NCBI GenBank assembly: GCA_002791275.1
Contig: PFWT01000009.1
Coordinates: 8,797-72,796 of the forward strand
DNA length: 64,000 bases
DNA from: Candidatus Uhrbacteria bacterium CG_4_9_14_3_um_filter_41_35
Lineage (GTDB): Bacteria > Patescibacteriota > Patescibacteriia > UBA9934
Direction: 5' to 3'
In this document: piece by piece, positions 1 to 64,000 of the stretch
Position numbering within the stretch: position 1 is the first letter of the stretch
Layout of the letters: every line of letters starts with the position of its first letter
The notes under the pieces: generated by a model
What the model saw: only the letters and a program-made list of their open reading frames with translations
Told to the model about the DNA's origin: nothing
The model's database searches: none
Made by a program: the position numbers and the translations under genes

Positions 1-11
1 TGCTAAAAGAT

Positions 12-1211
12 TTACCACTGCGCGTCGATTTCGTCTTTTTGTTTTAAGAAATCAGCCATTTGATCTTCAGGTATTGGATCGCCTTCTGGGAAGTCAACTT
101 CGAGCGGGTTAACGAGAGTGCCGTTTACCCGAACTTGGTAGTGAAGATGCGGACCTGTGGAACAACCTGTGGTGCCAGTGTAGCCGATAATATCACCCTG
201 GTGAACTGTTTGCCCGGCAACCACACTGAACTTGCTTAAATGGGCATATTGGGTTTCGTAAACACTATTGTGCTTTAGATCAATATTATTTCCAAAACAA
301 CCATTCCATTTTGCAAAAGTAACAGTTCCATCCGCTACGGCCATAATTGGTGTGCCGATTGGTGCTGCGTAGTCAATCGCGCGGTGAGGCATGGTTCTTT
401 CAAGAGTGGGGTGGAAGCGACTGTCGGTGTAACCAGAAGTGATTCTAGTAAAAGAGAGTGGGGCTTTTAAGAATTGTTTTACAAGCGAACCGCCATTTTC
501 CGTGTAGTAACTCACCTTACCGTTTGCGTCAACGTACCGGTAAGCAAAATAATGTTCACCAGAATTTACAAACTCACCTTTGATAATATTACCAACTCCC
601 GCCGGAATTCCATCCCGTGTGCGTTTTTCGTACATTACTTTCAAAGTATCTCCTGGCTGAACCTGTACAGAAAAATCAACTTCCCAGGCAAAGACATCGG
701 CAAATTTAATCACAGCCATTTCTGGTAGATTAGCATTTAACCAGTCAACATACATTGATTTTGTGATGGTAATTTTATCGGTAACAACGGAAATATCGTA
801 AGGAATTTCTTGCTCTGTTGTTTGAAAATTATTCTGTAGATCAACCACAAAAAGTTGATCAGTGTTTGGCTCATATTCGAGTCGTTTACGCACGCCGTCT
901 TCTGAGATTAATTTGATTGTTTTACCAAGTTTTACTTTAGTAAAATCAAATATCGGTTCCGCTGTTTCAACAATTTTTAGGGCGTCGCTATAGTCTATGC
1001 CAAGAGCCTCCATGGCTACGGTGAAGGTATCACCATCACCAATCGTGTATTCTTCTGTTTGAATATTCGGTTTTTGCTCCTCTGGTTCTTGATTTTGATC
1101 GGCCGGATGCTCATCTCCACTTAAATCTTGAGCTTCTAGTTTAGTGTGAGAGACGTAGTAGATACCAGTAACAGAACCAATGAGTAGTATAAGTAATAAT
1201 ATCTTTTTCAT
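12..1211 (-). CDS. M23 family metallopeptidase (LytM-like) with N-terminal signal/TM anchor
   Basis: C-terminal region has the M23 LytM-domain signature (HxxxD-like, PHLHY motif: GTPIMAVADGTV...GCSTGPHLHYQV). Hydrophobic N-terminus MKKILLLILLIGSV. Confidence 0.8.
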   Translation of the reverse strand: MKKILLLILLIGSVTGIYYVSHTKLEAQDLSGDEHPADQNQEPEEQKPNIQTEEYTIGDGDTFTVAMEALGIDYSDALKIVETAEPIFDFTKVKLGKTIKLISEDGVRKRLEYEPNTDQLFVVDLQNNFQTTEQEIPYDISVVTDKITITKSMYVDWLNANLPEMAVIKFADVFAWEVDFSVQVQPGDTLKVMYEKRTRDGIPAGVGNIIKGEFVNSGEHYFAYRYVDANGKVSYYTENGGSLVKQFLKAPLSFTRITSGYTDSRFHPTLERTMPHRAIDYAAPIGTPIMAVADGTVTFAKWNGCFGNNIDLKHNSVYETQYAHLSKFSVVAGQTVHQGDIIGYTGTTGCSTGPHLHYQVRVNGTLVNPLEVDFPEGDPIPEDQMADFLKQKDEIDAQW

Positions 1212-1422
1212 GTATAACTAAGTTTAGCATAATTTGAAGTTGAGGAAAGGGCTTTATATATAATCTGTAAATATGAGGTTATGGCCAGGTATACAGAGAG
1301 TTTTGGCCAATATTTGTAGATAAACATTGACAAATCCTAAAAATAAGCTATTATTGCCTTTGTTAATCATCGAGTTAACGCAAAAAAATAAATACGCAAC
1401 TAAACCCTAAAACCCGACAATT

Positions 1423-2889
1423 ATGAGTGAACACGGAGACGTAATTTTAAGATTTGATGAAGTCAATTTTGGCTACACAGAAAAGAAGCTCTTAATGGAA
1501 GAAGCTAGTTTTTCGGTTCGCGAAAATATGAAACTGACACTAATGGGTCAGAACGGGGCAGGGAAGAGTACGATTTTTAAAATGATAACTGGTGATCTTG
1601 AACCACTAAAGGGAAAAATTCATATTAAAAACGGCACTACAATTGGTATTTCAAAGCAGGTTATGGATCGAAAATACGCTGAGATGTCGGTGTATCAATA
1701 CTTCGAAACAGCCTTTGTAGATGTGCCAAGAAATTTGCCAAAACTCATTGATGATGTTTTGGAAGTTGTAAATTATCAAGTACCACTTGATATGGTGGTA
1801 AAGAATTTGTCTGGTGGTCAGCAGGCTAGACTATTACTGGCTCATGCTTTGATTAGCAAACCTGATATTTTGTTGCTCGACGAGCCAACAAATAACCTCG
1901 ATGACGAAGGAATCGGTCATTTAATTAGTTTTCTGATGATGTATGAAAAAACTGTAATGGTTATTTCACATGACGCCGACTTCCTAAATACTTTTACAGA
2001 CGGCGTGGTTTATCTCGACGCTATGACAAAAGAGATTGATCAGTACGTTGGTGACTATTACGATGTTTCAGAAAAGATTGCTAAGCGAGTAGAAGCAGAA
2101 CAACGAAAGAACGCTCAGCTAAAAAAAGAGATTCAGGAAAAGAAAGACAAGGTGAACTTCTTCGCGCATAAGGGTGGAAAAATGCGTAAACTAGCATCTA
2201 AATTGCGAGACGATATTGAGTCTGCCGAAGCCAGTAAAGTGTTTGTGAAGGAGGATGATAAAACAATATCTTCATTTATAATTCCGGCGCTTGAGTACAC
2301 CAAACCCGTTGTAACCATTAGTTCAGTCGGTATTTGGGTGAACCACGAACAGGTGCAGAAAAAGGTGAATATTGAACTAAGACGCCGAAGTCGTCTTATC
2401 GTGAAAGGACCAAACGGAATTGGAAAAACAACACTGCTTGAACGGTTGGCTAACAGGCAAGAAGCTGGAGCGGTTATTCCAGCGGATGTAACGGTCGGTT
2501 ATTACAGACAGGACTTTTCAGGCCTTGATTTCAGTCAGAAAGCTTTTGATTCATTGCTCGAGGTAATGGAAAGTGGCAATAACGAAACAGTGTACGCAAT
2601 AGCAGCGAAATTTTTACTGCGCGGCGATGTTTTGAGCCAGGAGATTGGAATGTTGTCGGAAGGACAAAAAGCCTTACTTTCATTTGCTCGTTTCGTTTTG
2701 CAAAAGCCAAACCTACTTATTTTAGACGAGCCAACAAACCACGTAAACTTCAGACACCTGCCAGTTATTGCCAAGGCACTTGATGTCTACGATGGCGCAA
2801 TGATTATGGTTAGTCACGATGCCGAGTTTGTAAAGCAAATCAAATTCGACGACGAACTAGATCTTGGACGTCTTCGTGATCGAGAATAA
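1423..2889 (+). CDS. ABC-F family ATPase (two tandem ABC domains, no TM domain)
   Basis: Two Walker A motifs (GQNGAGKST, GPNGIGKTT), two signature motifs (LSGGQQAR, LSEGQKAL) and two Walker B (LLLDEPTNNLD, LILDEPTNH). Soluble ABC-F architecture with an inter-domain linker. Confidence 0.85.
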   Translation: MSEHGDVILRFDEVNFGYTEKKLLMEEASFSVRENMKLTLMGQNGAGKSTIFKMITGDLEPLKGKIHIKNGTTIGISKQVMDRKYAEMSVYQYFETAFVDVPRNLPKLIDDVLEVVNYQVPLDMVVKNLSGGQQARLLLAHALISKPDILLLDEPTNNLDDEGIGHLISFLMMYEKTVMVISHDADFLNTFTDGVVYLDAMTKEIDQYVGDYYDVSEKIAKRVEAEQRKNAQLKKEIQEKKDKVNFFAHKGGKMRKLASKLRDDIESAEASKVFVKEDDKTISSFIIPALEYTKPVVTISSVGIWVNHEQVQKKVNIELRRRSRLIVKGPNGIGKTTLLERLANRQEAGAVIPADVTVGYYRQDFSGLDFSQKAFDSLLEVMESGNNETVYAIAAKFLLRGDVLSQEIGMLSEGQKALLSFARFVLQKPNLLILDEPTNHVNFRHLPVIAKALDVYDGAMIMVSHDAEFVKQIKFDDELDLGRLRDRE

Positions 2890-2896
2890 ATAAAAC

Positions 2897-2926
2897 AAAA
2901 AAATATCAGCAATGATATTTTTTTGT
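2897..2926 (+). terminator. Rho-independent terminator after ABC-F gene
   Basis: 10-bp stem aaaaatatca/tgatattttt with gcaa loop, followed by a T-run. Confidence 0.55.
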
Positions 2927-2981
2927 TTGTTTAACTTCAAATTAATTATTCTGACTAGTGCGGACTAAAACAATTGAATAT

Positions 2982-3010
2982 AAAAAATACGCCCCGGAGG
3001 GCGTATTTTT
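2982..3010. terminator. Bidirectional rho-independent terminator (serves convergent ABC-F and csp genes)
   Basis: Stem tacgccc/gggcgta with a 4-nt loop, flanked by an A-run upstream and a T-run downstream. Confidence 0.6.
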
Positions 3011-3020
3011 AAAGCACCAA

Positions 3021-3218
3021 TTAGATGCGTGTAACGTTTACAGCTCGTGGTCCTTTTTCTGACTCCTCAATGTCGAATGACACTTTGTCATCAACGTTAA
3101 GTTCGTCATAGGTTACATTTACTAGTGAAGAAGAGTGGAAAAATGTATCTCCGCTCTGTCCTTCAACAGTGATGAAACCAAATCCCTTGTCTGTAAGAGT
3201 TTTGATTGTTCCTTCCAT
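3021..3218 (-). CDS. cspA: Cold-shock protein (CspA family, S1-like cold-shock domain)
   Basis: 65 aa. RNP1-like motif KGFGFI and the FFHSS motif typical of CspA-family proteins. Confidence 0.85.
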   Translation of the reverse strand: MEGTIKTLTDKGFGFITVEGQSGDTFFHSSSLVNVTYDELNVDDKVSFDIEESEKGPRAVNVTRI

Positions 3219-3358
3219 AGTATTGGTTAGAAGTGACTTAACTGCAAATTTTGCCTACTTGGAAAATCTACAGACTTTCACTTCGGTTACTTTTCACGGT
3301 ATAAATATACACCAGAACCGCTTTTTTGTCAAGCGGGGCTGTGGTAAGCTTATTTTGT

Positions 3359-3871
3359 ATGCAGATACCAAAACGTAAATCAGAAGAGGATAGACGCAAT
3401 TTGGCTGGTCCTGTTGATAACTATGTTACCAGGGCTAGGCTGGAAGGATGGAAAAAGGAGCTAATAAGGCTTAAAACGGTCGATCACAGGCCAGCGGCCG
3501 AGGAGGTGGCAAGAACCCAAGCAATGGGGGACCTGAGCGAAAATGCCGGTTATCAAGACGCAAAATGGCGTTTAAGAAAGATTAACGCCCGTATCCTCTC
3601 GTTAAATGAAATGATTAAAAATGCTGTAGTGATAGAGACTGGAACAAATCCAGACGGTAGTATAAAAGTCGGTTCAACGGTCATTTTGGAGCAAAATGGT
3701 CAGGAAAATACTTTTATAATTCTGGGAACTTCAGAGTCAAATCCACTGCAGGGGCGGATTTCATATTCCTCACCTCTTGGCTCGCTACTTTTAAATAAAC
3801 ACGCCGGCGATACAGTTCAGGTAAAAACCCTGAATGCAGAAATAAACTATAAAATTTTAAGAGTCAGTTAG
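3359..3871 (+). CDS. greA: Transcription elongation factor GreA
   Basis: N-terminal coiled-coil followed by GDLSENAGYQDAKWR, matching the GreA/GreB signature. Start moved to the internal MQIPKRK Met because the upstream ORF extension lacks homology; the true start is uncertain. Confidence 0.75.
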   Translation: MQIPKRKSEEDRRNLAGPVDNYVTRARLEGWKKELIRLKTVDHRPAAEEVARTQAMGDLSENAGYQDAKWRLRKINARILSLNEMIKNAVVIETGTNPDGSIKVGSTVILEQNGQENTFIILGTSESNPLQGRISYSSPLGSLLLNKHAGDTVQVKTLNAEINYKILRVS

Positions 3872-3875
3872 TATT

Positions 3876-4769
3876 ATGGCAATAAAAAAACAAATTAATT
3901 TATTCAATTCGGTCCAAAAATTTAGAGATGGTTTTATAGCTGGCTGTGAAAAAAATAATATTATTTTAAAACCACTAAAAACCTCACAGCTGATTATACA
4001 TTTAAAAAATACAGAGGCGGGTCATTTTATTTATAATAATGAAGAGATCGATATTGACAGTTCGTACAATTTTATTCAGTTAAGAGGCAAAGAATCTCAG
4101 ATCCCAACACTCCTTGCGATGTACGCGAAAGCCAGAAATATAAAATTTAACGATGAAATCAATACCGAGCACACCATGAATGCGAATAAAATTGCGCAGA
4201 TGATGATGCTCTGGTTATCAGATTTACCTATTCCAGAAACGATTATATGTTCCAGCTATTCATTTAAGGCAAACACAGAATATATTCAAAATAAACTTAA
4301 TTTTCCTGTTGTACTTAAGAAAAATGGCGATAGGGGAACTGAAGTCTGGAAGATTGAATCGTTTACTGAACTTAGTTTGAAGCTTGAAATAACTGATGCA
4401 GTTAAGGAATCATCAAAGACTGAAAAAAAGGTGGAGGTGTATGTAATTCAAGAATATATTCCAAATACTTTTGATTTTCGTGTGGCAATGTTTCAAGGTG
4501 AGGTGCTTAAGATTATTAAAAGAACGTCAAAAGACGGTTTCTATAACAACTGTTCACTCGGAGCGGACTGGGAGTTTTCGGAAATCGAAGCGGAGGAACT
4601 TGCGCTTTCAAAAAAAGCTTGCGAGGTAGCTCGCTTAGACCTTGCTGGAGTCGATTTTGTAAGAACGGAAAATGGCATCAAATTTTTTGAGATAAATCAA
4701 TCACCGCAACTAACAGCTGAATATGCTGAAAAGATTGTGGAGATTATTGATCGGAAGTATTTGGGGTGA
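3876..4769 (+). CDS. RimK-like ATP-grasp family ligase
   Basis: C-terminal ATP-grasp fold motifs (VYVIQEYIP, DFRVAMFQGEVL, GVDFVRTENGIKFFEINQSPQ) resembling RimK/glutathione-synthetase-type ligases. Confidence 0.6.
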   Translation: MAIKKQINLFNSVQKFRDGFIAGCEKNNIILKPLKTSQLIIHLKNTEAGHFIYNNEEIDIDSSYNFIQLRGKESQIPTLLAMYAKARNIKFNDEINTEHTMNANKIAQMMMLWLSDLPIPETIICSSYSFKANTEYIQNKLNFPVVLKKNGDRGTEVWKIESFTELSLKLEITDAVKESSKTEKKVEVYVIQEYIPNTFDFRVAMFQGEVLKIIKRTSKDGFYNNCSLGADWEFSEIEAEELALSKKACEVARLDLAGVDFVRTENGIKFFEINQSPQLTAEYAEKIVEIIDRKYLG

Positions 4770-4837
4770 TTCGTTTTGAATATGACTTAGAGCGGGGAGT
4801 GATTTTTCTCCCGCCGCCCTTTGTTATTCACAAAACC

Positions 4838-5014
4838 CGTCATTCTGAGGTGAACGTGGATCGTACCGAGGAATCTTATTGCCTCGTCATTCAGAGCCTA
4901 ACGTGAATCACGGCGAAGAATCTCAGTGTTGAATTACAGCGTAAACAAGTTTCTGTTTAGTAAAGAGCGAAGGAGATCCTTCAGCGTAATCTGGCGCTCG
5001 CTTCAGGATGACGG
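4838..5014. repeat. MITE-like composite repeat unit (locus A, copy 1: two head modules + body + tail)
   Basis: Begins CCGTCATTCTGAGGTGAACGTGGA and ends CTTCAGGATGACGG, an imperfect 14-bp terminal inverted repeat with 2 mismatches. Near-identical units recur at 23388-23560 and 36363-36950. Confidence 0.8.
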
Positions 5015-5079
5015 TATGGGTAAAGGGCGACTAATTAAAACAACGAAATAAAAAAAACACATCGCATTATCAAAACCAA

Positions 5080-5133
5080 ACCGTCATTCTGAGGTGAACG
5101 TGAACTACACCGAAGAATCTTAGTGCTGGATTA
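5080..5133. repeat. Partial head module of the same repeat family (locus A, copy 2), abutting the stop of the convergent ATP-grasp gene
   Basis: CCGTCATTCTGAGGTGAACGTGAACTACACCGAAGAATCT matches the head consensus. It is preceded by the conserved linker TATGGGTAAAGGGCGACTAATTAAAACAACG...AAAACCAAA. Confidence 0.7.
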
Positions 5134-6090
5134 CTTAGTCAGGTGTTCTAGTATTTTTTTCAAAACGTTCCTTGTTTTTCCGTAGGTTGGGTTGTAGTGA
5201 ATGAAATAATCTGGCTTGCCGTTAACTTCAAGTAGGTTGAATGTTCCCTTGGTTGGCTTGAGTGAAATATCTTCGCAAATAATGTCGATACCGATCAAAT
5301 TTTTACCAACAGCTTCGGTAGTTCTAACGCAGATTTTTTTTACATCTTCGTGTATTAAATCTGTAATATCTTTCGTTTCGCCACCTTCTGCGATACAGGA
5401 ATTCCCTTTAATATAAATAACCTCACCAGTTTTTGGAACGTTTGACAGCTTATAATTTTGCGAAGCAAGCATTTGTCTTAATAATTTGTCGAACTTTGTT
5501 TTACGTTTCGTTTCTTTTTGCTTGACCCTTATTAAGGTTTTAATATTTAAAATTCCATCACCAATAATATTCGGATGAATCATTTCAAGTCCAGCAATAA
5601 TTTCATTTTCGAGCACTAAGATTCTATATTCTTTACCACTAACCATTTCTTGCGCAACTAAACTGTCAAACCTTTTAATTTTTTGTTTTACAACCGCTAG
5701 CGCATCCTGGGGATTTTTGATATTAAGAACAATTCCAAGACTATTTGAACCTGTGGCGTCCTTAACAATGATCGGATAATGTAGTTTTTTTAGTTTCTTA
5801 AGAGCGGTGACTTTACTAAAACTACTTCTGTAAAAGCTCATTGTCTGTGGGGTTGGTAGATTTGATTTTTTTAAAAGTGTGTAGGTTAAATCCTTACATT
5901 TTGTTGTAGCAACGGTTGAGTAGGCGTTTTTTGGGATAGCAATATGGTACTCAAGAAACAGTTCTTGGTTATTGTACTCAACTAAATGACAGTCTCTTTC
6001 TTTTACAAAATTGGATATTTTTCCACCCGCTTTCGATATTACGCTCTGCATAATATCGAATTTACTATTCGTTGCTATTTTTTTAAACAT
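5131..6090 (-). CDS. ATP-grasp family protein (cyanophycin-synthetase/RimK-like fold), function unknown
   Basis: ATP-grasp-like motifs (KEYRILVLENEIIAG, GIDIICEDIS, LLEVNGKPD). Convergent with the RimK-like gene across the repeat locus. Confidence 0.5.
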   Translation of the reverse strand: MFKKIATNSKFDIMQSVISKAGGKISNFVKERDCHLVEYNNQELFLEYHIAIPKNAYSTVATTKCKDLTYTLLKKSNLPTPQTMSFYRSSFSKVTALKKLKKLHYPIIVKDATGSNSLGIVLNIKNPQDALAVVKQKIKRFDSLVAQEMVSGKEYRILVLENEIIAGLEMIHPNIIGDGILNIKTLIRVKQKETKRKTKFDKLLRQMLASQNYKLSNVPKTGEVIYIKGNSCIAEGGETKDITDLIHEDVKKICVRTTEAVGKNLIGIDIICEDISLKPTKGTFNLLEVNGKPDYFIHYNPTYGKTRNVLKKILEHLTK

Positions 6091-6252
6091 AATAGAAAAC
6101 TAGCAGAAAAATTAGCAAAAGTCAATTAATTTATAAAATAAATAATAGAGTCTAGTCTCTATTATTTATTTCTAGTTCCGAATTTAAATTCAAATTCCTT
6201 TCAGCACTCGTTATTTTTTTGAGTCTGTTGAACTAATGTGTCGAAAACTAAA

Positions 6253-6672
6253 TTAGCTAATTTCTTTTATAATTTCCAGAGTGCCGTCTTGAATATGTTT
6301 AAAACGGTCGTTATAAAGTGGGGTACCACCGAACCATCTTGTTACGACGATAACTACGTTGATTAAATTAGCTTTCCGAATCACTCTCAAAATTATCATC
6401 CCAGCTCCAGCTTCGCCATCGTCTGATTTTAACTCAATGACCTTGTTGTTAATTTTAAACTTTGCTGCAAAGCTGTTGTGGCTAGCCTGACGATAATGTT
6501 TATCTGCTTTTAGTTTCTTTAAAAACTTTTTGAGATCATCTTCATTTTCAACTAGGGAAGCGGTTACACTATATTTTGATCCGCGATCAATAATGATTTG
6601 ATGTAGTTGTAAGTAGTTTACTTTTGGTGGTTTTTCCAAATTCAAAAAAAAGCCGATTTGATCTGTATTCAT
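6253..6672 (-). CDS. IMPACT/YigZ family protein (UPF0029 N-terminal domain)
   Basis: Motifs DRGSKYS, SDDGEAGAGMIIL and VVTRWFGGTPL are characteristic of the YigZ/IMPACT N-terminal domain. Confidence 0.6.
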   Translation of the reverse strand: MNTDQIGFFLNLEKPPKVNYLQLHQIIIDRGSKYSVTASLVENEDDLKKFLKKLKADKHYRQASHNSFAAKFKINNKVIELKSDDGEAGAGMIILRVIRKANLINVVIVVTRWFGGTPLYNDRFKHIQDGTLEIIKEIS

Positions 6673-6673
6673 A

Positions 6674-7303
6674 TTATTTTTTCAGGTAGATGTAGATGAG
6701 TCCTGAAAGTACGGCAGAGAATAAACACCAAACGGAATAGGAAGCGTAGTTAAAAAATACCCAAGCAACCCCGGCGGAGATGAGGATTAGTAGGCCGAAG
6801 AATTTTATTCGTTTATCCGAGGCCACAAACATACTGCCGACCACCGCAGTGACGTAGATCAAAACACCAGTTGTGCGTAGATCGGTAATTGCTCCATAAA
6901 CAACATGGTGTTCAATTGCCTCGATGAACAGTTGACTGGTTGCTAGGGACAAGATACCGCCTAGTGTTGTTAAGAACCCTAAAAGTGCTAAGCCCTTGAG
7001 GATTTTTTTAGAATTTTTGTTTGTTTCCACACTGTAAACAGCAAGTGGAATGTAGGTTGGCCAAACCAGGAAAGCAAAGAATAGAAAGCCGTAGCCAAAA
7101 CATGCGTTTACTTCACCGGCATTTAAAAACAACCACTGCGAGCCTTCCAAAAACTGCTGGATTCCAAACATTATTGGAATAGCCGCAATCATTCTTTTAT
7201 CTTTTGCTGAATTTCGTAAGGTTATAGCTCCGGTTCCGAGGAGCCCAGCACTACTTATAAAACTAACAGGGGCAGAAAAACACATAATATTTATATTATA
7301 CAT
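6674..7303 (-). CDS. Hypothetical polytopic membrane protein
   Basis: About 6 predicted hydrophobic helices. No recognisable catalytic motif. Confidence 0.4.
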   Translation of the reverse strand: MYNINIMCFSAPVSFISSAGLLGTGAITLRNSAKDKRMIAAIPIMFGIQQFLEGSQWLFLNAGEVNACFGYGFLFFAFLVWPTYIPLAVYSVETNKNSKKILKGLALLGFLTTLGGILSLATSQLFIEAIEHHVVYGAITDLRTTGVLIYVTAVVGSMFVASDKRIKFFGLLILISAGVAWVFFNYASYSVWCLFSAVLSGLIYIYLKK

Positions 7304-7357
7304 TATGTTTTTATGTAGCTAAGCTTGATATTCACAAATGATTAAGCTTAGAAGAGC

Positions 7358-7948
7358 CTAATCATCAAAATCATCGTCATTGTCGTCGTTATCGTCATCG
7401 TAATCGTCGGAGTCAGAATTGTTTTCATTATTAATCAGATAGTCATCAAAATCATCTGTTTCATCTTCATCAGAGCTATCATTATCTAGATAATTTGTTT
7501 CGCCGTCGTTATCAATATCTTGATCAACTGCATCGCTTATACCATCACGATCAAGATCAGGTATATTCTGTTCAAGAGTGTCAACAAGACCGTTATTATT
7601 GTTATCAATATCAATGTCGTCGCTTAATCCGTCATTATCTTTATCGTAGTTTGCCTGATCAACAGTGTCTACAATTGTGTCTCCGTCCTCATCAGAATCG
7701 TCTATGTCATTAATTCCGTTGTTATTATGATCAAATGGATATTCATCATTTACGTCTAAGATATTGTCATTATCGTCGTCTTTATCAATTAAATCAATAA
7801 TTCCATCATGATCATTGTCGTGTGCAAACGCAGAATTACTATCTAATAACTGGCCAACTAAAAAGCCTAGTATAACAAAGCAAACCGAGGTAATAAGAAT
7901 GGTAATTTTTTTTGACATAGCTTTATGTAATGAATTAACGTATTTCAA
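7358..7948 (-). CDS. Membrane-anchored Asp-rich protein with five DxDxDG calcium-binding (thrombospondin type-3-like) repeats and a poly-D/N tail
   Basis: N-terminal TM helix ITILITSVCFVILGFLVG. Repeats DNDHDGIIDLID, DSDEDGDTIVD, DKDNDGLSDDID, DLDRDGISDAVD and DIDNDGETNYLD. The C-terminus is almost entirely D, N and S. Confidence 0.6.
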   Translation of the reverse strand: MKYVNSLHKAMSKKITILITSVCFVILGFLVGQLLDSNSAFAHDNDHDGIIDLIDKDDDNDNILDVNDEYPFDHNNNGINDIDDSDEDGDTIVDTVDQANYDKDNDGLSDDIDIDNNNNGLVDTLEQNIPDLDRDGISDAVDQDIDNDGETNYLDNDSSDEDETDDFDDYLINNENNSDSDDYDDDNDDNDDDFDD

Positions 7949-7987
7949 TTGACATATAACACGATTCTGTTATTATGATAACATTAT

Positions 7988-9190
7988 ATGAATAAAAAAA
8001 TCAATTCTGCACAGTATTTGACCGAGTTTGTGAAGAACTCAGGTTTTTTTATTACTCTATTGTTTATTTATGAGATAATTTTTCAGCCAGTTAATCTTTT
8101 TGAAATTAGCCATTTTGTAATTTTATTTTGTAGTATTTTTCAGGCATTTATTTTAGTTCGTTACAATTTTCGTGGCTATAAACTTTATTTAGCTAATTTG
8201 CTTGCGCCGTTTGCCTATCTCATTTTTGAATTTTTATTTGACCGCGGAGACTTTTTACTGGGTTACCATTTTATTTATTTTGCAGTGAGTTTATCTGTAG
8301 CTATTTTAATTGTATTTGAGAAAGAGTTTAATAAAGATAATTTGAAAATAAACATCATATTTTCAATTACTAGGAATATTATTAGAGTTTCGGCAATTCC
8401 GGCGTTGTCAGCAATTGGGGTTTCGAATAAATTATTTTTAGATGATAATTGGCAGGCTTTTAGCAGTGTAATTTTACAGCGAGAAAGCCTTTATATAACT
8501 GTAACATTATTTTTCCTTGCAACTTTACTTGGGATTGAGTCTGGGATTGTAGATTATCTGTTAGAAGAGTCAAATGCTGTAAAGGAAAAAATCAAAAATC
8601 TGTCGTTTAAAATGATTGGTCGAGGAATCGTGGAGGATGCGATGGATAAAGGTTTTCACGATCTCAAAAAAACTGAGCGGAGTGTGCTGTTTATGGATAT
8701 TCGTGGTTATACCGCGTTTAGTGATGCTTATGATCAGAAAACGCTCGGGGATGTTATGAATCAATATTACGACCTTGCTTCAAATATTGTGCACGCACAC
8801 AATCTTGAGCAAATAAAATTTGCTGGTGATGAAGTAATGGCAGTTTTTAAAAACCCGGCAGACTGCTTAGCGTCAGCTCTTACACTAGCTAAAGAAATAA
8901 ATGATTTTTTGGATGGTTATAAATTATCTGTGGGTATTGGAATAAATTCAGGTATTTGTCTTGAGGGATTTGTGGGTTCAAGTGAGGTAAAAAAATACGA
9001 TGTGTTTGGTGACATGATCAATGTATGTAAACGAATAGAAGGGAAGGCTGGTCAATATGAAATTACAACTACAAAAGAGGGAACAGAGATTTTTAAAGAT
9101 AAACGAATTACCTGGGAGCTAGATTCTTACGATCATGAATTAAAAGGAAAAACAAAACCAATTCAAATTTACAGATCTCAAATAAAATAA
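7988..9190 (+). CDS. Membrane-bound class III adenylate/guanylate cyclase
   Basis: N-terminal multi-TM region plus a C-terminal cyclase homology domain (VLFMDIRGYTAFS, KFAGDEVMAVF, GIGINSGICLEGFVGS). Confidence 0.75.
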   Translation: MNKKINSAQYLTEFVKNSGFFITLLFIYEIIFQPVNLFEISHFVILFCSIFQAFILVRYNFRGYKLYLANLLAPFAYLIFEFLFDRGDFLLGYHFIYFAVSLSVAILIVFEKEFNKDNLKINIIFSITRNIIRVSAIPALSAIGVSNKLFLDDNWQAFSSVILQRESLYITVTLFFLATLLGIESGIVDYLLEESNAVKEKIKNLSFKMIGRGIVEDAMDKGFHDLKKTERSVLFMDIRGYTAFSDAYDQKTLGDVMNQYYDLASNIVHAHNLEQIKFAGDEVMAVFKNPADCLASALTLAKEINDFLDGYKLSVGIGINSGICLEGFVGSSEVKKYDVFGDMINVCKRIEGKAGQYEITTTKEGTEIFKDKRITWELDSYDHELKGKTKPIQIYRSQIK

Positions 9191-9214
9191 GTGAGCCATT
9201 TTGACTCACTTATT

Positions 9215-9574
9215 TTATTGCTTAAATGTAGCGCTATCGACAATTTCGTTAAAAAACGGGACATTGTCTGTTAGTTTTGTGAAGGTTGGTTTAGTGTAGG
9301 AGTTTGAAACACTGATTAGTTTTGTACCGTCATCATTTCTTGAAACAATAATATTCATAGTTTCAAAATCTAGATCAGCTGTATATTCCGGTGGGTAGTG
9401 AAAAGTAAAACCGTGCTGAGTGTCTAGCCAGGTGCCCCAATCAGTAGGCGCTTCGTAGGTAGCGGTGGCACTGATTTTATTAGTATTTGAACTAACGTTT
9501 ATTGCATTAGTAGCATTACTGCACCCGACACCTGTAAAAAGTAGTAGTAAGACAAGCGTGAGAACAAATTTCAT
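9215..9574 (-). CDS. Small secreted/lipoprotein-like hypothetical protein
   Basis: Signal peptide with a lipobox-like FTGVGCS. No further homology recognised. Confidence 0.4.
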   Translation of the reverse strand: MKFVLTLVLLLLFTGVGCSNATNAINVSSNTNKISATATYEAPTDWGTWLDTQHGFTFHYPPEYTADLDFETMNIIVSRNDDGTKLISVSNSYTKPTFTKLTDNVPFFNEIVDSATFKQ

Positions 9575-9718
9575 ATTAAGATTGATTATTAAAACAGTTT
9601 GTTAATTCAACTAAGTAAGCATTATATTTGGAACGAATAAATTAAACTAATTAGTTTCTGATTTATTCCCAAAACCGTTTCTGTTTACTTGCGTAAAATT
9701 TGTTCTGTGAAAAGTTGA

Positions 9719-10612
9719 TCAATCTGAGTACTTTTGAACAGTGGTTAAAGACAGGTCTTTGATATGTTTCAAAGTTCCAGTTTCTTGCGCTCCAAGTGCG
9801 AGTGCTGAAAGGCTTAGAATAACAAGACCAAGCATAATTTTGGAAACTGAGAGAGATTGACGTTCTTCCAGTTTTGAATAAATAAACCATTCGCTAAAAC
9901 CAATAGTAACAAAGAGAGCAAAGAAACCAATTGCGTTACCGGCCAAGACATCACTCAAATAATGAACACCGAGGTATAGGCGACTGTAATCTATTATTGA
10001 AACGCCAGCGAGTACAGCTAGTGCAATTAAGAAGCGCATAGTTTTTGACCTGTACTGTTTAACGAGCAAATAGCCAATAAAACCGAAGAGAAAAGCCACG
10101 GTAGTCGCGTGACCGCTAGGAAGTGAGTAGGAAGTTTCGGGAAGGGCCTGCATTAAAAGATCGGGCCGTGGTCTTTGAATGAGTTTCTTTAGAATGTAGG
10201 CAAAGGCTTCACCTGAAAAGAAAATAAAAAATGTTGCAATGCCAGAATAGCGCTTTTTGTTGAAAACAAGTAAAACACTGAACACTAAAATAGCCAGTAC
10301 ACCAACCACAGGTTCGCCAAAGTAGGTGATTGTAGAGAAAAATTTTACGCCAAAGTCGGTTCTGAGCGTATAGAGCAGGTTCATTATGCGTACATCGGCC
10401 AAAATCAGGGGATCACTGGTAAAATAGTCGCGAATCGTTTCGAATAAAAACCAGAGACAGTAGGCGGAGCTGACTGCAAGAAGCGTGAGGTGGATGCCAA
10501 AAAAACTCTGTTTTGAAGTTCTGGCGTTTAGAAAATTTACTGCTTTAGGATGACGCTTTAGGAAAGCCTGAACATCCGGGTGTTTTTTAATAAAATCAAT
10601 TATTTTGCTCAT
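9719..10612 (-). CDS. PAP2 superfamily membrane phosphatase
   Basis: Three PAP2 motifs: KKLIQRPRP, PSGH and SRLYLGVHYLSDVLAG. Multi-TM. Confidence 0.7.
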   Translation of the reverse strand: MSKIIDFIKKHPDVQAFLKRHPKAVNFLNARTSKQSFFGIHLTLLAVSSAYCLWFLFETIRDYFTSDPLILADVRIMNLLYTLRTDFGVKFFSTITYFGEPVVGVLAILVFSVLLVFNKKRYSGIATFFIFFSGEAFAYILKKLIQRPRPDLLMQALPETSYSLPSGHATTVAFLFGFIGYLLVKQYRSKTMRFLIALAVLAGVSIIDYSRLYLGVHYLSDVLAGNAIGFFALFVTIGFSEWFIYSKLEERQSLSVSKIMLGLVILSLSALALGAQETGTLKHIKDLSLTTVQKYSD

Positions 10613-10724
10613 AAAATGAAACCATTAGGGTAAATATATCACTATTTAGAAAAAACTCATATTTTTGGCTAAAAACCAGACAAATTGAGTTATTTATATT
10701 TCTTTAGGACTTGATTATATTTAG

Positions 10725-10753
10725 ATAAGTTGCTAATATATTAAGCGACTTAT
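10725..10753. promoter_or_regulatory. Candidate MarR operator (imperfect inverted repeat) in the divergent promoter region upstream of marR
   Basis: ATAAGTTGCT-N9-AGCGACTTAT, 10-bp arms with 1 mismatch, 12 bp upstream of the marR start. Confidence 0.35.
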
Positions 10754-10764
10754 TTATATCCTTT

Positions 10765-11196
10765 ATGATCGATCGAAATTCACTTATCGATGAAGTTTTG
10801 CAAGATATCCGTACAATGCGCCACAGTTGCGCTGTGCGTTTTGGTTTAAATAAAGAAAGTTCAGTAACGCCATCTCAGAGCTTAGTTTTAAACTTTGTTG
10901 AAAAACACACAGATTCAAGTGTAAAAAATATCGCTAAAGCTCTACAGATTTCAAGTAGTGCGGTAACTCAACTTATTGATGGTTTGGTGCAAAATGAAAT
11001 GTTGATCAGAATTCAGAGCTCGGAGGATCGGAGAGTTATTAAATTGAGTTTATCGAGTAAAGCAAAAAAAATGCTGAAGACTTTTCGCAAGCACGGACTT
11101 GAAAAGTCAGTCGCAATTTTTTGTAACTTAACAGATTCAGAACTCAAACAGTACGCACAGTTAAATAAAAAAATAATTGAAGGAATGAGTAAATAG
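10765..11196 (+). CDS. MarR family transcriptional regulator
   Basis: 143 aa winged-HTH protein with MarR-like helix pattern (LVLNFVEKH...SVKNIAKALQISSSAVTQLIDGL). First gene of an operon with two ABC exporter genes. Confidence 0.75.
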   Translation: MIDRNSLIDEVLQDIRTMRHSCAVRFGLNKESSVTPSQSLVLNFVEKHTDSSVKNIAKALQISSSAVTQLIDGLVQNEMLIRIQSSEDRRVIKLSLSSKAKKMLKTFRKHGLEKSVAIFCNLTDSELKQYAQLNKKIIEGMSK

Positions 11197-11202
11197 GGGT
11201 TT

Positions 11203-12966
11203 ATGCATAAAACTGCTCCGGCAAAAAACATGAAAAAGAAGAAAACCGAAACACGTCCCAGTATTCATAGTCTACTCGGATCCTATAAAAAATTTATTAT
11301 CCCGCTAGTTTTTTTAGCGCTATTAAGTAATGGCTTAACACTCTGGTTGCCACGACTCACGTCTCACGTGATTGATAGTTTTTCAACCTCAGCTAATCCA
11401 AACAAAGCACTACTTGAATTTGCGGTTGCTTCTAGTTTTGTATTTCTTCTGACTTTTGGCCAAACAATTTTGCAGACGCTAGCTTCTGAAAAAGTAGCAA
11501 AAGATTTACGTGACAAGTTGTCAGATAAAATTTCAAATCAGAGTTACGCTACTATTCAAAAAATTACACCAGCCAAACTTTTAACAAATTTAACGTCGGA
11601 TATCGACGCCATAAAAAACTTTGTTTCACAGGCAGTGGTGAACACCGTGTCTTCTATTTTTCTGATTATTGGTGGTAGTATTTTGCTAATCAGTATTGAC
11701 TGGCGCCTGGGTTTAGCAGTGCTTACAGTATTACCAATCATTGCTGGAGCGTTTATTTATATTTTTAGCAAGGTAAAAACTCTGTTTACCGAAACGCGTG
11801 AAGTGATTGATGCGCTTAATAAAGTTATTAACGAAAGTGTTGTTGGTTCGGCTCTGATTAGAATTGTGAATTCACGAGGACTAGAATTTAAGAAATTTCG
11901 AAAGGTTAACACGCAGGCGAAGCATCTTGGGATTAAGATAGTTAAACTTTTTGCCTCAATGATTCCAATTATAACTTTTTCTTCAAACCTTGCAGTGCTA
12001 ATTATTTTACTGTTTGGTGGAAAGTTCGTAATCAACGGTTCAATGACCTTGGGTGATTTTGCGTCGTTCAACAGTTATATAGTGATTCTAATTTTCCCAA
12101 TATTAATTTTGGGATTTGTAAGTAACATTGTTGCGCAGGCGCAGGCATCTTATGGTCGAATTTCCGAAATTCTCGGCTTGTCAGTGGGTGAAAAACAGGG
12201 AACGATTAAAAAAGAACTCAAAGGGGAGATTGAACTAAACAATGTGAGCTTAATTTACGGTGAAAAAAGTGCTTTAAAAGAGGTGTCGCTTCGTATTCAG
12301 TCAAAGAGTCGAACGGCAATTATTGGACCAACGGCAGCGGGGAAGACGCAACTGCTTAACTTACTGATCGGTTTGGTCCTGCCAAATGTTGGAACTGTAA
12401 CTTACGATGGTACGGAACTCAAGGATTTTGATAAAGAAAATTTGTACAAGCAGGTTGGTTTGGTTTTTCAAGACAGCATTTTGTTTAACCTTAGCTTGAA
12501 GGAAAATATTGCTTTTAGTACAGCGGTTTCTGAAGAGGATTTACAAAAAGCTATTGAAACCGCTGAGCTTGATGAGTTCATTCATACATTACCAAACGGT
12601 CTTGAAACCATAGTTTCAGAACGTGGAACTAGTTTATCCGGTGGGCAAAAGCAACGTATTATGCTGGCCAGAGCTTTGTCTTTAAACCCACGAGTTCTAC
12701 TACTTGATGATTTTACGGCCCGAGTTGATTCCAAAACCGAAGCAAAAATTTTGCAGAATATCACAAATAATTATCCGGCAATTACACTAGTTTCGGTTAC
12801 ACAGAAAATTTCTTCAGTTGAACATTATGATCAGATTATCGTTTTAATGGAGGGTGAGGTGATCGCGAGTGGTTTACACGATGAATTATTAAAGACATCA
12901 CCAGAGTATAATCAGATTTTCAATTCACAAAAAAGTACAAATATTTATGAATTACAGTCTAAGTAG
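11203..12966 (+). CDS. ABC exporter, fused permease/ATPase (type I exporter half-transporter)
   Basis: Six-TM N-domain plus an NBD with Walker A GPTAAGKTQ, signature LSGGQKQR and Walker B LLLDD. Confidence 0.85.
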   Translation: MHKTAPAKNMKKKKTETRPSIHSLLGSYKKFIIPLVFLALLSNGLTLWLPRLTSHVIDSFSTSANPNKALLEFAVASSFVFLLTFGQTILQTLASEKVAKDLRDKLSDKISNQSYATIQKITPAKLLTNLTSDIDAIKNFVSQAVVNTVSSIFLIIGGSILLISIDWRLGLAVLTVLPIIAGAFIYIFSKVKTLFTETREVIDALNKVINESVVGSALIRIVNSRGLEFKKFRKVNTQAKHLGIKIVKLFASMIPIITFSSNLAVLIILLFGGKFVINGSMTLGDFASFNSYIVILIFPILILGFVSNIVAQAQASYGRISEILGLSVGEKQGTIKKELKGEIELNNVSLIYGEKSALKEVSLRIQSKSRTAIIGPTAAGKTQLLNLLIGLVLPNVGTVTYDGTELKDFDKENLYKQVGLVFQDSILFNLSLKENIAFSTAVSEEDLQKAIETAELDEFIHTLPNGLETIVSERGTSLSGGQKQRIMLARALSLNPRVLLLDDFTARVDSKTEAKILQNITNNYPAITLVSVTQKISSVEHYDQIIVLMEGEVIASGLHDELLKTSPEYNQIFNSQKSTNIYELQSK

Positions 12967-14704
12967 TGAAACTAGCAAAAAATCATTAACTCTCTGGCAA
13001 ACTATTTTGAAGATTTGGCCACTTTTGGTTGATGAAAAGAAAATATTGTTTTTGGCGTTAAGTTTTGTAATAACAACCTCACTACTTAGCTTAACCGCTC
13101 CGAGACTCATTGCCTACGCCATCGATACTTACATTTTGCAAAAAGATTATCACGGTGTTTTGGTTTACGGCGCGATTATCCTGGCGCTCTATTTAACGGC
13201 ACTGGTTACAAGTTATTTTCAAACTAGACTAATGGGAGAAGTTGGTCAGCGAGTTTTGTACAGACTCAGGAATCAAATTTTCGAAAAACTCCAGTCTTTG
13301 CCGGTTGCTTTTTTCAATCAAAACAAAACAGGTGATTTAATCTCGAGAATTAATAATGATACCGACAAAATAAGCGAATTTTTCTCGCGTTCAGTGGTGC
13401 AATTTTTTAGCAGTATTTTTTTAATGATAGGATCGGCAATATTTTTGCTGAGTTTAAATTTTAAATTAGGTCTAGCAACACTAACACCAGCGCTCGTATT
13501 ATTAGTGATCACAAAAGTACTTTCCGCTTGGATTAAGCAAAGAAATTTACTGAGCGCTAAGGCTTTAGGCGAGCTTAGTTCTGAAGTTCAAGAAAATATA
13601 AATAACTTCAAAGTAATCATTGCTTTTAATCGACGAGATTTTTTTAGACGGCGATTTTCTGAAGTTAACGCCCATAACTATAAGTCAGCGGTTGGTGCTG
13701 GAATAGCCAATATTTCACTGACGCCAGTCTATGGTTTGGCCTCAAATTTTGGCCAGCTTATCGTTTTAGCCTACGGAATTTCGCTTATATCTTCGCAAAA
13801 CTTTACGATTGGACTGCTGATCAGCTTCTTGGCTTATTCAAACAGTTTCTACAATCCACTTCGGCAAATTGCGGCGCTTTGGACGAGTTTACAAACGGCG
13901 CTTGCCAGTTGGGATCGCGTGTCTGAAATTCTATTGCTCGAAAATGATTTACCGATAATTAAGGATGTTGCTAAAAGAATTACGGACACTGTTCTTGAAT
14001 TTAAAGGCGTGAACTTTAGATATCCTGATGGCAAAGAAGTTTTGCATAACGTGAATTTGAATCTTGAAAAAGGAAAGACTTACGCGCTGGTTGGCCCAAC
14101 CGGGGGAGGTAAAACAACCACAGCGTCGCTAATGTCGCGACTGTATGATCCAACAAATGGTGAGGTTGTGCTCTGCGGAAAGGATATAAAAACCTATTCA
14201 GCAAAGGAACGAGCCGAAAAAATTGGCTTTATTTTGCAGGAACCGATTTTGTTTTCTGGTACAGTCTTTGATAATATCTTGTACGCAAACGAGGAGTACA
14301 AAAAATTTACAGTGGCGGAGCTTGAAGAAGTAATTAAGCAGAGTGGACTTCAAGAACTAATAAATCGATTCGATAAAGGCTTACTCACTGAAATTTCAGT
14401 TGGCGGAGAGGATATCAGTCTTGGTCAAAAACAGCTCATTGCCTTTATAAGAGCTGTTTTACGCAAGCCAGAGGTATTAATTCTGGACGAAGCAACGGCG
14501 AATATTGATACAGTTACTGAACAACTACTTGAAAATATTTTGGCAAAGCTACCAGACCAGACTACGAAAATTATTATTGCGCACCGATTAAATACAATCG
14601 AAAACGCAGATGAGATCTTTTTTGTAAACTCTGGTAATGTGATTAAGGCCGGATCTATGAAGCGCGCGGTGGAAATGCTACTTCATGGTAATATGAAAAG
14701 CTAA
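12947..14704 (+). CDS. ABC exporter, fused permease/ATPase (heterodimer partner)
   Basis: TM domain plus an NBD with Walker A GPTGGGKTT, signature ISLGQKQL and Walker B LILDEAT. Overlaps the upstream partner by 20 nt. Confidence 0.85.
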   Translation: MNYSLSSETSKKSLTLWQTILKIWPLLVDEKKILFLALSFVITTSLLSLTAPRLIAYAIDTYILQKDYHGVLVYGAIILALYLTALVTSYFQTRLMGEVGQRVLYRLRNQIFEKLQSLPVAFFNQNKTGDLISRINNDTDKISEFFSRSVVQFFSSIFLMIGSAIFLLSLNFKLGLATLTPALVLLVITKVLSAWIKQRNLLSAKALGELSSEVQENINNFKVIIAFNRRDFFRRRFSEVNAHNYKSAVGAGIANISLTPVYGLASNFGQLIVLAYGISLISSQNFTIGLLISFLAYSNSFYNPLRQIAALWTSLQTALASWDRVSEILLLENDLPIIKDVAKRITDTVLEFKGVNFRYPDGKEVLHNVNLNLEKGKTYALVGPTGGGKTTTASLMSRLYDPTNGEVVLCGKDIKTYSAKERAEKIGFILQEPILFSGTVFDNILYANEEYKKFTVAELEEVIKQSGLQELINRFDKGLLTEISVGGEDISLGQKQLIAFIRAVLRKPEVLILDEATANIDTVTEQLLENILAKLPDQTTKIIIAHRLNTIENADEIFFVNSGNVIKAGSMKRAVEMLLHGNMKS

Positions 14705-14709
14705 AATAT

Positions 14710-15594
14710 ATGGCGAAAAAAACATACAGATTACCTGAAGAATTTTTGGAAAGACTGAACGCTCAATTTGGTCCGTTTAAAGCTGGTCAGATTTTGAAAG
14801 CGTTTGAGACAGAACGACCAACGACTTTCAGAACCAATACCTTAAAATCAACCGACGAAAAAACCATGGATTTTTTGCGCAGTGGGAGTTACAGGTACGA
14901 AAGAATTAAAACTATCCCGCACGCTTTCAGGGCTCAGGTGGCAAAGGCTAAAGATCTGCTCGAAACTGAATACTTTAAAGAGGGGAACGCCTATATGCAG
15001 GGGGAGACTTCAATGTTACCTCCGCTCTACCTTGAACCAAAGCCAGGAGATACGGTTTTGGATCTCTGTGCGGCGCCGGGCGGTAAGACTTCACAAATTG
15101 CTGCACTTATGAAAAACGAAGGTGTGTTGGTTGCTTGTGAGGACGACGAAATAAGGTATCAAAAACTTGTTTATACTCTGCAAAATCAAGGAGTAAAAAT
15201 TGCTAAGGCCTTAAAGATGGATGCGGCGGTACTTTACAAAGAGATGCCTGAAACTTTTGATTTGGTATTGGCTGATGTGCCGTGCTCGGCCGAAGGTCGA
15301 ATTTCGGTTCATGATTTGCGAACGTTTAGTTATTGGTCGAAAAAAAATATTATTGCCCACGCAAAAATGCAACGCCGACTGTTGCGCGGAGCAGTAGCCT
15401 GTTTAAAACCTGGAGGAACCTTGGTTTATTCAACCTGTACCTTAGCGCCAGAGGAAAATGAATTAATGGTGGAGTGGTTACTTGAAACCTATCCTGAAAT
15501 GAAGCTTCTTGAGCCGGTTAACCTAACAATTCCAACTAAAGAACGCGAAGGTTTCTTTGTGGCCAAGGTTGGCAAGAAGAAAATAAAACAATAA
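14710..15594 (+). CDS. NOL1/NOP2/Sun (RsmB/RsmF-like) rRNA cytosine-C5 methyltransferase
   Basis: SAM-binding motif DLCAAPGGKT and catalytic motifs DVPCSAEG / TLVYSTCT. Confidence 0.75.
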   Translation: MAKKTYRLPEEFLERLNAQFGPFKAGQILKAFETERPTTFRTNTLKSTDEKTMDFLRSGSYRYERIKTIPHAFRAQVAKAKDLLETEYFKEGNAYMQGETSMLPPLYLEPKPGDTVLDLCAAPGGKTSQIAALMKNEGVLVACEDDEIRYQKLVYTLQNQGVKIAKALKMDAAVLYKEMPETFDLVLADVPCSAEGRISVHDLRTFSYWSKKNIIAHAKMQRRLLRGAVACLKPGGTLVYSTCTLAPEENELMVEWLLETYPEMKLLEPVNLTIPTKEREGFFVAKVGKKKIKQ

Positions 15595-15598
15595 AAAA

Positions 15599-15620
15599 TA
15601 GACATTGTGTCTATTTTTTA
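15599..15620 (+). terminator. Rho-independent terminator
   Basis: Stem tagaca/tgtcta with ttg loop, followed by TTTTTTA. Confidence 0.55.
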
Positions 15621-15670
15621 TTGTAACAAGCGAGATAGTTTTGTAATCAAACTATTTAAGGAAGTTTCGA

Positions 15671-16906
15671 TCATTCGTCAAAATCCTCTTCAAGTAATTC
15701 ACTTCCTGGAAGTTCGAGCGCTTGAATCGTTTGGAGTGAGGCTCCGATTAAGCCCTGGAGATCGCCGTACATACTCGAGGTATTGATGGTCACCCGTTCA
15801 ATTTCTTTTTCTCGCTTCTTCCAAATTCTTTGCATCGACCGCTTTTCTGAATCAAGATCTGACCGCATACTACTAAACGCCGAAACGATATTTTCAATAT
15901 GATGCCTAAACTCACTACCTGAGAGGTAACTGTAAAGCAGTTCCATCTTCTGGTCTTTACCAACGAGCGATTGTTTAACCTGGGCAACTTGCAAAATGTT
16001 AGCGCGTAAAACCGTCGCAAGTGATGGCGCGGATTGGTAGTTAGACACCCAAACACCATCAACCAAACCAAAGTCGGTAATACCTTCAGGTAAAGTTTGT
16101 GAGATCAAAATACAGACATCGGCTTTCGCAAGACCCTGATCATCGCGAAGTTTTTTAACCCAGTCGTTGCTCCAAGCCTTGGTATTTTTTGATTCCCAGA
16201 GCATTATTCCAGCTTCCTGACCAAACTTTGTGTGTACAGTTTGAATAAGATCAGCTCCTCGGATACCGGTTGGGACGTCGGCAATGTTGTCGACAGGGAA
16301 GATGTTTTGCAAAAGATCCCGTAAGTCATTTTCTTGCACATCACCTTGAATTTGCATTGACCCTTGCTCACCTTTACGTTTTAGATCCTCGATAGTTTTG
16401 TTCATCTGCGCAATCTGCTTATCTTTTTCAGCGACTTTCAGTCGAGCTTCCTCCGAAGCTTCTCTCTTGGTTTCTTCAACAATTTTTGCGCGTTCCTGAT
16501 CGATTTGACGTTCGAGTTCAAGCTTCATACTCTTTTCACGTTCCTCAATTTCTCGTTTCTGTCGGCGTAGATCGAGCTCGGCTTTTTCCATTTCTTTGAG
16601 CTTTTGGTCTTTTTCTGAATTTGCCTGCTGTAAATCTCTAAGTTCAAGTTCTACTTTTTTTGACGCTTCATTTTTTGCCTCAAGAGCAATTTTTTGGCGT
16701 TCACTTGCAATGCCGGTGTCAATAATTTTTTGAACATCCTGTTCTTTAAGTTTAAGATTTTTTTCAAGCTCCGCCATTTTTTCTTTTTCAGCCTGTAATT
16801 CTAAACTCATTTGCTTGCGAAGTTGCAACTGAATTTTTTCAGTAAGCGCTGTGTTTAGGGGAATTTCAGTATTACAGTTTGGACAGGTGATAATTTGATC
16901 GGTCAT
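15671..16906 (-). CDS. DUF2130-like protein: N-terminal CxxC zinc ribbon, long K/E-rich coiled coil, conserved C-terminal domain
   Basis: CPNCNTEIPL at the N-terminus, about 150 aa of heptad-rich KE repeats, and a C-terminal GDVQENDLRDLLQNIFPVDNIADVPTGIRGADLIQTV block resembling the DUF2130 family. Confidence 0.5.
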   Translation of the reverse strand: MTDQIITCPNCNTEIPLNTALTEKIQLQLRKQMSLELQAEKEKMAELEKNLKLKEQDVQKIIDTGIASERQKIALEAKNEASKKVELELRDLQQANSEKDQKLKEMEKAELDLRRQKREIEEREKSMKLELERQIDQERAKIVEETKREASEEARLKVAEKDKQIAQMNKTIEDLKRKGEQGSMQIQGDVQENDLRDLLQNIFPVDNIADVPTGIRGADLIQTVHTKFGQEAGIMLWESKNTKAWSNDWVKKLRDDQGLAKADVCILISQTLPEGITDFGLVDGVWVSNYQSAPSLATVLRANILQVAQVKQSLVGKDQKMELLYSYLSGSEFRHHIENIVSAFSSMRSDLDSEKRSMQRIWKKREKEIERVTINTSSMYGDLQGLIGASLQTIQALELPGSELLEEDFDE

Positions 16907-17028
16907 AGTTGAGGTTTATTTGTTTGAGCCCAGTTTATCACAAAAATGTGAATATGTTGCAAAGTGCATATATCTTTGACATTACCCGGGTTTAACGAGA
17001 TAATAACTATAATATTGATTGAATAAGT

Positions 17029-17487
17029 ATGAAAAAGGTTACAAAAAAACAGGTGCGGGAGTTTTTAAAGTCACACTACATTATGCAGATTGCAACCGTT
17101 TCCAGGAAAAAAATCCCCCGAGTTTCGGTACTGCTTTATGCAATAGACAACGATTTTAATTTTTACTGCGCCACGCACAGTGATAGTCTCAAAGCCAAAA
17201 ATATGGCGGTAAATAAGAATGTTAGTCTGGTTGTGTGGGAGAATAATAATTTGTCCGTGCAGGTCGACGGTAAGGTTGAGCCAATAAAAGATCAAAAGGA
17301 AAGGCTAAAGATTGTTGACAGGCTAGCACGAGCAGCCACAGCGGATAAGGATTTCTGGCCACCGGTATTAAGGATTAGCGGAGATGAATACGCAGTTTAC
17401 AAAATAGTGCCAAGTACAATTTTTGCGCTTGAAATAAAAAGTCACAGTATCAGAGAAACAGTTTCCCCGTTTACACAGATAAAATAA
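17029..17487 (+). CDS. Pyridoxamine 5'-phosphate oxidase-like FMN-binding protein
   Basis: Split-barrel PNPOx-like pattern (IMQIATVS...PRVSVLLYA...NVSLVVWEN). Confidence 0.55.
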   Translation: MKKVTKKQVREFLKSHYIMQIATVSRKKIPRVSVLLYAIDNDFNFYCATHSDSLKAKNMAVNKNVSLVVWENNNLSVQVDGKVEPIKDQKERLKIVDRLARAATADKDFWPPVLRISGDEYAVYKIVPSTIFALEIKSHSIRETVSPFTQIK

Positions 17488-17490
17488 AAT

Positions 17491-17886
17491 ATGACAACTG
17501 CTAAAAAAAATAAGGTCGTGATTCTACTGTCAGAAAAGGATGTTTTTTTGGTTAAAATATATAAGTATAAATTCAATAAAGAAGCTGGCTGGGAAACAAT
17601 GGTGGCAGACGATCCAAAAAGTTTGCTCGAACTGGTCTTAAAAGAAAAACCAAGTTTGGTTCTGACCGACATTATCTTAAAAAATGGCACAGCCTACGAT
17701 GTAATTGAGAAAATTACTCACAATAAAGATAAGAAAATTGCTTCGATTCCGATTGTGATTTTAACAGATTTAGCTCAGAATCAGGACGTTCAGAATATGA
17801 AAAAACTTGGCGTGACTGAATATCTTGTAAAAAGCGAAACAACTTTTGATGAGGTAATTAGTGTAGTAAAACAATTGCAAAAATAA
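17491..17886 (+). CDS. Single-domain response regulator receiver (CheY-like)
   Basis: Receiver fold with phospho-acceptor Asp in LVLTDIIL and the conserved Lys region (VTEYLVKS). No output domain. Confidence 0.55.
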   Translation: MTTAKKNKVVILLSEKDVFLVKIYKYKFNKEAGWETMVADDPKSLLELVLKEKPSLVLTDIILKNGTAYDVIEKITHNKDKKIASIPIVILTDLAQNQDVQNMKKLGVTEYLVKSETTFDEVISVVKQLQK

Positions 17887-17890
17887 TAAA

Positions 17891-17916
17891 ATAGCCACAT
17901 TACGTGGCTATTTTTG
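17891..17916 (+). terminator. Rho-independent terminator
   Basis: atagccac/gtggctat stem, attac loop, T-run. Confidence 0.6.
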
Positions 17917-17919
17917 TAT

Positions 17920-17942
17920 TAAAAAAAGGACCGAGGTCCTTT
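17920..17942 (-). terminator. Rho-independent terminator for minus-strand gene
   Basis: aggacc/ggtcct stem flanked by an A-run on the plus strand (a T-run on the minus strand). Confidence 0.5.
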
Positions 17943-17957
17943 GAGCTAAAGTCGTGC

Positions 17958-18497
17958 TTACCGCAGATGCTTTAATTGCCTGGCTTTCAGCCACTGTCTG
18001 AACTGTTCAACTCGCTTACTGTGCCAAGCAGCTTCTTCGAGCCAGAGGCGCCAAGTTGACTGTTTCAGTCTGTGCCAGACGTTCTTCTTGCGTTCATCGA
18101 ATTCGATTCCGTAGATAATGAACCTCTTAAAGAGCTTGCTCGCCAGGAAGTTCACAACATCCTTTAGCGAGTGCTCGCAGAAGATGACAACAGCAGTGTC
18201 GCCGACAGCTTCTTTGAAATTGATCAGGTTTTCCTTGGTAGTAACACCTTTTTCGAGGAGGCGCACCGTGCAGTAGTCTGGCAGACGGTAGTGGTCAAGC
18301 CAGATTTTCATAGCTTCAGCCTCGCTTAGATCTAGTCGGGTAGTGTGACCACCCGCCAGGTAAAGATCAACACTTGGTGGCTTCAAGCGCTCAAGAGTCT
18401 TCAACATCGCAAACAGATAGTGCCCGTTATTCCCGTCATAGAGCGGGTACTTTGGCGCACCGTATCCGAGCACACAAACCTTCAATTCTGTTTCCAT
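17958..18497 (-). CDS. DUF218 (YdcF/ElyC-like) domain protein; compositionally GC-rich relative to neighbours
   Basis: VCVLGYG...YLAGGHT...LSEAEAMKIW...EKGVTTKENL matches the DUF218 pattern. Local GC is about 50% against a roughly 37% background. Confidence 0.5.
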   Translation of the reverse strand: METELKVCVLGYGAPKYPLYDGNNGHYLFAMLKTLERLKPPSVDLYLAGGHTTRLDLSEAEAMKIWLDHYRLPDYCTVRLLEKGVTTKENLINFKEAVGDTAVVIFCEHSLKDVVNFLASKLFKRFIIYGIEFDERKKNVWHRLKQSTWRLWLEEAAWHSKRVEQFRQWLKARQLKHLR

Positions 18498-18529
18498 TTA
18501 AACCTCCCTGAAGTGATGCAATGGTGCTC

Positions 18530-18919
18530 CTAACTGAACATTTTGTCAATTTGGAAGGGGAAGATCTGGTTTGAAAACAGGTAGTAGATGAGTAAGAGAT
18601 GAACTAAAATTAACAGCCAAGCAATTAGTTGAAACTTACTTTTACTTGTTTTATGATGAAAAAAATTCATACTAAGAACAGCTCCCACAAGTCCGCCAAG
18701 GAGAATAGTGAAATATAAAATTTTTTCAGGAACTCGACGTTTACCTATTTTAGCTAAATATTTATCCAGGCCAAATAGTAAAAATGCTCCAATGTTTAAA
18801 GAGAGATAATAATTGTATAGAGGCGGGATGGCAAAATTTACGAATATTATAACAAAACTCACCAAACAAAAAATTAGCCAAACAATAAGGGAAGTTGAAT
18901 AAGGACTATTTTTTCTCAT
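18530..18919 (-). CDS. DUF1294 family membrane protein
   Basis: LFGLDKYLAKIGKRRVPEKIL...LLGGLVGAVLSMNFFHHKTSK matches the DUF1294 signature. Confidence 0.65.
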   Translation of the reverse strand: MRKNSPYSTSLIVWLIFCLVSFVIIFVNFAIPPLYNYYLSLNIGAFLLFGLDKYLAKIGKRRVPEKILYFTILLGGLVGAVLSMNFFHHKTSKSKFQLIAWLLILVHLLLIYYLFSNQIFPFQIDKMFS

Positions 18920-18957
18920 AGTGTAGGTGAGGGCTTGACTTATTTTACATGTTGAAC

Positions 18958-18985
18958 TACTATATCAATACAAATTGATATAGTA
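18958..18985. promoter_or_regulatory. 28-bp palindromic operator (12-4-12) abutting the arsR-family start codon
   Basis: TACTATATCAAT acaa ATTGATATAGTA with perfect 12-bp arms. A near-identical site lies upstream of gdhA at 28315-28342. Confidence 0.6.
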
Positions 18986-19248
18986 TGGACGAAAAAATTA
19001 TTATATTTACGAAAGCCTTGGCAGACCCAACAAGGCTAAAAATCCTAAATAGACTAAAACGCGAATGTTGCGTTGGGGAACTTTGGGAGAAATTAAGTTT
19101 ACCACAAAACCTAGTTTCACATCATTTACGGGTTTTGAAAGAGGCGGAATTAATTACCTCGGAAAAAAGAGGTATGAGGGTCGTTTATCGATTAAACGAT
19201 AAGTCAATCTTAAAAAACGTAAAAAATTTAGAAAAATATTTAACATAA
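18985..19248 (+). CDS. ArsR/SmtB family transcriptional regulator
   Basis: 87 aa winged-HTH protein (LKILNRLKRECCVGELWEKLSLPQNLVSHHLRVLKEAELI). Confidence 0.7.
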   Translation: MDEKIIIFTKALADPTRLKILNRLKRECCVGELWEKLSLPQNLVSHHLRVLKEAELITSEKRGMRVVYRLNDKSILKNVKNLEKYLT

Positions 19249-19252
19249 AAAT

Positions 19253-19588
19253 ATGAGCAAAGTAATTACACTCACAGATGCAACTTTTGAAGCTGAGGTT
19301 TTAAATTCAGAACTTCCGGTTTTGGTGGATTTTTGGGCACCATGGTGTGGTCCTTGTAGAATGATGGCGCCAGTTCTTGATGAACTTTCACTGGCTTTTG
19401 ACGGCAAATTAAAAATCGCTAAGCTCGACGTTGAAAATCCCGCTCACCAGGGGTTAGCGTCCACGTACCGAATTCAGTCAATTCCAGCACTTAAACTGTT
19501 CAAAGGTGGGCAAGTGGTTAAGGAATACCTAGGTTACAGAGAGAAAGCGATGCTGGGGGCTGAACTTGTTCAAGAATTAGATATTTAA
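19253..19588 (+). CDS. trxA: Thioredoxin
   Basis: WAPWCGPC active site. 111 aa. Confidence 0.9.
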   Translation: MSKVITLTDATFEAEVLNSELPVLVDFWAPWCGPCRMMAPVLDELSLAFDGKLKIAKLDVENPAHQGLASTYRIQSIPALKLFKGGQVVKEYLGYREKAMLGAELVQELDI

Positions 19589-19595
19589 ATAAGTT

Positions 19596-20873
19596 ATGGA
19601 AATCCAGTATATAAAATCGGCCGAGGAATTTGAACAGATAAAGAAAGAGAATGAGTTTTTGGTGGTTGATTTTTTCTCAGAAGACTGCCCGCCATGCGAA
19701 AAGCTCGCGCCTATTTACGAAAAAATGGCAACAATTTTTCCCACTGTAAAATTTACAAAGATCTTTAGACAAGGTTTGCGGCCACTTGCAGAATTACTTG
19801 GCGTGAGTGGTTCGCCAACCGTAGTTTTTTTTAAGTCGGGAGCTATACAAGAGGAGCGTTTGTCTGGTGAAATTAAAGAGAATGATCTTGTTTTTATTCT
19901 CGAAAAATTATCTGGTGCATCTGCTGAAGAAATTAAAACTGAAGATGGGGTGCGAAAAACGGATCTTTGCATTATCGGAAACGGTCCGGCTGGAATCACG
20001 GCTGCGATCTACGCAGCTAGATATAAAGTTGATCAGATTATGGTAGGTGATCTTGCTGGTGGACTAATGACCTCATCGCATAAAATTTGTAATTTCCCCT
20101 CACAGACTGAGATTTCAGGTATGGAACTTAGTCAGATGATGGCAGATCAGGTAAACGCACTTGAAGTTCCGCAAATTAATGCGCGAATTTCAAAAGTGGA
20201 AAAAAATTCAACGGGTTATTTACTTGAAACTACAAATGGTGATCAGATTCAGACAAAAACAGTTTTGTTAACTGCTGGCACAAAACATCGTCACCTTGGT
20301 TTACCAAACGAGGAAGATTTAGTCGGTCGCGGCGTTTCTTACTGCGCTACTTGCGACGGAGCTTTCTTTAATAACAAAACGGTTGCTGTTATTGGTGGTA
20401 GCGATACGGCAAATACTGCTTCGCTTTACTTAGCTCAAGTTGCTAACAAAGTTTATCAGGTTTACCGAAAAGGAGCTTTACGTGGGGAAACAGCTTGGAT
20501 AGATCAGATTAAAGAAAACAATAAAATTCAGGTTATCTATAACACTGAGGTGATTGGTTTGTCGGGTGAAAATCAACTCGAAGGTGTTGTGCTGAGCACT
20601 CCATTTGAAGGAAATACAGTACTTAAAGTTGACGGCGCCTTTGTGGAAATTGGCTCGGAGCCAGATTTAAGTCTAATTAATCAGTTAGGTTTGGCAACGG
20701 ACGAGGGCAATTATGTGATTACAGCTAAAGACCAGACAACGAATCAGTCAGGTGTTTGGGCAGCGGGTGATATAACAAACGGTTCAAATAATTTCCGTCA
20801 GATTATCACGGCCTGTTCGGAAGGCGCGATAGCTGCGCAAAATATCTTTGAGTATTTACAACGAAAAAAATAA
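19596..20873 (+). CDS. trxB: Thioredoxin-like domain (CPPC) fused N-terminally to a low-Mr thioredoxin-disulfide reductase
   Basis: N-terminal ~110 aa Trx-fold with a CPPC redox motif (FFSEDCPPCEK). TrxR portion has the FAD site CIIGNGPAGITAAIYAARY, redox-active CATCDGAFF, a Rossmann GGSDTANTAS and GDITNG. Confidence 0.8.
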   Translation: MEIQYIKSAEEFEQIKKENEFLVVDFFSEDCPPCEKLAPIYEKMATIFPTVKFTKIFRQGLRPLAELLGVSGSPTVVFFKSGAIQEERLSGEIKENDLVFILEKLSGASAEEIKTEDGVRKTDLCIIGNGPAGITAAIYAARYKVDQIMVGDLAGGLMTSSHKICNFPSQTEISGMELSQMMADQVNALEVPQINARISKVEKNSTGYLLETTNGDQIQTKTVLLTAGTKHRHLGLPNEEDLVGRGVSYCATCDGAFFNNKTVAVIGGSDTANTASLYLAQVANKVYQVYRKGALRGETAWIDQIKENNKIQVIYNTEVIGLSGENQLEGVVLSTPFEGNTVLKVDGAFVEIGSEPDLSLINQLGLATDEGNYVITAKDQTTNQSGVWAAGDITNGSNNFRQIITACSEGAIAAQNIFEYLQRKK

Positions 20874-20882
20874 AAGAAAAAA

Positions 20883-20910
20883 TAAACACGAAAGTGTTTA
20901 TTTTTTTATT
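20883..20910. terminator. Bidirectional rho-independent terminator
   Basis: aaacac/gtgttt stem, gaaa loop, then an 8-T run. Confidence 0.55.
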
Positions 20911-21509
20911 CAGCTGAAGTCTTGAACTAATATTTCTCGAGCCTGTTTTAGAGCCTTGCCTCGGTGACTGACTAAAGTTTTTTCAGCAATCGACATTTCT
21001 GCATTGGTTTTTTTGAGCTCACTGTTATAAAAAACCGGGTCAAAGCCAAAGCCTTCGGTGCCTCGGGGCTCATCAATAATCGAACCTCGGTAAATACCTT
21101 CGCAAGTTCTGATTTTTTTACTGATTGGATCGTAAATAGCAATTACCGCTCTAAACTGCGCCCCGCGATTTTCAGACAAAACACCGGTTAGTTCACCAAG
21201 CAGTTTATTATACCTATCTGCATCTGTCCCCGGAGCGTACCGCGCTGAAAAAACACCCGGTCGACCGTTCAAAGCATCAACCTCAAGCCCAGCGTCTTCC
21301 GACAAAGTTAGTAAACCAGTTTTGTCACCATAAGTAATGGCTTTGATAATTGCGTTTCCTTCCATTGTCATTGCTGGCTCTTCAACGTCGAAGTCTGGAG
21401 AAATGGCGGTATCTGCTAAACCAATAATCTCCCAATCAAAGTCTGCGAGTGCGTGCTGTATTTCCACGATCTTTCCTTTATTTCGCGTAGCTATCACCAG
21501 TTTTTGCAT
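20910..21509 (-). CDS. rdgB: Non-canonical purine NTP pyrophosphatase (RdgB/Ham1 family)
   Basis: N-terminal ATRNKGKIVE and C-terminal FGFDPVF motifs of the Ham1 family. Confidence 0.85.
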   Translation of the reverse strand: MQKLVIATRNKGKIVEIQHALADFDWEIIGLADTAISPDFDVEEPAMTMEGNAIIKAITYGDKTGLLTLSEDAGLEVDALNGRPGVFSARYAPGTDADRYNKLLGELTGVLSENRGAQFRAVIAIYDPISKKIRTCEGIYRGSIIDEPRGTEGFGFDPVFYNSELKKTNAEMSIAEKTLVSHRGKALKQAREILVQDFS

Positions 21510-21544
21510 AAGATATGTGTTCTTTAAAGATCTTAAATTTTAGT

Positions 21545-22213
21545 TTAATTCAAGATTTTTGTAACTTCATCTTCGGTTAGGTATTGCGCTGAATAATTGG
21601 CTCCGCGCATATTAAGTTGCTTCGTAAACGCACGCAGGTGATTTTCCGAACCGGCTATTAAATATGAATAGACCCGAAGGATGTCAGCGTTCTGTGTGTC
21701 TGCCGATAAATTTTGTAGGTCGTAGATATCTAAGTCCTCAATAGTAGCGCCAACAGTAAAGGCATCAACCAGGCTAGTGCTTCCTTTTTGCACTAACTGA
21801 TTGTAAAGATCGGTAAAGGCTGGATTTTGATAAACTCCTGGGGTTTCAGTTTGAATTGGATCGGGAATATTGAACTGCACTAAAAGATTTTTTATCGCCG
21901 TGGTGTGCGACTGTTCACTGCTTGAAATATTGATAAAGGTTTTTTGTTCCCATTTATCAAAAAGTGCATTGTAAACATCGCGCGCTAGCATTTCTTCTTC
22001 CCGCATTCTTATAAGCCCAGTAATCTCCGCTTCAGATAGCTGACCGCTAACTGGTACAGTAACTTGTGCAACTACCGGCTGGCTAACAGATGTGGCTTGC
22101 TCAGTATAGCTAACTTGATCGTCTTTTTCGTAAGTTTTAAATAGTACGATCAAGGTGAGGGTAATTAGGATAAGGAGGCCAAGGGCCATAGCTGGTTGGT
22201 ATATTTCTTTCAT
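21545..22213 (-). CDS. DUF2202 ferritin-like domain protein with N-terminal TM anchor
   Basis: EEEMLARDVYNALFDKW...SSEQSHTTAIKNLL resembles the DUF2202 ferritin-like family. Start set at MKEIYQ (the ORF could extend to 22327). Confidence 0.5.
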   Translation of the reverse strand: MKEIYQPAMALGLLILITLTLIVLFKTYEKDDQVSYTEQATSVSQPVVAQVTVPVSGQLSEAEITGLIRMREEEMLARDVYNALFDKWEQKTFINISSSEQSHTTAIKNLLVQFNIPDPIQTETPGVYQNPAFTDLYNQLVQKGSTSLVDAFTVGATIEDLDIYDLQNLSADTQNADILRVYSYLIAGSENHLRAFTKQLNMRGANYSAQYLTEDEVTKILN

Positions 22214-22407
22214 ATAATTGGTTATATCTATAATACAACGATTTTCAATAAATAATTCAATTTTTCCACATGATACAGATATTTTGGTCGAGGTACGCCC
22301 CACGTGTGATAATTTTGATATTGACAATTAATAAAATATCCTTTAGTCTAACCGTCTTATTCACATATTCCTGTGTTTTAAGACAACTGCTTGAATGCGG
22401 AGGAAAA

Positions 22408-23259
22408 ATGCTTCACAGACTATTCGCGGTGTCTAGTGTGTTGCCGATCGCTGATCCGGGGAGCTTAGCTCTCGTACCTATCAAAGGGTCAGAGAACCTG
22501 TACGTGGACTCGAGTTCTTTTTGCAATAACGAGGGCGATGCTATTCAAGTTATCGTTGAAGAGACTAATCTTGGCCTTGTGTTTAGACTACCGAGAGAAG
22601 CAGGATCTGTGCTACGAAATGTCCCACGCTCAGTTAAGAAGGCTATTCGCTACTGGCACGCAAGCTTAGTGGTTGAGGATCCAGATTTTGTTGATCAAAA
22701 CAAGATCGAAACTATGATCCATCCAAAGGGTCATACGGGCATTAAGGTCACAGTGTCGTATGATTCGGTCACTTTTCTTATTCGTGCACAGTCAGAACGA
22801 AAGGCACGGTTCCTTACAGAGCAGTGTTTACTAAATAAAGTAGAATATAGACTGCTTTATAACCGTCTTGAAGAGTTTGAAGCAAAGGCAAGCAAAACCT
22901 GGTCTAATAATCTAGCAAAAGATGCTAATCAATTGTGTCTGGCGTTAAATAGATGGACAAACGGACAGACTATCTACACAAAGTATTTCCCGGAGCTCAT
23001 TCAAACCCCGAACGGTGCACTGATCCAAACCGCCTACAAACATGAGGAATTGCTACTCGCAACAGTTTTGTATCAAGGAGAACCGTTAACTGTAATGTTT
23101 GGTCCAAGAGATTTTCGAACACAGTTTCTAAATATGGTCCTTTGTGGCTATTTAAAACAAGTCAGGCTAACCTCCGTTCAGGAGAAACTACTAAAGCGAT
23201 TGCTGGACGCTCTCTTTGCTAAGCAGTTTTTAGACAGAAGAAAAGAGCAGAGCCTGTAG
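22408..23259 (+). CDS. Hypothetical protein, no recognisable domain; compositionally GC-rich
   Basis: Long ORF with coding-like codon periodicity. GC about 48-50% against the background. Start inferred at MLHRLF. Confidence 0.4.
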   Translation: MLHRLFAVSSVLPIADPGSLALVPIKGSENLYVDSSSFCNNEGDAIQVIVEETNLGLVFRLPREAGSVLRNVPRSVKKAIRYWHASLVVEDPDFVDQNKIETMIHPKGHTGIKVTVSYDSVTFLIRAQSERKARFLTEQCLLNKVEYRLLYNRLEEFEAKASKTWSNNLAKDANQLCLALNRWTNGQTIYTKYFPELIQTPNGALIQTAYKHEELLLATVLYQGEPLTVMFGPRDFRTQFLNMVLCGYLKQVRLTSVQEKLLKRLLDALFAKQFLDRRKEQSL

Positions 23260-23304
23260 GTAAAAAGATAAATTCAAGGACGTGAGCAATCATTAGCCAA
23301 ATGT

Positions 23305-23328
23305 ACGACCGACAACGGTCGTTTTTTA
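23305..23328 (+). terminator. Rho-independent terminator
   Basis: acgaccg/cggtcgt stem, acaa loop, 6-T run. Confidence 0.65.
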
Positions 23329-23387
23329 TTTACGTATTAGGTTTTGGTCTTTTAAAATATTGACCAAGTTAGATGACGTACACTAAA

Positions 23388-23560
23388 CCGTTATTCTGAG
23401 CCTAACGTGAATTATGGCGGAAATCTCATCATCTCGTCATTCTGAGCCAAACGTGAATCACGGCGAAGAATCTTATTACTGGATTACTAAGCAAATGTCG
23501 GTTATACACAAAACGAAGGAGATCCTTCAGCATGAATCAGCGCCAACTTCTGGGTGATAA
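23388..23560. repeat. MITE-like composite repeat (locus B: two head modules + degenerate body/tail)
   Basis: CCGTTATTCTGAGCCTAACGTGAAT and CGTCATTCTGAGCCAAACGTGAATCACGGCGAAGAATCT heads, followed by the body segment ...AAGGAGATCCTTCAGC as at loci A and C. Confidence 0.7.
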
Positions 23561-23698
23561 AAATGTAGGTGAGTTGTCCACTATTACCCTTGACTGGGGG
23601 CTTGAAATAGCCTAACTTAAATATATAGCTTAAAGAATTCGCTGGATCCATTTTGGGAAAAGCGTCTTTTTTTATACAAACTTTTACCACCAAAAACT

Positions 23699-25837
23699 AT
23701 GCTCAACACTTTAAAAACTAACTTTGGCTACGATTCGTTTAGGCCTCTTCAGAAAGAGATTATTGACCACGTTGCCGGGAGAAATGACGCGCTAGTTTTG
23801 ATGCCAACAGGTGGTGGTAAGTCGCTCTGTTACCAACTGCCAGCGCTACTGTTTCCAGGTATAACTATCGTTGTTTCACCGCTCATTTCGCTTATGAAAG
23901 ATCAGGTGGATGCGCTAAAGGCAAACGGCATTTCAGCCGAGTTTTTAAACAGCACTCTGTCGCCAGAAGTTATCGAAGTTATTCAGGAAAGAGCCGTTCG
24001 CGGAGATATTAAACTCCTCTACATCGCCCCTGAAAGATTAGCGAACCCCTCATTTCGCCACTTTCTTTCTAGTCTGAACGTAAGCCTTATTGCTGTCGAC
24101 GAAGCGCACTGTATTTCGGAGTGGGGCCACGATTTTCGTCCAGATTATCGAAACTTCGGTGCTCTCCGCGAACTTTTTAAAGATGTGCCAGTTATTGCCC
24201 TAACCGCCACGGCAACTAAAAGAGTCAGGTTCGATATTTTAAATCAACTTGGTTTAAAAGAAGATCAAACATTTATTTCCAGCTTCAACCGGCCAAATTT
24301 ACAGTACGGAGTGGAGCCAAAGTACAAAACTTTTGATCAGCTCGTTACACTCTTAAATAAATATAAAGGTGAGCCAACGATTATATATTGTTTTTCAAGA
24401 AAACAAACTGAACAATTGGCCAGTGATCTCCGCAGTGCTGGTTATAGTGCCAAACCATATCACGCCGGGCTTTCGAAAGACGCTCGTCAAGAAACTCAGG
24501 AGCAGTTTATTACCGACGAAGTGCCAATTATCATCGCAACAATTGCCTTCGGTATGGGAATCGACAAACCAGATGTTCGTTTGGTGGTGCATTATGATTT
24601 ACCAAAAACGCTCGAATCCTACTATCAGGAAACAGGGCGTGCAGGCAGGGACGGTTTGCCGGCAGAGTGTGTTTTGTTTTACTCACTTGGAGATAAGCGC
24701 AAGCAGGATTACTTTATTAATATGATGGCAAACGCGGAGGAGCAGGAAAATGCTCGGCAGAAACTGGGGCAGGTAATTGAGTATTGCAACCTCGGTGTGT
24801 GTAGACGCAAGTATATTTTAGGTTATTTTGACGAATTGGTGAGTGAAAACAGCTGCGCAAACTGCGACAACTGCCTGGCTCCAGCTCATGATCACAATAT
24901 CACCGCACTCGCTCAAAGTATTATCCGCGCGGTTATTGAAACAGGTGAGCGTTTTGGCGCTGGCCATGTGATTAAGGTATTAAGAGGTTCAAAAACTAAA
25001 CGGCTCGAAGATTTTGGCCACAACGCACTTTCAACGTTTGGGCTTGAAAAGAAAACTTCAGAAGCAGAACTAAAACACGCTGTTGATCAACTTATTAAGC
25101 AGGGTATTGTCAAAAAAGACACTGGCGAATATCCAACTCTAAGTATCGACAGCGAAGGTCGGAATCTGCTGCAAAGCGGGGCACAGATTTATATTCAAAA
25201 GCCAAAGACGGAAATGCTTAAACTCAGCACCCCGCAGGTAGCGGATCTAGAATATAGCACTGAGCTATTTGAAAGCTTAAGAAACCTTAGGAAACAAGTT
25301 GCCGATCAAAAATCAGTTCCACCTTTTGTGATTTTTGGCAATAAATCGCTAATAGAAATGGCGCATTATTTGCCAAAAAATAGGGAAGAGTTTGCTAAAA
25401 TTTCAGGGGTAGGGAATCAAAAACTCGAGCAGTTTGCGGACATTTTTACAGAACTTATCCAGACTTATGCCATTCAAAACAACTTAGAAAGTAAGGCGAT
25501 CCCCACCCGAGCCAAAGCCGAACAAAAACGTTTGGTCAGCAGAGAAGGCTCTACCTACGCAGAAACTAAACGGTTAATTGATCAAAAACTAACACTTCAG
25601 GAAATCGCTAATGAGCGGAATATCAAAGAGGGGACAGTTATTAGCCATATTGAACAGCTGGTTATCTCGGACAGCGACCTAGATATAACCTACTTAAAAC
25701 CAGTAGAAAGTCGGCTAAAACCAATCTTGGCAGCTTTCTATAAATCTGGCCAAACAAGCTTATCACCAGTCCGCAGTCTGCTTGGCGATACATACTCATT
25801 CGACGAAATTCGCCTGGCTAGGTTATTTTTAGGGTAA
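23699..25837 (+). CDS. recQ: ATP-dependent DNA helicase RecQ
   Basis: Q-motif/Walker A LMPTGGGKSLCYQLPAL, DEAH box VDEAHCISEWGHDFRPDY, zinc-binding Cys cluster (CRRK...CANCDNC) and a C-terminal HRDC-like region. Confidence 0.9.
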   Translation: MLNTLKTNFGYDSFRPLQKEIIDHVAGRNDALVLMPTGGGKSLCYQLPALLFPGITIVVSPLISLMKDQVDALKANGISAEFLNSTLSPEVIEVIQERAVRGDIKLLYIAPERLANPSFRHFLSSLNVSLIAVDEAHCISEWGHDFRPDYRNFGALRELFKDVPVIALTATATKRVRFDILNQLGLKEDQTFISSFNRPNLQYGVEPKYKTFDQLVTLLNKYKGEPTIIYCFSRKQTEQLASDLRSAGYSAKPYHAGLSKDARQETQEQFITDEVPIIIATIAFGMGIDKPDVRLVVHYDLPKTLESYYQETGRAGRDGLPAECVLFYSLGDKRKQDYFINMMANAEEQENARQKLGQVIEYCNLGVCRRKYILGYFDELVSENSCANCDNCLAPAHDHNITALAQSIIRAVIETGERFGAGHVIKVLRGSKTKRLEDFGHNALSTFGLEKKTSEAELKHAVDQLIKQGIVKKDTGEYPTLSIDSEGRNLLQSGAQIYIQKPKTEMLKLSTPQVADLEYSTELFESLRNLRKQVADQKSVPPFVIFGNKSLIEMAHYLPKNREEFAKISGVGNQKLEQFADIFTELIQTYAIQNNLESKAIPTRAKAEQKRLVSREGSTYAETKRLIDQKLTLQEIANERNIKEGTVISHIEQLVISDSDLDITYLKPVESRLKPILAAFYKSGQTSLSPVRSLLGDTYSFDEIRLARLFLG

Positions 25838-25939
25838 GCTAAAATAGCTCAAGTTAGGGGTAAAACATTGTTTTAGAAAACACTTGATCATATTTTCTGT
25901 TTATGTTATCCTGTGCTCACAATTAAATGAGCAAAACAT

Positions 25940-26014
25940 TCGGGGGTAGCTCAGCGGCAGAGCAGGAGACTGTTAATCTCTTGGTCGTGGGTTCGATCCC
26001 CACCCCCCGAGCCA
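25940..26014 (+). tRNA. tRNA-Asn (anticodon GTT)
   Basis: Cloverleaf folded by hand: acceptor TCGGGGG/CCCCCGA, D-arm GCTC...GAGC, anticodon loop CTGTTAA (U33, GUU, A37), T-arm GTGGG-TTCGATC-CCCAC, encoded CCA. Confidence 0.8.
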
Positions 26015-26017
26015 ATA

Positions 26018-26046
26018 AAAAAACACCCTTTGGGTGGTTTTTTATT
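26018..26046 (+). terminator. Rho-independent terminator after tRNA
   Basis: caccc/gggtg stem followed by a T-run. Confidence 0.5.
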
Positions 26047-26248
26047 GGCATCAACTTGGCGATTTATAAGAGCATAATATACAATGTCACAAGTAACGAC
26101 TTGACCCCTATTTCATACCAAAAGAAATTGCAAGTCATCTTAATTTACACTACTTTACAATTAGTAAAATAATTGCAAATTCAAGATTCAAGATCAAGAC
26201 CTGACCCCTAAGTAATAGAAAAATCACGAACTAGAATTAGTTCGTGAT

Positions 26249-26848
26249 TTGTTTTATAGTGTAAGTAAAATTAGCTTTGCTTTTATGAGAGAAAAAATGG
26301 GTTATAATCCAGAAGGTCAAAGGGCGCAATTGGAGATGTCGCTTGATGAAAAGAAGGTCTATGAACAGATGCAGAGTGAGGTTTCGGCGCTTAGAGTGGA
26401 TTTATTAGTAAATTTGCCAAGAAAAAAACGACTTCATATAGAAAGACGACTTCGACTCTTGGAATCGAAACTGAAAATGTTAGAAGATGGCGATTTTGGT
26501 CGTACAATTCCGGAGGTTATTTTGAAGGATGTTATTGAGCGAGATACGGGCCGTAATTTTGGGCGCCCAAGTCATAGTTGTGAAAGACCTGGTCCACCTC
26601 ATCACATACGTTTTTTCGAAACATTTACGGGTAATCAAACACGGGAAAACCCACATACTGTCGATAATTTAGAAGCGCCCTGCAAGGAGTGTCATGAATT
26701 GGCCCATAATTTAAGTATACCTAGCGGTGTCTCAATTGAAACATTATTCAAATCATTTAATGATAGCAAGTGGCAGACGATTGAAGAGCTTTGGCATAAT
26801 AAAAACACTTTTCAACTAAAGAAAATCGGGCAGTCGTACAGTCTGTAA
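26249..26848 (+). CDS. Hypothetical protein with N-terminal coiled coil and C-terminal Cys/His cluster (possible HNH-like zinc finger)
   Basis: C-terminal HSCERPGPPHH...PCKECHELAHN motif. The true start may be the internal MREKMGYNPEG. Confidence 0.35.
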   Translation: MFYSVSKISFAFMREKMGYNPEGQRAQLEMSLDEKKVYEQMQSEVSALRVDLLVNLPRKKRLHIERRLRLLESKLKMLEDGDFGRTIPEVILKDVIERDTGRNFGRPSHSCERPGPPHHIRFFETFTGNQTRENPHTVDNLEAPCKECHELAHNLSIPSGVSIETLFKSFNDSKWQTIEELWHNKNTFQLKKIGQSYSL

Positions 26849-26931
26849 AAACTGTGCCGTAAATCAAGTTACGACTCGCTGTTTTTAGATAAAATCAATC
26901 TCGTAGCATAGCTATATCCATTCTATAAAAT

Positions 26932-27159
26932 ATGAACAGTCAAAATATAATCCCACAGCCAAACGATCCTTTGCACGGCATCACTCTTAAAGTAATCCTT
27001 GAGGCTTTGGTTGAGAAGTATGGGTGGCAAGAGCTCGGTCAAATGATACGAATAAAATGTTTTAATGAAAATCCAAGTATTAATTCCAGTTTAACTTTTC
27101 TACGCAAAACACCTTGGGCTCGCGAAAAAATCGAGGATTTATATCTCAGCAGTGTTTAA
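26932..27159 (+). CDS. DUF2132 (VF530-like) small protein
   Basis: [29 protein letters not shown]...[17 protein letters not shown] resembles the DUF2132 family. Confidence 0.5.
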
Positions 27160-27197
27160 ATATTTAGAAGCATTTTACATATTTTTACCAAATAAAT

Positions 27198-27719
27198 ATG
27201 CCACGTAAAAATCCTATTACGGTTGAAGTTACGGATAAGTTTCAGAAAAAATATACATACGAATTAGTGGAACCGATTGGTAGGAATTTTGATGTAGACT
27301 TTCAGCCAGATCTAACACCAAAACAAATGTTAGCTTTGGGAATTTTTGGTGGTAAATATATGACTGATTGCAAAAAGGAGTATCCTGAAAATTGGTTTAC
27401 AAAAGCAAAATTATCGCCTAAAAAACATAATGATACTTTGAATTATTTTCACATCCATGCAAGTCAGTCGCTTGGTGTTTGGCTGGAAAAAGGTTGGATA
27501 AATGAAAAACACGATCCACGAGGTTGGTTTCAGTGGTATTGCAGATACTATATGGGCCGAAGACTTCAGGTGGAAGATGACAGGCAAATAAAGCGTTGGA
27601 AAGCTATGAAACGCCACGTTGCTCAAATTAGGAAGAACTGTAAAAAAGGTGATCTTGCTTGTAGAACGAAACAACGTCAGGCACTTCTGCATTGGGGTTA
27701 TAATAGTTTAGAAATGTGA
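27198..27719 (+). CDS. Hypothetical protein
   Basis: 173 aa ORF with W/Y/R-rich GWFQWYCRYYMGRR motif. No family recognised. Confidence 0.4.
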   Translation: MPRKNPITVEVTDKFQKKYTYELVEPIGRNFDVDFQPDLTPKQMLALGIFGGKYMTDCKKEYPENWFTKAKLSPKKHNDTLNYFHIHASQSLGVWLEKGWINEKHDPRGWFQWYCRYYMGRRLQVEDDRQIKRWKAMKRHVAQIRKNCKKGDLACRTKQRQALLHWGYNSLEM

Positions 27720-27800
27720 AAATTTGGTTTATTTAAAGTATTAAAAATATAACACCCATCGATATTTACCGATGGGTTAGAATTAGGACGAAAGTGATAA

Positions 27801-27998
27801 CTAAGTTTTCGCCTTATTGTCCTTACGCGATACCAGCAGAATGAAGAGCACACCCATTGACCAGTAGAGGATGACGATGTAGGCCAAGAACCAGACGCCG
27901 ATCTGCTCGCTTCGGGACAAGAGAGTGATCAGTCCGACTGGTGGGTTCACGTACAGGGTTACGAAATGGGTGAAATCGAAAACACTTTTTGGAGTCAT
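27801..27998 (-). CDS. Small hypothetical membrane protein (65 aa from MTPKSVFDF)
   Basis: Two hydrophobic helices. GC-rich relative to surroundings. Start chosen at the internal Met with better context. Confidence 0.3.
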   Translation of the reverse strand: MTPKSVFDFTHFVTLYVNPPVGLITLLSRSEQIGVWFLAYIVILYWSMGVLFILLVSRKDNKAKT

Positions 27999-28314
27999 TT
28001 TTGACCTCCTTGCTAGTAATATTTTTGCATACATTAGCCATTTTGTCAATCGTATTAGTAAAGTCAATGTCTGATCAAGAAAAAATCAAAACCTCTATAA
28101 CGAGGTTTTTAATGATTTAAATTCAGATTAGTTAGTTATCAGTAGCAAATTTTCAGACTCACTTTTAGCCTCTATGAAGAGTTAATTATTTGGAGCGTCA
28201 CACGTTAGTAATCGAAACAATTAGATTTTTTTGTTTTTTTAGCGGTTTAGTTGGCTTTGATATACGATGTTGTTGGTGATAAACTATCCCCTTGAATGAT
28301 TTTTGAACATAAGA

Positions 28315-28342
28315 TAGTATATCAATATAGATTGATATACTA
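28315..28342. promoter_or_regulatory. 28-bp palindromic operator (12-4-12) upstream of gdhA, same motif as at the arsR operon
   Basis: TAGTATATCAAT atag ATTGATATACTA. It differs from the arsR site only at the central s position and the spacer. Confidence 0.55.
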
Positions 28343-28373
28343 CGGCGAAAGTTTGTCAGTTTATAAGTAATAA

Positions 28374-29747
<1,374 letters not shown>

Positions 29748-30204
29748 GTGAAAAATATGAAGGGTTGGTCTAGTAACGGTATTTAAAATATTATCGTAAG
29801 ACCAACCTTTTTAATATTCTATTTATATTTAACATAATTACAGGGTTAATGTACAAATAGTGATAAACAAGTAGCACAACAAGAATACGCCAAATTTATT
29901 CTTGACGGAATTGGAAAATAGAGCCCATTAACAAATATAGAAGAAGGTATCGTCCTCGGTTTTCCTTAATATGTAAATTGGGTTCGTGAACTAAAAAATA
30001 ATAATTAAAAAACAAGGAAATACCAAGAGAACAAAGGCTGGTAGGGCGTCCACAACTTGAAGATTTATTTTCAAGTGAGATCAAACAAGACAACAAATTA
30101 AGAAATGATATGATTCGTATTGCTCATATTAGAGCTGGATATTCTCAAAAAAAATTGCGGAGCATTTGCGGAATATTTATTACATTTGGGTAAGTAAAAT
30201 AATA

Positions 30205-30483
30205 AATTAAAAACTCAACTTCGGGTGATCAACCTCGAAGTCGCCGAAGTGGTGGAAACCGAGGTTTTGGTCGAGGTGCTCGATCAGGCGGACCTGGTCG
30301 AAATAAGCCAAGCCACCGAAGAAGTGGTGGCGGTAGAAATGCCGACCGTTCAGGTGGAGCTCGAACTTCAGAGCGACCAGCCGGAGATCGAAGAACAAGC
30401 GGTGGAAATTCAAGTAGCCGACCAGCCGGGCAAAGTGCACCAAGATTTGGTGCTCGCAAGTCAGGAACTGGCGGAGCTCGAAA
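30205..30483 (+). pseudogene. 279-bp duplicated fragment of the DEAD-box helicase 3-prime coding end (RGG tail), no start codon; inverted repeat partner of 40042-40320
   Basis: Identical (1 mismatch) to the reverse complement of 40042-40320. The helicase reading frame is open but preceded by an in-frame TAA with no ATG. Confidence 0.8.
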
Positions 30484-30856
30484 AACTTCTACACCGAGCG
30501 GATGTTCTCGCCTACACCTCACCGGGAGGCATCGAGGTACTCGATGCCTCCCACCCATCTTGGGAGGATTTCGAGCGAAAAATAATAAAAAAAATCCTCA
30601 AACACAACATTATGCGCTTTTTTTGTTTCTTAAAAATTCAGTCATCTTTATCGTCAAAAAAATATCTTGGTATGTGTTACCGCGACTCATGACGTCGTAA
30701 CGGGCACCCAGGTATTTAATATGGAGTGTTCTTACGATACAAATTCATTATAAAAAAACACACCTCTCGACCTGACTCCATTTTTATTGACAAAATACCA
30801 TAGCAGATGTAAGTTAACGCGTTGTAATTTTACAACAGATCAAAAAAGAGGCTCAA

Positions 30857-32314
30857 ATGAACCCACGTACCGTTTTTTCAGTTGGCTCACCTCCGGAGTT
30901 TTTTGCTGACCTTGCCTTGAGAATTGCGAAAAATCGAGGCGTGAAACAAAAATCGTGTATCAATAGGGTTGAACTTAGCATCCTCATTCGTGATTTCTAT
31001 TCTGAACGTCATTTTGAAAAGGCGAAGGAAAAGGCTGGTCATGTGATTAGGTTTTTACTAGGAGAGGAAATCTTGATCACAGGCGAGAAGTCTGATGGGA
31101 AAAGTATGTTTTGGGTTGATTCTGATCAGCTGGTTAAGCTACGAAAGAAGATACTTGATCAGACTCAGACGTACACAGTTTCAACTCTTGATCAGAGTGA
31201 GCGAATCGCTAGACTTAGGCAGAGCGCTTCTGATCGAAAGCAGAGCGATCGTGAATATCCTCAGAAAACTCAGAATCAGGTAACGAAAGTGAAGCCACAA
31301 ATTTTAAATATCTCGGAAGTGGTGCCTCAACCCAGTCAGTCAGGAGACGCAATGACCGGGATTCCGTGTAAGTGGCGGTTGTACCTCACGCCAGTAGAAT
31401 TCGTCTGCTGGACCATTATCCAGCGGCAAGAGTATCCACCTGATTCGAATATGCCTGAGATTAGATTTTCTCTGGGCATGAACGGAAACATCACAGATCG
31501 GGAAGTGGCGGACTACAATATTTCCCTTGAAGATTTGAGTGTGTTTTTGTCTCGATGCGAGGCGGCAGGACTCATTCAGTTTTCTACGCGAAACATGGAG
31601 TTCGTTACTTATAAAGTTTTGGAAGATTTTGCTATTTTCGAACCCTTTGAAATTCCTGATCGTCCAATAGTTTCGTATAAGCACGATATTGAACAGATTG
31701 CCGATTGGATTGTGGCTGCGCACCGAGCGGGTCATTTTGATGAGGCAGGTGAGTTCGCGTGCAACGGCGATTATCTTAAGCCGATTCGTCTGTGGCTGAG
31801 GGAAAACTTCAAAACGGATAGCTATGAGCTGATTAGAATCATCCGGGATTACACAGAGAATAAACAGATAAATTCTCGATATATTGGTATTGTGAATACT
31901 GATATGGATGGGCGATTGCTGGTGGCTTGGCCACTTTTCGAATCAGTCTGGTTCAGAAAAAACCATCTAGCCGGTAAACTGACGAAAAACAAAACTCCGG
32001 CAGTTGTCGTTGGTAAGACGTCTGAAGTGGTAGAAGAGAAGCTACCTGAGCCTGTAAAGGTTAGTGGTATGGCTTTGGAAGTACTGAGTGAGGAAGTGGC
32101 TCTTTGCGAGGAGCAGGTTGAATCGCTAAAGAGGTGTCAGGAGGACCTGAAAGCACAGCTGGAGGCGATCGATCAAGAGATTGACGCTGCAGAAAGCTTG
32201 TTGTGTGAAGCCTCTAAGCGAAAAGAGGAAATGACCGGGCGCATTGCTGCACTCCAGCGTTTGCAGAGTCTCGAACAAGAGGCTGCTGCAATTCGTAAGC
32301 AGTTCAATCTGTAG
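30857..32314 (+). CDS. Hypothetical 485-aa protein with C-terminal coiled coil; compositionally GC-rich
   Basis: Long ORF with no recognisable catalytic motif. GC about 48%. C-terminal heptad repeats (EEQVESLKRCQEDLKAQLEAIDQEIDAAESL). Confidence 0.5.
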   Translation: MNPRTVFSVGSPPEFFADLALRIAKNRGVKQKSCINRVELSILIRDFYSERHFEKAKEKAGHVIRFLLGEEILITGEKSDGKSMFWVDSDQLVKLRKKILDQTQTYTVSTLDQSERIARLRQSASDRKQSDREYPQKTQNQVTKVKPQILNISEVVPQPSQSGDAMTGIPCKWRLYLTPVEFVCWTIIQRQEYPPDSNMPEIRFSLGMNGNITDREVADYNISLEDLSVFLSRCEAAGLIQFSTRNMEFVTYKVLEDFAIFEPFEIPDRPIVSYKHDIEQIADWIVAAHRAGHFDEAGEFACNGDYLKPIRLWLRENFKTDSYELIRIIRDYTENKQINSRYIGIVNTDMDGRLLVAWPLFESVWFRKNHLAGKLTKNKTPAVVVGKTSEVVEEKLPEPVKVSGMALEVLSEEVALCEEQVESLKRCQEDLKAQLEAIDQEIDAAESLLCEASKRKEEMTGRIAALQRLQSLEQEAAAIRKQFNL

Positions 32315-32443
32315 CCCCATAACCTAGAGTGTCAGCAATAGTTGGCACTCTTTTTATATTCAAAATATTGTAGTTAGTAAACGGTTGGCAGGAACTGTAG
32401 GGGGACGTACAATGAAAGGGCGTTTCACTAACCCCAATATTTT

Positions 32444-32989
32444 ATGAAGAAATCTTTACTTTTACTTTTGATTGTTGTACTAATTGGGGTGGCTGCTGGA
32501 ATTTGGTGGCTACCAAAAAATAAGGTGCAAAAGCCTTGGGCAACTAATTTTGCTGAATGTGTTGCGCTTGGAAATCCGTTAATGGAGTCATACCCACGGC
32601 AGTGCCGTAGTGGAGATATTACTTTTACTGAGGATATTGGTGATCAGCTAAATAAAATGGACTCAGTTATACTTGAAAACCCGCTACCAAACCAAACTGT
32701 TACAAGTCCGCTAGTTGTAAAAGGGCAAGCGCGAGGTAGCTGGTTTTTTGAAGGTAGTTTCCCAGTTATACTCGTGAATTGGGATGGCCTGATTATTGCG
32801 GAGGGTATTGCGACAGCTAAGACCGACTGGATGACCACAGATTTTGTTGAGTTTGAAGGAGAGCTAACGTTTGTAGTTGACGAAAATGTTTACAGTAACC
32901 GCGGGGCTTTGATATTGAAAAAAGATAATCCCTCAGGTCTACCAGAAAATGATGATGCGCTCGAGATTCCGGTAATACTGGTAGAATAA
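32444..32989 (+). CDS. Secreted/anchored protein with possible Gmad2-type Ig-like domain
   Basis: Signal/anchor MKKSLLLLLIVVLIGVAAGIWWL. C-terminal NPLPNQTVTSPLVVKGQARGSWFFEGSFPVILVNWDG pattern similar to Gmad2 domains. Confidence 0.35.
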   Translation: MKKSLLLLLIVVLIGVAAGIWWLPKNKVQKPWATNFAECVALGNPLMESYPRQCRSGDITFTEDIGDQLNKMDSVILENPLPNQTVTSPLVVKGQARGSWFFEGSFPVILVNWDGLIIAEGIATAKTDWMTTDFVEFEGELTFVVDENVYSNRGALILKKDNPSGLPENDDALEIPVILVE

Positions 32990-33024
32990 TAACAGACAAT
33001 TTATTATATTTTACTCACCAGGTT

Positions 33025-33288
33025 TTGAGTAAAAATTTAACATTACATAAACATATGTTTGGCAAGAAAGGGCCTAAAACAGAAACAGGAGCAGATCACG
33101 TAGATGTTGGAAAAGTTTTGCAAGAGATTGCAGGGGTTCGAGCGCAGTTATACGCAACAGGAGCTGTTGATAGTGAGCCTGAGGTACTTAATCAAATTGA
33201 GCGTGATGTGATTGCAGTCAAGATTTCACCTAGCGAAGCGCTTGCTAGAGTGAGAGGCGTTTTAGCTGGACGTCAGGATTATCATTAG
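33025..33288 (+). CDS. Small hypothetical protein
   Basis: 87-aa ORF between annotated genes. No homology recognised. Confidence 0.3.
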   Translation: MSKNLTLHKHMFGKKGPKTETGADHVDVGKVLQEIAGVRAQLYATGAVDSEPEVLNQIERDVIAVKISPSEALARVRGVLAGRQDYH

Positions 33289-33319
33289 GTAGCTTGTTTT
33301 AAAAGTTAAACTGGAAGTT

Positions 33320-34123
33320 ATGAAGAAAAAACTTAAAATAATCTCCTGGAACGTGAATGGAATTCGGGCGGTGATTCGGAAAGATGCTTTTTTGCCGTTT
33401 GTCCAGAAGTCTGAACCGGATATTCTTTGCGTGCAGGAAACTAAGGCAACAAAGGGGCAGGCGGAAATTGATTTACCCGAGTATGAGGAGATTTGGAATT
33501 CAGCTCAAAAAAAGGGTTACGCTGGCACGGCAATTTTCACGAAAATAAAACCGCTGTCAATAATCTATGACATCCAAGGGACGAAAAGTGAGCGGTTTGC
33601 AGATACTTTTGGAAACACGTTAACCGAAGGTCGGGTGATTACGGCAGAATTTGAAAAGTTTTATTTAGTTACGGTGTACACACCAAACTCCAAGTGTGAT
33701 CTCGAACGTTTAAAATATCGGCATGAAGTTTGGGACCCAGAATTTTTGTCATTCATTAAAAAACTTGAAGAAACTAAACCAGTTATTTTTTGCGGGGATT
33801 TAAATGCGGCCCATAAAGAAATTGATCTTGCTCGGCCAAAAGACAATAAAAAGAACGCTGGCTTTACTGCGCAAGAAAGAGAAGGAATAGACAAAATAGT
33901 TTCGGCAGGTTTTGTGGATACTTTTAGACACTTTTTTCCAGAAAAAACGGGTGTTTATTCTTGGTGGAGTAATTTTCGGCAAGCACGCGAGCGGAATGTC
34001 GGTTGGCGGATTGATTATTTCTTTGTTAGTGAAAAATTGAAAAAAAATTTAGTTAGTGCTGAAATTCACGATAAAATTATGGGTTCAGACCACTGCCCAG
34101 TTGAAATTGTGATTGAAATATAA
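33320..34123 (+). CDS. xth: Exodeoxyribonuclease III (AP endonuclease, Xth family)
   Basis: N-terminal ISWNVNGIRA, the catalytic DxN/H residues and C-terminal GSDHCPV. Confidence 0.9.
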   Translation: MKKKLKIISWNVNGIRAVIRKDAFLPFVQKSEPDILCVQETKATKGQAEIDLPEYEEIWNSAQKKGYAGTAIFTKIKPLSIIYDIQGTKSERFADTFGNTLTEGRVITAEFEKFYLVTVYTPNSKCDLERLKYRHEVWDPEFLSFIKKLEETKPVIFCGDLNAAHKEIDLARPKDNKKNAGFTAQEREGIDKIVSAGFVDTFRHFFPEKTGVYSWWSNFRQARERNVGWRIDYFFVSEKLKKNLVSAEIHDKIMGSDHCPVEIVIEI

Positions 34124-34186
34124 GACTGTTATTGACTAACCCTAGATGATTTTGGTACTATATTAAAAATTATTATTATCAATAAT

Positions 34187-34282
34187 ATGGCTAAAGGCTT
34201 AAACTCAAGAAAAAACGTAAAAAAACCTAAAAAAGACGCGGTAAAAAAAGGTGAGAAGAAACAGACAGGCGGAATTCTGTAA
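34187..34282 (+). CDS. Tiny lysine-rich ORF (31 aa, MAKGLNSRKNVKKPKKDAVKKGEKKQTGGIL)
   Basis: Not in the ORF track because of its length. Followed immediately by a strong terminator hairpin (aatgagtcc/ggactcatt). Confidence 0.3.
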   Translation: MAKGLNSRKNVKKPKKDAVKKGEKKQTGGIL

Positions 34283-34287
34283 AAACA

Positions 34288-34315
34288 AATGAGTCCACTC
34301 GGACTCATTTTTGTT
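34288..34315 (+). terminator. Rho-independent terminator
   Basis: 9-bp stem aatgagtcc/ggactcatt with actc loop, followed by TTTTGTT. Confidence 0.65.
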
Positions 34316-34393
34316 ACCTTGTGAATGTTGAGTTTGGGGTATACTATGTAAGTATTCTAATATTTAGTTGGTTTAAATTATCTAAACAATAAT

Positions 34394-34780
34394 ATGAATG
34401 GTTTTATTGTAAACATTGAAAAGGAGACTCTGGATAATTCAGACTACCGCCGAGTGCTTTACACCGCAAAAAATTCTCAGCTTGTACTTATGAATATTCA
34501 GCCAGGCGGAGAGATTGGTATGGAAGTGCATCATCTTGATCAGTTTTTACGAATCGAACAGGGTGAGGCAGAAGTGAGTTTAGATGGAGTTTTACATAAA
34601 ATCGGAACTGATTTTGCGGTGGTTGTACCAGCGGGTACGGCACATAACTTTGTAAACACGGGTGATATTGAACTGAAGCTTTACTCTATCTATTCACCAC
34701 CAGAACATAAGGACGGAATAGTTGAACATAACAAAGCGGACGAAATTGAAGAACATTTTGACGGTAAAACGACGGAGTAA
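34394..34780 (+). CDS. Cupin-domain protein
   Basis: Cupin_2 motifs G(x)5HxH (MEVHHLDQ) and AHNFVNTGD. Confidence 0.6.
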   Translation: MNGFIVNIEKETLDNSDYRRVLYTAKNSQLVLMNIQPGGEIGMEVHHLDQFLRIEQGEAEVSLDGVLHKIGTDFAVVVPAGTAHNFVNTGDIELKLYSIYSPPEHKDGIVEHNKADEIEEHFDGKTTE

Positions 34781-34792
34781 AATAAAAAGTAT

Positions 34793-35761
34793 ATGGCAAA
34801 ACAAGAATCAAAAAAATCAGATAGTCGAAGTTCGGCGAAGGATGTCTTCTCCTACCTGCTCATGGTGAGTATGCTGTATGTAGGGGTAGTAAGCTTCATC
34901 ACAATGCTGTGGCAATATACCAACGTACAGTTCCCCGATCCATTAGAGCTGTACTATAATGGTTCGCTTGAAATGATCAGGGGTGCGATCTCGGCTCTAG
35001 TGATTGTTTGGCCGGTGATGATGGGTATGTCTTGGCTGATCAATAAGGATATTAAAAATGATAAGCATAAAAAGAATTTGTGGATCCGTAAATGGTTACT
35101 TTACTTAACGCTGTTTATTTCTGCGCTTACGATCATTGTAGATCTAATCTCGGTTACGAATAATTTTTTAAGTGGTGAGTTAACGACTAGATTTGCGCTT
35201 AAGATTGTTATTGTTTTAGTGGTTGCGCTTGCAGTTTTTAGTTACTATATGTGGGAACTGCAACGAGATGTCCAAGAAAAGACGCTCATTCCAAAAATTT
35301 CGGCAACAGTTACTTCGGTTTTGATTGTTGCTTTTGTGATTATCGGTTTCTTTATTGTGGGCTCGCCAAAGTCTCAACGTGCGGTACGTATGGATAATCA
35401 GAGAGTTTCTGATTTGCAATCGATCCAATACCAAATCTTAAATCATTGGCAACAAAAAGAAATATTGCCGACAAATATTGAGGCGCTAAAGGATCCACTT
35501 TATGGAGTCGAGATGCAAAAGGATCCAATAACTGGCACGGCTTATGAATATGTAGTGACTGGTGAGTTAAGCTTCAAACTCTGTGCAACGTTCAGTGCAA
35601 GTAGTCAGATGCCAGGCGCGTCTTATAGTACAGCTCCAGTAATGATTGATTATAGTGGTTATGGTCGAGATATGATGAACGAAAGTTGGTTTCATGATAA
35701 TGGGTATACCTGTTTTGACAGAGCTATTGATCCAGAACTTTACAAACCAATTAAAAATTAA
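34793..35761 (+). CDS. Hypothetical membrane protein
   Basis: About 5 TM helices in the N-terminal two-thirds. Soluble C-terminal domain with no recognised family. Confidence 0.45.
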   Translation: MAKQESKKSDSRSSAKDVFSYLLMVSMLYVGVVSFITMLWQYTNVQFPDPLELYYNGSLEMIRGAISALVIVWPVMMGMSWLINKDIKNDKHKKNLWIRKWLLYLTLFISALTIIVDLISVTNNFLSGELTTRFALKIVIVLVVALAVFSYYMWELQRDVQEKTLIPKISATVTSVLIVAFVIIGFFIVGSPKSQRAVRMDNQRVSDLQSIQYQILNHWQQKEILPTNIEALKDPLYGVEMQKDPITGTAYEYVVTGELSFKLCATFSASSQMPGASYSTAPVMIDYSGYGRDMMNESWFHDNGYTCFDRAIDPELYKPIKN

Positions 35762-35768
35762 GAAAATA

Positions 35769-35798
35769 AAAAAGATCATCGCGCGATGATCTTTTTTT
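35769..35798. terminator. Bidirectional rho-independent terminator (perfect palindrome)
   Basis: agatcatcgc/gcgatgatct perfect 10-bp arms flanked by A- and T-runs, between convergent genes. Confidence 0.7.
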
Positions 35799-35803
35799 GA
35801 AAA

Positions 35804-36109
35804 TTATATTTTTTTATCGCGATTAATTTTTGCGTCTCGTGCTCTAGTTACCAAGAAGATAAAGACAATATACGCAACTGCGTAAATTAAGTATTCCGTG
35901 ATTTCAGCCCAATCTTTTCCCTCGAGCAACGTAAAACTTTCGCGCGCAACGTGCCAAAGTCTAGACACTGCAATGAATCCAAGAGTCCAAACGGTCGCTC
36001 GCATAGCGCTATAAGTTAAACCTTTGCGCATTGAGTATTCCGCTGCCACAGTTGCCGCGATTGCAAGAACGGCAGTTAGAACCGAGATTACGAAATAAAA
36101 TGAGAACAT
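35804..36109 (-). CDS. Small hypothetical membrane protein
   Basis: Three hydrophobic helices. Confidence 0.4.
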   Translation of the reverse strand: MFSFYFVISVLTAVLAIAATVAAEYSMRKGLTYSAMRATVWTLGFIAVSRLWHVARESFTLLEGKDWAEITEYLIYAVAYIVFIFLVTRARDAKINRDKKI

Positions 36110-36236
36110 ATATTTATTGAAATTGTTATAGCTTAAGTATACACCGATATTAAATTTATGCGAAGAAGATCAACCCCAGGTTAAGCCTGGGGTTATTATT
36201 TGATTTAATTTGATTTGCAAGTTTTTTATTTATTAT

Positions 36237-36287
36237 CTAAGACTGAGTTGCAGATGCGACTTAGTCGCATCTGCAACTCAGTCTTAG
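36237..36287. repeat. 24-bp perfect inverted repeat (palindrome) with 3-nt loop
   Basis: CTAAGACTGAGTTGCAGATGCGAC tta GTCGCATCTGCAACTCAGTCTTAG, with no T-run following. It lies between a 9-bp-stem hairpin (36170-36192) and the repeat cluster. Confidence 0.85.
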
Positions 36288-36362
36288 TTTGTGAGCATTT
36301 TATACTTACAAGGATTGTGTTTTATTTTTTCCAACATCGGACAAATTAGACAACGCACCAAA

Positions 36363-36950
36363 CTGTTATTCAGATCCTGGCGTGAACCACGGCGAAGAAT
36401 CTCATTACTGAATCACCAAATAAATGTCGGTTTAGTAAAGGGCGAAGGAGATCCTTCAGCGTGAATCGGCGCTCGCTTCAGGATGACGGTATGAGTGAGG
36501 GACAACTAATTATAACAACGACATAAAAAATTACATCGCATCATTAAAACCAAATCGTCATTCTGCGCCTAGTGTGAATCACGGCGAAGAATCTCATCAT
36601 CTCCTCATTCAGAGCCTAGCGTTTGGCACTTTGAAGAATCTAACCAAATCGTCATTCTGAGGTGAACGTGGATCACACCGAAGAATCTCATTACTGAATC
36701 ACCAAGCAAATGTCTGTTTAGTAAAGGGCGAAGGAGATCCTTCAGCGTAACCTGGCGCTCGCTTCAGGATGACGGTATGAGTGCGGGTCAAAATAATACA
36801 ATTACACCAAACAAACCAAACCGTCATTCTGAGGTGAACGTGGACCACACCGAAGAATCTCAGTGTTGAATTACAGCGTAAACAAGTCTCGATTCAGCAC
36901 AAACGAAGGAGATCCTTCAGTGTGAATCGTCGTCAGCTTCAGGATGACGG
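36363..36950. repeat. Cluster of three tandem MITE-like composite repeat units with conserved linkers (locus C)
   Basis: Units 36363-36489, 36555-36774 (three head modules) and 36821-36950. Each ends CTTCAGGATGACGG and is followed by a TATGAGTG...AAAACCAAA linker. Unit identity above 85%. Confidence 0.85.
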
Positions 36951-37045
36951 TTTGAGTGAAGGATTACAAATTTCTTTAAAAATTTAACAATCGACCAGTC
37001 AATTAAGTTGCTACAACTGTAAAAAAATGATAGATTCTGTCTATT

Positions 37046-38842
37046 ATGGCGAAGCCGTTACTTGAAGCTAAAAACATTTATAAAAAATACGGTCTCCAGC
37101 TTGTTCTTGACGACCTTTCTTTTCAGGTATCCGAGGGTTCAAAAATTGCTTTGATTGGCCGAAATGGAGCTGGGAAGTCAACACTTCTTAAGATTCTACT
37201 CGGAGATATTGAAATGGATAGGGGTAGTGTTAATATTTTTGAGTGGACGCGGGTTGGGGTTATTCATCAAAATGAGGTACTGCCAAACGATAGATCAACG
37301 CTCACTTATCTTGAAGAGAAAAGTGCGAAGCCATCTTGGGAGGTGAAAAAAATGGGTTCAAAATTTGGTCTGCACGAAGATCATATGTCAAAAGCGCCGG
37401 CTGAACTTTCAGGTGGTTACCAGATGCGAATTAAATTAGTGGTAATGTTTTTAGATGAGCCAAATTTATTATTTCTTGATGAGCCGGTTAACTATTTGGA
37501 TCTACAAACATTACTTCTACTCGAAGCTGTATTAGCTGACTATCGCGGCAGTTTTATCGTGGTAGCTCACGATATGACGTTTTTGCAAAACACTTGTGAT
37601 TCAGTTTTTGAAATTGAAAGAGGGGTGCTTACAACTTATAAGGGCAGAGTGCAGGAATATTTGGACTGGAAGGCGGAGCAAATGGAGTACGCTAAACGGA
37701 TGAATAAAAAACTTTCGAAAGAAATTCAACATAACCAAAAATTCGTGGATAGGTTTAGCGCCAAGGCAAGTTTGGCAAGTAGAGCTCAGAATAAAGCAAA
37801 ACACATTACTAAATTGCGCTCAAAAATAATGAAGATTAATGCAGATTTAGCAACTACGCGAATAAAGATTGCTTCACCACAGGTTCATTCTGGGCTGGCT
37901 ATGCGGACTCAGGATCTGGCAATTGGCTATGGCGAAAATGTTATCGCAAAAAATATTAGTTTTGATATTATGCGCGGTGAAAAAGTTGTGATCGCTGGAG
38001 AGAACGGGCGCGGTAAATCAACATTACTAAAAACTCTTATCCATAAAATTGAGCCAATTGAGGGTTCGGTGAAGTGGTGGAAACATGCGGATATTGGCTA
38101 TTACGACCAGATGACGAGCAGCTCACTTAATGATAGAGATACTGTTATGACTCATCTAACAAGTTGCGCACCAAGTACTACGCCAGCAGAACAGATCTTG
38201 ATGATGGCCGGAAATTTTTTGTTTAAAGGTGATGATCTAGATAAGCGGGTAACGGTTTTATCGGGAGGTGAAAGGGCTCGGCTAGCTTTAGCTGGCGTGT
38301 TGCTTCGGACTCACAATATGCTTATACTTGACGAGCCCACTAACCATATGGATGTGCAAACAGCTGAAGGTTTGGCGCTGGCGCTTAAGTCGTATACCGG
38401 AACAATTATTTTCGTTTCACATGCTCGAACTTTTGTTAGCGCATTGGTTGATCGGATTTTAGAAGTGAGAAATGGTTCTGTTCGCGAGTATAATGGTTCT
38501 TACGATGATTATGTTGAGGATTTAGCGGAGTTAATGGAATCTGAATCAATGCTCGATGATCAACAAGCGGTTAAAGACCGAACTAAACGTCTTGAAAATA
38601 ATGCAGAAAGGCTTGAAAGGAATACACGCTTGCGTGAGTTGAGCCGAAGTATTAAAAAAATAGATCTAAAAATATCTGAACTGGAAAAGGAAAAGAGTAA
38701 GATTTTGAAATTCTTTTTTGATAACCCAACTGACTACGCTCCTGAAAAAGCTCAGCGTTTAGCAGAGCTTGGTGATGAACTCGCTCATCTTGAACAAGAC
38801 TGGCTTAAATTTTCAGAAGATGTTGAAAGACTTAGAAAGTAG
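37046..38842 (+). CDS. ABC-F family ATPase with C-terminal coiled-coil extension
   Basis: Walker A GRNGAGKST / GENGRGKST, signatures LSGGYQMR / LSGGERAR, and about 100 aa of K/E-rich coiled coil at the C-terminus. Confidence 0.85.
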   Translation: MAKPLLEAKNIYKKYGLQLVLDDLSFQVSEGSKIALIGRNGAGKSTLLKILLGDIEMDRGSVNIFEWTRVGVIHQNEVLPNDRSTLTYLEEKSAKPSWEVKKMGSKFGLHEDHMSKAPAELSGGYQMRIKLVVMFLDEPNLLFLDEPVNYLDLQTLLLLEAVLADYRGSFIVVAHDMTFLQNTCDSVFEIERGVLTTYKGRVQEYLDWKAEQMEYAKRMNKKLSKEIQHNQKFVDRFSAKASLASRAQNKAKHITKLRSKIMKINADLATTRIKIASPQVHSGLAMRTQDLAIGYGENVIAKNISFDIMRGEKVVIAGENGRGKSTLLKTLIHKIEPIEGSVKWWKHADIGYYDQMTSSSLNDRDTVMTHLTSCAPSTTPAEQILMMAGNFLFKGDDLDKRVTVLSGGERARLALAGVLLRTHNMLILDEPTNHMDVQTAEGLALALKSYTGTIIFVSHARTFVSALVDRILEVRNGSVREYNGSYDDYVEDLAELMESESMLDDQQAVKDRTKRLENNAERLERNTRLRELSRSIKKIDLKISELEKEKSKILKFFFDNPTDYAPEKAQRLAELGDELAHLEQDWLKFSEDVERLRK

Positions 38843-38889
38843 ATACCTGAACTATTTTACTAAAGAAAAAATGAGGTATAATATTTATT

Positions 38890-39102
38890 ATGAATATAGA
38901 AAAAAATATTAATGTTATCCTTGGAATTTTTCTCGGTATTATTCTGGCCGTAGTTATCTGGAATCTGGTTTTTATTCACAAACTTACAGACGACGCTACT
39001 AGTCTGATTGAAGCAGAGCATCAAAGTTTATCGCCAGATAAGGGTGATGCAATTCTCGAAAGCACAAGTGTAGCAACGGAAGTTTTAATTTCTGTAGAAT
39101 AA
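38890..39102 (+). CDS. Small membrane protein (hypothetical)
   Basis: Single TM helix INVILGIFLGIILAVVIWNLVFI. Confidence 0.3.
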   Translation: MNIEKNINVILGIFLGIILAVVIWNLVFIHKLTDDATSLIEAEHQSLSPDKGDAILESTSVATEVLISVE

Positions 39103-39131
39103 AATAACTACACTTTGTAGTTATTTTTTTG
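39102..39131. terminator. Bidirectional rho-independent terminator
   Basis: ataactaca/tgtagttat stem with a T-run. Confidence 0.55.
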
Positions 39132-39132
39132 T

Positions 39133-39474
39133 TTAGCTAACAACTTTTATCCCTCTGAGACCAAAAACAATAAGAAAAAGAATGAAGATTTTTAAAAGAT
39201 AATAGCCATTTAAATCAAGAAAATGCTCGGTCATCGGTGTCATAGAACCAACGAGAAGGTGTACAGAGATCCCCAGGGGAAGTGCCCAGATTACCCAACT
39301 TATTTCCGGAATAATTACACCTGCACGTAGTGCTAGTTTTGAAAGCCAAGGTGCGAGTAGCCACATCGCCAAAAAGGTGAGCGCCAGATCGAAAATCGCA
39401 TAACTAAAAATTCGTGGCTGACGTAGAGTGGAGATGATATTCATATATAAAAATAATAGCACAAAACAAAACAA
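39133..39474 (-). CDS. Hypothetical membrane protein
   Basis: Three to four TM helices. Confidence 0.4.
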   Translation of the reverse strand: MFCFVLLFLYMNIISTLRQPRIFSYAIFDLALTFLAMWLLAPWLSKLALRAGVIIPEISWVIWALPLGISVHLLVGSMTPMTEHFLDLNGYYLLKIFILFLIVFGLRGIKVVS

Positions 39475-39496
39475 CCACCCTTGGGTGGTTGTTCAT
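39462..39496 (-). terminator. Rho-independent terminator of the Gly/Arg-rich zinc-ribbon gene
   Basis: aacaaccaccc/gggtggttgtt stem followed on the minus strand by TTTTGTTTTG. Confidence 0.6.
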
Positions 39497-39504
39497 ACTT
39501 CTGT

Positions 39505-39945
39505 TTAGATGTGCAGAGCTTTAATAATTCTGTCCATTTTTTCGTTTAACATTGCGATTTCTCGGCCAACATTTCCAGCGCCACCGCCACCAATTCGAGG
39601 AACTGATGCGTGATCTGGGTTTTGTGTTCGGTTAAATCTGCTTGTTCCTTTGTAGCCTTTTTCACCATTGCCGTCGGCTTCAAAACAAGCGCTACACTTT
39701 ACTGGCTTTGCACCAGTTGGTTTAAAAGGTACTCGACACTGAGCTCCACAGTCTGAACAAATGGCTTTGTGCATTTCTTTTTGAGCTCCGAAGTCGTAAG
39801 CACCACCTCGTCCGCCAGCTGATCGACCACCACTTGGGCGCCGTGCACCTGGTTTTGAACCTCCACTATTTCGACCACCGAACCCTGGTTTACCCCCTGA
39901 TTTTTTGTTGTTGAACATATTTTTACTTTGTAGACTGGTTATCAA
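39505..39945 (-). CDS. Gly/Arg-rich protein with central CxxC...CxxC zinc ribbon
   Basis: N-terminal GGKPGFGGRNSGGSKPGARRPSGGRSAGGRGG, ribbon CSDCGAQC...CSAC and GGGGAGNVGR. Lies immediately downstream of the DEAD-box helicase gene. Confidence 0.5.
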   Translation of the reverse strand: MITSLQSKNMFNNKKSGGKPGFGGRNSGGSKPGARRPSGGRSAGGRGGAYDFGAQKEMHKAICSDCGAQCRVPFKPTGAKPVKCSACFEADGNGEKGYKGTSRFNRTQNPDHASVPRIGGGGAGNVGREIAMLNEKMDRIIKALHI

Positions 39946-40010
39946 GTTGTTCAGTTGCTGAGCTGAATATTAGTTCAGCAACCTGCAACTTGAAAACTTA
40001 TTTATAATTA

Positions 40011-41456
40011 TTATCGGTCAGATGTACGTCTGCCGTACTTGTTTCGAGCTCCGCCAGTTCCTGACTTGCGAGCACCAAATCTTGGTGCACCTTGCCCGGC
40101 TGGTCGGCTACTTGAATTTCCACCGCTTGTTCTTCGATCTCCGGCTGGTCGCTCTGAAGTTCGAGCTCCACCTGAACGGTCGGCATTTCTACCGCCACCA
40201 CTTCTTCGGTGGCTTGGCTTATTTCGACCAGGTCCGCCTGATCGAGCACCTCGACCAAAACCTCGGTTTCCACCACTTCGGCGACTTCGAGGTTGATCAC
40301 CCGAAGTTGAGTTTTTAATTGGTTCAAGTGGCTGACCAGTGTAAGACCGAATTGGTAGTGTTATTTTAATCAGCTGTTGAATTTTGGCAATATCACCTTT
40401 TTGATCTGGGGCAGCAAATGAAATAGCTTTTCCATCTTTACCTGCTCGACCAGTTCGACCAATTCGGTGAACATAGTCATCTAACTGATCAGGTAGGTCG
40501 TAGTTAATTACGAGCTCAATATTATCAACGTCGATTCCTCGGGCTGCAATATCGGTAGCAACTAGAACTCTGTAGGTTCCGTTTGAGAAACCTTTAAGCG
40601 CGTGCTGTCTTTGCGCCTGTGATCGATTTGAGTGAATTTCGTCGGACTTAACCCCCATTTTTTTAAGAGTTTGCGCAATCTTTGCAGCTCCGTGCTTAGT
40701 TCGACTGAAAATTAGAACGGAACCAGTGTACTCCTTTAGAAGCCTTACAAGCAGTCCCATCTTTTCAGATTTTGGTGTAATGAAAACCTCTTGATCGATC
40801 TTATCTGCTGTTTGACCTGGGCGAGCGACTTCAACTCGAAGTGGCTTTTTCATATATTGTGCAGCAATGTTTGCAATTTCGGGTGGCATTGTTGCTGAAA
40901 ACAGCATTGTCTGGCGATCGTCCGGTACTGTTTCCAAGATTTGCTTTAGCTGTGGGGCAAATCCCATGTCCAGCATTCTGTCTGCCTCATCGAGAACTAG
41001 AATACCAACCTTTGTTAAGTTGGCATTTTTATGCTCAACGTGATCAATAAGTCGACCTGGTGTAGCCACAATAATGTGCGGTTTATTCTTTAACTGCTTA
41101 ATTTGTGGTCTTGGGTTAGTTCCACCAATCACAATCGCTGTCCGTAGTCCTACTGGACCTGCAACTTTTCGGAGAGTTTCCTCAACCTGGATAGCAAGTT
41201 CGCGAGTAGGGAGTAAGATTAGCCCAATTTTGTCTGATGAGGCTACTTTTTGTAATGTTGGGATGGCAAACGCTAATGTTTTTCCTGACCCGGTCTGTGC
41301 GATTCCGACAACGTCTTCACCTGAGGTGGCAATTGGAATTGCCTTGTACTGAATTGGCGTTGGGTGCACAAAACCGAGCTGAGTTAGTCGCTCGAGTAGT
41401 TCTGGCGCAATGCCTAGATTATTAAAATCCTGTTCCTTATATTCTTCTCTATTCAT
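40011..41456 (-). CDS. DEAD-box ATP-dependent RNA helicase with C-terminal RGG-rich tail
   Basis: Q motif, AQTGSGKT, DEAD (VLDEADRM), SAT, HRIGRTGRAG and about 100 aa of RGG/RSGG tail. Confidence 0.9.
   Translation of the reverse strand: MNREEYKEQDFNNLGIAPELLERLTQLGFVHPTPIQYKAIPIATSGEDVVGIAQTGSGKTLAFAIPTLQKVASSDKIGLILLPTRELAIQVEETLRKVAGPVGLRTAIVIGGTNPRPQIKQLKNKPHIIVATPGRLIDHVEHKNANLTKVGILVLDEADRMLDMGFAPQLKQILETVPDDRQTMLFSATMPPEIANIAAQYMKKPLRVEVARPGQTADKIDQEVFITPKSEKMGLLVRLLKEYTGSVLIFSRTKHGAAKIAQTLKKMGVKSDEIHSNRSQAQRQHALKGFSNGTYRVLVATDIAARGIDVDNIELVINYDLPDQLDDYVHRIGRTGRAGKDGKAISFAAPDQKGDIAKIQQLIKITLPIRSYTGQPLEPIKNSTSGDQPRSRRSGGNRGFGRGARSGGPGRNKPSHRRSGGGRNADRSGGARTSERPAGDRRTSGGNSSSRPAGQGAPRFGARKSGTGGARNKYGRRTSDR
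40042..40320 (-). repeat. Inverted-repeat partner (within the helicase CDS) of the 30205-30483 fragment
   Basis: 279 bp, with 1 mismatch to the reverse complement of 30205-30483. Confidence 0.85.
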
Positions 41457-41766
41457 AATTGTCTAAGGATAGCGGAAAATCTCGATTCTGTCAATGGTTG
41501 ACCATAAATATCCAATAATAGCCAGGATTCAGACAAAAAAGACTTAAATATGAAATAAAAGTAGAAAATAGATTAATAAATAATGAAGAAAATAGCTGCT
41601 AATATCAGAGTTGTCGCTCAATTAAAAAATAGTAAGTTAACCCTGATTTGAGGAGATTGAAGAAACAATATTAATATAATTCACAATTAAAATCGAACTT
41701 TATCAAATGGTTGATCTTACGTATCCAAAATGGTGTGTTTTATGATTGCTGTGTTAAAATAGGTTT

Positions 41767-42504
41767 ATGTCAATCCTTAATATTTATAAAAAGCTGGGGC
41801 AAACGCCATTTGAGGCCTTGAGTGAACTCCGAAAATCTAACTTAGAATTCAAAGATAGCAAAATGGTCTATGCTGGTAGACTAGACCCGATGGCTGAAGG
41901 GGTGCTGATCGTACTGACTGACGAAGATCGATTCAAACTGGATGAGTACCTTGGTTTTGATAAAATTTACGAAGCAACTTTTTTGTTTGGCGCCGAAACC
42001 GACACATACGATACGCTTGGTTTAGTAAAGAAGCTTCACGATGATTTTTACAAAACTAATGAAGGGGAAGTTATTGATCAGCTTCAGAAACTTACTGGTA
42101 TTCATAGACTGCCATTTCCTGCTTACTCGTCTTATAAAGTCAAGGGTCAACCATTGCATGTGTGGGCAAGAGAGGGGCGACTTCACGAGATCGAAATTCC
42201 AATTAAGGAGATGGAGGTTTTGTCTGTTTCCGGCGTGACTACTTCACTCATTTTATCTGAAGAATTACTGAGTCAGATTGAAGACCGCGTTTCTAAAGTT
42301 GCTGGTAATTTTAGGCAGACCACAACTGTTGAAAAGTGGCGTGAAGTCTTGTCAAAAGACGCAAAATTTCTTATTGCTTCAATGACCCTGCACGTTACAA
42401 GCGGAACTTACATTCGCTCACTAGCTCATGAGCTTGGTCAGAAGCTTGGAGGTGGAGCGATACTACTCGAACTTAAACGGACTCAGGTTGTAGGTGTGAA
42501 ATAA
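41767..42504 (+). CDS. truB: TruB-family tRNA pseudouridine synthase
   Basis: Catalytic-Asp motif YAGRLDPMAEGVLIV and N-terminal KKLGQTPFEALSELRK typical of TruB. Confidence 0.65.
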   Translation: MSILNIYKKLGQTPFEALSELRKSNLEFKDSKMVYAGRLDPMAEGVLIVLTDEDRFKLDEYLGFDKIYEATFLFGAETDTYDTLGLVKKLHDDFYKTNEGEVIDQLQKLTGIHRLPFPAYSSYKVKGQPLHVWAREGRLHEIEIPIKEMEVLSVSGVTTSLILSEELLSQIEDRVSKVAGNFRQTTTVEKWREVLSKDAKFLIASMTLHVTSGTYIRSLAHELGQKLGGGAILLELKRTQVVGVK

Positions 42505-42521
42505 TATTTAAAATTTTTGAG

Positions 42522-43610
42522 ATGACAATTTACAAAACTCTTAGAAATTTTGCAGAAAAATACGAACGCGTTCTGTTGCCAGGTACGCTAATTTTAGGTT
42601 TAATTGTCGATGTTTTTACATTCAGATCTATTAGTATTAAAAGCGCCTTCATTTTGCTGGCACTACACGCAATTTCGGTTGGCTTCATGATTGCTTTTAT
42701 AAATATTTTTGATCTGAAGCCAAGAGAAAACCGTAAAGGTATTCTAAGATATTTAAGAATAGCTGGTCCGTTTTTAATACAGTTCGATTTTGGGGCGCTA
42801 CTTAGTGCAACTCTGATATTTTATTGGTTTAGTGGCTCAATCGCGGTTAGTTGGCCATTTATTATTATCGTTGCTGTTTTAATGGCATCAAACGATGTGT
42901 TGCGCCATCATTTTACAAAACCAGCTGTTCAATTAAGTGTATATTTCTTTGTTCTATTTTCTTTATTCTCAATCACTTTACCTTTCATTTTTAACTCAAT
43001 CTCCGTCTGGTTATTTATTTTAAGTTCAGTTTTAAGTTCGTTATTTATAGCGATTTACGCACAAGTGCTGGCAAAATACGTGCCTGAGGTTAAAAGCCGT
43101 TTACCGGTTATTACTTCGGTTATAATGACTATAATCTTAGTATTGAACACCTTTTATTTCTTGAATTTTATCCCACCAGTTCCACTTTCTTTAAGAGAAG
43201 TAGGGGTTTACCATAATGTGGAACGAACTGGTGGCGATTACAAAGTGCTGACTGAAAAAGAGTCGTTTATAAACAAAATTTTACCCGGGCGAGTTATTTT
43301 AATTATGCCAGGAGAAAGAGTATATTTTTACACCTCAATATTTGCGCCAGCAGATTTAAATACGGAGATAACCCACAATTGGCAATTTTATAATACTGAA
43401 ACGAAAAAATGGGAGGATAGGAATCAACTTTCTTTTACAGTCACTGGCGGTCGACAAGAGGGTTATCGCGGGTTTTCTTACAAAACAAATACAGAAGCTG
43501 GTGCTTGGCGAGTGAGTGTGGAAACAAAACGTGGGCAAGTACTTGGACAAATCAATTTTAAAATCGGTTACGTGAATGATTTGCCAGAATTAATTACTGA
43601 ATTTAAATAG
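42522..43610 (+). CDS. Hypothetical polytopic membrane protein with soluble C-terminal domain
   Basis: About 7 TM helices followed by a roughly 150-aa domain. Confidence 0.4.
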   Translation: MTIYKTLRNFAEKYERVLLPGTLILGLIVDVFTFRSISIKSAFILLALHAISVGFMIAFINIFDLKPRENRKGILRYLRIAGPFLIQFDFGALLSATLIFYWFSGSIAVSWPFIIIVAVLMASNDVLRHHFTKPAVQLSVYFFVLFSLFSITLPFIFNSISVWLFILSSVLSSLFIAIYAQVLAKYVPEVKSRLPVITSVIMTIILVLNTFYFLNFIPPVPLSLREVGVYHNVERTGGDYKVLTEKESFINKILPGRVILIMPGERVYFYTSIFAPADLNTEITHNWQFYNTETKKWEDRNQLSFTVTGGRQEGYRGFSYKTNTEAGAWRVSVETKRGQVLGQINFKIGYVNDLPELITEFK

Positions 43611-43713
43611 TTTTCCGATTGTAGGGTATTTTCTATCGAAGTGCATATATTATATTGTTTTCAGATTTCTTCTGGTATAATTTAGATATTGGTTCAAAGT
43701 CAATTTTAGACTC

Positions 43714-45114
43714 ATGAAAAGTCTGACTAAAAAAAATAAAATAAGAATTACAAAAAGATTTATTAAAGCATATTTAATAATATCTTTGGTTTTAGTTTTT
43801 AGTTTTTCAACGGCTGTCTACTTTATTTTTTCAAATATTATTTTGCAAGATGTTCGAACAACAGCTAAAAATACAGCTAAAGTTATTGCAGAAGAAGTAA
43901 ATTTTATAGGGCACGAAAATTTGCAGAATTTGAACAACGAAACTGATCCGAACTATATTCGAATATTCAACGAATTAAACACGGCGCAACGCTTGAACCA
44001 TGATATTGAATATATTTACACAATGAGACCACGAATAAATGGTAAGTGGGAGTTCGTTGTTGATGCGACAATTGAGGTTGATTCAAACAAAAATGGTGTC
44101 ATTGATCCTGAAGAAGCAAAGGCTAATATTGGAGATATTTACGATATTTCCTGCTGTGAAGAGATTCCGAAAGGTTTAATAGAACCAACTGCGGATAAAA
44201 AAGTAACCATTGATGATTGGGGAAGCTGGATTTCAGGTTATGCGCCAATTACAAACAATAAAGGCCAAGTGATTGGTATTGTTGGCGTGGATATTTCAGC
44301 AGATACAATGTTTAGTAATTTACAGGCTCTACGCGTAATGATGCTAATAGTCATTGCAATTACTTTGTTTATTGCTGGTTTGTTTGGTTTTGTTGTTTAC
44401 TATTTACTTAAAAAAGAATCAGAAATAATTCAAGACGGTTTGCAAACAAAAAACTACGAACTTGAGGAAAAAATTAACGAAAGAAGTAAAGAATTGGCAG
44501 AATACAACACCTCTTTATCAAAACAGCTTATTCAGTGCGCTACCATAATAGACGATAACCGTGACGCTATAAAAGTTGGGGGTATTCAGGACCCAAATCA
44601 GGTTGATTTAATTTTGATTAATATCTTCAAGGACACTGAGCTTTTCAAAACTGTTGGTGAAATTAGAAGTAGAAAATTAACTATCGACAGGCAGTTAACG
44701 GATTTTGATTTAATGATGAAGTTTGTTTTCCTTTCTTTTAAGGAAAAACTTGCGGAAAAAAATATTAAGCTGGTTACTAACATTGCAAACTGGGTCGGAG
44801 TATTTAATTTTGACAAGAGGAAAATTGAAAATATAGTTTCAATGATGCTCGAGGAAGCAATTTTAAGAGAAGGTACGACCGAAATTACAGTTAATGCAGA
44901 GGTGGATACGGATTCTGAAACAGTCAAACTTGAGGTTATAGATAACGGCAATATGATCGTTATAGGTGCACTAGACGACAAGGAAGTTATAAAAAATAAA
45001 ATGAACGACATTATTAAGCAGGGGATTGTTGAATTGCACGGGGGTGAATTTGGTCAGGAGATGTTAGGAAAGAACAAAAATGTGGAGTGGTTACGTTTAC
45101 CGCAAGACTTTTAG
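43714..45114 (+). CDS. Membrane sensor protein: Cache-like extracytoplasmic domain between two TM helices, coiled coil, HATPase_c-like C-terminus without clear H-box
   Basis: TM1 at residues about 18-40. Cache-like motifs (YIYTMRPRINGKWEFVVD, WISGYAPITNNKGQVIGIVGVDIS). TM2. C-terminal N-box/G-box-like VIDNGNMIV, GGEFGQ. Confidence 0.45.
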   Translation: MKSLTKKNKIRITKRFIKAYLIISLVLVFSFSTAVYFIFSNIILQDVRTTAKNTAKVIAEEVNFIGHENLQNLNNETDPNYIRIFNELNTAQRLNHDIEYIYTMRPRINGKWEFVVDATIEVDSNKNGVIDPEEAKANIGDIYDISCCEEIPKGLIEPTADKKVTIDDWGSWISGYAPITNNKGQVIGIVGVDISADTMFSNLQALRVMMLIVIAITLFIAGLFGFVVYYLLKKESEIIQDGLQTKNYELEEKINERSKELAEYNTSLSKQLIQCATIIDDNRDAIKVGGIQDPNQVDLILINIFKDTELFKTVGEIRSRKLTIDRQLTDFDLMMKFVFLSFKEKLAEKNIKLVTNIANWVGVFNFDKRKIENIVSMMLEEAILREGTTEITVNAEVDTDSETVKLEVIDNGNMIVIGALDDKEVIKNKMNDIIKQGIVELHGGEFGQEMLGKNKNVEWLRLPQDF

Positions 45115-45147
45115 ATTAATAGCTGGATTGGGGTGTAACTGTGAATT

Positions 45148-45600
45148 ATGTTAATTAAGTTGTTAAAAAATCCTCGAGTTCAGCATCACGGGAATAGATT
45201 TGCTAAATTTGTTACGGTTGGCCTTGTATCAGCTTGTTTTGATTTGGGCATTCTAACTTTTTTAGTTGAGGTTTTTTCTTTTAATCTCTATTTTGCAAAC
45301 AGTATTTCTTTTTTTGTTGCGGTTAATGTTAGTTACAACTTGAATAAAAACTGGACTTTTAACAGTGTAAGTACATCAAAGCCTCGGCAAATCTATAAAT
45401 TTTTCACGATTGCGATTATTGGTTTTATGTTTAACCAAACCTCACTGTTTATTCTGACAAATTTGGGTATTTGGTACGTTTTTGCTAAGATAATGATGGT
45501 TAGCATGGTAGCTATTTGGAACTATTCAGCAAATTATTTATGGACTTTTAGCACTCGAGAAAAATATGAAAAAACTATCCATAATAATTCCAGTTTTTAA
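45148..45600 (+). CDS. GtrA-family membrane protein
   Basis: Four TM helices and the GtrA-like N-terminal KFVTVGLVSACFDLGILTFLVE. Confidence 0.65.
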   Translation: MLIKLLKNPRVQHHGNRFAKFVTVGLVSACFDLGILTFLVEVFSFNLYFANSISFFVAVNVSYNLNKNWTFNSVSTSKPRQIYKFFTIAIIGFMFNQTSLFILTNLGIWYVFAKIMMVSMVAIWNYSANYLWTFSTREKYEKTIHNNSSF

Positions 45601-46243
45601 CGAGGAATCGACGATTTTGGGCATTCTTAATAAGATTGAGGATGTGGATTTGGGTATTAAAAAAGAGATCATTTTTGTAGACGATGCCTCAACCGATGGT
45701 AGTGCTGAAATATTAAAATCAATTAGTTCAAAGTACAAAGTGATTTTCAAAATACATAATACCGGCAAGGGTTCTGCTATTCGCTCTGGCTTAGAGGCTG
45801 TGACTGGTGATTATGTGATAATTCAAGATGCTGACCTTGAATATGATCCGAATGATTATAAAAAATTACTAAATGTAGTAAATGCTGACCACGAGGTGGT
45901 TTACGGTTCGCGAAATCTAGAAAAAAACCTTCGAATAAATAATAAATATTATTGGGGTGGTCGGTTGATTACTTTTTTCACTAACTTACTTTACGGCAGT
46001 AGCTTAACGGACGTAAATACCTGTTATAAACTGTTTTCAACAGATTTACTTCGCTCGCTCGAGCTCGAACAGGATCGGTTTTCATTTTGTGAAGAATCAA
46101 CAGCTAAAGTATTAAAGAAAAACAAAACAATTATTGAAGTTCCGATCCAATATTATCCTCGGCACTTTTCTGAAGGAAAAAAAATTAGAGCAAAGGATGG
46201 ACTTATAGCAATATATACACTACTCAAATATCGGATTTTATGA
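45566..46243 (+). CDS. GT2 polyprenol-phosphate glycosyltransferase (Dpm1/GtrB-like)
   Basis: LSIIIPVFNEES, FVDDASTDGS and the DAD-containing IIQDADLEYDP. Confidence 0.8.
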   Translation: MKKLSIIIPVFNEESTILGILNKIEDVDLGIKKEIIFVDDASTDGSAEILKSISSKYKVIFKIHNTGKGSAIRSGLEAVTGDYVIIQDADLEYDPNDYKKLLNVVNADHEVVYGSRNLEKNLRINNKYYWGGRLITFFTNLLYGSSLTDVNTCYKLFSTDLLRSLELEQDRFSFCEESTAKVLKKNKTIIEVPIQYYPRHFSEGKKIRAKDGLIAIYTLLKYRIL

Positions 46244-47787
46244 TTACTTTTGAAAAAATTATCAATCAGTTCAGCAGTAAAATAACACGAAAACTTCAAA
46301 AAAAATTGTTCACCGGTTTGGTATTAGCTAGTGTCGTTGTACTGCACATCTTCCTCATTACGCAAAATATTTCAGATCTATTTTTAAGATACAATGAAGA
46401 TAACAACGCACTTTACTCAATCGCAGCGCAGAATTTGGTCAGCGACGGCGCCCTCCACTTAAAGTTTGGTTTAGTAACCGGAAAAATTATCGAAGGAGCG
46501 GAACTGCAGTACTATACACATCACCCAAGTTTTTTTGTTTTACCAACCGCGCTAGTGTACGCAATTTTTGGTGTAAGTGAACTCACAACTCGTTTAGCAC
46601 CGATTATTTTTTCTGTGATGTCGGTTGTCCTAATGTTTTTACTGGTACTTGAAACTCGAAAAAAACTTTTGCTCGCTTTTTTTGCTGGTTTTGTAATGGC
46701 TACGGCTCCAGCCCTGGCGTTTTATGGCAAGATGCTTGACCCTGAAATATTCGTAATCTTTTTTTCGCTCCTTTCAATCTATTTATTCTACTTAAGAAAA
46801 CGGATTGAAAATCAATATCTCAGCTACGCGTTACTCGGCGTAATTTTACTTGGCACGACCATGGGTTGGCATTTTTATTTCACTGGATTTGTGATTTGGC
46901 TAGCTATTATCAGTGAAAAACAATACCCCAACCGCAAATTGTTCACGTTTGGACTACCGCTTCTAGTGCTTGTTACGGTTACTTTACAGGTTGGCCAGTT
47001 TTGGTTGTTAGGTGGAGAGAGTGGCGTTGCGGGATTTTTAGATGCTGGTGCTCTTAGAACCGAAGGGGTTGCCTGGTCAGTATGGTCCCGTAAAATGCTC
47101 ACGATTGGTCAATATGAGTATTCGGCTGTTGCAATCTTTGTTGCGTCTGCTTGGGCGATATTTTCAGCCTCACTATCAATTAAGCGCCGAGAATTTAGCA
47201 TATCTGCAATACTCCTCTTAATACCTCTACTTATAATGGTGATCTTTAGAGAATGGATGATGCACTTTTACTCACTAATGTACTTCGCGCCCTTTATCGC
47301 ACTAGCTTTAGCGGAGGTACTGAATATTTCATACGAAGTGTTAAAGAAGATCTCGGGTTCTAAACTAATTGCAGGACTAGTCGTGTTCTATCTTCTGCTT
47401 GGTCAGTATTTTTTCACGACTCAAGCCTTGGCTTTCTTTAAAACAGCTTTTTCAGTAGACGAAAGTACTGTGGAAACTCTCAAGTCTCTAAAATCTGCAA
47501 AAACTCAGGATATAATTTGCTACGGAGAGAGTAGCTCTGGGCAAGTAGTTGATGCGATTTATGGATTTTATTTAGATGCGAGAATGTACAATTTTAAGAA
47601 TTGTGTAAATGAAAATAAAGCAAATTTAGCAGTGATAGGAAATCCGCAAATTAGTAATTTTGAAAACAGGGTCTATGAAGAATACCAGAAAATAGGTTAT
47701 ACTATGTTAGGGTGCGGAGGAAAAATATGTGTGCTTGGCTTAACTCCGCTTGAGACACTTCAAAATAATCAAGAAAATGAACAATAA
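46240..47787 (+). CDS. GT-C family membrane glycosyltransferase (ArnT/PMT-like)
   Basis: More than 10 TM helices. N-terminal loop motif YSIAAQNLVSDG...ELTTRLAPIIFSV typical of ArnT/PMT_2. Translationally coupled to the upstream GT2. Confidence 0.6.
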   Translation: MITFEKIINQFSSKITRKLQKKLFTGLVLASVVVLHIFLITQNISDLFLRYNEDNNALYSIAAQNLVSDGALHLKFGLVTGKIIEGAELQYYTHHPSFFVLPTALVYAIFGVSELTTRLAPIIFSVMSVVLMFLLVLETRKKLLLAFFAGFVMATAPALAFYGKMLDPEIFVIFFSLLSIYLFYLRKRIENQYLSYALLGVILLGTTMGWHFYFTGFVIWLAIISEKQYPNRKLFTFGLPLLVLVTVTLQVGQFWLLGGESGVAGFLDAGALRTEGVAWSVWSRKMLTIGQYEYSAVAIFVASAWAIFSASLSIKRREFSISAILLLIPLLIMVIFREWMMHFYSLMYFAPFIALALAEVLNISYEVLKKISGSKLIAGLVVFYLLLGQYFFTTQALAFFKTAFSVDESTVETLKSLKSAKTQDIICYGESSSGQVVDAIYGFYLDARMYNFKNCVNENKANLAVIGNPQISNFENRVYEEYQKIGYTMLGCGGKICVLGLTPLETLQNNQENEQ

Positions 47788-48628
47788 AATTGCAATAATC
47801 GGTGAGGGAGGCGGTATGCGTAACGCAATTACGGCGGGTTTTATTGTTGGAACAGGTTTAAATCCGTCAGATGTTGACGCTTATTATGGCACGTCATCAG
47901 CAATTGGAAATGGCCTTTACTTTGCAACCGGTCAATCGGATCACGCGCTTGAAATGTGGGTTCATAAACTTACCACAACCGAGGTTATGGACTACAAAAA
48001 CGCTTTTCGGGGCAGATATATGGCGGATATTGATCATATGGTCGATAACGTCTGCTCCTCGCTCGATGTTGAAAAATTACAACATTCAAAAATGAAAATT
48101 GTGGCTAGTGTTGTAAAAAAACAAAGTGGCGAAATTGAATATTTAGAATTGAGTGATCATAATTTTAGAAATGTTTTCAAAGCAACCTGTTCGATTCCGT
48201 ACATCTCACGACCGATTATAATTGATGAAAACGAATATGTAGACGGCGGCATTGGTGATAATTTCGTGATCTTGAAGGCATACGAAGATGGTTATCGGAA
48301 TTTCATAGTCCTTAATAATCAGCCAAAAATTGTTGGTTATACAGCGGAATTTGCTAAAGCAGTGGTGGATAAAATGTCTGAAAAAGGGATGCGAAACGCT
48401 ATGAAACTCCTTATAAAAAATTACGAAACCGCCTGGGAGTTTACGCAGAACCCACCAGAGGGCGTTAATATTTATCAGTTTGTGCCAACGCACAGTCAAA
48501 CGATTTCAAAGTTTGAGCGTGATCCGGATAAGGTAAAAAGTATTTATCTGCAAGGAGTTGGTCTTGGTAAACTAGCGGAAAAAGAGGTAGCTGAATTTAT
48601 TCAACAAGCAAAAATGTCTCAGAATTAA
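47777..48628 (+). CDS. Patatin-like phospholipase
   Basis: GGGMRNAITAG (GxGxxG), nucleophile elbow GTSSA and catalytic-Asp motif VDGGIGDN. Confidence 0.7.
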   Translation: MNNKIAIIGEGGGMRNAITAGFIVGTGLNPSDVDAYYGTSSAIGNGLYFATGQSDHALEMWVHKLTTTEVMDYKNAFRGRYMADIDHMVDNVCSSLDVEKLQHSKMKIVASVVKKQSGEIEYLELSDHNFRNVFKATCSIPYISRPIIIDENEYVDGGIGDNFVILKAYEDGYRNFIVLNNQPKIVGYTAEFAKAVVDKMSEKGMRNAMKLLIKNYETAWEFTQNPPEGVNIYQFVPTHSQTISKFERDPDKVKSIYLQGVGLGKLAEKEVAEFIQQAKMSQN

Positions 48629-48864
48629 TTCTGAGACATTTTCACAACTTCTTCGAGTCTACGGTCTAAATCATCGCTTCCGCCGATGAAAACATCGCCA
48701 ACAAATATTTGTGGCACAGTCATATGGCCACTTCTAGCTTTAAGTTCATCAAATTCTTCTGAAGACGTTAGTACGTGCTCTTCATACTTTAGACCAGCGT
48801 TTTCAAGGGTCATTTTTGCTTTTGTGCAGTACGGACAGTGACTTTTTGTGTAAATTTTGATCAT
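48625..48864 (-). CDS. Glutaredoxin
   Basis: CPYC active site, 79 aa, the TVPQIF motif and the GG/DD motif. Confidence 0.75.
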   Translation of the reverse strand: MIKIYTKSHCPYCTKAKMTLENAGLKYEEHVLTSSEEFDELKARSGHMTVPQIFVGDVFIGGSDDLDRRLEEVVKMSQN

Positions 48865-49631
48865 ATTTTGAATGATTTAAGATTATTAGTGGCGATAAAA
48901 CCCGGGTTCAGCAGATCCTCTTTATTATAACTCAGAGGTTTATTTTCAAGGTCATTAATGTACCCACCAGCTGCTTCTAGCACTGCGTGCGCAGCCGCCG
49001 TATCCCATTCCATACAAGATGGCCTGAGTCTAGGATAGATATCGGCTGTACCTTCAGCAATGGCGAGAATCTTGAGCGAACTCCCAATATTTTTAATATC
49101 TGGGTTTCTAAACTGTTCAATAAATCGGGCAGTTGCGTCGTCCAAATGATTTTTTGAAGCCACGACTCTGAGGGGCTCCGCGGTTTCTGAAACGTGAATC
49201 TGTTTTTGCACACCAGCCTCTTTGATAAATGCTCCTCCACCGACCGAGCCCCAATATAATTTTTGGGTGGCTGGCACGTAAACTACACCAAGCACAGGTG
49301 TATCATTTTCAATGAGGGCGATGTTAACTGTAAAGTCAGGTTCGCGGCGAACAAAAGATTTGGTGCCGTCAAGCGGATCAACGAGCCAATATTTTGTGAA
49401 AGATTGGCGGCCACTAAACGGTATTTGTATATTTTCTTCGGAAAGAACAGGTAGTCCGGTTGATTCTAAAACGGAATTGATAATATCGTTTGCGGTTTTG
49501 TCAGCCTTGGTGACTGGTGAATCGTCAGCCTTGTATTCGGTAGCGAAGTCCTCGGATACAAAAACATCCATAATGGCCAGTCCAGCTTTAATAGCTACCT
49601 CTTTGGCAATACTTAGTAATTCAGAATTCAT
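48861..49631 (-). CDS. cysQ: 3'(2'),5'-bisphosphate nucleotidase (CysQ, inositol monophosphatase family)
   Basis: WLVDPLDGT metal-binding motif. Lies directly downstream of cysNDC. Confidence 0.75.
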   Translation of the reverse strand: MNSELLSIAKEVAIKAGLAIMDVFVSEDFATEYKADDSPVTKADKTANDIINSVLESTGLPVLSEENIQIPFSGRQSFTKYWLVDPLDGTKSFVRREPDFTVNIALIENDTPVLGVVYVPATQKLYWGSVGGGAFIKEAGVQKQIHVSETAEPLRVVASKNHLDDATARFIEQFRNPDIKNIGSSLKILAIAEGTADIYPRLRPSCMEWDTAAAHAVLEAAGGYINDLENKPLSYNKEDLLNPGFIATNNLKSFKI

Positions 49632-49632
49632 A

Positions 49633-50883
49633 TTAAATTATCATACCAGACGCCACGGTTTCGTTAGTGGCTTCGTCGATCAGAATTATACTGCCTGTTT
49701 GTCTGTTGCGCCTGTAACTATCGCAAAAAATCGGTTGAGCGGTGCGTAGTTTGACGCGAGCGATATCGTTCATTTGAATATTTTTATCCAATTTTTTACG
49801 TGAAAGCGTGTTCACGTCTACCTTGTAAATAACCTCTTTAATAATCGCCTTTACCTCGTTTGTGGTGTGGCGGAGGTAATATTTCGCTCGGTCTTTTGGC
49901 GGGGTGCCAGAGAGCCAGCATAACATTAAATCAACATCCTGCGTAACCGTAGGTTGATTGTTAACGCGCGCTAGCATATTGCCCCGGCTAATATCCACGT
50001 CATCAGCTAAAGTAATCGTGACTGAATCGCCAGCTTCGGCGCTCTCCAATTTTTCAGTATAACTCTCGATTGTTTCGATTGTGGTTGAAAGACCAGAAGG
50101 CAAAACAATAATTTCTTCGCCTGGTTTCAAAATACCACCAGCTACTTTACCCGTATAACCGCGGTAATCATGAAACTCATCCGTGTGCGGCCTGATAACG
50201 CTCTGAACAGGGAAGCGGGCGTCGATTTTGTTAAGGTCAGAACCAATGTGAATAGTTTCAAGCAGATAAAGGAGAGTTGACCCCTCGTACCAAGGCATAG
50301 CGCTCGAACGATCTACAACGTTATCGCCGTGCAGAGCAGAAACTGGAATAAATTGTACGTCAGTCACTTCGAGTTTATGCGAAAAAGCTTTAAACTCATC
50401 GACAATATTTTGAAAAACAGATTCGCTGTAATCCACTAAATCCATTTTGTTTACACAGATAATAATGTGCGGGATCTGCAATAGACTGGCAATAAAAGCG
50501 TGGCGCTTGGTTTGCTCAACAATCCCGTGACGCGCATCCACCAGAATAAGCGCCAAGTTAGCGGTTGAAGCCCCGGTGACCATATTGCGTGTGTATTCAA
50601 TATGGCCTGGAGTATCGGCGATGATAAATTTGCGCTTTTTAGTTTTGAAATAACGGTAAGCAACGTCAATAGTAATACCTTGCTCACGTTCACTTTTTAA
50701 GCCGTCAGTGAGAAGTGCGAGCTCAACACGATCAAGACCACGCTGTTTGCTCGAGAACTCAATCGCGTCGAGCTGATCCTGATAAATTGATTTTGTATCA
50801 TAAAGCAGGCGACCAATCAGGGTACTCTTGCCATCGTCTACACTACCTGCGGTGGTGAATCTTAAGAGATCAATATTTTTCAT
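49633..50883 (-). CDS. cysN: Sulfate adenylyltransferase subunit 1 (CysN GTPase)
   Basis: G1 motif GSVDDGKSTLIGRLL, the DTPGH motif (IIADTPGHIEY) and the NKMD motif (ICVNKMDL). Start set at MKNIDLL; the longer ORF overlaps cysD. Confidence 0.85.
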   Translation of the reverse strand: MKNIDLLRFTTAGSVDDGKSTLIGRLLYDTKSIYQDQLDAIEFSSKQRGLDRVELALLTDGLKSEREQGITIDVAYRYFKTKKRKFIIADTPGHIEYTRNMVTGASTANLALILVDARHGIVEQTKRHAFIASLLQIPHIIICVNKMDLVDYSESVFQNIVDEFKAFSHKLEVTDVQFIPVSALHGDNVVDRSSAMPWYEGSTLLYLLETIHIGSDLNKIDARFPVQSVIRPHTDEFHDYRGYTGKVAGGILKPGEEIIVLPSGLSTTIETIESYTEKLESAEAGDSVTITLADDVDISRGNMLARVNNQPTVTQDVDLMLCWLSGTPPKDRAKYYLRHTTNEVKAIIKEVIYKVDVNTLSRKKLDKNIQMNDIARVKLRTAQPIFCDSYRRNRQTGSIILIDEATNETVASGMII

Positions 50884-50884
50884 A

Positions 50885-51832
50885 CTAAAAATAACCAGAT
50901 TTTTTCCTATCTTCCATTGCAGTTTCGGTGCGTTTGTCGTCTGATCGTGTGCCACGTTCTGAGGTTAGACTGCCGGCGATTTCAAGGATCACCTCGTCCA
51001 CTGTGGTTGCACTTGAAATCATAGCTCCGGTGCAGGTAATGTCGCCAATGGTTCGAAAACGGACGGTCATTATTTTTGACTGTTCGTTGTCTTTCATCTG
51101 AATTAAACCGGCGTCGGCGAGTAATTGACCGTCGCGCTCAAAAACTTTTCGCTCATGACTGAAATATAATCCTGGCAAGTTAATATTTTCAGCTTTAATA
51201 TAATTCCAAACGTCTTCCTCAGTCCAATTACTGATCGGAAACGCCCGAAAATGTTCGCCAGGTTGTTTGTGACCGTTTAATAAATTCCAAAGTTCCGGCC
51301 GTTGATTTTTCGGGTTCCACTCACCGAACTCGTTCCGATGTGAAAAAATCCGTTCTTTGGCCCGCGCCTTTTCCTCGTCGCGCCGAGCCCCACCAATTGC
51401 GCAGTCGAATTGGTTTTTTTCTAAAACATCGAGCAAGGTTGTGGTCTGTAACTTATTCCGACTGGCGTAAAAGCCTAATTCCTCTTGTACACGTCCATTT
51501 TTTATCGACTCTTCAACCGAACCGATGATTAGTGTAGTACCGAGCTCGGCATTTAGTGCATCGCGAAAAGCTATCGTTTCTGGAAAATTATGACCAGTAT
51601 CGATGTGGAGTAGGGGGAAGGGGATCTTACCTGGATAAAAAGCTTTTTTAGCCAAGTGCACCAAGGTGATTGAGTCTTTACCGCCTGAAAATAACAAAAC
51701 TGGCCGCTCAAATTGAGCAACTATTTCTCGAAATATATAAATAGAGTCTGACTCTAATTCTTTGAGGTAGGTATCCACATTTTCAGTTACAAAATCCTCG
51801 GCAGAATATAGCCAAGAATTATTTCTAAACAT
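50885..51832 (-). CDS. cysD: Sulfate adenylyltransferase subunit 2 (CysD)
   Basis: PAPS-reductase-fold PP-loop LLFSGGKDS and the CysD-like region YLKELESDSIYIFREIV. Confidence 0.85.
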   Translation of the reverse strand: MFRNNSWLYSAEDFVTENVDTYLKELESDSIYIFREIVAQFERPVLLFSGGKDSITLVHLAKKAFYPGKIPFPLLHIDTGHNFPETIAFRDALNAELGTTLIIGSVEESIKNGRVQEELGFYASRNKLQTTTLLDVLEKNQFDCAIGGARRDEEKARAKERIFSHRNEFGEWNPKNQRPELWNLLNGHKQPGEHFRAFPISNWTEEDVWNYIKAENINLPGLYFSHERKVFERDGQLLADAGLIQMKDNEQSKIMTVRFRTIGDITCTGAMISSATTVDEVILEIAGSLTSERGTRSDDKRTETAMEDRKKSGYF

Positions 51833-52311
51833 TCCTCCTCTGACTGCTCACTCGTGTTTACGATTATATCAGGATTTTGCGGTTTTTCGTAGGGTGATGT
51901 GATTCCGGTAAAATTCTCAATCTCACCATTTCGAGATCTTTTGTAGAGACCTTTGATATCGCGCGCCTCGCAAACTTCGAGCGGGCAATCAACATGAACT
52001 TCTATAAAACGATCCGCTCCCACGGTTGCTCTGATGTTTTGCCTAGCTTGTTCAAACGGAGCGATGAATGAGGCGATCACGGTTTGACCCGAATCCGCTA
52101 AAATCTTGGCAACCGCACCCGCCCGACGTAAATTCTCAGTTCTGTCAATTTCAGAAAAATTTAAATCGCTACACAGATGTTCACGTAGAACATCGCCATC
52201 TAGTTGGTAGGCACTAACTGATCGCTCGCGTAACTCAGTGTGAAGTGCTTTAGCTAAAGTAGATTTTCCAGAGCCAGAAAGTCCGGTTAATAAAATAACG
52301 ACACTGTTCAT
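51787..52311 (-). CDS. cysC: Adenylyl-sulfate kinase (APS kinase)
   Basis: P-loop LTGLSGSGKSTLA, and 174 aa typical of CysC. Confidence 0.85.
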   Translation of the reverse strand: MNSVVILLTGLSGSGKSTLAKALHTELRERSVSAYQLDGDVLREHLCSDLNFSEIDRTENLRRAGAVAKILADSGQTVIASFIAPFEQARQNIRATVGADRFIEVHVDCPLEVCEARDIKGLYKRSRNGEIENFTGITSPYEKPQNPDIIVNTSEQSEEECLEIILGYILPRIL

Positions 52312-52312
52312 A

Positions 52313-53239
52313 TTAAACTTTCCAGTGAGTAAGATCTCGATTTAACAGTTGTTCAATAAATTCGGTGTCTTCAAGAAATTTTGGCAATATTTCCTTTCGT
52401 AAATCTTGACTAAGCGGTTCGTATTTCACTACTACTGGATGCAACCTGAAAACATCAAAAATCAATTTTTTAGCTTTGAATATAGGTCGTTTTAAAGAAA
52501 GGGGTAAGTTATAAAAAATATGATTATTTGAAAAAAGAGCGCTAATTCTTGTGATTATTTTCGATCTTGGAATTGTATGCGGATTAAAATTTATATCTCC
52601 TTTTTTTACTGTAAAATTTGGATCAATATCTAAAAACTCAAAAACACGCTTCAACTCTCGTTCCTGATTAGTCTTAAAATCATCAAACAAAATAAATATA
52701 AATTGCTCTCGATTAAAAAGTTCAAATAACTCTAAAATTCGCGCTTTATAGTGACTGCTTTTTGCAAAATAGTTAAATCGTGGATGATTTTTTTTATATA
52801 AATCCTCAAAACTATTAATAGTTTTGTGTGCAATATTAACCTTAACCTCTTGTTGATAATGGGAATAAAGTCGATCTACAGGATCTCGAAGCATTACAAT
52901 GAAACGAGCATCACTAAAATACTCCTTTAATAATTTGTGTGATGACTTTTCAAAAAAATATGAAACCGAGGCATCACCGATCGCTTTCTCGGTTGCAACC
53001 TCACGATAACACGTTTCATACCATTTCCAGCCTCGGTAAAACGAACCACAATAATGATTTTTATCCGTAATTTTTTTAAATCCATTTAAAGCCAGATAAG
53101 ATTCCGCCTCACAAGCTAATAGAAAGTTCAGTTCTTTATCTTTTGGAATAAAGGCCTCCGGGTGTTGCATAAGGATTTGCGCTAGTGCGGTTGTCCCTGC
53201 TTTAGCAGCACCGAGAATGAAAAAATTAGGTTTGACCAT
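52313..53239 (-). CDS. PAPS-dependent sulfotransferase
   Basis: 5'-PSB motif FFILGAAKAGTTAL and 3'-PB motif VMLRDPVDRLYSHY. First gene of the minus-strand operon, immediately upstream of cysC. Confidence 0.75.
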   Translation of the reverse strand: MVKPNFFILGAAKAGTTALAQILMQHPEAFIPKDKELNFLLACEAESYLALNGFKKITDKNHYCGSFYRGWKWYETCYREVATEKAIGDASVSYFFEKSSHKLLKEYFSDARFIVMLRDPVDRLYSHYQQEVKVNIAHKTINSFEDLYKKNHPRFNYFAKSSHYKARILELFELFNREQFIFILFDDFKTNQERELKRVFEFLDIDPNFTVKKGDINFNPHTIPRSKIITRISALFSNNHIFYNLPLSLKRPIFKAKKLIFDVFRLHPVVVKYEPLSQDLRKEILPKFLEDTEFIEQLLNRDLTHWKV

Positions 53240-53351
53240 ATTTAACGATTACGCTCCTATACTATCATTACCGTGCAAATATATGAAATATTAGTTTTGT
53301 TCTACAAATAGTTGTATGCTAAAATGACTTTAAAATTATTAATCTTGAAAT

Positions 53352-54281
53352 ATGCAAGAACTTGTTGAAAAAAGGGCTGAATTAAGAAAGGCGTTTGATC
53401 GTGTAATGCCAGATATTCAAGAATTTAACAATGTTTACGTCGGGGCTGGAGTAATGAAATTACTCAAAAAGATTTTGAAGTACAAAATGAAGTACGTGCG
53501 TTATTTACTGGCGCGGTTTGGGATTTACCGAAGCGATGTAAAAGTTGAGTTATTCTGGGGGCCAACAATTAAACTACCGATCCACGACGCTGAAGTAATG
53601 CCAGTGTTTATTTTAAAAGCTTTACCTTCGAGTGAATATAAATTAACGCGATATTTAATCAATTCACTACAACCAAATGACGTTTTTTACGACGTTGGAG
53701 CCAATTATGGTTTGTATAGTGGTTTAGCTGGTGAAATCATTAGTAGTGGTGAAATCCACGCGTTTGAACCTAATCCGGAGATCTTTAAATATTTAATTGG
53801 TGGTCTTGGCTCAAAATATAAGAAAATCAGTTGTGTAAAAAAAGCCTTATCAAATCAGGTTGATAAACTCACTTTTTACGTTAAACGAAACTCAAGCGGT
53901 GGAAGTACTTTAAACGGTGAGGTGGCCTCTACGCTGAAGAGTAATTTTGATGCGATCAATGTACCATGTATCACACTCGATTCATACATCAAAAATCACC
54001 GTTTGCCAACCTTTATGAAGTTAGACGTTGAAGGGGCTGAGCATTTCGTGATTGAAGGCGCAACTGAGTTATTTAAACGAACAAAACCAGTAATTTCACT
54101 TGAAGTTTGGGGGGCTGAAACTGGTGACCGTTTTTCAAGAAAAGCCTCTGAAATGCTCATCAAACTTGGCTACGCACCACATAGAATTAACGATAATGGG
54201 GAACTGAATGAAATTGAAAGTATTGATTCAATGAATTTAGCTAGTAACGAGGTTGAAAATGTTATTTTCAAAGCAAAATAA
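53352..54281 (+). CDS. FkbM-family SAM-dependent methyltransferase
   Basis: Methyltransf_21 motif FYDVGANYGLYS and downstream conserved acidic residues. Confidence 0.7.
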   Translation: MQELVEKRAELRKAFDRVMPDIQEFNNVYVGAGVMKLLKKILKYKMKYVRYLLARFGIYRSDVKVELFWGPTIKLPIHDAEVMPVFILKALPSSEYKLTRYLINSLQPNDVFYDVGANYGLYSGLAGEIISSGEIHAFEPNPEIFKYLIGGLGSKYKKISCVKKALSNQVDKLTFYVKRNSSGGSTLNGEVASTLKSNFDAINVPCITLDSYIKNHRLPTFMKLDVEGAEHFVIEGATELFKRTKPVISLEVWGAETGDRFSRKASEMLIKLGYAPHRINDNGELNEIESIDSMNLASNEVENVIFKAK

Positions 54282-55413
54282 GTCTAACTCCAAACAAACC
54301 TCCTTTATGAAAGTTGCTGTAAATTTATTACCGTATTCTAGTTATCAAGGGATCGAAACCTACACTCGAAATCTCATCAACGAGATGATCAAAATCGATG
54401 GTGTTGAACTTATCCTAATCAAACATCAGGAAACACCGGACTTTTTTGATTTTGGAGATAAGGTGACAGAAGTTATTGTCCCTTTTAAAAAAGTTTTAAA
54501 AGCTGGTGTTGCAATTTATTTGCAAACAGGAATTTATTTTCTACTGCTGAAGTTAAAACCAGATGTTTTGCTTTCCACATCGCCAGCCTCGCCGTATTTC
54601 TACTCGAAGAATGTGATTACTTTTCACGACTGTGCCTACGATAGATTTAGGGAGTTTGCAAATATTTTTTCAAAATATTATTTCAAATCAATGTATATTG
54701 CGGCGAAATATTTTGCCAGAAAAATTATTACAATTTCGGAATTTTCAAAACGTGAGCTAATCGATGTTTACAAAATCAAGCCGTCAAAAATCGCGGTAGT
54801 TCTCGAAGGCCCACCAGCCCTGCCTAAGGTTACAATAACGGCAGTTGATGAGGTAAAACAAGATTTCAATATTCACGGAAAATATTTCTTTTATGTTGGA
54901 AATTCCCGGCCACGTAAAAATCTGAAGAGATTAATAGAAGCTTTTGGGGCCTTTCAGAAAGAAAATAGTAGTTACAAACTTATAATTGCTGGCAAGATCG
55001 ATAATCGCTTCGAAGATATTGACGGAATAATTGCAAAATTTCAGCTGGCGGACTCTGTGGTGCGGACAGGTTTTGTGACGGACGAACAAAAAGTGGCCCT
55101 GCTAAAAGGAGCAGTAGCGCTTGTGTTTCCAAGCTTGTACGAAGGTTTTGGCTTACCAGTGCTTGAAGCGCAAACCTTGGGAGTCCCGGTCATCACCTCG
55201 CACACCTCTTCACTACCCGAAGTTGGTGGAAACTCGGTTTATTACGTGGATCCTTACAGTGAAAAAAGTATTACGGAGGCATTAAGTGTTTTGGTAGCCG
55301 ATAAAGAGCTTTGTAGCAGACTGGTTGAAAAAGGGTTTGAAAATATAAAAAGTTTTTCTTGGAAACAGACAGCTTTTCAGACTTTAGCTGTTCTTGAAAA
55401 ATCAGAAAAATAA
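54253..55413 (+). CDS. GT4 (GT1-superfamily) glycosyltransferase
   Basis: C-terminal EX7E region EGFGLPVLEAQTLGVPVITS. Confidence 0.8.
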   Translation: MKMLFSKQNKSNSKQTSFMKVAVNLLPYSSYQGIETYTRNLINEMIKIDGVELILIKHQETPDFFDFGDKVTEVIVPFKKVLKAGVAIYLQTGIYFLLLKLKPDVLLSTSPASPYFYSKNVITFHDCAYDRFREFANIFSKYYFKSMYIAAKYFARKIITISEFSKRELIDVYKIKPSKIAVVLEGPPALPKVTITAVDEVKQDFNIHGKYFFYVGNSRPRKNLKRLIEAFGAFQKENSSYKLIIAGKIDNRFEDIDGIIAKFQLADSVVRTGFVTDEQKVALLKGAVALVFPSLYEGFGLPVLEAQTLGVPVITSHTSSLPEVGGNSVYYVDPYSEKSITEALSVLVADKELCSRLVEKGFENIKSFSWKQTAFQTLAVLEKSEK

Positions 55414-55479
55414 CTTGGTCTCAACATTCTAGTGCAATTTAGTGATAGGATCACTGAGTATGCAAAATAGTCAATATAA

Positions 55480-55799
55480 ACGGCTTTCAATAGAGGATCG
55501 GGAAGAAAATGAGTCAGCACAAGTAATTTGTTATCTCAACTGGTATGACGGCATATTTTGCACACCCTGCTAGCCCTTGGGAGCGGGGAACGAAAGACTT
55601 TAACCTACGACCAAGGAAAAGAAACGAAAATACTAACGGACTTATCCGTCAGTATTTTCCAAAAGGTACAGAATTCGATAAGGTGTCTACACGGGAACTC
55701 AAACGCGTCTAGTGCGAACTAAACGACCGTCCAAGAGCAGTTCTTGAATATTACAAACCAGATGAAGTATTTAATAATTTAGTTGCACTAAAAGTTTGA
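55480..55799 (+). pseudogene. Degraded C-terminal remnant of an IS30-family transposase
   Basis: Frame reading [13 protein letters not shown]...[21 protein letters not shown]...(TAG)...ELNDRPRAVLEYYKPDEVF matches the IS30 transposase C-terminus. It is interrupted by an in-frame stop and an upstream frameshift. No intact N-terminal or DDE region. Confidence 0.6.
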
Positions 55800-56135
55800 G
55801 ACCAAGTTAAATACCTTGGTCTTCCACCAGGCTGGAGATTTTATATAGACAATGAAGGTCATGAAGATGTTTGGTATGACCCCAAGTTGCTGCAAATTCA
55901 TGACTAAATGATTTGAGCAAAACTCAGGGGCTAAGCCTCGCCTAACACGCGATATCCAAAATTTGTTTCGTTTCATTTAAACAAACTTCGGATATCGCGG
56001 ATACGTTGTACGACATATTTTTCAATATTTTTTCTCAAATAGAAATTTTGTTGAAGAATTTAAAAAGGAATGGAATTTTTATTTTTTTATTATAATGAGG
56101 GGGATAAGAGGTTGATTTAGAAAATATCATCGATT

Positions 56136-57218
56136 ATGAAATCTCTACAAATTGTAAAACTGTATGCTCCGGTAATAGGTGGGGTGGAGAAAATTGCTCA
56201 GGATGTTGCTGAAGGACTGGGCTCAGATGTTTTGTGTTGTCGGAAGACAGGTCGGCGTGCAGTTGAGGGAATAAATGGTGTGAAAGTTATCCGTACAGCG
56301 AGTTTTGGGATGTATTTTGCTATGCCAGTTTCTTTTGATTTTCTACGAGTTTGGCGGAAGATTAAAAATAACTATGCTGTTATTGATTTGCACGCACCTT
56401 TTCCGCTAGCTGATTTAGCTTTATTTATTTTTCAGCCAAAAGGTAAATTGATTGTGCACTATCATTCAGACATCGTGCGTCAAAAATTGCTCAGTTTGTT
56501 ACTTAAGCCAATTTTGCTCTCAACCTTACGCCGAGCCGATAAAATCCTTGTTTCCAGCCCAAATTTGAAAAGCAGTTCGTTTGTTTTACAAAAATTTCAG
56601 AACAAAGTTGAGGTTGTACCTTTTGGATTAGATATAAACCAGTACGATAAATTTAACGCTGATTTTGTAACCGAACTGAAAAATAAATATGGAAAATTTG
56701 CGCTGTACATTGGTCGCTTTGGTTACTACAAGGGGCTAGATTATTTAGTAAGGGCAATGCAGAGGGTTGATTATAAATTAATAATGATTGGTGACGGTAA
56801 AGAACGGTTCAAGATTGAAAAACTGATTGTGAATTTGGGACTTACCGAGAAAATAATTTTGTTACCGTTTCAAACAGCTGAAAAATTACGCGACTATTTC
56901 CACGCCTCTTCGGTATTTGTACTACCGTCAATCTATCGAAGTGAGGCTTTTGGTATAGTTTTAATGGAAGCATTAGCTTGTGGAACTCCGCTAGTTTCGA
57001 CGGAGCTCGAAACAGGCACCTCTTTTGTTAATGAGCATAAAAAAACCGGCCTTGTTGTAAAAAAAGCAGATGCATTTGAATTAGGTGAGGCGATAAATAC
57101 CATATTATCAGACGATTTTCTGCAAGCTGAATACTCAAAACATGCACTAGAACGAGCAAAAAAAGTTTTTGACATAGAAATAATGCTTGATAAAATCCGA
57201 GAAAGTTATAAGATATAA
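56136..57218 (+). CDS. GT4 (GT1-superfamily) glycosyltransferase
   Basis: EAFGIVLMEALACGTPLVST. Confidence 0.8.
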   Translation: MKSLQIVKLYAPVIGGVEKIAQDVAEGLGSDVLCCRKTGRRAVEGINGVKVIRTASFGMYFAMPVSFDFLRVWRKIKNNYAVIDLHAPFPLADLALFIFQPKGKLIVHYHSDIVRQKLLSLLLKPILLSTLRRADKILVSSPNLKSSSFVLQKFQNKVEVVPFGLDINQYDKFNADFVTELKNKYGKFALYIGRFGYYKGLDYLVRAMQRVDYKLIMIGDGKERFKIEKLIVNLGLTEKIILLPFQTAEKLRDYFHASSVFVLPSIYRSEAFGIVLMEALACGTPLVSTELETGTSFVNEHKKTGLVVKKADAFELGEAINTILSDDFLQAEYSKHALERAKKVFDIEIMLDKIRESYKI

Positions 57219-57220
57219 AT

Positions 57221-58495
57221 ATGAAATTTAAAGCCTTGTTACTGCTGCTTGGGGACATTGGGGTTCTTTACGGTTCGCTGGCTTCAACGCTCTATTTAAG
57301 GCACCGCTTGGTGCCTTTTGACGATTATTGGGCGCACCACGTGGTTCCGTTTTCAATCATATTTGTAATTTGGCTAGCAGTATTTTACTTTCACGATCTG
57401 TACTCAGTTGAGGCTTTTCGAATAAATACCAAATTCTTTACAGTGCTCGTGCAGGCGACCATTTTTAATGGACTGATTGCTATTTCTTTTTTCTATTTAA
57501 CTGGCGCTTTCAGCATTACGCCAAAAACTAATTTGGTAATATTCTCAGCTTTCTTTTTCTTGTTGTTTATTGCCTTCAGAGCACTTTCAGCCGACGTTAT
57601 CCGCGGTAAAGAACACTGTAAACGTCTGGCATTTTTAGGTTTATCAGACTTTGAGGAGAATCTTGTTCGGGAGGCGATTTCAGAATCAGTGCTACCAATG
57701 ATCGAAGTTCCATTTAATGATTATTATTTTGACGCCTTGATAGCTGGACAAAAGGCTTACACCGCGGATCAAAAAGATTTGTATGAATCAGTGGTTCGCG
57801 GGCGGGAAGTAACGGATTTAGTTTCATTCCTCGAGGCTATTACAAACAAGATCCCGATTACTTTGGCTAGCACTGACTGGTTTATTAATAAATTTGCTTT
57901 AGTTCAGGATCGTGAATATGTTCTTGTGAAACGGATATTTGATGTGTTTTTGAGTGTCGGTTTTTTGATTTTTTTCGCGCTTCCGATGCTCATAATTAGC
58001 ACAATAATAAAGTTGAGCAGTCATGGACCAGTTCTTTATAAGCAGACTCGTACTGGTAAGAACGGTATTTCGTACGTATTGTACAAATTCAGATCAATGA
58101 CCATAGACGCCGAAATAAATGGCGCGCAGTGGAGTCAGAAAAATGACAATCGAGTAACTAAAATCGGAAAAATATTACGCCACACGCATCTTGATGAGCT
58201 TCCACAACTTTGGAATATTTTAGTAGGTGAGATGTCGTTCGTTGGGCCAAGACCCGAGCGTCCTGAAATGATCAGCTTGTTAAACACCGAAATCCCGTTT
58301 TATTCACTGAGACACCTAGTAAAACCCGGTGTGACAGGTTGGGCGCAAATTAACTATCCTTATGGCGCTAGCGTTGAAGACGCAAAGAACAAATTGGCGT
58401 ATGATTTATACTATGTGAAGCACCGAGCATTTTTTTGGGATATTCGGATTATTGTTAAAACCCTAGCAACTATGGTAAGAGGAGAGGGTCGTTAG
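57221..58495 (+). CDS. Polyprenyl-phosphate sugar phosphotransferase (WbaP/CpsE-like initiating transferase)
   Basis: Bacterial sugar transferase domain (KRIFDVFLSVGFLIFFALPM, GPVLYKQTRTGKNG, LYKFRSM, DELPQLWNILVGEMSFVGPRPERP). Confidence 0.8.
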   Translation: MKFKALLLLLGDIGVLYGSLASTLYLRHRLVPFDDYWAHHVVPFSIIFVIWLAVFYFHDLYSVEAFRINTKFFTVLVQATIFNGLIAISFFYLTGAFSITPKTNLVIFSAFFFLLFIAFRALSADVIRGKEHCKRLAFLGLSDFEENLVREAISESVLPMIEVPFNDYYFDALIAGQKAYTADQKDLYESVVRGREVTDLVSFLEAITNKIPITLASTDWFINKFALVQDREYVLVKRIFDVFLSVGFLIFFALPMLIISTIIKLSSHGPVLYKQTRTGKNGISYVLYKFRSMTIDAEINGAQWSQKNDNRVTKIGKILRHTHLDELPQLWNILVGEMSFVGPRPERPEMISLLNTEIPFYSLRHLVKPGVTGWAQINYPYGASVEDAKNKLAYDLYYVKHRAFFWDIRIIVKTLATMVRGEGR

Positions 58496-58528
58496 GTAAA
58501 AGATATTAATTCGTTTGAATAATTTTAT

Positions 58529-59620
58529 ATGTATAAACTATTTGTTAAAATCAGAAATTGGAAAATAAGAACCGCATATCGGTATATTTTAAAACCGATT
58601 CTGTTTAAAATGGATCCTGAGTTTGTGCACGATCGGTTTATGATCGCCGGTCGGCTAATTGGCGGAAACGCAGTAACTCGAGCTTTAAACAGTTTAATGT
58701 TCAACTACCAAAGTAAAATGCTAGAACAAGAGATCTTGGGAATAAATTTCAGGAATCCAATCGGTCTATCGGCTGGTTTTGATAAAAATGCGATTCTAAC
58801 AGACGTAATGCCAACAGTTGGTTTTGGTTTTGAAGAAGTTGGATCGATCACGGGTTTAGAGTGTGCTGGAAACCCAAAGCCGAGGCTATGGCGTCATATA
58901 GACAAGCAAAGTTTGCGAGTTTACTATGGTTTAAAAAATGACGGAGCTGAGGTCATTGCTAAACGACTTAAAAACAAAAAATTTAAATTTCCAATTGGTA
59001 TTAGTATCGCAAAAACAAATTGCGCCGAAACCGTGGATACGGCCGCGGCAATTGCAGATTACAAAAAAGCTATGTTAGCTTTCGATGACATTGGTGATTA
59101 CCTTACGATTAATATTAGTTGTCCAAACACTTTTGGCGGTCAACCGTTCACAGATCCAGTGCGATTTGAAGCACTGTTAAAAGGTCTTCTGACTTCAATT
59201 GACCACAAACCGGTTTTTATCAAACTTTCACCGGATCTTAGTAAGAATGAACTTCTGAAGTTGTTAGATATTGCCGAGCGCTACACGGTTGACGGTGTTA
59301 TTTGTAGCAATTTAACAAAAGAACATTCAGAAGGGCAGGGTGGACTTTCAGGTAAAGTTGTCGCTGAAAAATCTCTAAAAATAATTAAAATAATCCGTAA
59401 ATACTACGGAGATCGGTTCGTAATTGTGGCCGTGGGTGGTATCTTTAACGCAGACGACGCCTACCGCGCCATTAAAGCTGGAGCGTCACTCATCCAACTG
59501 ATCACTGGTATGATCTTTGGTGGACCGCAAACAATTAGTGAGATTAACGTTGGTTTAGTGGAAAGATTGAAAGCAGACGGTTATTTAAACATTTCAGAGG
59601 CAGTGGGTAAAAGTAGATAA
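58529..59620 (+). CDS. pyrD: Class 2 (quinone-dependent) dihydroorotate dehydrogenase-like flavoprotein
   Basis: Membrane-association N-terminal extension. GLSAGFDKN, GFGFEEVGSIT, PRLWRH, the catalytic region, GISIAKTN and the C-terminal FMN-phosphate binding motif GG. Confidence 0.7.
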   Translation: MYKLFVKIRNWKIRTAYRYILKPILFKMDPEFVHDRFMIAGRLIGGNAVTRALNSLMFNYQSKMLEQEILGINFRNPIGLSAGFDKNAILTDVMPTVGFGFEEVGSITGLECAGNPKPRLWRHIDKQSLRVYYGLKNDGAEVIAKRLKNKKFKFPIGISIAKTNCAETVDTAAAIADYKKAMLAFDDIGDYLTINISCPNTFGGQPFTDPVRFEALLKGLLTSIDHKPVFIKLSPDLSKNELLKLLDIAERYTVDGVICSNLTKEHSEGQGGLSGKVVAEKSLKIIKIIRKYYGDRFVIVAVGGIFNADDAYRAIKAGASLIQLITGMIFGGPQTISEINVGLVERLKADGYLNISEAVGKSR

Positions 59621-59622
59621 AC

Positions 59623-59655
59623 AAAAAATCCTCGAATTAATCGAGGATTTTTTAT
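59623..59655. terminator. Bidirectional rho-independent terminator
   Basis: aatcctcga/tcgaggatt 9-bp stem flanked by A- and T-runs between convergent genes. Confidence 0.65.
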
Positions 59656-60659
59656 AACGCTGTTTTTAAATTTGATTTTTTGTTTTTTGCCATTTTTCGA
59701 AGATCAGCCACTCTGTCACTCTCGTCCATAATCTCCTGACCAACAATTTCCTCCAAAATATCCTCAACTGTAATCACTCCTTCAACATTCTTAAATTCAT
59801 CAATCGCAACAAACATATGATTTCGCGTATTGATAAAGGCATTTAGTACGTCATCGAGTTTACTTTTAGACGAGACAGAATAGACGGTGTTATTCATGAG
59901 CTCGCCAACATGTTTACCAATTATTTCGCGACCAACTAAGTTTTTTATGTATAACAAACCAACTATATTATTTTGTTGTCCGTTATAGACTGGAAATCTG
60001 GAGTGACCAGTTTTTCTTAATTTAATTATTAGGGTAGTTGTAAATTTTTGGTTTTGATCGAGCATCATAGCAACAGAAGCTGGCGTCATAACCTCCTCTA
60101 CACGACGATCAGAAAATGTAAGCGCACCTTTTAAAATTCTTTCTTCATCGGCATCAATATTAGATTCAACCGAGTCTTCGTGTTCCTCGATAAATTCGAT
60201 GAGCTCATGTTTTGAATAAATTGTTGGCATTTCTGAACCTAACATCTTATTAAGTACCCAAGCAATGGGGTAGGTGAGCGGGAAAAGAAGTGCTAAAAAT
60301 ATCCAAACGAGCCAAGTAGTTTGAGCCCCGAATTTCAAAGCGTGCCTTGAAATAACCGCCTGTGGAATAATTTCTCCAAAGAGAAAAATTAAGGCTGTGG
60401 CCACTATACCTGCAACAACGCCGGTTGCGATACTGCCTAAAAAGACAGAAAGAGCAGAATTAACCCCAACGTTGCCGAGCAAGAGAGTTGCGAGCAAGAG
60501 GTTACCGTGTTTACGAATTGGGTAGATTTTAATTGCGTTTTTATCTCCTAGTTTGGCTTTTCGCTTTAATTCGTGAACATCGAGACCCATTAAACCAAGG
60601 GTGAGTCCAGAAAAAAGTGCTGAAAAACCAATGAGGAGAAGCGTTATGACATATTCCAT
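59652..60659 (-). CDS. CNNM/CorC-HlyC family transporter (DUF21 + tandem CBS + CorC_HlyC)
   Basis: N-terminal 4-TM DUF21, a CBS pair and a C-terminal transporter-associated domain (VEGVITVEDILEEIVG). Confidence 0.8.
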   Translation of the reverse strand: MEYVITLLLIGFSALFSGLTLGLMGLDVHELKRKAKLGDKNAIKIYPIRKHGNLLLATLLLGNVGVNSALSVFLGSIATGVVAGIVATALIFLFGEIIPQAVISRHALKFGAQTTWLVWIFLALLFPLTYPIAWVLNKMLGSEMPTIYSKHELIEFIEEHEDSVESNIDADEERILKGALTFSDRRVEEVMTPASVAMMLDQNQKFTTTLIIKLRKTGHSRFPVYNGQQNNIVGLLYIKNLVGREIIGKHVGELMNNTVYSVSSKSKLDDVLNAFINTRNHMFVAIDEFKNVEGVITVEDILEEIVGQEIMDESDRVADLRKMAKNKKSNLKTAL

Positions 60660-60713
60660 GTAGCCGGAGTATAGCAGGAAGACGGATAAAAATAAAGATG
60701 GTAAAATATAGGT

Positions 60714-60944
60714 ATGACAAACCTCAATCTAGAACATCCGTTATTTACTACACTGGTCACAAATTTTACCGTGCCCGATCTTGAACTTGGAATCTCGAAA
60801 TTAAAAGAACTTATAGCATCTGAACAAGATAAAAATTCAGCTTTAACAAGCAGATTACTAGAACTTGAAAAAGAAAAAGCAGAACGTCAGAAAAACATCG
60901 ACTTGGCTACAGCCAATAAATTACGCGTAGATTTAAAACTTTAA
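60714..60944 (+). CDS. Small coiled-coil hypothetical protein
   Basis: 76-aa ORF with heptad repeats. Confidence 0.3.
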   Translation: MTNLNLEHPLFTTLVTNFTVPDLELGISKLKELIASEQDKNSALTSRLLELEKEKAERQKNIDLATANKLRVDLKL

Positions 60945-60945
60945 T

Positions 60946-61164
60946 ATGGCAAATGTTCAAAATAACGACGTAATAGTTCAAAATGAAGCAAGTTCTGGTA
61001 CCACTTCAGAGAAAAGTCTAGAATCTAATCTAGTAGATCCTGAAAAATTAAAGACACTTCAAGATGAAATGACTAGTCTTCGGGGAGAGCTAGAAGGTGT
61101 TTTGCGAGCTAATAGTGATCTTGAAGAAATGGTTGCTATGGCAGAAAGTGAACTGGGGCGCTAA
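60946..61164 (+). CDS. Small coiled-coil hypothetical protein
   Basis: 72-aa ORF starting 2 nt after the previous one. Confidence 0.3.
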   Translation: MANVQNNDVIVQNEASSGTTSEKSLESNLVDPEKLKTLQDEMTSLRGELEGVLRANSDLEEMVAMAESELGR

Positions 61165-61165
61165 T

Positions 61166-61570
61166 ATGAAAAAACCTCACTACACCGACGAATATTTCAA
61201 AAAACGGCTAACTGAAGAACAGTATAAAATTTTAAGAGCGCACGAAACCGAACCGGCTTTTAGCGGTGAGTATCTGAATTTTGATGCCAGTGGTCGCTAT
61301 AACTGTGCCGGTTGCGGACAGCCGGTGTTTGAATCTACAACAAAATTCCACTCCGGCTCCGGCTGGCCAAGTTTTTATGATGTTTTTCAAGCAGGTAATA
61401 TTGGGTTTAGAAAAGACACCGCGCTCGGCATTGAGCGAGTAGAAGCTTTTTGCAACCACTGCGGTTCGCACTTAGGCCACGTTTTCGATGACGGCCCAAA
61501 ACCCACTGGTAAACGTTACTGCGTAAACTCACTTGCACTCAAATTTGAGCCTAGAAAAACTAAAATCTAA
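61166..61570 (+). CDS. msrB: Peptide-methionine (R)-S-oxide reductase MsrB
   Basis: Two CxxC zinc-binding pairs (CAGCGQPVF, CNHCGSHLGH) and catalytic WPSF/RYC motifs. Start set at MKKPHYT. Confidence 0.85.
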   Translation: MKKPHYTDEYFKKRLTEEQYKILRAHETEPAFSGEYLNFDASGRYNCAGCGQPVFESTTKFHSGSGWPSFYDVFQAGNIGFRKDTALGIERVEAFCNHCGSHLGHVFDDGPKPTGKRYCVNSLALKFEPRKTKI

Positions 61571-61619
61571 TTTCTATACGTAATTTAATTTTAAATAATT
61601 CAGTCACCAAAAAAACTAA

Positions 61620-61645
61620 AATAATCCCGAAAGGGATTTTTATAG
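61620..61645. terminator. Rho-independent terminator between convergent msrB and RRM genes
   Basis: aatccc/gggatt stem, gaaa loop, TTTTTAT. Confidence 0.55.
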
Positions 61646-61663
61646 TTTTATTAAATAGAAAAT

Positions 61664-61921
61664 CTAGACTGCTTCTTTTGGCCGTGCAATATTCACGTTG
61701 ATTTTTCGACCATCAAGTTCGTTGCCGTCTAACATTTTAATTGCGTTTTGTGCTTCGTCTTCGGTAAGCATAGTCACAAAACCGTAACCTTTACTTCGTT
61801 TTGTTGCGTTGTCCATAATGATATGAACATCCTCTACCTCACCAGCCGATTGAAAAAGGTCCTTAAGCGAGTCGTTATTTACTGAAAACGGTAAATTACC
61901 GATAAATAGTTTATTTGTCAT
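61664..61921 (-). CDS. RRM-domain RNA-binding protein
   Basis: RNP2 LFIGNL and RNP1 KGYGFVTM. Start set at MTNKLF. Confidence 0.75.
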   Translation of the reverse strand: MTNKLFIGNLPFSVNNDSLKDLFQSAGEVEDVHIIMDNATKRSKGYGFVTMLTEDEAQNAIKMLDGNELDGRKINVNIARPKEAV

Positions 61922-62055
61922 ACCATAAAATATGGGTTTTAGGTTAAATAAAAGCAACCTAATCACACCTAAAACACATTACCTAAGTTAATTTTTGATT
62001 ATGGTTATATTATATTCAATAATTTCACCAATTATTGTGATATTATATAATCGTA

Positions 62056-63402
62056 ATGATATTGTATCACAAAAATATGAACCAGAGCACAAAAATACAG
62101 CTAAAATCAGAGTCAGTCCTGCTGGATAAAAATGAAATTGCTAGAACGGCTGATTTGCTATCTGATTACATTCAATATTTGAATTCTGTTGCTGAATCTC
62201 AAAAATATGAAGCCCCAGAATCGAGCATTAATTTACCCACTGATAATAAAATGCTTGAAGTTATCGAACAGGTTTTGCTTAAATTCAAAAATGCTCAGCT
62301 TAAATATGTAGTCGTGGTCGGTATTGGTGGTTCAAATTTAGGAACAATGGCAGTGTATGACGCTGTTTTAAAAGATCAAAATCAACAAACCAACCCCTTA
62401 CCTCAAATTCTATTCGCCGATACCGTTTCTGCAAAATCCTTACAGAATTTAATAAATATTTTGCTAACCTGCTCAAAAGCAAATGAGTTTGCAATAAACG
62501 TAATTAGTAAGTCTGGTGGAACTACGGAAACAATTGCGAATTTTGAGATTATATATTCTGCACTTAGGGAAAAGTTTATAGACATTGATCGCCGAATAAT
62601 TGTCACAACTGAAATTGATTCAAAACTCTGGCTGGAATCAACCGCAAAAAAATGGAGTACTGTTTCTTTGCCAAATATTGTTGGTGGTAGGTACTCGGTT
62701 TTTTCAACGGTTGGCCTAATTCCGCTAGCTCTAGCTGGCTTGAACATTCAGGAATTGCTAGGTGGTGCCTTACAAATGCGAAACGCTTGTCTTCAATCAG
62801 ATAATCAGTTTAATCCAGCCTTATTGAGTGCTGTTGTTACTTTTTTACATTATAAAAATGGCGTTAAAATCAACAATAGTTTTTTCTTCAATCCAGAACT
62901 CGAGTCACTAGGGAAGTGGTGCAGGCAACTGATGGGTGAGAGTTTAGGTAAGCAGTTTGATAGTGTTGGCACCGAGGTTCGCGCTGGCATTACACCTATT
63001 GTTTCAATCGGTTCAACTGATCTGCATTCAATGGCACAGCTGTATTTTGGTGGACCTAAAGATAAACTAACAACTATCATTTATCACTCTGAAACAGAGT
63101 CTAAGCTAACTGTACCAAACGAGCGTATGTTGCCAAGTTTGATAGTTGGCATTAACGGCAAGTCTCCAGCAAAACTTATGGACGCTATTGTTGGCGGTGT
63201 CGCCGAAGCCTATAAAATGAATGGTCTACCTTATGTAACGCTACAACTACCAACTATTTCTGCAGAAACTCTGGGTGAATTGTTACAATTTAAAATGCTT
63301 GAAACGATGTTCCTGGCTCACTTAATGAACCTAAACGCCTTTGATCAACCAAATGTTGAGGATTACAAGAGTGGCACAAAGAAATTGCTCGAGTCTACTT
63401 AA
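62056..63402 (+). CDS. pgi: Glucose-6-phosphate isomerase
   Basis: PGI signature VVVGIGGSNLGTMAV, the sugar-isomerase fold and the C-terminal conserved region. The start could be the MNQSTK Met at 62077. Confidence 0.75.
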   Translation: MILYHKNMNQSTKIQLKSESVLLDKNEIARTADLLSDYIQYLNSVAESQKYEAPESSINLPTDNKMLEVIEQVLLKFKNAQLKYVVVVGIGGSNLGTMAVYDAVLKDQNQQTNPLPQILFADTVSAKSLQNLINILLTCSKANEFAINVISKSGGTTETIANFEIIYSALREKFIDIDRRIIVTTEIDSKLWLESTAKKWSTVSLPNIVGGRYSVFSTVGLIPLALAGLNIQELLGGALQMRNACLQSDNQFNPALLSAVVTFLHYKNGVKINNSFFFNPELESLGKWCRQLMGESLGKQFDSVGTEVRAGITPIVSIGSTDLHSMAQLYFGGPKDKLTTIIYHSETESKLTVPNERMLPSLIVGINGKSPAKLMDAIVGGVAEAYKMNGLPYVTLQLPTISAETLGELLQFKMLETMFLAHLMNLNAFDQPNVEDYKSGTKKLLEST

Positions 63403-63452
63403 AGACGAATTCCCTGGAGTACCTTGATTTTTCCTTATAATTTGCTAGGCTA

Positions 63453-63863
63453 GTGCCGGAGGTGAGTGTGAGGGTCATTTCTAAAAAAATACATCCAGAT
63501 CTTAGTAGGAGTGCACTTCATCGGGAGTTTAAGCAAATACTACCAGTTCCTGAGATATATAAGGAGACCGTTTCGGTGTTCCCAGGTGAACGCATTGGTC
63601 ACCATTTTCACCTTTTGAAACGTTGCATTCTGATCTGCACAAAAGGTAAACTGACTCTCTACAGACAGAGAAAAGGAGGTGGAGTAGTTTGCACAACCAT
63701 GTCTGCCAACCCTGCAGACGGAAACCATTACTGCTACGCGATCATAGATCCCGAGACAACGTATCTGGTTACGAATTCGACCACGACAGCGTCGGAACTC
63801 GAAATCTGGTCAGATCAACCTAAAAACCCGTCCGATAACCACGAATTGAGAATCGTCCTATAA
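63453..63863 (+). CDS. Cupin-like protein resembling FdtA/WxcM C-terminal sugar 3,4-ketoisomerase domain
   Basis: PGERIGHHFHLLKRCILICTKGKLTL resembles the RGxHAH...L(x)Q(x)LIALSG core of FdtA-like isomerases. Weak. Confidence 0.35.
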   Translation: MPEVSVRVISKKIHPDLSRSALHREFKQILPVPEIYKETVSVFPGERIGHHFHLLKRCILICTKGKLTLYRQRKGGGVVCTTMSANPADGNHYCYAIIDPETTYLVTNSTTTASELEIWSDQPKNPSDNHELRIVL

Positions 63864-63865
63864 CA

Positions 63866-63898
63866 AAAACCGCCCGGAGTAGGGCGGTATTTTTTTAC
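63866..63898 (+). terminator. Rho-independent terminator
   Basis: accgccc/gggcggt stem with an 8-T run. Confidence 0.7.
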
Positions 63899-64000
63899 TT
63901 GCAGTTGCTATTATCGAGCTGAGCGATAAAGGCAAGTAAAAAGACGGTGATCATACTATACTTTAGAATTGAAGGAGCATCGTGCCTCGTGATTACAAAG

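Follow-up and report, generated by a model that had tools for sequence, protein, structure and literature searches.

Clustered and phased hairpin repeats of a Candidatus Uhrbacteria bacterium probably belong to the CGTC-tagged REP superfamily

The DNA analyzed here (the window) is a 64-kb stretch from Candidatus Uhrbacteria, a CPR bacterium from Crystal Geyser, in which a single repeat family occupies three loci between ordinary housekeeping genes: locus A (4838-5138), locus B (23389-23569), and locus C (36364-36975). The copies all run in the same direction and are far above chance, with eight occurrences of CGTCATTCTGAG at no more than one mismatch (all on the + strand; 0.18 in shuffles) and five of GAAGGAGATCCTTCAG (0.02 in shuffles). 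A covariance model built from 37 distinct head modules and run over all 64 kb with filters off recovered 10 head units on the + strand (E 2e-13 to 1e-6 for 64 kb) and 4 inverted tail units on the - strand (E 3e-5 to 9e-5 for 64 kb), every one of them inside loci A, B, and C, and the search gave no further significant match in the window. A first-pass annotation had described these sequences as a modular multi-locus family with inverted termini and at least six units, composed of a head, a body, and a tail, with a mobilizable element, small RNAs, or a recombination scaffold as candidate roles. The family is real and its sequence is as described, with five complete units and a truncated one.

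Locus A opens with a slightly degenerate head unit that carries the CGTC tag and a GGTG/..ACC inner stem (4838-4876, + strand; covariance model E 6e-10). A second head unit with a GCC/GGC inner stem lies 8 nt further on (4885-4923, + strand; E 2.2e-13), and the 47-nt head period noted earlier thus resolves into a 39-nt unit plus an 8-nt spacer, repeated in one to three tandem copies within the window. Downstream are a conserved dimer spacer or "body" of the variant CAGTGTTGAATTACAGCG... (4924-4973, + strand; repeat families D2 and D3 and unit alignment) and an inverted unit or "tail" of the ATCC/GGAT type (4974-5013, - strand; head model E 3.2e-5 and fold) that forms a tag-outward (HH) dimer with the second head unit. 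The bodies of the window do measure 46 to 50 nt and come in two main variants, but the GAAGG-agat-CCTTC "hairpin" that had been assigned to them is merely the junction of spacer and inverted unit. An A-rich inter-dimer linker of about 30% GC follows (5014-5081, + strand), one of three in the window (68, 67, and 47 nt, about 30% GC) that are conserved as first proposed. The locus ends with a third head unit (5082-5120) and 18 nt from the start of a truncated body (together 5082-5138, + strand; E 1.3e-12 and sister-species comparison). This fragment encodes the terminal T-K-stop of the convergent ATP-grasp gene at 5131-6090 (stop at 5131-5133, - strand; sister-species comparison), so the repeats are not always intergenic as had been claimed: at locus A, a gene has its last two codons and stop inside the truncated unit.

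Locus B starts with two heads spaced 8 nt apart, the first degenerate (23389-23426) and the second intact (23435-23473; both + strand, covariance model E 1e-6 and 3.1e-13), followed at 23474-23569 (+ strand; sequence and blastn against L149) by a body and an inverted unit (23520-23560) that is too degenerate for detection by the head-unit covariance model. The array stops where homology to a sister species restarts (23570; blastn against L149). In this sister species (ca. 81% nucleotide identity), array B and an orphan ORF are replaced by about 50 to 100 nt, and the difference is a complex, gene-containing indel of 1.26 kb abutting the array that possibly goes back to a deletion in the sister species. 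The ORF in question (283 amino acids) has no match in Pfam, NCBIfam, PHROG, or PDB and no homologue among 5.8 billion proteins; finding no match anywhere searched, we regard it as an orphan and not as an element-associated gene. Array A is present in the sister species, but there with a head unit of the other inner-stem type.

Locus C is the largest array and is preceded by a conserved composite leader (36172-36363, + strand), identified by the same composite upstream of related arrays. It contains a perfect 25+1+25 palindrome (36237-36287) together with two hairpins, a small GC one and GTGAGCA/TGCTCAC, as well as a GATTT-type microsatellite and an AT-rich tract, and its sequence TAGACAACGCACCAAAC adjoins the first head unit. 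Dimer 1 of the array (36364-36488, + strand) consists of a head unit with degenerate tag (36364-36402), a body, and an inverted unit (36449-36488, - strand; E 1.2e-8 and 3.2e-5). Linker 1 (36489-36555, + strand), A-rich with 29% GC, leads to dimer 2 (36556-36774, + strand) with three phased heads (36556-36594, 36603-36641, and 36650-36688), a body, and an inverted unit (36735-36774, - strand; E 5.9e-12, 6.8e-8, 1.2e-12, and 3.2e-5, respectively). A short linker variant (linker 2, 36775-36821, + strand) connects to dimer 3 (36822-36975, + strand), in which a head (36822-36860), a body, and an inverted unit (36910-36949, - strand; E 1.8e-12 and 8.5e-5) are followed by a partial linker remnant.

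On the tagged strand, the basic unit of all these arrays is a hairpin of 39 to 40 nt that begins with an unpaired CGTC tag and continues with an A/T-rich foot of 5 bp (ATTCT/AGAAT for heads and ATCCT/AGGAT for tails), a sheared-type interruption by tandem G.A/A.G, a covarying inner stem of 3 to 4 bp, and an apex of about 13 nt in which 3 bp form a mini-hairpin, before closing with a short conserved tail of CT and then C, T, or A. Among 37 distinct units, each of the tag columns C1, G2, T3, and C4 is at least 90% conserved, with TGTC, CCTC, and CGTT present as variants, and the foot opens with pair 5-37 as A-U in 35 units and pair 6-36 as U-A in all 37. Covariation supports the hairpin: stem cells are paired at 93.6% compared to 27% to 52% with the partners slid, and the inner stem changes in a compensatory manner (pair 13-29 is CG in 19, GC in 10, and AU in 3 units; pair 14-28 is CG in 19, UA in 10, and UG in 3). 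The stems of head units further show 21 G.T versus 4 A.C cells on the tagged strand; those of tail units, at 6 versus 3, give no clear signal. The G.T excess and the compensatory changes count sequences, not independent events, and may reflect a few ancestral variants or gene conversion. The UGA...GAA core is no hammerhead ribozyme or k-turn, as inspection revealed neither a CUGA pocket nor a 3-nt bulge and the helix simply continues.

Because the head-unit model matches the four "tails" on the - strand (E around 3e-5), the tail is no module type of its own but the same hairpin unit in inverted orientation; the head/body/tail description is right about modularity, and each repeat unit amounts to an inverted pair whose tags face outward and whose spacer is conserved. 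Such a dimer contains one to four heads in 47-nt phase, a spacer of 44 to 51 nt, and one inverted unit (HH, REPIN-like), can alternatively fold into one long hairpin or a four-way structure, and is joined to the next by an A-rich linker. The 21 distinct complete units are tag-outward pairs without exception; their spacers measure 44 to 51 nt and belong to a few sequence types, and head-to-tail tandems are common as well.

These properties closely resemble those of the CGTC-tagged REP superfamily described by Di Nocera, De Gregorio & Rocco (2013, BMC Genomics 14:522; PMC3733652), which includes dRS3 of Neisseria and RPE-4/RPE-6 of Rickettsia. According to the text of that description, its members are defined by a CGTC tag that stays unpaired and may vary to TGTC or CCTC, by A-T and T-A as the first two pairs of the stem, by a short tail, and by HH dimers whose spacers are conserved (PMC3733652). 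The Uhrbacteria units share the short palindromic format, the tag with its TGTC and CCTC variants, the A-T/T-A stem opening, and the short unpaired tail. They likewise form sub-families set by complementary stem changes, have frequent G.T pairs, occur mostly as HH heterodimers with conserved and partly structured spacers, and are intergenic with occasional overlap of ORF ends and without linked transposase. Yet the four described families are portrayed there with stems of 8 to 9 bp, loops of 4 to 5 nt (atypical in a few species), and a three-base, mostly CCA tail, and as units that rarely cluster and hardly ever run head to tail (PMC3733652), whereas the Uhrbacteria unit measures 39 to 40 nt with 5 bp, G.A/A.G, another 3 to 4 bp, and an apex of about 13 nt, has a CT(C) tail, and forms phased head-to-tail tandems and clusters as the rule. 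The families described are found within 20 bp of stop codons, but Uhrbacteria arrays often lie past terminators. The hosts listed are Proteobacteria, Chlorobi, Bacteroidetes, Spirochaetes, and Thermotogae (PMC3733652), compared to Patescibacteria/CPR here. Judging membership by this text description (PMC3733652), we consider it likely that the repeats at loci A, B, and C are clusters of CGTC-tagged REP units, forming a long-loop family in a CPR bacterium with mosaics like those of Neisseria NIMEs and E. coli BIMEs.

How far related units extend was explored with the pattern CGTCATYCTGAR-N19-27-GAAGRATCT, which hit at least 120 loci in many phyla compared to our own rough chance expectation of about 10. 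Among the matches listed, the inner stem is complementary but variable in nearly all, an inverted partner then follows in about 31%, and the same termini enclose unrelated interiors across many phyla; judging from these matches, long-loop relatives would seem to be frequent in Acidobacteriota, Chloroflexota, Bacillota, and other groups. The neighborhoods of the 120 cross-phylum loci among the matches listed show no enriched gene family; as no family recurs around these units, the idea that GIY-YIG nuclease or RAYT genes sit beside such repeats is rejected. In viral contigs, the generic unit pattern appears in only 5.

The breadth of this distribution bears on the MITE-like nature that was originally attributed to the family. 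A classical MITE would be a deletion derivative of an insertion sequence that is moved by the DDE transposase of this element via terminal inverted repeats of 13 to 14 bp. The termini CCGTCATTCTGAGG and CTTCAGGATGACGG are indeed inverted with 2 mismatches (both of them transitions, which give G.U wobbles on the + strand), and the size of 125 to 270 bp, the intergenic placement, and the presence/absence of locus B between sister species would all suit a MITE. However, the "terminal inverted repeat" is a self-folding REP hairpin that is found in direct tandem and in partial form as well, and termini around unrelated interiors in many phyla are unlike lineage-specific MITEs. No target-site duplication is definable at the array ends or at the empty site of locus B, and no related or parent insertion sequence was found in the window or near the related units listed. 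The 62 ORFs of the window include no transposase, integrase, or HUH domain, no transposase is enriched near the related units listed, and published CGTC REPs have no associated transposase either. A classical MITE is therefore very unlikely. Since the unit has the defining features of the CGTC-tagged REP superfamily (PMC3733652) and the arrayed layout is known from Neisseria NIMEs (PMC1797815), the designation as a previously undescribed MITE is unsupported.

Closer to the host, 19 metagenome stretches carry the same family; all but one lie outside the window, their GC contents range from 38% to 46%, and their tandems reach 4 heads. The related metagenome contigs contribute at least 12 further distinct loci, and the 18 further stretches dozens more units, which refutes a simple local tandem duplication. 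Three candidate orthologous loci (L122-L124, from 90% protein clusters) are 100% identical to the window and thus uninformative, and synteny of the metagenome loci with the window is limited to an overlap in L130. One comparison points to varying array length: L129 and L132 have flanks of at least 99% identity but one versus two dimers, a difference that could possibly be caused by assembly collapse. No transposition event was seen at the loci compared.

This variation and the array layout recall the NIMEs, in which dRS3 units flank RS elements and thereby form arrays of CGTC-type units with conserved spacers (PMC1797815). Both systems combine CGTC-type inverted repeats with conserved spacer families (ca. 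50-150 bp), alternating GC content, and interleaved repeats of other types. NIME arrays vary in length between strains, for which the case of one versus two dimers, possibly an assembly effect, is the single Uhrbacteria counterpart. But dRS3 is a 20-bp ATTCCC-N8-GGGAAT, whereas the Uhrbacteria unit is twice as long with a structured loop, and the common part is only CGTC-ATTC...GAAT. NIMEs further comprise more than 100 RS families and are linked to surface-antigen genes and a prophage recombinase, while the Uhrbacteria arrays have few spacer families and no such link was seen for them.

By analogy, the arrays could be kept as a recombination scaffold, with a site-specific recombinase acting on the REP units and promoting exchange between the flanking genes and incoming DNA. 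Natural competence is assumed for CPR bacteria. The NIME-parallel layout of CGTC-type units between conserved spacers of 45 to 66 nt, the GC wave between units (0.46-0.57) and linkers (0.29-0.35), the varying unit number, and the 1.26-kb indel abutting array B would fit this scenario. However, no recombinase was found in the window, just one array-adjacent indel was seen, the flanking window genes are housekeeping and not surface-antigen genes, and the NIME mechanism itself is only a hypothesis, so that we deem such a scaffold highly improbable.

Another idea is that the arrays are independently transcribed structured non-coding RNAs, e.g., a protein-sponge or regulatory RNA that repeats its hairpins and is expressed from the leader, with the repeated DNA as a by-product of selection on the RNA. 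Terminator-like hairpins of the flanking genes stand between gene and array at many loci; as arrays often lie past the terminator of the upstream gene, their transcription, if any, must be independent. Array orientation is that of the upstream gene in 10 of 14 cases, which would likewise suit an RNA. The leader composite also precedes arrays in L126, L129/L132, L140, and L141 and partially in L137; it thus stands before arrays at no fewer than five loci, with its 51-nt palindrome 100% conserved and absent from viral contigs. Folding in the sense of the heads seems favored by the bias for G.T over A.C cells in head stems, by a U.G pair in the long-range helix in 20 of 20 units, and by a body hairpin rich in G.U on the + strand, where the unit folds with z = -4.35. 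Each unit further contains one copy each of the GGA motifs GAAGGAGAU and CAGGAUG, which we take to resemble CsrA/Rsm-binding motifs.

Conversely, a sigma-70-like promoter scan of array C and its leader gave nothing beyond shuffles, nor are the units followed by a terminator. On the - strand, folding is no weaker (z = -6.12), wobble counts in tail units are just 6 versus 3, and the bodies are mosaics whose two arms are not always paired. Unit number and composition vary freely between loci, and the same hairpin unit is dispersed in many phyla without fixed context among the matches listed. At gathering threshold, Rfam detected only tRNA in the window and nothing over the related units at 18 loci from other phyla, and at permissive threshold the best sub-threshold matches in array C were chance hits of microRNA type. 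Taken together, we regard such an RNA as unlikely. A small ORF after the Shine-Dalgarno-like GAAGGAGAT differs between copies and is not conserved upon inspection, and a literature search with the literal sequence returned unrelated primer matches only.

Other known repeat systems share individual aspects of the arrays. REPINs and BIMEs of gamma-proteobacteria are also non-autonomous and have inverted REP doublets foldable into one long hairpin as well as mosaic clusters with conserved inter-REP motifs, but they carry a GTAG tag and are mobilized by RAYT, whereas the Uhrbacteria units have a CGTC tag and neither a RAYT/Y1 transposase gene nor a Y1_Tnp domain was found in the window, and no such gene was seen with units on its flanks. 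Pneumococcal BOX elements have the modular structure boxA-boxB(n)-boxC with a variably reiterated module of about 45 nt and strong predicted secondary structure, much like the head, repeated module, and tail layout of the arrays. However, the reiterated module of BOX elements is internal while that of the Uhrbacteria units itself carries the terminal inverted repeat, and the likeness drawn here is one of layout. CRISPR arrays require identical repeats with unique spacers of similar length as well as cas genes or a leader, but the 8-nt tandem spacers, linkers, and bodies here are all conserved and no cas domains are present in the window, in agreement with the first-pass annotation.

On this likely placement, the class of the Uhrbacteria repeats, CGTC-tagged REPs, is already known, and a candidate-phylum host with a small genome extends it by arrays that are unusually elaborate. 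New are the CPR host, the longer interrupted stem, the larger loop, the 47-nt phased tandems, and the conserved palindrome-bearing leader before several arrays. The most likely reading of the arrays is non-autonomous, recombination-prone REP DNA. The CGTC units would be moved as single-stranded hairpin intermediates by a trans-acting enzyme encoded elsewhere than nearby, and the arrays may then expand and contract through recombination or slippage between phased units. They would persist because terminator-distal intergenic DNA tolerates them, with any role as RNA or recombination hotspot secondary and unproven. There is also a slim chance that arrays and conserved leader constitute a distinct functional locus type of CPR bacteria, either as an independently expressed multi-hairpin RNA or as a recognition/assembly site of the machinery mobilizing CGTC REPs; if the latter were true, the tiny CPR genomes would make the search for the missing enzyme tractable.

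In practical terms, the arrays break short-read assemblies, with several contigs terminating inside them, and lead to false ORFs and changed gene ends in genomes assembled from metagenomes. Genomes of this type of CPR host are about 1 Mb in size by our own estimate and are usually regarded as streamlined. CGTC-tagged REPs are an old puzzle, being widespread with a tagged end conserved across phyla but without a known transposase or agreed function, and an elaborate and actively varying family in a CPR bacterium widens their host range. Given the few candidate enzymes encoded in small CPR genomes, a comparison of carriers and non-carriers of the family could narrow the search for the mobilizer.

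The repeats of array A (4838-5138), array B (23389-23569) and array C (36364-36975) are a real feature of the window that the first-pass annotation described well, and the sequences that it had reported at 4838-5133, 23388-23560 and 36363-36950 occur far above chance. CGTCATTCTGAG with up to one mismatch is found in 8 copies in the window, on the + strand every time, compared to 0.18 in shuffles, and GAAGGAGATCCTTCAG in 5 copies compared to 0.02, while repeat grouping of the window places the copies into families of 4 to 6 members. A covariance model of 37 distinct head modules, run unfiltered over the whole window, matched 10 heads on the + strand (E 2e-13 to 1e-6) and, at the positions of the "tails", 4 units on the - strand (E about 3e-5), with no significant match beyond these.

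The basic unit is a hairpin of 39 to 40 nt that starts with four unpaired bases, CGTC, followed by a foot of 5 bp (opening with A-T and then T-A), an interruption of tandem G.A/A.G, an inner stem of 3 to 4 bp, about 13 nt at the apex that include a GTG/CAC mini-hairpin, and the tail end CT(C). The modular layout of head, body and tail proposed earlier stands, but the tail is, judging from its reverse complement (CGTCATCCTGAAGC...GCTGAAGGATCT) beside the head (CGTCATTCTGAGCC...GGCGAAGAATCT), a unit of the same kind in inverted orientation. Heads number 1 to 3 per dimer in the window (related contigs have up to 4) and follow each other at a strict phase of 47 nt, i.e., a unit of 39 nt and a spacer of 8 nt, for example CATCATCT or AACCAAAC. 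They are followed by the body, a spacer of 44 to 51 nt put together from a few alternative segments, and the tag-outward dimer ends with a single inverted unit. Between dimers lie A-rich linkers with about 30% GC compared to 46% to 57% in units; these linkers contain degenerate unit fragments, so that a few blocks make up the entire array, and the array edges fall within linker-like sequence.

Across the 37 distinct head units, 93.6% of hairpin cells are paired compared to 27% to 52% with partners slid, and the observed covariation score was reached by no shuffle. Counted as sequences rather than independent events, pair 13-29 is CG in 19, GC in 10 and AU in 3 of these units, pair 14-28 is CG in 19, UA in 10 and UG in 3, and the non-Watson-Crick cells of head stems comprise 21 G.T versus 4 A.C. 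The strand evidence on folding is mixed: The excess of G.T over A.C in head stems points to the tagged strand as the one that folds, the same count in tail units gives 6 G.T versus 3 A.C, single units on either strand fold better than shuffles (z = -4.35 for + and -6.12 for -), and with DNA parameters the + strand folds no better than shuffles (z = -0.54; 61/200 shuffles equal or better). For the head-sense strand of 20 distinct units, RNAalifold predicts a four-way fold in which the 5' box of the head and the 3' box of the tail form 11 bp, the tail 5' box pairs with the head 3' box, and local hairpins form in head, body and tail, with abundant G.U pairs in that of the body. The inverted termini of the first-pass annotation hold up, but one of their two supposed mismatches is a U.G pair in 20/20 units of this predicted fold; by inspection, the second (G12 versus a tail-box U) would be G.U too, though RNAalifold makes G12 part of the local head stem instead. 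The bodies are recombinant mosaics whose two arms are not always able to pair.

A composite leader is conserved upstream of arrays at no fewer than 5 distinct loci (36172-36363 in the window, ahead of array C; metagenome stretches L126, L129/L132, L140 and L141; L137 in part). Its parts are a short GC hairpin (CCCCAGG..CCTGGGG), a microsatellite of (GATTT)n or (GGTTT)n that varies in length, an AT-rich stretch, a perfect palindrome of 25+1+25 (36237-36287), a hairpin formed by GTGAGCA/TGCTCAC, and TAGACAACGCACCAAAC, which adjoins the first unit. The palindrome, CTAAGACTGAGTTGCAGATGCGACT-N-AGTCGC...CTTAG, differs between loci only in its central base, except in L126 where one arm end differs as well, and was not found in viral contigs. 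The leader and the strand bias would fit independent transcription of the arrays as a multi-hairpin RNA, but with no promoter, no terminator and no fixed architecture this seems unlikely.

Going by its published text description, the Uhrbacteria units belong to the CGTC-tagged REP superfamily (Di Nocera et al. 2013, PMC3733652), and calling them previously undescribed was an over-claim given how their features match. Elements of this superfamily have an unpaired tag (CGTC, in many cases TGTC or CCTC), a stem starting with A-T and T-A, a tail of 3 bp, and frequent G.T pairs; they mainly form tag-outward dimers with conserved spacers, occasionally overlap ORF ends, have no dedicated transposase, and include Neisseria dRS3 and Rickettsia RPE-4/6 (PMC3733652). 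Compared to the four described CGTC families, the Uhrbacteria units have a stem and a loop of different size and another tail sequence, occur in another host phylum, lie elsewhere with respect to terminators, and often form phased head-to-tail tandems and clusters. In layout, the arrays come closest to the NIMEs of Neisseria, arrays of dRS3 with conserved RS spacers between them that show a GC wave and vary in length by strain (PMC1797815). The literature that we searched contains no report of REPs or MITEs in CPR bacteria. What is new here is a long-loop, phased, and arrayed form with a leader in a new host phylum, while the class was already known.

Scanning reference genomes with a general unit pattern, CGTCATYCTGAR-N19-27-GAAGRATCT, gave at least 120 stretches compared to a roughly estimated chance expectation of about 10. 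The matches listed come from Acidobacteriota, Chloroflexota, Bacillota (three phyla beyond the five given in 2013 for CGTC REPs), Bacteroidota, Omnitrophota, Proteobacteria and others. Among them, nearly all interiors differ yet are self-complementary, about 31% have an inverted partner within 250 nt downstream, and the tagged strand gives the better fold of the interior more often than its complement does (75 versus 25). Among the matches listed (L002-L121), these long-loop units (CGTCATYCTGAR..GAAGRATCT) appear common in Acidobacteriota, Chloroflexota, Bacillota, Bacteroidota and other phyla and often form inverted pairs, and many of the Acidobacteriota copies listed contain a second internal loop that is rich in purines, GAGCGGAGCC..GGCGGAGCGAAG.

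Proteins encoded in the window are identical to those of Candidatus Uhrbacteria MAGs from Crystal Geyser (CG_4_9_14_3_um_filter_41_35 and others), which makes the host a member of the CPR/Patescibacteria. Copies exist beyond the window: The family-specific pattern occurs in 19 stretches of JGI metagenomes, each from this sample type, 18 of them outside the window. Their GC content of 38% to 46% indicates that several related genomes carry the family, and one metagenome contig of 41.6 kb has three arrays. Loci drawn from 90% protein clusters match the window at 100% identity and give no information on change. A contig of a sister species (RecQ 89% identical in amino acids, nucleotides about 81%) is syntenic with the window over >13 kb, lacks 1.26 kb from ~22260/22310 to 23569 with about 50 to 100 nt there instead, and regains homology exactly at the right edge of array B. 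The absent segment comprises array B, a terminator hairpin and an orphan ORF (22408-23259, 283 aa) for which Pfam, NCBIfam, PHROG and PDB gave no match and a set of 5.8 billion proteins no homologue. At locus A, an inverted head unit abuts the ATP-grasp stop codon in the sister species too, with the other inner-stem type (GCC/GGC in place of GGTG/CACC) and 18 nt before the contig end. Array A thus predates the species split, and array B was gained or lost after it. Metagenome stretches L129 and L132 have flanks at least 99% identical and 1 versus 2 dimers, which may be a real polymorphism or assembly collapse. The arrays could also serve as a recombination scaffold like the NIMEs that they resemble, but just one indel was seen next to an array and no recombinase was seen, making this highly improbable.

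All three loci are intergenic as first described, but a truncated third unit at locus A enters the convergent ATP-grasp gene and provides its last two codons and stop (5121-5138). In the sister species (L150 3950-4019), the ATP-grasp stop codon directly overlaps the tail of the unit, and the protein ends in ..LTKH* compared to ..LTK* in the window, which illustrates how REP units reshape the ends of genes. The gene upstream points in the head-to-tail direction in 10/14 arrays, plus one tRNA, and fully flanked arrays lie between convergent (5), unidirectional (3) or divergent (4) genes. Terminator-like hairpins of flanking genes usually fall between gene and array, placing most arrays outside neighboring transcription units; classical REPs, by contrast, lie within 20 bp of stop codons. 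Two arrays or leaders are located just 3' of tRNA genes and their terminators (L137 about 1130-1200, L141 about 12410-12450), and a tRNA-Asn (25940-26014) lies 2.4 kb from array B; arrays may be associated with tRNA loci. Cumulative GC skew climbs monotonically over all 64 kb, indicating that a single replichore was sampled, and all three arrays have their head units on the G-rich (+) strand (n = 3 loci).

Several contigs from metagenomes and from Logan start or stop in or beside arrays (L125, L128, L137, L138, L141, L142, L143 and L150), and one NCBI assembly (PIZ53136.1, 2.7-kb contig) has a truncated form of the ABC-F gene that adjoins array C; the arrays evidently break short-read assemblies. 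The genes of the window have ordinary housekeeping functions. The product of an ORF of 196 aa (7358-7948, - strand) is acidic, of low complexity and extremely rich in Asp and Asn; it has a hydrophobic segment near its N-terminus and no Pfam match. A cluster at 45148-58495 combines sulfate activation genes (CysN-like GTPase, CysD-like PAPS_reduct and APS kinase) with a sulfotransferase, an FkbM methyltransferase, several glycosyltransferases and a sugar transferase, which suggests synthesis of a sulfated surface glycan, to our knowledge uncommon among CPR genomes.

The genes of the window gave no match to a transposase, integrase or HUH domain. The inverted termini had led to a MITE reading, but target-site duplications and a parent insertion sequence were both looked for and neither was found, so that classical MITEs are a very unlikely explanation. 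The best-supported reading is non-autonomous REP-type DNA. Anatomy, covariation, spread, presence or absence of arrays and their position past terminators are direct observations. Regarding mobilization and any function, we infer that the tagged-strand hairpin would be maintained by selection or by the copying mechanism, that units would spread through an enzyme acting in trans, and that array size would then change by recombination between phased units. There is a small chance that the Uhrbacteria arrays could offer a route to the missing machinery of CGTC REPs.

Follow-up and report, generated by a model that had tools for sequence, protein, structure and literature searches.

The window, that is, the whole 64-kb stretch of DNA that was analysed, belongs to a tiny groundwater bacterium (Uhrbacteria, CPR). 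It carries a three-gene arsR-trx-trxR operon and, further along the same strand, gdhA, each preceded by a 28-bp palindrome (O1 and O2, respectively). The features of the two regions are the following:

18530-18919, minus strand: divergent DUF1294 membrane-protein gene (PF06961), its start 41 nt from the O1 core
18935-18940, plus strand: -35-like hexamer TTGACT of the arsR-trx-trxR promoter (promoter scan: TTGACT-17-TACTAT)
18958-18985, no strand assigned: candidate operator O1, perfect 28-bp palindrome TACTATATCAAT-ACAA-ATTGATATAGTA, core 18961-18982
18985-19248, plus strand: arsR, predicted 87-aa winged-helix repressor of the ArsR/SmtB family (Pfam HTH_5, NF033788)
19253-19588, plus strand: trx, thioredoxin with WCGPC (PF00085, 102.8 bits; TIGR01068, 104 bits against a cut-off of 96.8)
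19596-20873, plus strand: 425-aa fusion of a Trx domain (CPPC) and thioredoxin reductase (PF00085 and PF07992)
28292-28297, plus strand: -35-like hexamer TTGAAT of the gdhA promoter, read from the sequence 17 nt before TAGTAT
28315-28342, no strand assigned: candidate operator O2, perfect 28-bp palindrome TAGTATATCAAT-ATAG-ATTGATATACTA, core 28318-28339
28410-29747, plus strand: gdhA, NADP-specific glutamate dehydrogenase of 445 aa (PF02812 and PF00208)

The 87-aa protein scores 50.8 bits against PF01022 (HTH_5; cut-off 22) and 90.2 bits against NCBIfam NF033788 (cut-off 55), has the winged helix-turn-helix of HTH_5 type that defines the ArsR/SmtB family, and finds its closest solved structures in ArsR 8qkf and SmtB. 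Its recognition helix is PQNLVSHHLRVLK. The protein has just two cysteines, the vicinal pair C28-C29 in helix α3 (ECCVGELW), and the alignment places them where SmtB has C61 and ArsR has C32 in α3; ECCVG is kept in all ArsR orthologues compared, and α5 ligands are absent. No other ArsR-like ORF was found in the 64-kb window. The trx gene starts 4 nt past arsR and the TrxR fusion 7 nt past trx; residues 123-421 of the fusion match TIGR01292 with 285 bits, which is under the full-length cut-off of 343. GdhA scores 758 bits against NF006929 (cut-off 536) and is 100% identical to an NCBI protein from Candidatus Uhrbacteria bacterium CG_4_10_14_0_2_um_filter.

O1 ends on the A that opens the arsR ATG (18985), while 67 nt separate the end of O2 from the gdhA ATG. 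The two palindromes differ at arm position 3, which is swapped on both arms (C..G to G..C). Their common core, TATATCAAT-N4-ATTGATATA, has exactly two exact matches in the window, compared with about 2e-5 expected per 64 kb as estimated from base composition. Allowing up to three mismatches adds a single match (0.10 expected from shuffles), and none of 100 shuffles reached three core matches at this tolerance. The 9-nt half-site TATATCAAT occurs four times in 64 kb, always within O1 or O2, against an expectation of 0.92. The initial annotation was correct that the same palindrome stands at the arsR operon and upstream of gdhA; its distance of 69 nt to gdhA should read 67 nt.

The left arm of each palindrome can be read as a -10 hexamer (TACTAT at 18958-18963 in O1, TAGTAT at 28315-28320 in O2), because a -35-like hexamer precedes it at a distance of exactly 17 bp. 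This 17-bp spacing at both sites is absent from the initial annotation. The hexamers of both promoters are consensus matches only, and the gdhA promoter, with a consensus score of 8/12, lies under the threshold of the promoter scan. Across 12 aligned promoter-operators TTGA is invariant at the -35 position, and the hexamer placed exactly 17 nt before the -10 fits TTGACA in at least four of six positions at 31 of the 69 distinct sites next to an ArsR gene. On the minus strand by O1 there is no -35-like hexamer at the matching distance toward the DUF1294 gene, and relatives do not share this divergent neighbour.

We compared the orthologous arsR loci of other Patescibacteria (L001-L009, L016, L053, L096, L101, L117 and L216; 47-66% identity), and the promoter-operator precedes arsR in every one that was fetched. 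These loci share TTGAC(N)-17-TA(N)TATATCAAT-N4-ATTGATATA adjoining the ATG, while the 17-nt spacer sequence and the flanking DNA have diverged. The regulator thus has an inverted repeat on its own promoter, as is characteristic of ArsR/SmtB proteins, overlapping the -10 and adjoining the ATG. Among 119 exact motif matches in other species (GTDB species genomes), 64 lie no more than 200 nt from the start of an ArsR-like ORF, and 8 further loci have a clear one elsewhere in the fetched stretch. The adjacency of these 64 to ArsR-family genes argues that the motif is a general ArsR-type operator and not noise, and the proposal that the 12-4-12 repeat is an ArsR/SmtB operator gains support from both comparisons. 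The conserved footprint at arsR, together with the tight gaps of 4 and 7 nt, likewise speaks for the predicted autoregulation of arsR-trx-trxR; conservation upstream of orthologous trx operons, which the initial annotation had named as a check, holds at all fetched orthologous arsR genes.

The motif precedes ArsRs of at least four sensor classes (ECCVG, GE(K/R)CVC, GEKCAC and methyltransferase fusions), and the recognition helix QNLxSHHLK is common to most of the Patescibacteria members and to a few others. Where the genes downstream of an ECCVG-ArsR can be seen, the cargo is TrxR in nearly every lineage, usually with Trx. At one locus (L038) a Trx-TrxR gene without an arsR beside it stands behind an operator of its own, TTGACT-17-TAATATATCAAT..., a site suggesting that the motif can act away from arsR.

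The link between gdhA and the thioredoxin genes appears in related genomes in several forms. In the closest relative (L209, GdhA 89% identical), TTGAAG-17-TAGTATATCAATATGTATTGATATACT stands 30 nt ahead of gdhA; the leader has another length and the genes around it are not those of the window, and the sole conserved non-coding stretch upstream of gdhA is the promoter-operator block itself (28291-28341, corresponding to 1556-1606 in L209). One further lineage, L216/L217, has a single operon, trxR-trx-arsR(ECCVGD)-gdhA, behind TTGACA-17-TAGTATATCAATACAAATTGATATAGT, with gdhA as its last gene and an identical operator, and L220 has an operon gdhA-trx-trxR. The other 88 GdhA loci examined have no ArsR, Trx or TrxR nearby. 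No gdhA link was seen at L210-L215, L218, L219 and L221 (Patescibacteria, GdhA 74-77% identical) or at 80 more distant GdhA loci. Conservation of the operator upstream of orthologous gdhA is therefore borne out in L209 and fails at the more distant loci, and the coupling of gdhA to thioredoxin is limited to a few Patescibacteria lineages. Within these, three independent lines, the L209 operator and the operons of L216/L217 and of L220, support the earlier suggestion that gdhA is co-regulated with the thioredoxin system.

Features expected of a regulon were found: an operator shared by at least two promoters, O2 kept in L209, the remote Trx-TrxR site of L038, and the fused operons of L216/L217 and L220. 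Comparative genomics supports a putative mini-regulon of ArsR, Trx, TrxR and GdhA. Because related genomes link these genes in other ways too, the regulator-Trx-TrxR operon and gdhA very likely constitute one small co-controlled thiol-stress unit. We consider it probable that O1 and O2 are dimeric ArsR/SmtB operators through which the 87-aa ArsR co-controls arsR-trx-trxR and gdhA via a thiol-type signal, with GDH supplying NADPH. The repressor acting at both sites is most likely the protein encoded at 18985-19248. O1 and O2 would each overlie the -10 of a sigma-70-type promoter and the point where transcription is expected to start, so that a bound repressor would keep RNA polymerase off. The promoter at O1 would drive arsR-trx-trxR, resulting in autoregulation, and that at O2 would drive gdhA. 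The predicted sensor is the unusual vicinal Cys-Cys in helix α3: a signal modifying Cys28-Cys29 would release the repressor and switch both units on together. This signal could be oxidation of thiols or disulfide stress, a persulfide, or a thiophilic metalloid, and to call it “redox” is a guess.

The output would be an NADPH-dependent disulfide-reducing system (Trx and the Trx-TrxR fusion) together with NADP-glutamate dehydrogenase. We infer that GDH may run oxidatively, from glutamate to 2-oxoglutarate, and so provide NADPH for TrxR. Enzymes of this NADP-GDH type are classically anabolic and use up NADPH, and if that is so here the NADPH-supply logic would be wrong. Only tentatively do we propose that a small Patescibacteria clade has a dedicated thiol-stress regulon in which a minimal vicinal-Cys ArsR co-induces the Trx system and GDH as a private NADPH generator. 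If true, these bacteria, which have very little central metabolism, would draw the reductant for their redox defence from glutamate oxidation, and the linkage of GDH to Trx/TrxR in three gene arrangements would reflect selection for NADPH supply.

Could the gdhA site be run mainly by another ArsR paralogue encoded outside the window, e.g. a canonical CVC-type arsenite sensor, with regulation only partly shared? The use of one exact motif by at least four sensor classes, most with QNLxSHHLK, would allow this, and some genomes have two nearby ArsRs or two motif sites (L117, L002; L016 and L096 in the ELA025 MAG). CVC-type ArsRs with the motif also occur in other Uhrbacteria (L047, L093) and are common there. 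We nevertheless regard such an arrangement as unlikely, as the ECCVG type is the only regulator in the gdhA-containing operon of L216/L217 and the window has a single ArsR-like ORF; moreover, two paralogues on one operator would still co-regulate the trx operon and gdhA.

A small chance also goes to an arsenic-resistance regulon, in which the Cys pair of ArsR senses As(III), arsenite stress induces gdhA, Trx/TrxR (arsX/arsT-like) feed arsenate reductase, and the SBF-type transporter of relatives is an arsenite pump. AfArsR and CgArsR, which are other ArsR types, bind As(III) through vicinal cysteines. An SBF/ACR3-like transporter is inserted between arsR and trx/trxR in relatives, and in other phyla the operator precedes ArsC genes or ArsP-like permeases, the latter assigned from N-terminal sequences (L014, L018, L051, L075, L115, L121). 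ArsT has been reported within ars operons (PMC6205960). The transporter of the relatives, however, reaches 91.6 bits against a TIGR00832 cut-off of 282.8 and lacks the ACR3 motifs GxARCxA, NNFE and LNSxxQ, and the operon core in all lineages is ArsR and TrxR, usually with Trx and with no pump. The window ArsR has ECCVGEL in place of ELCVCDL and two cysteines in all, and the window is without ArsC, ACR3 and ArsB; for ArsC, no window ORF matches two LMW-PTP-type queries, Grx-type enzymes being outside the search. A canonical ars operon was rejected, given the missing ELCVCDL As(III) site and the missing ArsB/ACR3 pump in the window.

It is very improbable that the palindromes are nucleic-acid hairpins (an RNA stem-loop, a terminator or a mobile REP/MITE-like element) and not protein sites. 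Each 28-mer does fold to -11.3 kcal/mol (z = -7.9 and -4.7), and the position 3 change between O1 and O2 looks compensatory; in L002 and L003, however, both arms have C at this position, which breaks the pairing. With the -35/-10 geometry, transcription begins within the palindrome, and part of the stem would thus be missing from the mRNA. A T-tract, an Rfam family match and flanking repeats are all absent, only two copies exist in the window, and the motif follows ArsR genes across phyla. That AT-rich palindromes arose here by chance and lack function has next to no probability: the genome has ~39% G+C and promoters often hold such palindromes, but the shuffle counts and the tiny expectation for exact cores, the conservation of O1 and O2 at orthologous positions in other genomes, and the ArsR adjacency of the motif refute it.

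The preferred reading, co-control of the trx operon and gdhA by the 87-aa ArsR, can be set beside several known systems. Ars operons with arsT/arsX likewise tie an ArsR-type regulator to thioredoxin reductase and thioredoxin, but the window is without ArsB, ACR3, ArsC and the canonical As(III) triad; ArsT is reported to be frequent in ars operons, its role being left open there (PMC6205960). In Thermococcus kodakarensis, which has no classical pentose phosphate pathway for NADPH, TrxR (TK2100) and GDH (TK1431) are both up in the proteome under oxidative stress (PMC4473059). This organism is an archaeon, and the TrxR-GDH link is correlative, without a described shared operator or operon or a defined regulon.

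The persulfide sensors BigR/SqrR/YgaV and archaeal SurR (CxxC switch) have the same fold and use cysteine chemistry as the signal, SurR being a sulfur-responsive regulator of redox and energy genes (PMC12162507). A YgaP-like transmembrane protein adjoins arsR in relatives, as in ygaVP. Unlike the α2/α5 pair of BigR/SqrR/YgaV or the CxxC of SurR, the cysteines of the window ArsR are adjacent in α3, and the operator sequence differs. Membership of the BigR/SqrR/YgaV subfamily was rejected (NF040642, 41.1 bits against a cut-off of 155; no C-terminal Cys), and we know of no GDH in the BigR/SqrR/YgaV or SurR regulons.

SmtB, CzrA and B. subtilis AseR are likewise small winged-helix HTH_5 dimers with an inverted repeat on their own promoter, and are derepressed by ligand at an α3 cysteine site; the window ArsR also has its cysteines in α3, where SmtB ELCVGDL aligns with its CC. 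Operators of this class are of the 12-2-12 type, compared to 12-4-12 in the window, and the AseR operator TATATAACGATTTGCTTATATA matches the window core in its 22-bp frame and in its TATAT/ATATA ends (PMC12607644). The window system differs in its half-site TATATCAAT and in a vicinal Cys-Cys without α5 or N-terminal metal ligands. Its predicted output is Trx, TrxR and NADP-GDH in place of a metal pump or metallothionein, and it has a second, remote operator.

The initial annotation placed two 28-bp palindromes, read as ArsR operators, at the arsR-trx-trxR and gdhA promoters, and both are present, at 18958-18985 (O1) and 28315-28342 (O2). Its gene calls (arsR, trx, trxR and gdhA) are likewise borne out by the identities listed here, and the GdhA protein is 100% identical to an NCBI protein named from Candidatus Uhrbacteria bacterium CG_4_10_14_0_2_um_filter, which places the window in a Patescibacteria (CPR) genome. 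Because the gaps between them are only 4 and 7 nt, the genes for ArsR, thioredoxin and the fusion protein are taken to form one operon.

Features of the two promoter regions and the genes behind them
18935-18940, -35-like hexamer of the arsR promoter, TTGACT, exactly 17 bp before O1
18958-18985, O1, TACTATATCAAT-ACAA-ATTGATATAGTA; its final base, A, opens the ATG of the 87-codon ORF
18985-19248, ArsR (HTH_5)
19253-19588, thioredoxin
19596-20873, thioredoxin-domain/thioredoxin-reductase fusion
28292-28297, -35-like hexamer of the gdhA promoter, TTGAAT, exactly 17 bp before O2
28315-28342, O2, TAGTATATCAAT-ATAG-ATTGATATACTA; 67 nt lie between its end and the ATG at 28410
28410-29747, NADP-specific glutamate dehydrogenase

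The 22-bp core of the palindromes, TATATCAAT-N4-ATTGATATA, has two exact matches in the window and a third only at 3 mismatches, with 0.10 matches expected at up to 3 mismatches from dinucleotide shuffles. The half-site TATATCAAT occurs four times in the 64 kb, always inside O1 or O2. A chance origin of the palindromes is effectively excluded. The sole extra match at up to 4 mismatches, TATATTTATTGAAATTGTTATA at 36109-36130 (3 mismatches, one arm without CAAT), adjoins the start codon (ATG) of a minus-strand ORF of 101 aa (35804-36109) for which no Pfam match was found, and is probably due to chance.

Given the 17-bp spacing from the -35-like hexamers, the six outermost bases of each left arm (TACTAT in O1, TAGTAT in O2) are assigned as the -10 element. 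The palindrome thus overlaps the -10, and a bound protein would mask both this element and the expected transcription start. Although the stems are stable, a reading as an RNA or DNA hairpin is effectively excluded: arm position 3, where O1 and O2 differ in a seemingly compensatory way, is unpaired in two related loci (L002 and L003), the predicted transcription start falls within the stem, there is no T-tract, and an Rfam search of the window returned only a tRNA. O1 was also rejected as a divergent promoter for the neighbouring DUF1294 gene, as a correctly spaced -35 is missing and this gene is not conserved. No Shine-Dalgarno sequence is found between O1 and the arsR ATG, which appears normal for this organism, since similar 4-mers precede only 5 of the 38 long ORFs in the window. 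In many Patescibacteria the arsR ATG lies only 2 nt past the operator core (18983-18987 in the window; also L002, L003, L006, L053, L117, L110, L010 and L072), and the arsR mRNA leader in this group would be about 12-16 nt long, without a Shine-Dalgarno sequence. Elsewhere in the window, a short GC hairpin terminator lies behind tRNA-Asn (25940-26014; region 25940-26036 in all), a perfect palindrome with a 13-bp stem (26221-26250) reads as a bidirectional terminator, and a stretch of locally higher G+C (0.43) at 30207-30700 holds overlapping ORFs on both strands, including an acidic, Glu/Val-rich candidate of 155 aa (30225-30692).

Orthologues of the 87-aa ArsR with 62-66% identity are encoded on nine contigs from other genomes (L001-L009), all of which carry TTGACT, 17 nt and TA[C/G]TATATCAAT-N4-ATTGATATACT immediately 5' of the ATG, while the sequence of the 17-nt spacer and the DNA further upstream vary. 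The conservation at orthologous arsR genes anticipated by the initial annotation is therefore seen at every one of these loci. In L002, a metal/thiol island (1522-6677) lies directly upstream of the orthologous arsR and encodes a second ArsR (104 aa), Thioredoxin_3, an ArsP_1 permease, DsbD_2, a cation-efflux (CDF) protein, TauE and a chromate transporter.

Scanning one genome per GTDB species for the exact pattern gave at least 119 loci. Among the matches listed, 64 of 119 loci have the start of an ArsR-family ORF no more than 200 nt from the motif, and in 8 further loci a clear ArsR-like ORF lies elsewhere in the fetched stretch, as in permease-then-arsR operons of Campylobacterota; the hosts among these matches include Patescibacteria, Proteobacteria, Desulfobacterota, Spirochaetota, Actinomycetota, Nitrosopumilus and one nanoarchaeon. 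Examples are L115 at 6134 (Nitrosopumilus), L105 at 4256 (Nanoarchaeota), L052, L085 and L097 (Spirochaetota), and L020 and L092 (Pseudomonadales). The motif-associated ArsRs have the recognition helix Q[N/S]xxSHHLK in common despite belonging to several sensor classes; CVC, CAC and ECCVG types and ArsR proteins of about 305 aa resembling methyltransferase fusions all occur behind the exact core. Conservation looks much stronger for the operator than for the sensor sites. Many patescibacterial sites have the -35 at exactly 17 nt upstream, and in 12 aligned promoter-operators TTGA and TA-TATATCAATA...ATTGATATA are invariant. The window operator also matches known ArsR/SmtB operators in its 22-bp frame, as seen in the AseR operator TATATAACGATTTGCTTATATA (PMC12607644). 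This frame and the position of the motif at ArsR genes argue for the predicted ArsR/SmtB operator. At several loci a third half-site, ATTGATAT, lies exactly 15 nt past the start of the right arm and overlaps the first gene's start codon (L216 1092-1106; also L101, L096, L040, L079, L125 and L115), a hint of a second dimer or of cooperative binding; neither O1 nor O2 has it.

The closest relative of the window GdhA (P0101, 89% identity) is encoded at L209, a locus from a different sample, where TTGAAG, 17 nt and TAGTATATCAATATGTATTGATATACT lie 30 nt 5' of the gdhA ATG. This 51-nt promoter-operator block is the only non-coding DNA conserved between the two loci, which differ in leader length and neighbouring genes. 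About 750 nt 5' of the operator-gdhA unit in L209 there is an IS200-type Y1 transposase gene (L209 47-889); the window has unrelated genes in its place, so the promoter-gdhA unit has changed neighbourhood. At L216/L217, a single operon with gaps of 5-10 nt encodes, in order, the Trx-TrxR fusion, Trx, ArsR (47% identical, ECCVG kept) and GdhA (76% identical), with a terminator 3' of gdhA; its promoter consists of TTGACA, 17 nt and TAGTATATCAATACAAATTGATATAGT, and its core equals that of O1 including the spacer. At L220, where GdhA is also 76% identical, the gene order is gdhA, trx, trxR. The operator can evidently work away from arsR, because the Trx-TrxR gene at L038 stands behind a promoter-operator copy of its own, with no adjoining arsR.

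The expected conservation of the motif at gdhA held for L209 but not for several other Patescibacteria (L210-L215, L218, L219 and L221; GdhA 74-77% identity) or for 80 metagenome GdhA loci (60-69% identity), where neither motif nor linkage was found; the metagenome loci serve as a negative control and are too distant for a conservation test. A lone half-site, TAGTATATCAA, lies at about 3406-3416 in L210-L213, between a P-type ATPase gene and an ORF-gdhA operon; no second arm was found near it, and it is not counted because it is only half an operator. Judged from the L209 operator and the gene fusions at L216/L217 and L220, the predicted gdhA-thioredoxin coupling is real, limited to a few lineages. 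That these genes occur in three different arrangements speaks for selection on co-expression and against an inherited gene order.

Could O2 be read by a different ArsR paralogue? It may be, as the motif is common to ArsR subfamilies and some genomes have several paralogues; however, ECCVG is the sole type in the L216 operon, and just one ArsR is encoded in the window. An arsenic-resistance regulon is a weakened alternative: a canonical ars operon is rejected on sensor motif, pump and reductase, as the window ArsR lacks the CVC site and no ArsC of the LMW-PTP type, ArsB or ACR3 is encoded in the window. The relatives' operons contain a conserved 346-349-aa SBF-family transporter with a two-cysteine loop, QxC...11...C (L003 3394-4443, L101 1442-2488, L117 575-1612, L002 7670-8719). 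It is not a bona fide ACR3 (91.6 bits vs 282.8 for the ACR3 model, signature motifs missing), and its gene is not in the window's operon. The BigR, TsoR, SdpR, CmtR and Rv2640c equivalogs were dismissed, the window ArsR scoring under every model's cut-off.

We therefore favor the co-regulation of arsR-trx-trxR and gdhA by the window ArsR, which the promoter and comparative evidence makes probable. An ArsR dimer would occupy O1 and O2, masking the -10 and start site and repressing both units, until a signal at Cys28-Cys29 frees it from DNA. These are the sole cysteines of the protein, and ECCVG is kept in every orthologue; it occurs in only 3 of the best 150 matches from 1.84 billion cluster representatives. 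The constant cargo, TrxR, usually Trx and often a YgaP-like membrane protein, points to thiol or disulfide stress as the signal; arsenite or another thiophile may be the signal instead. TrxR requires NADPH, which an NADP-GDH oxidising glutamate would provide. With 64 kb of genome visible and enzymes of this type often being biosynthetic, we regard this role of GDH as a tentative suggestion.

That an ArsR controls its own gene by way of an inverted repeat is textbook knowledge. New, as predictions, are the sensor variant with a vicinal Cys pair as its only candidate site, the regulon joining the thioredoxin system to NADP-GDH in three gene arrangements, and its location in Candidate Phyla Radiation (CPR) bacteria. 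We found nothing specific in the published papers searched on the motif or on ArsR/TrxR/GDH linkage in Patescibacteria. CPR bacteria are mostly uncultured, and to our knowledge almost no defined regulatory circuits or regulons have been described in them. Here regulator, operator, promoter geometry and two target units are readable from the DNA and can be cross-checked in relatives, a rare predicted CPR circuit. The GDH-thioredoxin link suggests an NADPH route for disulfide reduction in organisms with little central metabolism. Moreover, the exact 22-bp motif is a marker of ArsR-family promoters in groups that range from Patescibacteria to Proteobacteria, Spirochaetes and archaea, and can therefore help to call ArsR regulons in metagenome-assembled genomes.

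T. kodakarensis has no classical pentose phosphate pathway, and oxidative stress raises both its TrxR and its GDH (PMC4473059), a parallel to the GDH-Trx link in the window, not proof of it. The sensor can be set beside known family members as well: at the position of Cys28-Cys29, ELCVGDL is found in SmtB and ELCVCDL in classical ArsR.

Follow-up and report, generated by a model that had tools for sequence, protein, structure and literature searches.

Near-identical inverted copies of a helicase gene end flank a 9.6-kb segment that appears in two orientations in Candidatus Uhrbacteria assemblies

The 3' coding end of a DEAD-box helicase gene of Candidatus Uhrbacteria CG_4_9_14_3_um_filter_41_35, a population from Crystal Geyser groundwater, is present a second time in inverted orientation, the two copies exchange sequence, and public assemblies contain the segment between them with both sets of junctions. 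We propose, with a probability of roughly 0.6, that a young inverted partial duplication drives recurrent RecA-type inversion of this segment, resulting in a neutral structural polymorphism and not in programmed switching. On this proposal, 279 coding bases of the helicase would have been copied recently, in reverse orientation and 9.6 kb away, to a site that lies beside the remnant of a decayed gene and an orphan gene specific to the lineage; a first inversion with staggered breaks may have generated the copy. The near-identical arms would then serve as substrates for general RecA-type homologous recombination, with gene conversion maintaining their likeness and crossovers flipping the 9558-bp segment to and fro, so that both orientations would coexist in an otherwise clonal natural population. 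Each flip would replace the last 10 codons of the helicase by 72 unconserved ones, and would exchange the interior gene sets downstream of the helicase and of the glutamate dehydrogenase (GDH) gene. These effects are most likely tolerated by-products rather than a selected switch.

The inverted repeat and its origin

A repeat search of the window, which here means the whole 64-kb stretch of DNA analysed, identified a 279-nt inverted repeat (30205-30483 and 40042-40320) with 9558 nt between its arms, as described in the first-pass annotation. Direct comparison of the arms revealed a single mismatch (99.6% identity) at repeat position 230, where A at 30434 stands against G at 40091 in the helicase sense. 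A match of this length and identity cannot be chance. Both ends of the repeat are sharp, with no residual similarity outside either of them, and the segment is flanked by long near-identical inverted repeats of the kind that characterizes inversion by homologous recombination (NAHR-type). The features concerned are as follows.

30205..30483, + strand: left arm, an orphan fragment duplicating the 3' coding end of the helicase, with the RGG sense reading along the + strand
40042..40320, - strand: right arm, original copy, within the helicase CDS, encoding the Arg/Gly-rich tail
30434: arm-distinguishing base, the one position at which the arms differ (A, against G at 40091), 49 nt short of the inner end
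30484..40041: flipped segment, 9558 bp, defined by the junction types in public contigs
40011..41456, - strand: DEAD-box RNA helicase (RhlE-like), 481 aa in the window orientation (PJA46493.1; Pfam DEAD, Helicase_C)

The helicase CDS matches Pfam DEAD (4.5e-54) and Helicase_C (1.2e-31), and these domains are followed by an Arg/Gly-rich tail, as in RhlE-like helicases with a basic C-terminal tail; the helicase of a relative (L029) likewise has a basic tail at its C-terminal end. The copied stretch corresponds to the last 279 coding bases of the helicase short of its final 10 codons. As the first-pass annotation had it, the right arm lies within the CDS and encodes the RGG tail, and the left arm is an orphan fragment: two in-frame TAA codons (30200-30205) stand directly upstream of it, a start codon is absent in the helicase frame, and this frame remains open until the TAA at 30698-30700.

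In the sister strain L042 the helicase is 95% identical in protein, continues through the arm into the same downstream sequence and ends in the same last 10 residues. The right arm is taken to be the original because this strain keeps the same junction and C-terminus, and because relatives lack the inverted repeat. A second copy was found neither on the sister strain contig, which covers the helicase side of the locus, nor in three relatives, and the repeat is absent from relatives at 58-76% identity. A scan of GTDB species representatives with the helicase returned relatives of at most 76% identity, with neither the repeat nor a shared gene order, and a search with the Gmad2 protein of the segment gave matches of at most 74% identity and no sister-strain orthologue.

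Junctions of both orientations and exchange between the arms

The junctions are described below with reference to the genes on either side of the arms.

28410..29747, + strand: glutamate dehydrogenase (GDH), left outer neighbour
30857..32314, + strand: 485-aa protein, first gene inside the segment, no homologue in any search
39505..39945, - strand: zinc-ribbon (zf_Tbcl_2) protein, last gene inside the segment

Fourteen public contigs, from 14 different assemblies produced by several assemblers, span a whole arm; seven carry the junctions of the window and seven carry flipped junctions, a type that short-read mis-threading of the repeat could also yield. Contigs of the window orientation join either the GDH side to the 485-aa side (L002, L003, L017, L040) or the helicase to the zinc-ribbon side (L001, L046, L048), and those of the flipped orientation join the GDH side to the zinc-ribbon side (n=5; L004, L018, L027, L044, L045) or the helicase to the 485-aa side (n=2; L028, L041). 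One of the flipped contigs, L004 (10.6 kb), spans the whole interior and continues across the arm and the outer left flank to the end of GDH. All 14 show 99.9% or higher identity to the window and have no base changes common to one orientation; the population is otherwise clonal. Many contigs of 9.2-10 kb begin and finish within the arms, contigs of 275 and 325 kb, bearing the orphan ORF and the 481-aa helicase, show the window orientation, and a scan of JGI metagenomes for whole arms recovered two contigs only, both flipped. The two flipped junctions were found together in no single sample.

The arm-distinguishing base is reversed with respect to the window in four samples, three of which (L018, L044, L008) have A next to the zinc-ribbon side and one (L010) G next to the 485-aa side. 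The occurrence of this base on the "wrong" arm indicates that the arms exchange sequence. The arms are 99.6% alike, yet identity of the arm stretch to the sister strain is only 82%, with flanks that are 87-91% identical, and together with the swapped base this agrees with the earlier suggestion of a very recent duplication or ongoing gene conversion: the copy is young or under homogenisation. Five of the seven flipped contigs retain the base with the interior and two have it with the outer flank, which, as far as a single marker can tell, is close to the 229:49 split expected for crossovers anywhere along the arm. Crossovers seem not to be confined to one fixed core.

These junctions are what was anticipated by the first-pass annotation, which proposed that recombination between the arms inverts the segment, and the seven flipped contigs, which include both reciprocal junctions, favor that proposal with the caveat that short-read assemblers can mis-thread such a repeat. 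It is conceivable, with odds well below even, that the window orientation is fixed, that the arms share gene conversion only, and that the flipped contigs are mis-threaded assemblies. The stretch shared by the arms (229-279 nt) is longer than the assembler k-mers (k = 127-141) and probably longer than the reads, and both orientations are equally valid paths through a double-stranded assembly graph unless read pairs span an arm; random threading would also lead to a 7:7 split. Most contigs break within the arms, the retention of the distinguishing base with the interior in five of seven flipped contigs is as mis-threading predicts, several of the spanning contigs are short or thinly covered (L045 at 1.3x), L028 is chimeric with a foreign 361-nt sequence at its other end, and the 275- and 325-kb contigs are of the window type. 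Mis-threading has to account, however, for seven flipped contigs arising in seven assemblies from at least three pipelines with both reciprocal junctions represented, and for L004 continuing past the arm as far as the outer flank and GDH. Moreover, molecules with A on the zinc-ribbon side and with G on the 485-aa side are real at the k-mer scale, and these are the reciprocal products expected if crossing over took place within the last 49 nt. One and the same recombination process gives rise to conversion and to crossover, which also argues against arms that convert without ever crossing over.

The two helicase C-termini and the question of a programmed switch

The sequence immediately inside the left arm supplies the alternative end of the helicase.

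30484..30700, + strand: read-through forming the 72-residue helicase tail when flipped; no homologues
30524..30552: hairpin with a perfect 13-bp stem, just inside the left arm, unique within the window

In the flipped orientation the last 10 residues of the helicase (NKYGRRTSDR) give way to 72 other residues, and the protein has 543 aa as against 481. This replacement had been foreseen in the first-pass annotation, and the exact fusion is present in the public contigs L028 and L041. Among 1.84 billion representative proteins no real homologue of the alternative tail was found, the only two matches being junk repeats, and the tail bears no relationship to the 10 residues that it replaces. Its coding stretch crosses a strong hairpin and an A/T-rich spacer, and the region 30484-30600 is predicted to fold with -40.3 kcal/mol (z = -4.7). 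Beyond the left arm the helicase frame remains open over 71 codons, which has a chance probability of about 0.04, and two frames remain open, with a probability of about 0.002; these above-chance open frames leave a little room for a coding role.

The same arrangement had also been put forward as a device for C-terminal switching or phase variation, in which a selected flip would switch the helicase between functional C-termini or re-wire the expression of the interior genes as a form of bet-hedging. We consider such a device improbable. It is in keeping with the open frames, with the comparable frequency of both orientations in an otherwise clonal population, and with a geometry, namely a repeat pair with one arm in a CDS and a region of 9558 nt, that agrees with the criteria used to find gene-altering inversions (region at most 15 kb), some of which are programmed without a recombinase gene nearby (PMC9881135). 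However, no site-specific recombinase was detected in the segment, in its flanks or in any scanned ORF across the 64-kb window, and precomputed Pfam labels agree. The tail without homologues or kinship to the one it replaces, its passage through a very stable hairpin and spacer, and the absence of the arrangement from the sister strain and relatives likewise speak against such a device. Further points against it are that a candidate promoter for the 485-aa gene, recognised in the sequence as TTGACA at 30788, is inside the segment and moves along with the flip, and that crossovers do not seem restricted to a single core. Three features of shufflons, a recombinase at the locus, a homologous silent partner and recurrence in relatives, were not found here. 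Equally doubtful is a minimal version of the device, in which a recombinase-free flip by a 279-bp gene-end copy would act as a bet-hedging switch with two states (481 vs 543 residues, and different gene sets behind the helicase and GDH promoters). The alternative wording of the first-pass annotation, a rearrangement hotspot, describes the locus accurately. Finally, the idea that the repeat is an assembly artefact of collapsed contig ends or a fold-back join, as can occur in metagenome-assembled genomes, is refuted by the independent assembly, from different samples and with different assemblers, of the left arm with both flanks in L002, L003, L017 and L040 and of the right arm with both flanks in L001, L046 and L048.

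Genes inside and beside the segment

The genes and the repeat cluster that the first-pass annotation listed for the segment are correct, from the 485-aa hypothetical protein through to the zinc-ribbon gene; the genes include those for a Gmad2 Ig-like protein, an Exo_endo_phos (xth-like) protein, a cupin, a DUF5671 membrane protein and an ABC-F protein. The remaining features are these.

30008..30208, + strand: decayed gene tail (HTH-like, one frameshift) in the outer left flank; HTH_23 at E = 0.065 only
30225..30692, + strand: annotated 155-aa "hypothetical protein" (PJA46482.1), obtained by reading repeat and spacer in the +1 frame
36351-36972: repeat cluster within the segment

In the window orientation the zinc-ribbon gene follows the helicase on its downstream side, and in the flipped orientation it follows GDH. 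A homologue search with the 485-aa protein recovered only itself, and a scan of IMG/VR with it gave no match, and hence no sign of a viral origin for the segment. The annotated 155-aa protein is encoded in the +1 frame, unlike the helicase frame, is an acidic read-out of RGG-coding DNA and is known from this species only; it is probably not a real gene but a frame artefact. Pfam and PHROGs gave no match for this orphan ORF, the alternative tail, the 485-aa protein or the small interior ORFs. Rfam at gathering thresholds identified one tRNA and nothing else, and a permissive Rfam scan of 29700-30900 produced chance-level matches only.

We also considered a mobile element or integrated island and rejected it, given that the arms are inverted and not direct, the genes inside are ordinary, and the sister strain keeps the order of helicase, zinc-ribbon and ABC-F genes. 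As a separate observation, the outer left flank might be the remnant of an IS200-type transposase, a guess prompted by the weak HTH match (E = 0.065).

Implications

If read-level data confirm the inversion, the locus would be a natural example of recurrent recombinase-free inversion in an otherwise clonal, uncultivated CPR population, visible in public data, and would illustrate how a short partial gene duplication can generate structural polymorphism together with a chimeric gene end. The repeat would also account for the breaks that assemblies of this organism show at the locus. For annotators, the 155-aa "gene" on the orphan arm is to be treated as a frame artefact, and the orientation of the segment in any single MAG as arbitrary.

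Comparison with known inversion systems

Gene-altering programmed inversions and shufflons have been surveyed by Milman et al. 2023 (PMC9881135), and Chanin et al. refer to gene-altering inversions as "partial intergenic invertons" (10.1101/2023.03.11.532203). The present locus resembles shufflon-type inversions in having an arm within a CDS, a region under 15 kb, a changed C-terminal end and apparent variation of orientation within the species. Unlike in shufflons, there is no recombinase nearby, the partner is an unconserved spacer instead of a homologous alternative domain, the gene affected does not determine specificity, relatives do not conserve the arrangement, and the arms are long with a seemingly free crossover position.

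The inverted repeat of plastid genomes undergoes flip-flop isomerisation. A comparable process is reported for mating-type switching by inversion in methylotrophic yeasts (PMC11764356, PMC8496258). Homologous recombination flips a segment between inverted repeats and both isomers coexist, much as proposed for the present locus; the plastid and yeast repeats, however, are kilobases long and old, whereas the repeat here is young, and orientation in the yeasts controls which genes are expressed, whereas the present locus shows no evident regulatory consequence.

Homologous recombination also brings about inversions between rRNA operons or IS copies. A reversible inversion of half the chromosome between hsdMS copies has been reported in Staphylococcus aureus (PMC6778178). 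The present locus differs from inversions of this type in that its repeat is only 279 bp long and consists of part of a housekeeping helicase gene rather than of a duplicated gene or mobile element, and in that a small segment (9.6 kb) is involved, in an uncultivated CPR host, with no known phenotype and known from metagenome assemblies. It shares with them long, near-identical inverted repeats, signs of exchange between the copies and, on the proposed reading, reversible inversion with no dedicated recombinase and both orientations within a clone. The inversion proposed here is not a new kind of mechanism.

The inverted repeat and the segment it encloses

A repeat search of the window identified two inverted arms of 279 nt each, 9558 nt apart, a match that by sequence comparison is far above chance level. 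Compared base by base in the helicase sense, the arms differ only at repeat position 230, and their similarity stops at both ends, with none further out. The relevant features are as follows.

Features at the inverted repeat (window coordinates)
30205-30483: left arm, orphan copy, with A at 30434
30225-30692: 155-aa ORF PJA46482.1, a gene-caller prediction overlying the left arm in the +1 frame, not the helicase frame
30857-32314: 485-aa ORF, the interior gene next to the left arm; its C-terminal region is coiled-coil-like
40042-40320: right arm, with G at 40091
40011-41456, minus strand: DEAD-box helicase CDS, 481 aa, with DEAD and Helicase_C domains; contains the right arm

The helicase sequence matches PJA46493.1 exactly, a protein of Candidatus Uhrbacteria bacterium CG_4_9_14_3_um_filter_41_35, which is a CPR bacterium from Crystal Geyser groundwater; the Arg/Gly-rich tail of the helicase is coded by the right arm. 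Two stop codons, TAA TAA (30200-30205), directly precede the left arm in the helicase frame, and 71 further codons follow the arm up to a TAA stop at 30698-30700. The repeat described in the first-pass annotation, of 279 nt with one mismatch, the helicase tail on the right and an in-frame orphan on the left, is therefore borne out. Translated in the +1 frame of PJA46482.1, the DNA that codes for RGG gives an acidic sequence rich in Glu and Val; this ORF has no match in Pfam or PHROG and is restricted to the host species. At 30008-30208 lies the tail of a decayed gene, carrying a single frameshift; it terminates exactly at the left arm and resembles a helix-turn-helix C-terminus, with an HTH_23 match of only E = 0.065.

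The genes between the arms confirm the content annotated earlier, namely the 485-aa protein, a Gmad2 Ig-like protein, an xth-like nuclease, a cupin, a DUF5671 membrane protein, an ABC-F gene and a zinc-ribbon gene, together with a repeat cluster. Searches of 5.8 billion proteins and of IMG/VR returned no homologue of the 485-aa protein, and it matches no Pfam or PHROG family; on these results it is a true orphan gene, and the left end of the segment accordingly looks lineage-specific. RecQ, tRNA-Asn, small ORFs and glutamate dehydrogenase (GDH) flank the segment on the left; on the right it is flanked by the helicase, TruB, a gene for a DUF2914 protein and glycosylation genes. The cluster at 36351-36972 consists of short direct-repeat families (units of 66-173 nt, 71-88% alike) that look like MITE/REP elements; repeats at 4884-5134, 31 kb upstream, are related to it at 78-83% identity, and the ends of several public contigs fall within it.

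Orientation of the segment in public contigs

Public contigs were chosen by exact copies of the neighbouring proteins and their junctions were classified with BLAST, the flanks being named A (outer left, GDH side), X (inner left, 485-aa side), Y' (inner right, zinc-ribbon side) and H' (outer right, helicase). The junction-spanning contigs represent 14 different assemblies (JGI; ENA contigs named k141_/k127_ and NODE_). L044 stems from the Crystal Geyser run SRR1534154 of PRJNA229517; Crystal Geyser runs also underlie JGI 3300025005, 3300008007, 3300007988 and 3300025808.

Junctions in public contigs
Window orientation, A-arm-X: L002, L003, L017, L040
Window orientation, H'-arm-Y': L001, L046, L048
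Flipped orientation, A-arm-Y': L004, L018, L027, L044, L045
Flipped orientation, H'-arm-X: L028, L041

The 10.6-kb contig L004 carries the whole interior, followed by the arm, flank A and the GDH end, and the predicted helicase fusion is encoded on L028 and L041. The majority of the remaining contigs end within an arm, and several of 9.2-10 kb comprise exactly the interior plus a partial arm at each end. Identity to the window is at least 99.9% in all contigs and no substitution is common to either orientation, so by these sequences the population is essentially clonal and orientation is not a strain marker. Within it, contig L026 lacks 22 bp of the DUF2914 gene (window 43118-43139), leaving ORFs of 200 and 130 aa, and is a deletion variant. 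Contigs L014 and L016 have RecQ called at 625 aa, without its HTH_40 end, together with one-base length differences in the gene near window positions of about 25563-25576; these differences could be real variation or sequencing error.

The flipped contigs might instead stem from mis-threading during assembly. The identical stretch of 229-279 nt is longer than the assemblers' k-mers and probably longer than the reads, and both ends of the interior join one repeat node in a double-stranded graph, such that, where no read pairs bridge the arm, either orientation is an equally valid path. The pattern expected from such an error is seen in five of the seven flipped contigs, some of the seven are short or at 1-2x coverage, and both flipped junctions were never recovered from one sample. 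Further, the end of L028 is chimeric (positions 1-361 are GC-rich foreign DNA, joined at window 33170), which lowers trust in that JGI assembly.

The distinguishing base of the arms offers evidence of exchange between them that mis-threading does not explain. Since just 49 nt separate this base from the inner arm end, a single k-mer or read suffices to tie it to X or Y'. A is paired with X, and G with Y', in the window and in most contigs, but A stands beside Y' in L018, L044 and L008, and G beside X in L010. A mis-threaded genome of the window type cannot yield such molecules, which are the two reciprocal products expected of crossover in the last 49 nt, and we therefore conclude, with a probability of about 0.9, that recombinational exchange between the arms has taken place. 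Two of the flipped contigs have the distinguishing base linked to flank A and the other five have it linked to the interior, where the 229:49 length split expects 1.3 and 5.7; in this tiny sample (n=7) the distribution fits crossovers anywhere along the arm rather than at a fixed core. The inversion anticipated by the first-pass annotation is supported by both reciprocal flipped junctions, in seven contigs, with the caveat that five of these fit mis-threading. On balance, it is likely that both orientations truly coexist in the population.

Ancestral arm and age of the copy

A sister strain (SRR22388162) is represented by the Logan contig L042, whose helicase (P0122) is 95% identical in protein. 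In L042 the helicase, arm, downstream spacer and zinc-ribbon gene follow one another unbroken, as in the window, and the last ten helicase residues (NKYGRRTSDR) are also present, which identifies the right arm as ancestral. Logan contigs are assembled from short k-mers, and the unbroken passage of one through the helicase end suggests that the sister strain is without a second near-identical copy. Between L042 and the window the arm region is 82% identical and the flanks 87-91%. The window's own two arms match at 99.6%, so the copy either arose after the sister strain diverged or is undergoing homogenisation, in agreement with the very recent duplication or ongoing gene conversion proposed earlier. 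The inverted repeat is not present among relatives at 58-76% protein identity, in one of which a short basic tail ends the helicase.

The alternative helicase tail

Inversion would replace the last ten helicase residues with a 72-residue tail. A phmmer search with this tail against 1.84 billion representative proteins gave two matches, both translated junk tandem repeats, and none of the helicase relatives aligned over it; the check on conservation proposed in the first-pass annotation yielded no real homologue. The first 117 nt past the left arm (30484-30600) fold at -40.3 kcal/mol (z = -4.7) and include a perfect 13-bp-stem hairpin at 30524-30552, unique in the window, and a second stem, with no Rfam match; beyond them the read-through stretch is A/T-rich spacer. 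On account of this strong fold and spacer, the DNA of the alternative tail looks non-coding. Against this reading, both the helicase and +1 frames are stop-free for ~70 codons after the left arm (30485-30700); when these 217 nt are shuffled with dinucleotides preserved, only 4% of the shuffles keep the helicase frame open and only 0.2% keep two frames open (P about 0.002). A good candidate -35 box at 30788 sits inside the segment, so the 485-aa gene probably retains its own putative promoter in either orientation.

Proposed account and comparison with known systems

Based on the above, the helicase 3' end was most likely duplicated in part, recently and in inverted orientation, and the copy now drives recurrent inversion and gene conversion. 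A newly made inverted copy of this end would have supplied two near-identical arms, between which general homologous recombination would produce recurrent 9.6-kb flips, accompanied by gene conversion. An initial inversion with staggered breaks may itself have generated the copy; its outcome would have been the flipped state, with the arm now present twice, once at each end.

Judged by the criteria of PMC9881135 for gene-altering programmed inversions, the geometry of the locus also fits, but a homologous alternative domain, recurrence in relatives and a recombinase are missing: the ORFs scanned over the 64-kb window yielded no site-specific recombinase domain, and precomputed Pfam labels concur. 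With neither recombinase nor tail homologue, and no recurrence in relatives, the C-terminal switching or phase variation suggested earlier is unlikely. A young duplication undergoing recurrent recombination is instead of the same known kind as the reversible inversion between hsdMS copies in S. aureus (PMC6778178); the phenomenon is already known, and what is new is its instance in a CPR bacterium.

Follow-up and report, generated by a model that had tools for sequence, protein, structure and literature searches.

A probable cluster of CGTC-tagged REP elements upstream of an ABC-F gene in a Candidatus Uhrbacteria genome

In the very compact genome of Candidatus Uhrbacteria bacterium CG_4_9_14_3_um_filter_41_35, an ABC-F ATPase gene is preceded by a 0.8-kb gap filled with repeated DNA. 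This raises the question of whether the repeats belong to the gene, as a structured leader or another control element, or to a dispersed family that happens to adjoin it. We analyzed a window of 64,000 nt from contig PFWT01000009.1 (genome G+C 39%), in which the gene occupies 37046-38842 on the plus strand, encodes 598 aa with two ABC_tran domains and an ABC_tran_Xtn domain, and has a DUF5671 gene as a neighbor. The array is, in our judgment, very probably a cluster of CGTC-tagged REP elements, consisting of head-to-head heterodimers and linkers in an intergenic mosaic that lies 5' of a predicted leaderless ABC-F promoter. The gap would thus be repeated mosaic DNA, and neither a regulatory leader nor an unannotated gene.

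The repeated mosaic and the ABC-F promoter

The building block of the array is a module of about 40 nt, whose head orientation reads CGTC-AT-TCTGA-inner stem-loop-GAAGA-AT-CTC. An unpaired CGTC tag is followed by a stem of A-T, T-A, Y-R, C-G and T-A pairs; after these first 5 bp come a tandem G.A/A.G mismatch, 3-4 further base pairs and a variable loop of about 7-11 nt, and the module closes with a 3-nt CTC tail. Units begin with 1-4 tandem heads (1-3 in the window), continue with a spacer hairpin that is conserved, and end in a tail, an inverted copy of the module with C/G at the Y/R position and an inner stem of its own; the dimer measures about 125-145 nt. Heads are of two types, GAGG-TG...CA-CCGAAG and GAGC-C...G-GCGAAG, the differences between which are fully compensatory. 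The tag is intact in 7 of the 10 heads and 4 of the 5 tails in the window, where its variants are TGTT (36364), CCTC (36603) and CGTT (23389). The module pattern matches the window eight times (0.00 expected from shuffles), and the 16-mer GAAGGAGATCCTTCAG occurs in five exact copies against 0.5 expected, a number reached in 0 of 100 shuffles.

Sequence reading, a repeat finder and TRF delimit three composite units within 36364-36949, all described here on the plus strand, and the array ends 96 nt 5' of the ABC-F ATG (37046). Unit A (36364-36488) comprises a type II head (36364-36403) whose tag has degenerated to TGTT, a spacer hairpin (36404-36447) and an inverted tail (36448-36488), with a predicted fold of -45 kcal/mol (z -2.95). 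Linker 1 (36489-36555), which is conserved with 5014-5080 of the window, carries TGTTATAAT on the minus strand at 36509-36517. Unit B (36556-36774) has three heads in tandem, at 36556-36596 (type II), 36603-36642 (degenerate, with the CCTC tag) and 36650-36689 (type I), followed by a spacer hairpin and a tail (36734-36774); the heads repeat with a 47-nt period (TRF 36548-36661, 2.4 copies, score 123). Linker 2 (36775-36821; GTATGAGTGCGGGTCAAAATAATACAATTAC...) has an identical sequence beside tails at three related metagenome loci (L145, L156 and L158). Unit C (36822-36949) combines a type I head (36822-36861), a beta-type spacer hairpin and a tail (36909-36949), and its inverted-repeat extension (CAAACC.../...GGTTTG) reaches about 36962, the fold scoring -65.2 kcal/mol (z -7.64). 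Spacer types are mixed within the array, those of units A and B being alike, while that of unit C is nearer the copy at 4886. The three consecutive units, the triple head of the middle one and the conserved linkers that the first-pass annotation had described here are thus borne out, the linkers also by a composite of head, spacer, tail, linker and head at 4886-5120 that aligns to 36365-36594 with 81% identity over 236 nt. A CRISPR array was considered and rejected: inverted-repeat composites take the place of identical direct repeats, and the linkers between them, far from being unique, recur at other loci.

The repeated DNA extends further to the left than first noted, to 36168-36962, all of which is repeated elsewhere. 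Its left edge is marked by a terminator-like hairpin found in a terminator scan (36172-36194, plus strand; AACCCCAGG-ttaag-CCTGGGGTT, then a T-rich run), and similar hairpins are present in L157 and L158. An (ATTTG)4 microsatellite follows at 36198-36217 (TRF, period 5, 4 copies); in the left flanks of L151, L157 and L158 its place is filled by (GATTT)n or (GGTTT)n of varying length. Next comes a perfect palindrome of 51 nt (36237-36287; 25-nt arms, 100% complementary, around a 1-nt center, then TTTGTG). It is the only palindrome of its kind in the window, and copies that are 94-98% identical occur in L144, L146, L148/L151, L157 and L158. At the six other loci, as here, it invariably flanks the arrays on their head side, and it belongs to a second repeat family adjoining the REP arrays. 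Between the palindrome and the first head lies a conserved left arm (36288-36363, plus strand), aligned in L146, L151, L155 and at 23365-23389 of the window, which contains a degenerate GTGAGCA/TGCTCAC hairpin and a motif (...ACGCACCAAAC) that abuts the tag.

The only unique sequence 5' of the ABC-F ATG is therefore the last 83 nt (36963-37045, plus strand), in which we place the promoter. An extended -10 motif, TGATAGATT, lies there at 37028-37036, 9 nt 5' of the ATG. The nearest ABC-F relatives outside the gene's own cluster are about 70% identical, and the named ones come from Candidatus Uhrbacteria or Patescibacteria. Five orthologues with DNA (about 64-70% protein identity) have upstream regions of 96, 108, 75, 145 and 585 nt, and a further locus without DNA has one of 50 nt. 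TGnTAGATT ends 9 nt 5' of the ATG in the window and the orthologues, L135 having TGATAGTCT, which ends 6 nt before it; this extended -10 is kept in 6/6 loci (the window and the five orthologues), while the remaining upstream sequence has diverged. Moreover, of 55 genes in the window, 9 have TGnTAnnnT 4-12 nt 5' of the ATG, where the density of the motif predicts about 0.8, which suggests that leaderless mRNAs are a habit of this genome; a Shine-Dalgarno sequence is found at few window genes. The position of the motif 6-9 nt from the ATG in six orthologues likewise predicts an ABC-F mRNA that is leaderless or nearly so. From these sequence features, transcription is predicted to start at about 37043-37046, some 95 nt 3' of the array, with read-through or extra upstream promoters as further possibilities.

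The first-pass annotation had offered two readings of this arrangement, a long structured 5' leader and an insertion into the promoter. The second finds no support, since the repeat block stops at about 36962 and the core promoter lies intact in the unique 83 nt beyond it. The first, extended to any other cis control of ABC-F, draws on the closeness of array and gene (96 nt to the ATG), on the stability of the sense-strand folds (down to -65 kcal/mol, z -7.6) and on the G.U pairs that the spacer hairpin forms on the sense strand. Regulatory leaders are also known for some ABC-F genes in other bacteria. We nevertheless regard this role as highly improbable. The conserved extended -10 near the ATG puts the array 5' of the predicted start, the upstream regions of the orthologues are mostly short, and none of the five with DNA carries repeat units. 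Two same-strand terminator-like hairpins stand 5' of the array, no leader or riboswitch of Rfam, including the uup motif, matches the window, and the same units occur at many loci beside unrelated genes, as described below. We infer that the array does nothing specific for ABC-F expression, beyond perhaps buffering the gene from upstream transcription or altering local DNA topology.

Dispersal and copy number in an Uhrbacteria-like population

Two more loci of the family lie in the window, both on the plus strand. One (4838-5125), between convergent genes, is a two-headed unit with spacer and tail, extended by a linker and a lone head; the other (23389-23560), between co-directional genes, has two heads, spacer and a degenerate tail and lies directly 3' of an intrinsic terminator at 23308-23330. 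All three window loci are intergenic. Scanned with a pattern specific to the family, metagenomes yielded 19 stretches, one of which overlaps the window at 99.9% identity, and related metagenome stretches hold at least 14 further family loci with 1-4 tandem heads per unit and the same 47-nt period. The order head(s), spacer and inverted tail holds for all complete units of the window and of L144-L162. Such units adjoin unrelated genes at no fewer than 16 loci besides the ABC-F one, where they usually follow a terminator or separate convergent genes. The arrays lie head-first just 3' of terminators of the same direction in about 13 of 17 cases, a count made partly by eye because automated detection was too crude. 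Copies of the family are thus scattered over many intergenic positions within a single CPR (Uhrbacteria-like) population. We also examined the extra length of the RNase P in L017 for a REP insertion and found none.

Within the window the ABC-F array is the largest of the family, as first claimed; outside it, L153 holds a longer one (656 nt, 10 modules). The first-pass annotation had further suggested that the head module expands and contracts, and that unit number at this locus be compared among strains or metagenome bins. That comparison, run across assemblies, revealed no variation: the 936-nt intergenic region has the same sequence (100% identity) in ten assemblies, seven of them full-length and from different samples, three truncated. 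Across the family, expansion and contraction are better supported. The number of heads per unit ranges from 1 to 4, and L151, from metagenome contig Ga0210044_10001068, equals L148, from Ga0210012_1012677, plus exactly one unit of 218 bp, with the junction inside a 100-nt stretch that is identical between both units. This one-unit difference could reflect unequal recombination or a collapsed assembly. The range of head numbers and the mixed spacer types indicate that modules have been reshuffled over time, and local growth or loss of arrays by slippage or unequal recombination between near-identical modules would be partly supported by these data. No empty site or insertion polymorphism was found, the next ABC-F homologue being just 70% identical, so that mobility of the units is an inference. 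Short-read assemblies are also interrupted by the repeats, as in contigs L008-L010, which stop within the ABC-F array; this matters for the binning of CPR genomes.

Folding, strand and distribution of the module

Folding by free energy predicts one long hairpin per unit, an alternative to local hairpins of head, spacer and tail. Both were examined in an alignment of 20 distinct units, taken from the window and from related metagenome loci. The head, spacer and tail hairpins are paired in 91.3% of cells, against 32-41% when the partners are slid. All 20 units have A-U at pair 15-47 and U-A at pair 16-46, and the tail helix behaves likewise, while head pairs 23-39 and 24-38 switch together, from C-G/C-G in 12 units to G-C/U-A in 8. 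The spacer hairpin also covaries and is rich in G.U on the head-first strand. In contrast, the inner helix of a long-range head-tail pairing has no covariation in these 20 units (pair 38-112 is G-C in 12, A-U in 1 and unpaired in 7), so that a single long minimum-free-energy hairpin is less well supported than three local ones. From the alignment, the long hairpin is possible, yet it does not appear to be what selection preserves. On inspection, a hammerhead or a K-turn built on the CUGA...GAAG core was rejected: the tandem G.A sits in a continuous helix without a 3-nt bulge, and the CUGANGA/GAAA core is incomplete.

The clamp of the module is not confined to this lineage. We scanned GTDB, with one genome per species, for CGTCATYCTGA-N17-22-GAAGRATCT and found it at at least 120 loci, where a rough estimate gives about 26 chance matches in the whole collection. 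The matches listed come from genomes of at least 15 phyla and are mostly intergenic and mostly dimers with the tags outside. They include Acidobacteriota, Omnitrophota, Patescibacteria (Saccharibacteria and Paceibacterota among them), Bacteroidota, Ignavibacteria, Planctomycetota, Verrucomicrobia, Chloroflexota, Clostridia, Actinomycetes, Legionella and other Proteobacteria, Nitrospinaceae, Oligoflexales, Gastranaerophilales and Binataceae. Neighboring modules at the GTDB loci are paired with tags outside (HH) in 57 cases, with tags inside (TT) in 18 and in tandem (HT) in 9, and the clamp also occurs as lone modules in many phyla. Because the search pattern fixes the clamp, its own conservation is partly circular. 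In 126 distinct cross-phylum modules, the flanks outside CGTC...CTC are random, including the bases 5' of the tag. ATCT is followed by C in 84 of these modules and the Y/R pair agrees in 122; their inner stems contain a mean of 3.1 contiguous pairs, compared with 0.6 for shuffled sequences. With a relaxed scan, 250 modules were obtained, 35% of them in open frames of at least 150 codons, compared with 82% of random windows. The range of the CGTC-tagged REP superfamily, so far five phyla, would thereby widen to many more.

Neither a known RNA family nor a linked protein emerged from these loci. Rfam gave no match over modules at gathering or permissive thresholds in the window and 18 loci of other phyla, and its only hits were spurious microRNA-like matches to the 51-nt palindrome. 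All-against-all clustering of 3140 open frames from the 120 GTDB loci revealed no recurrent family (at most 6 loci). No IS200/RAYT-like gene (Y1 transposase) was matched by tblastn in 210 kb of host-related DNA, a weak test that covers part of the host genome. The viral collection holds just eight module matches, several at contig ends, and this rarity indicates that the module is not phage-borne; the plasmid collection has few weak matches, in Hymenobacter and Sinorhizobium. Literature searches with module sequence strings returned primers alone, and no description of REP-type repeats in CPR bacteria was found in the literature searched.

The inner stems of the cross-phylum modules carry a strand signature. 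In 94 of them with clear inner stems, G.A/A.G mismatches number 55 against 1 C.T, and G.T 13 against 5 A.C. Such asymmetry is unexpected for a duplex palindrome and points to a hairpin selected as a single strand, whether of DNA or RNA, read from the CGTC tag. Modules may accordingly act as single-stranded hairpins on the CGTC strand, and by analogy with REP/RAYT systems, new loci would arise through an enzyme that acts in trans on single-stranded DNA.

The same asymmetry bears on two other explanations of the units. One takes them for classical MITEs, deletion derivatives of an insertion sequence whose DDE transposase recognizes terminal inverted repeats of about 50 nt as duplex. Their size of about 125-145 nt, the long inverted termini reaching about 9 nt past the CGTC tags and the dispersal over many loci would agree with this. 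We consider it improbable, given that strand-asymmetric G.A mismatches speak against duplex recognition, that the inner stem of the head is unlike that of the tail, with covariation confined to positions within one module, and that the same clamp stands alone in many phyla. In addition, no target-site duplication is visible at unit or array borders, and no parent insertion sequence or transposase was found in 210 kb.

The other explanation makes RNA the functional form of the units, which would serve as small RNAs or as 3'-end or stability elements and be transcribed by read-through from upstream genes or from linker promoters, with the DNA repetition secondary. The mismatch asymmetry, the G.U pairs preserved on the head-first strand, the head-first placement after same-direction terminators (the roughly 13 of 17 loci above) and the minus-strand motifs resembling an extended -10 at 36509-36517 and 36981-36989 are consistent with it, and many REPs have been argued to act as RNA (Di Nocera et al. 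2013, BMC Genomics 14:522; PMC3733652). A single-stranded DNA substrate predicts an equal asymmetry, however. Furthermore, since a dimer has one module in each orientation, any transcript would hold half of its modules in the unfavorable C.U/U.C form, and the units are not bracketed by a promoter/terminator pair. We therefore hold this account to be unlikely as a whole, although somewhat less so than MITE descent; given the head-first placement after terminators, the units may act as RNA at 3' ends or may preferentially insert near terminators.

For the preferred reading, REP elements acting as single-stranded hairpins, a broader conjecture can be put forward. The clamp CGTC-AT-YCTGA...GAAGR-AT-CTC might be one strand-read hairpin, conserved in sequence across at least 15 phyla and present even in the minimal genomes of CPR bacteria, made or moved by a near-universal host enzyme on single-stranded nucleic acid. 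This is speculative and we give it a low probability; it derives from the breadth of phyla, the absence of a linked transposase and the G.A-biased asymmetry. If true, a factor of replication, repair or RNA processing would be a better candidate than a transposase encoded by the element, and a Uhrbacteria genome of about 1 Mb with active-looking arrays would narrow the candidate genes for CGTC REP mobilization.

Relation to CGTC-tagged REPs and other repeat systems

Several known systems pair inverted hairpins in intergenic clusters. REPINs and BIMEs with their RAYT, in Pseudomonas and E. coli, resemble the present units in having two inverted REP hairpins with a spacer, foldable as one long hairpin, in their intergenic dispersal and tandem clusters with conserved linkers, and in imperfect, strand-specific hairpins that suit single-strand recognition. 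The tag differs, being CGTC here and GTAG (GTRG) there, and no RAYT-like gene was found in the 210 kb, by the weak test mentioned above. Rickettsia RPEs often lie in frame inside protein genes, unlike the copies here, which are all intergenic. Two of them, RPE-4 and RPE-6, have been assigned to CGTC-4 and CGTC-1 (PMC3733652), and they share with our family hairpin-forming units of about 100-150 nt on CGTC modules.

The CGTC-tagged REP superfamily itself offers a detailed likeness. Its members have an unpaired CGTC tag, sometimes TGTC or CCTC, a stem that opens with A-T and T-A, and a 3-nt tail with the consensus CCA; HH dimers, often heterodimers, predominate, their spacers, 20-100 nt long, are conserved and structured, and clusters are dimers reiterated together with flanking DNA, with no dedicated transposase (PMC3733652). 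The window family agrees in the tag and its TGTC/CCTC-type variants, the A-T/T-A start of the stem, the HH dimers with structured spacers, the clusters of reiterated dimers and the multicopy, intergenic distribution. A transposase was not found in the 210 kb, which covers part of the host genome. It departs from the published families in several respects. The published stem is 8-9 bp with a loop of 4-5 nt, exceptions with other loops being noted, and tandem (HT) arrangement is negligible (PMC3733652), whereas here the stem is 5 bp, G.A/A.G and 3-4 bp with a loop of about 7-11 nt, and tandem heads are the rule. A conserved, unpaired 3-nt tail exists here too, reading CTC instead of CCA, and the host is a CPR bacterium, whereas the five phyla reported so far are Proteobacteria, Chlorobi, Bacteroidetes, Spirochaetes and Thermotogae (PMC3733652). 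By comparison with the published descriptions of CGTC-1 to -4, the feature represents an established class of repeat, met here in a host lineage new to it. As CGTC REPs have no known transposase, the G.A strand asymmetry, the tandem amplification of heads and the possible one-unit polymorphism bear on how they originate and spread.

A parallel at the level of the whole locus comes from Neisseria, whose dRS3 element is an integration target for filamentous prophages. dRS3 is a CGTC-1 element, most copies of which lie in large mosaic intergenic clusters amid other repeat families (PMC3733652). The stem and the interleaved repeats differ in sequence from those of dRS3 and the NIMEs, and the phylum is unrelated, yet 36168-36962 is likewise a mosaic, built of CGTC modules and their conserved linkers together with a microsatellite and a member of the second palindrome family.

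A second repeat family beside the arrays

The array upstream of the ABC-F gene consists of three REP-type units (36364-36949), and on its left lies a perfect palindrome of 51 nt (36237-36287), which reads CTAAGACTGAGTTGCAGATGCGACT-T-AGTCGCATCTGCAACTCAGTCTTAG and is followed by TTTGTG. Copies of this palindrome with 94-98% identity occur at six other metagenome loci of the same REP family (L144, L146, L148/L151, L157 and L158), where they lie on the head side of the REP arrays. The palindrome is a second repeat family, distinct from the REP modules, and may represent a strong terminator cassette. Just upstream of it, the window carries a pentanucleotide microsatellite, (ATTTG)4 (36198-36217); the left flanks of L151, L157 and L158 have (GATTT)n or (GGTTT)n at this position, with differing lengths.

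Unit number and assembly

Two assemblies of a single metagenome locus (L148, 4592-4765; L151, 5464-5855) differ by exactly one 218-bp unit, and the junction falls within a 100-nt stretch common to both units. This difference reflects either a true change in copy number or an assembly collapse. The array repeats break up assemblies of the host organism: three short-read contigs carrying the same ABC-F gene (L008, L009 and L010) stop within the array, 802, 527 and 188 nt 5' of the ATG, respectively.

Extended -10 motifs around the array and across the window

An extended -10 motif, TGnTAnnnT, is located 4-12 nt 5' of the ATG in 9 of the 55 window genes, including those at 5131-6090, 59652-60659 and 37046-38842, the last being the ABC-F gene. 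Few window genes have a Shine-Dalgarno sequence, and leaderless mRNAs look common in the host genome. For the ABC-F motif, TGnTAGATT, the distance to the ATG is kept in orthologues of only 64-70% identity. Two further extended -10-like motifs are found on the minus strand, TGTTATAAT in the linker between the first two units (36509-36517) and TGTTAAATT directly to the right of the array (36981-36989). Both face leftwards, into the array, and could drive antisense transcripts over its units.

Modules at other loci

In many CGTC modules from GTDB loci of many phyla (L011-L130), the inner segment is made up of successive GCGAA/GCGGA pentamers, as in L046 (CTGAGCGGAGCGGAGCGGAGTCGAAG), a pattern suggesting growth of the stem-loop itself through short internal duplications. 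Mismatches in the inner stems are nearly all G.A. At an Acidobacteriaceae locus with three CGTC modules (L090), we also found an Acido-Lenti-1 RNA (239-284; Rfam RF01687, 39.7 bits), a co-occurrence that is probably coincidental. At metagenome locus L155 (~1113-1180), one family REP dimer lies directly 3' of the 3' end of a putative tRNA gene, identified by eye, and its apparent terminator. Like the window copies, this dimer is downstream of a same-direction terminator.
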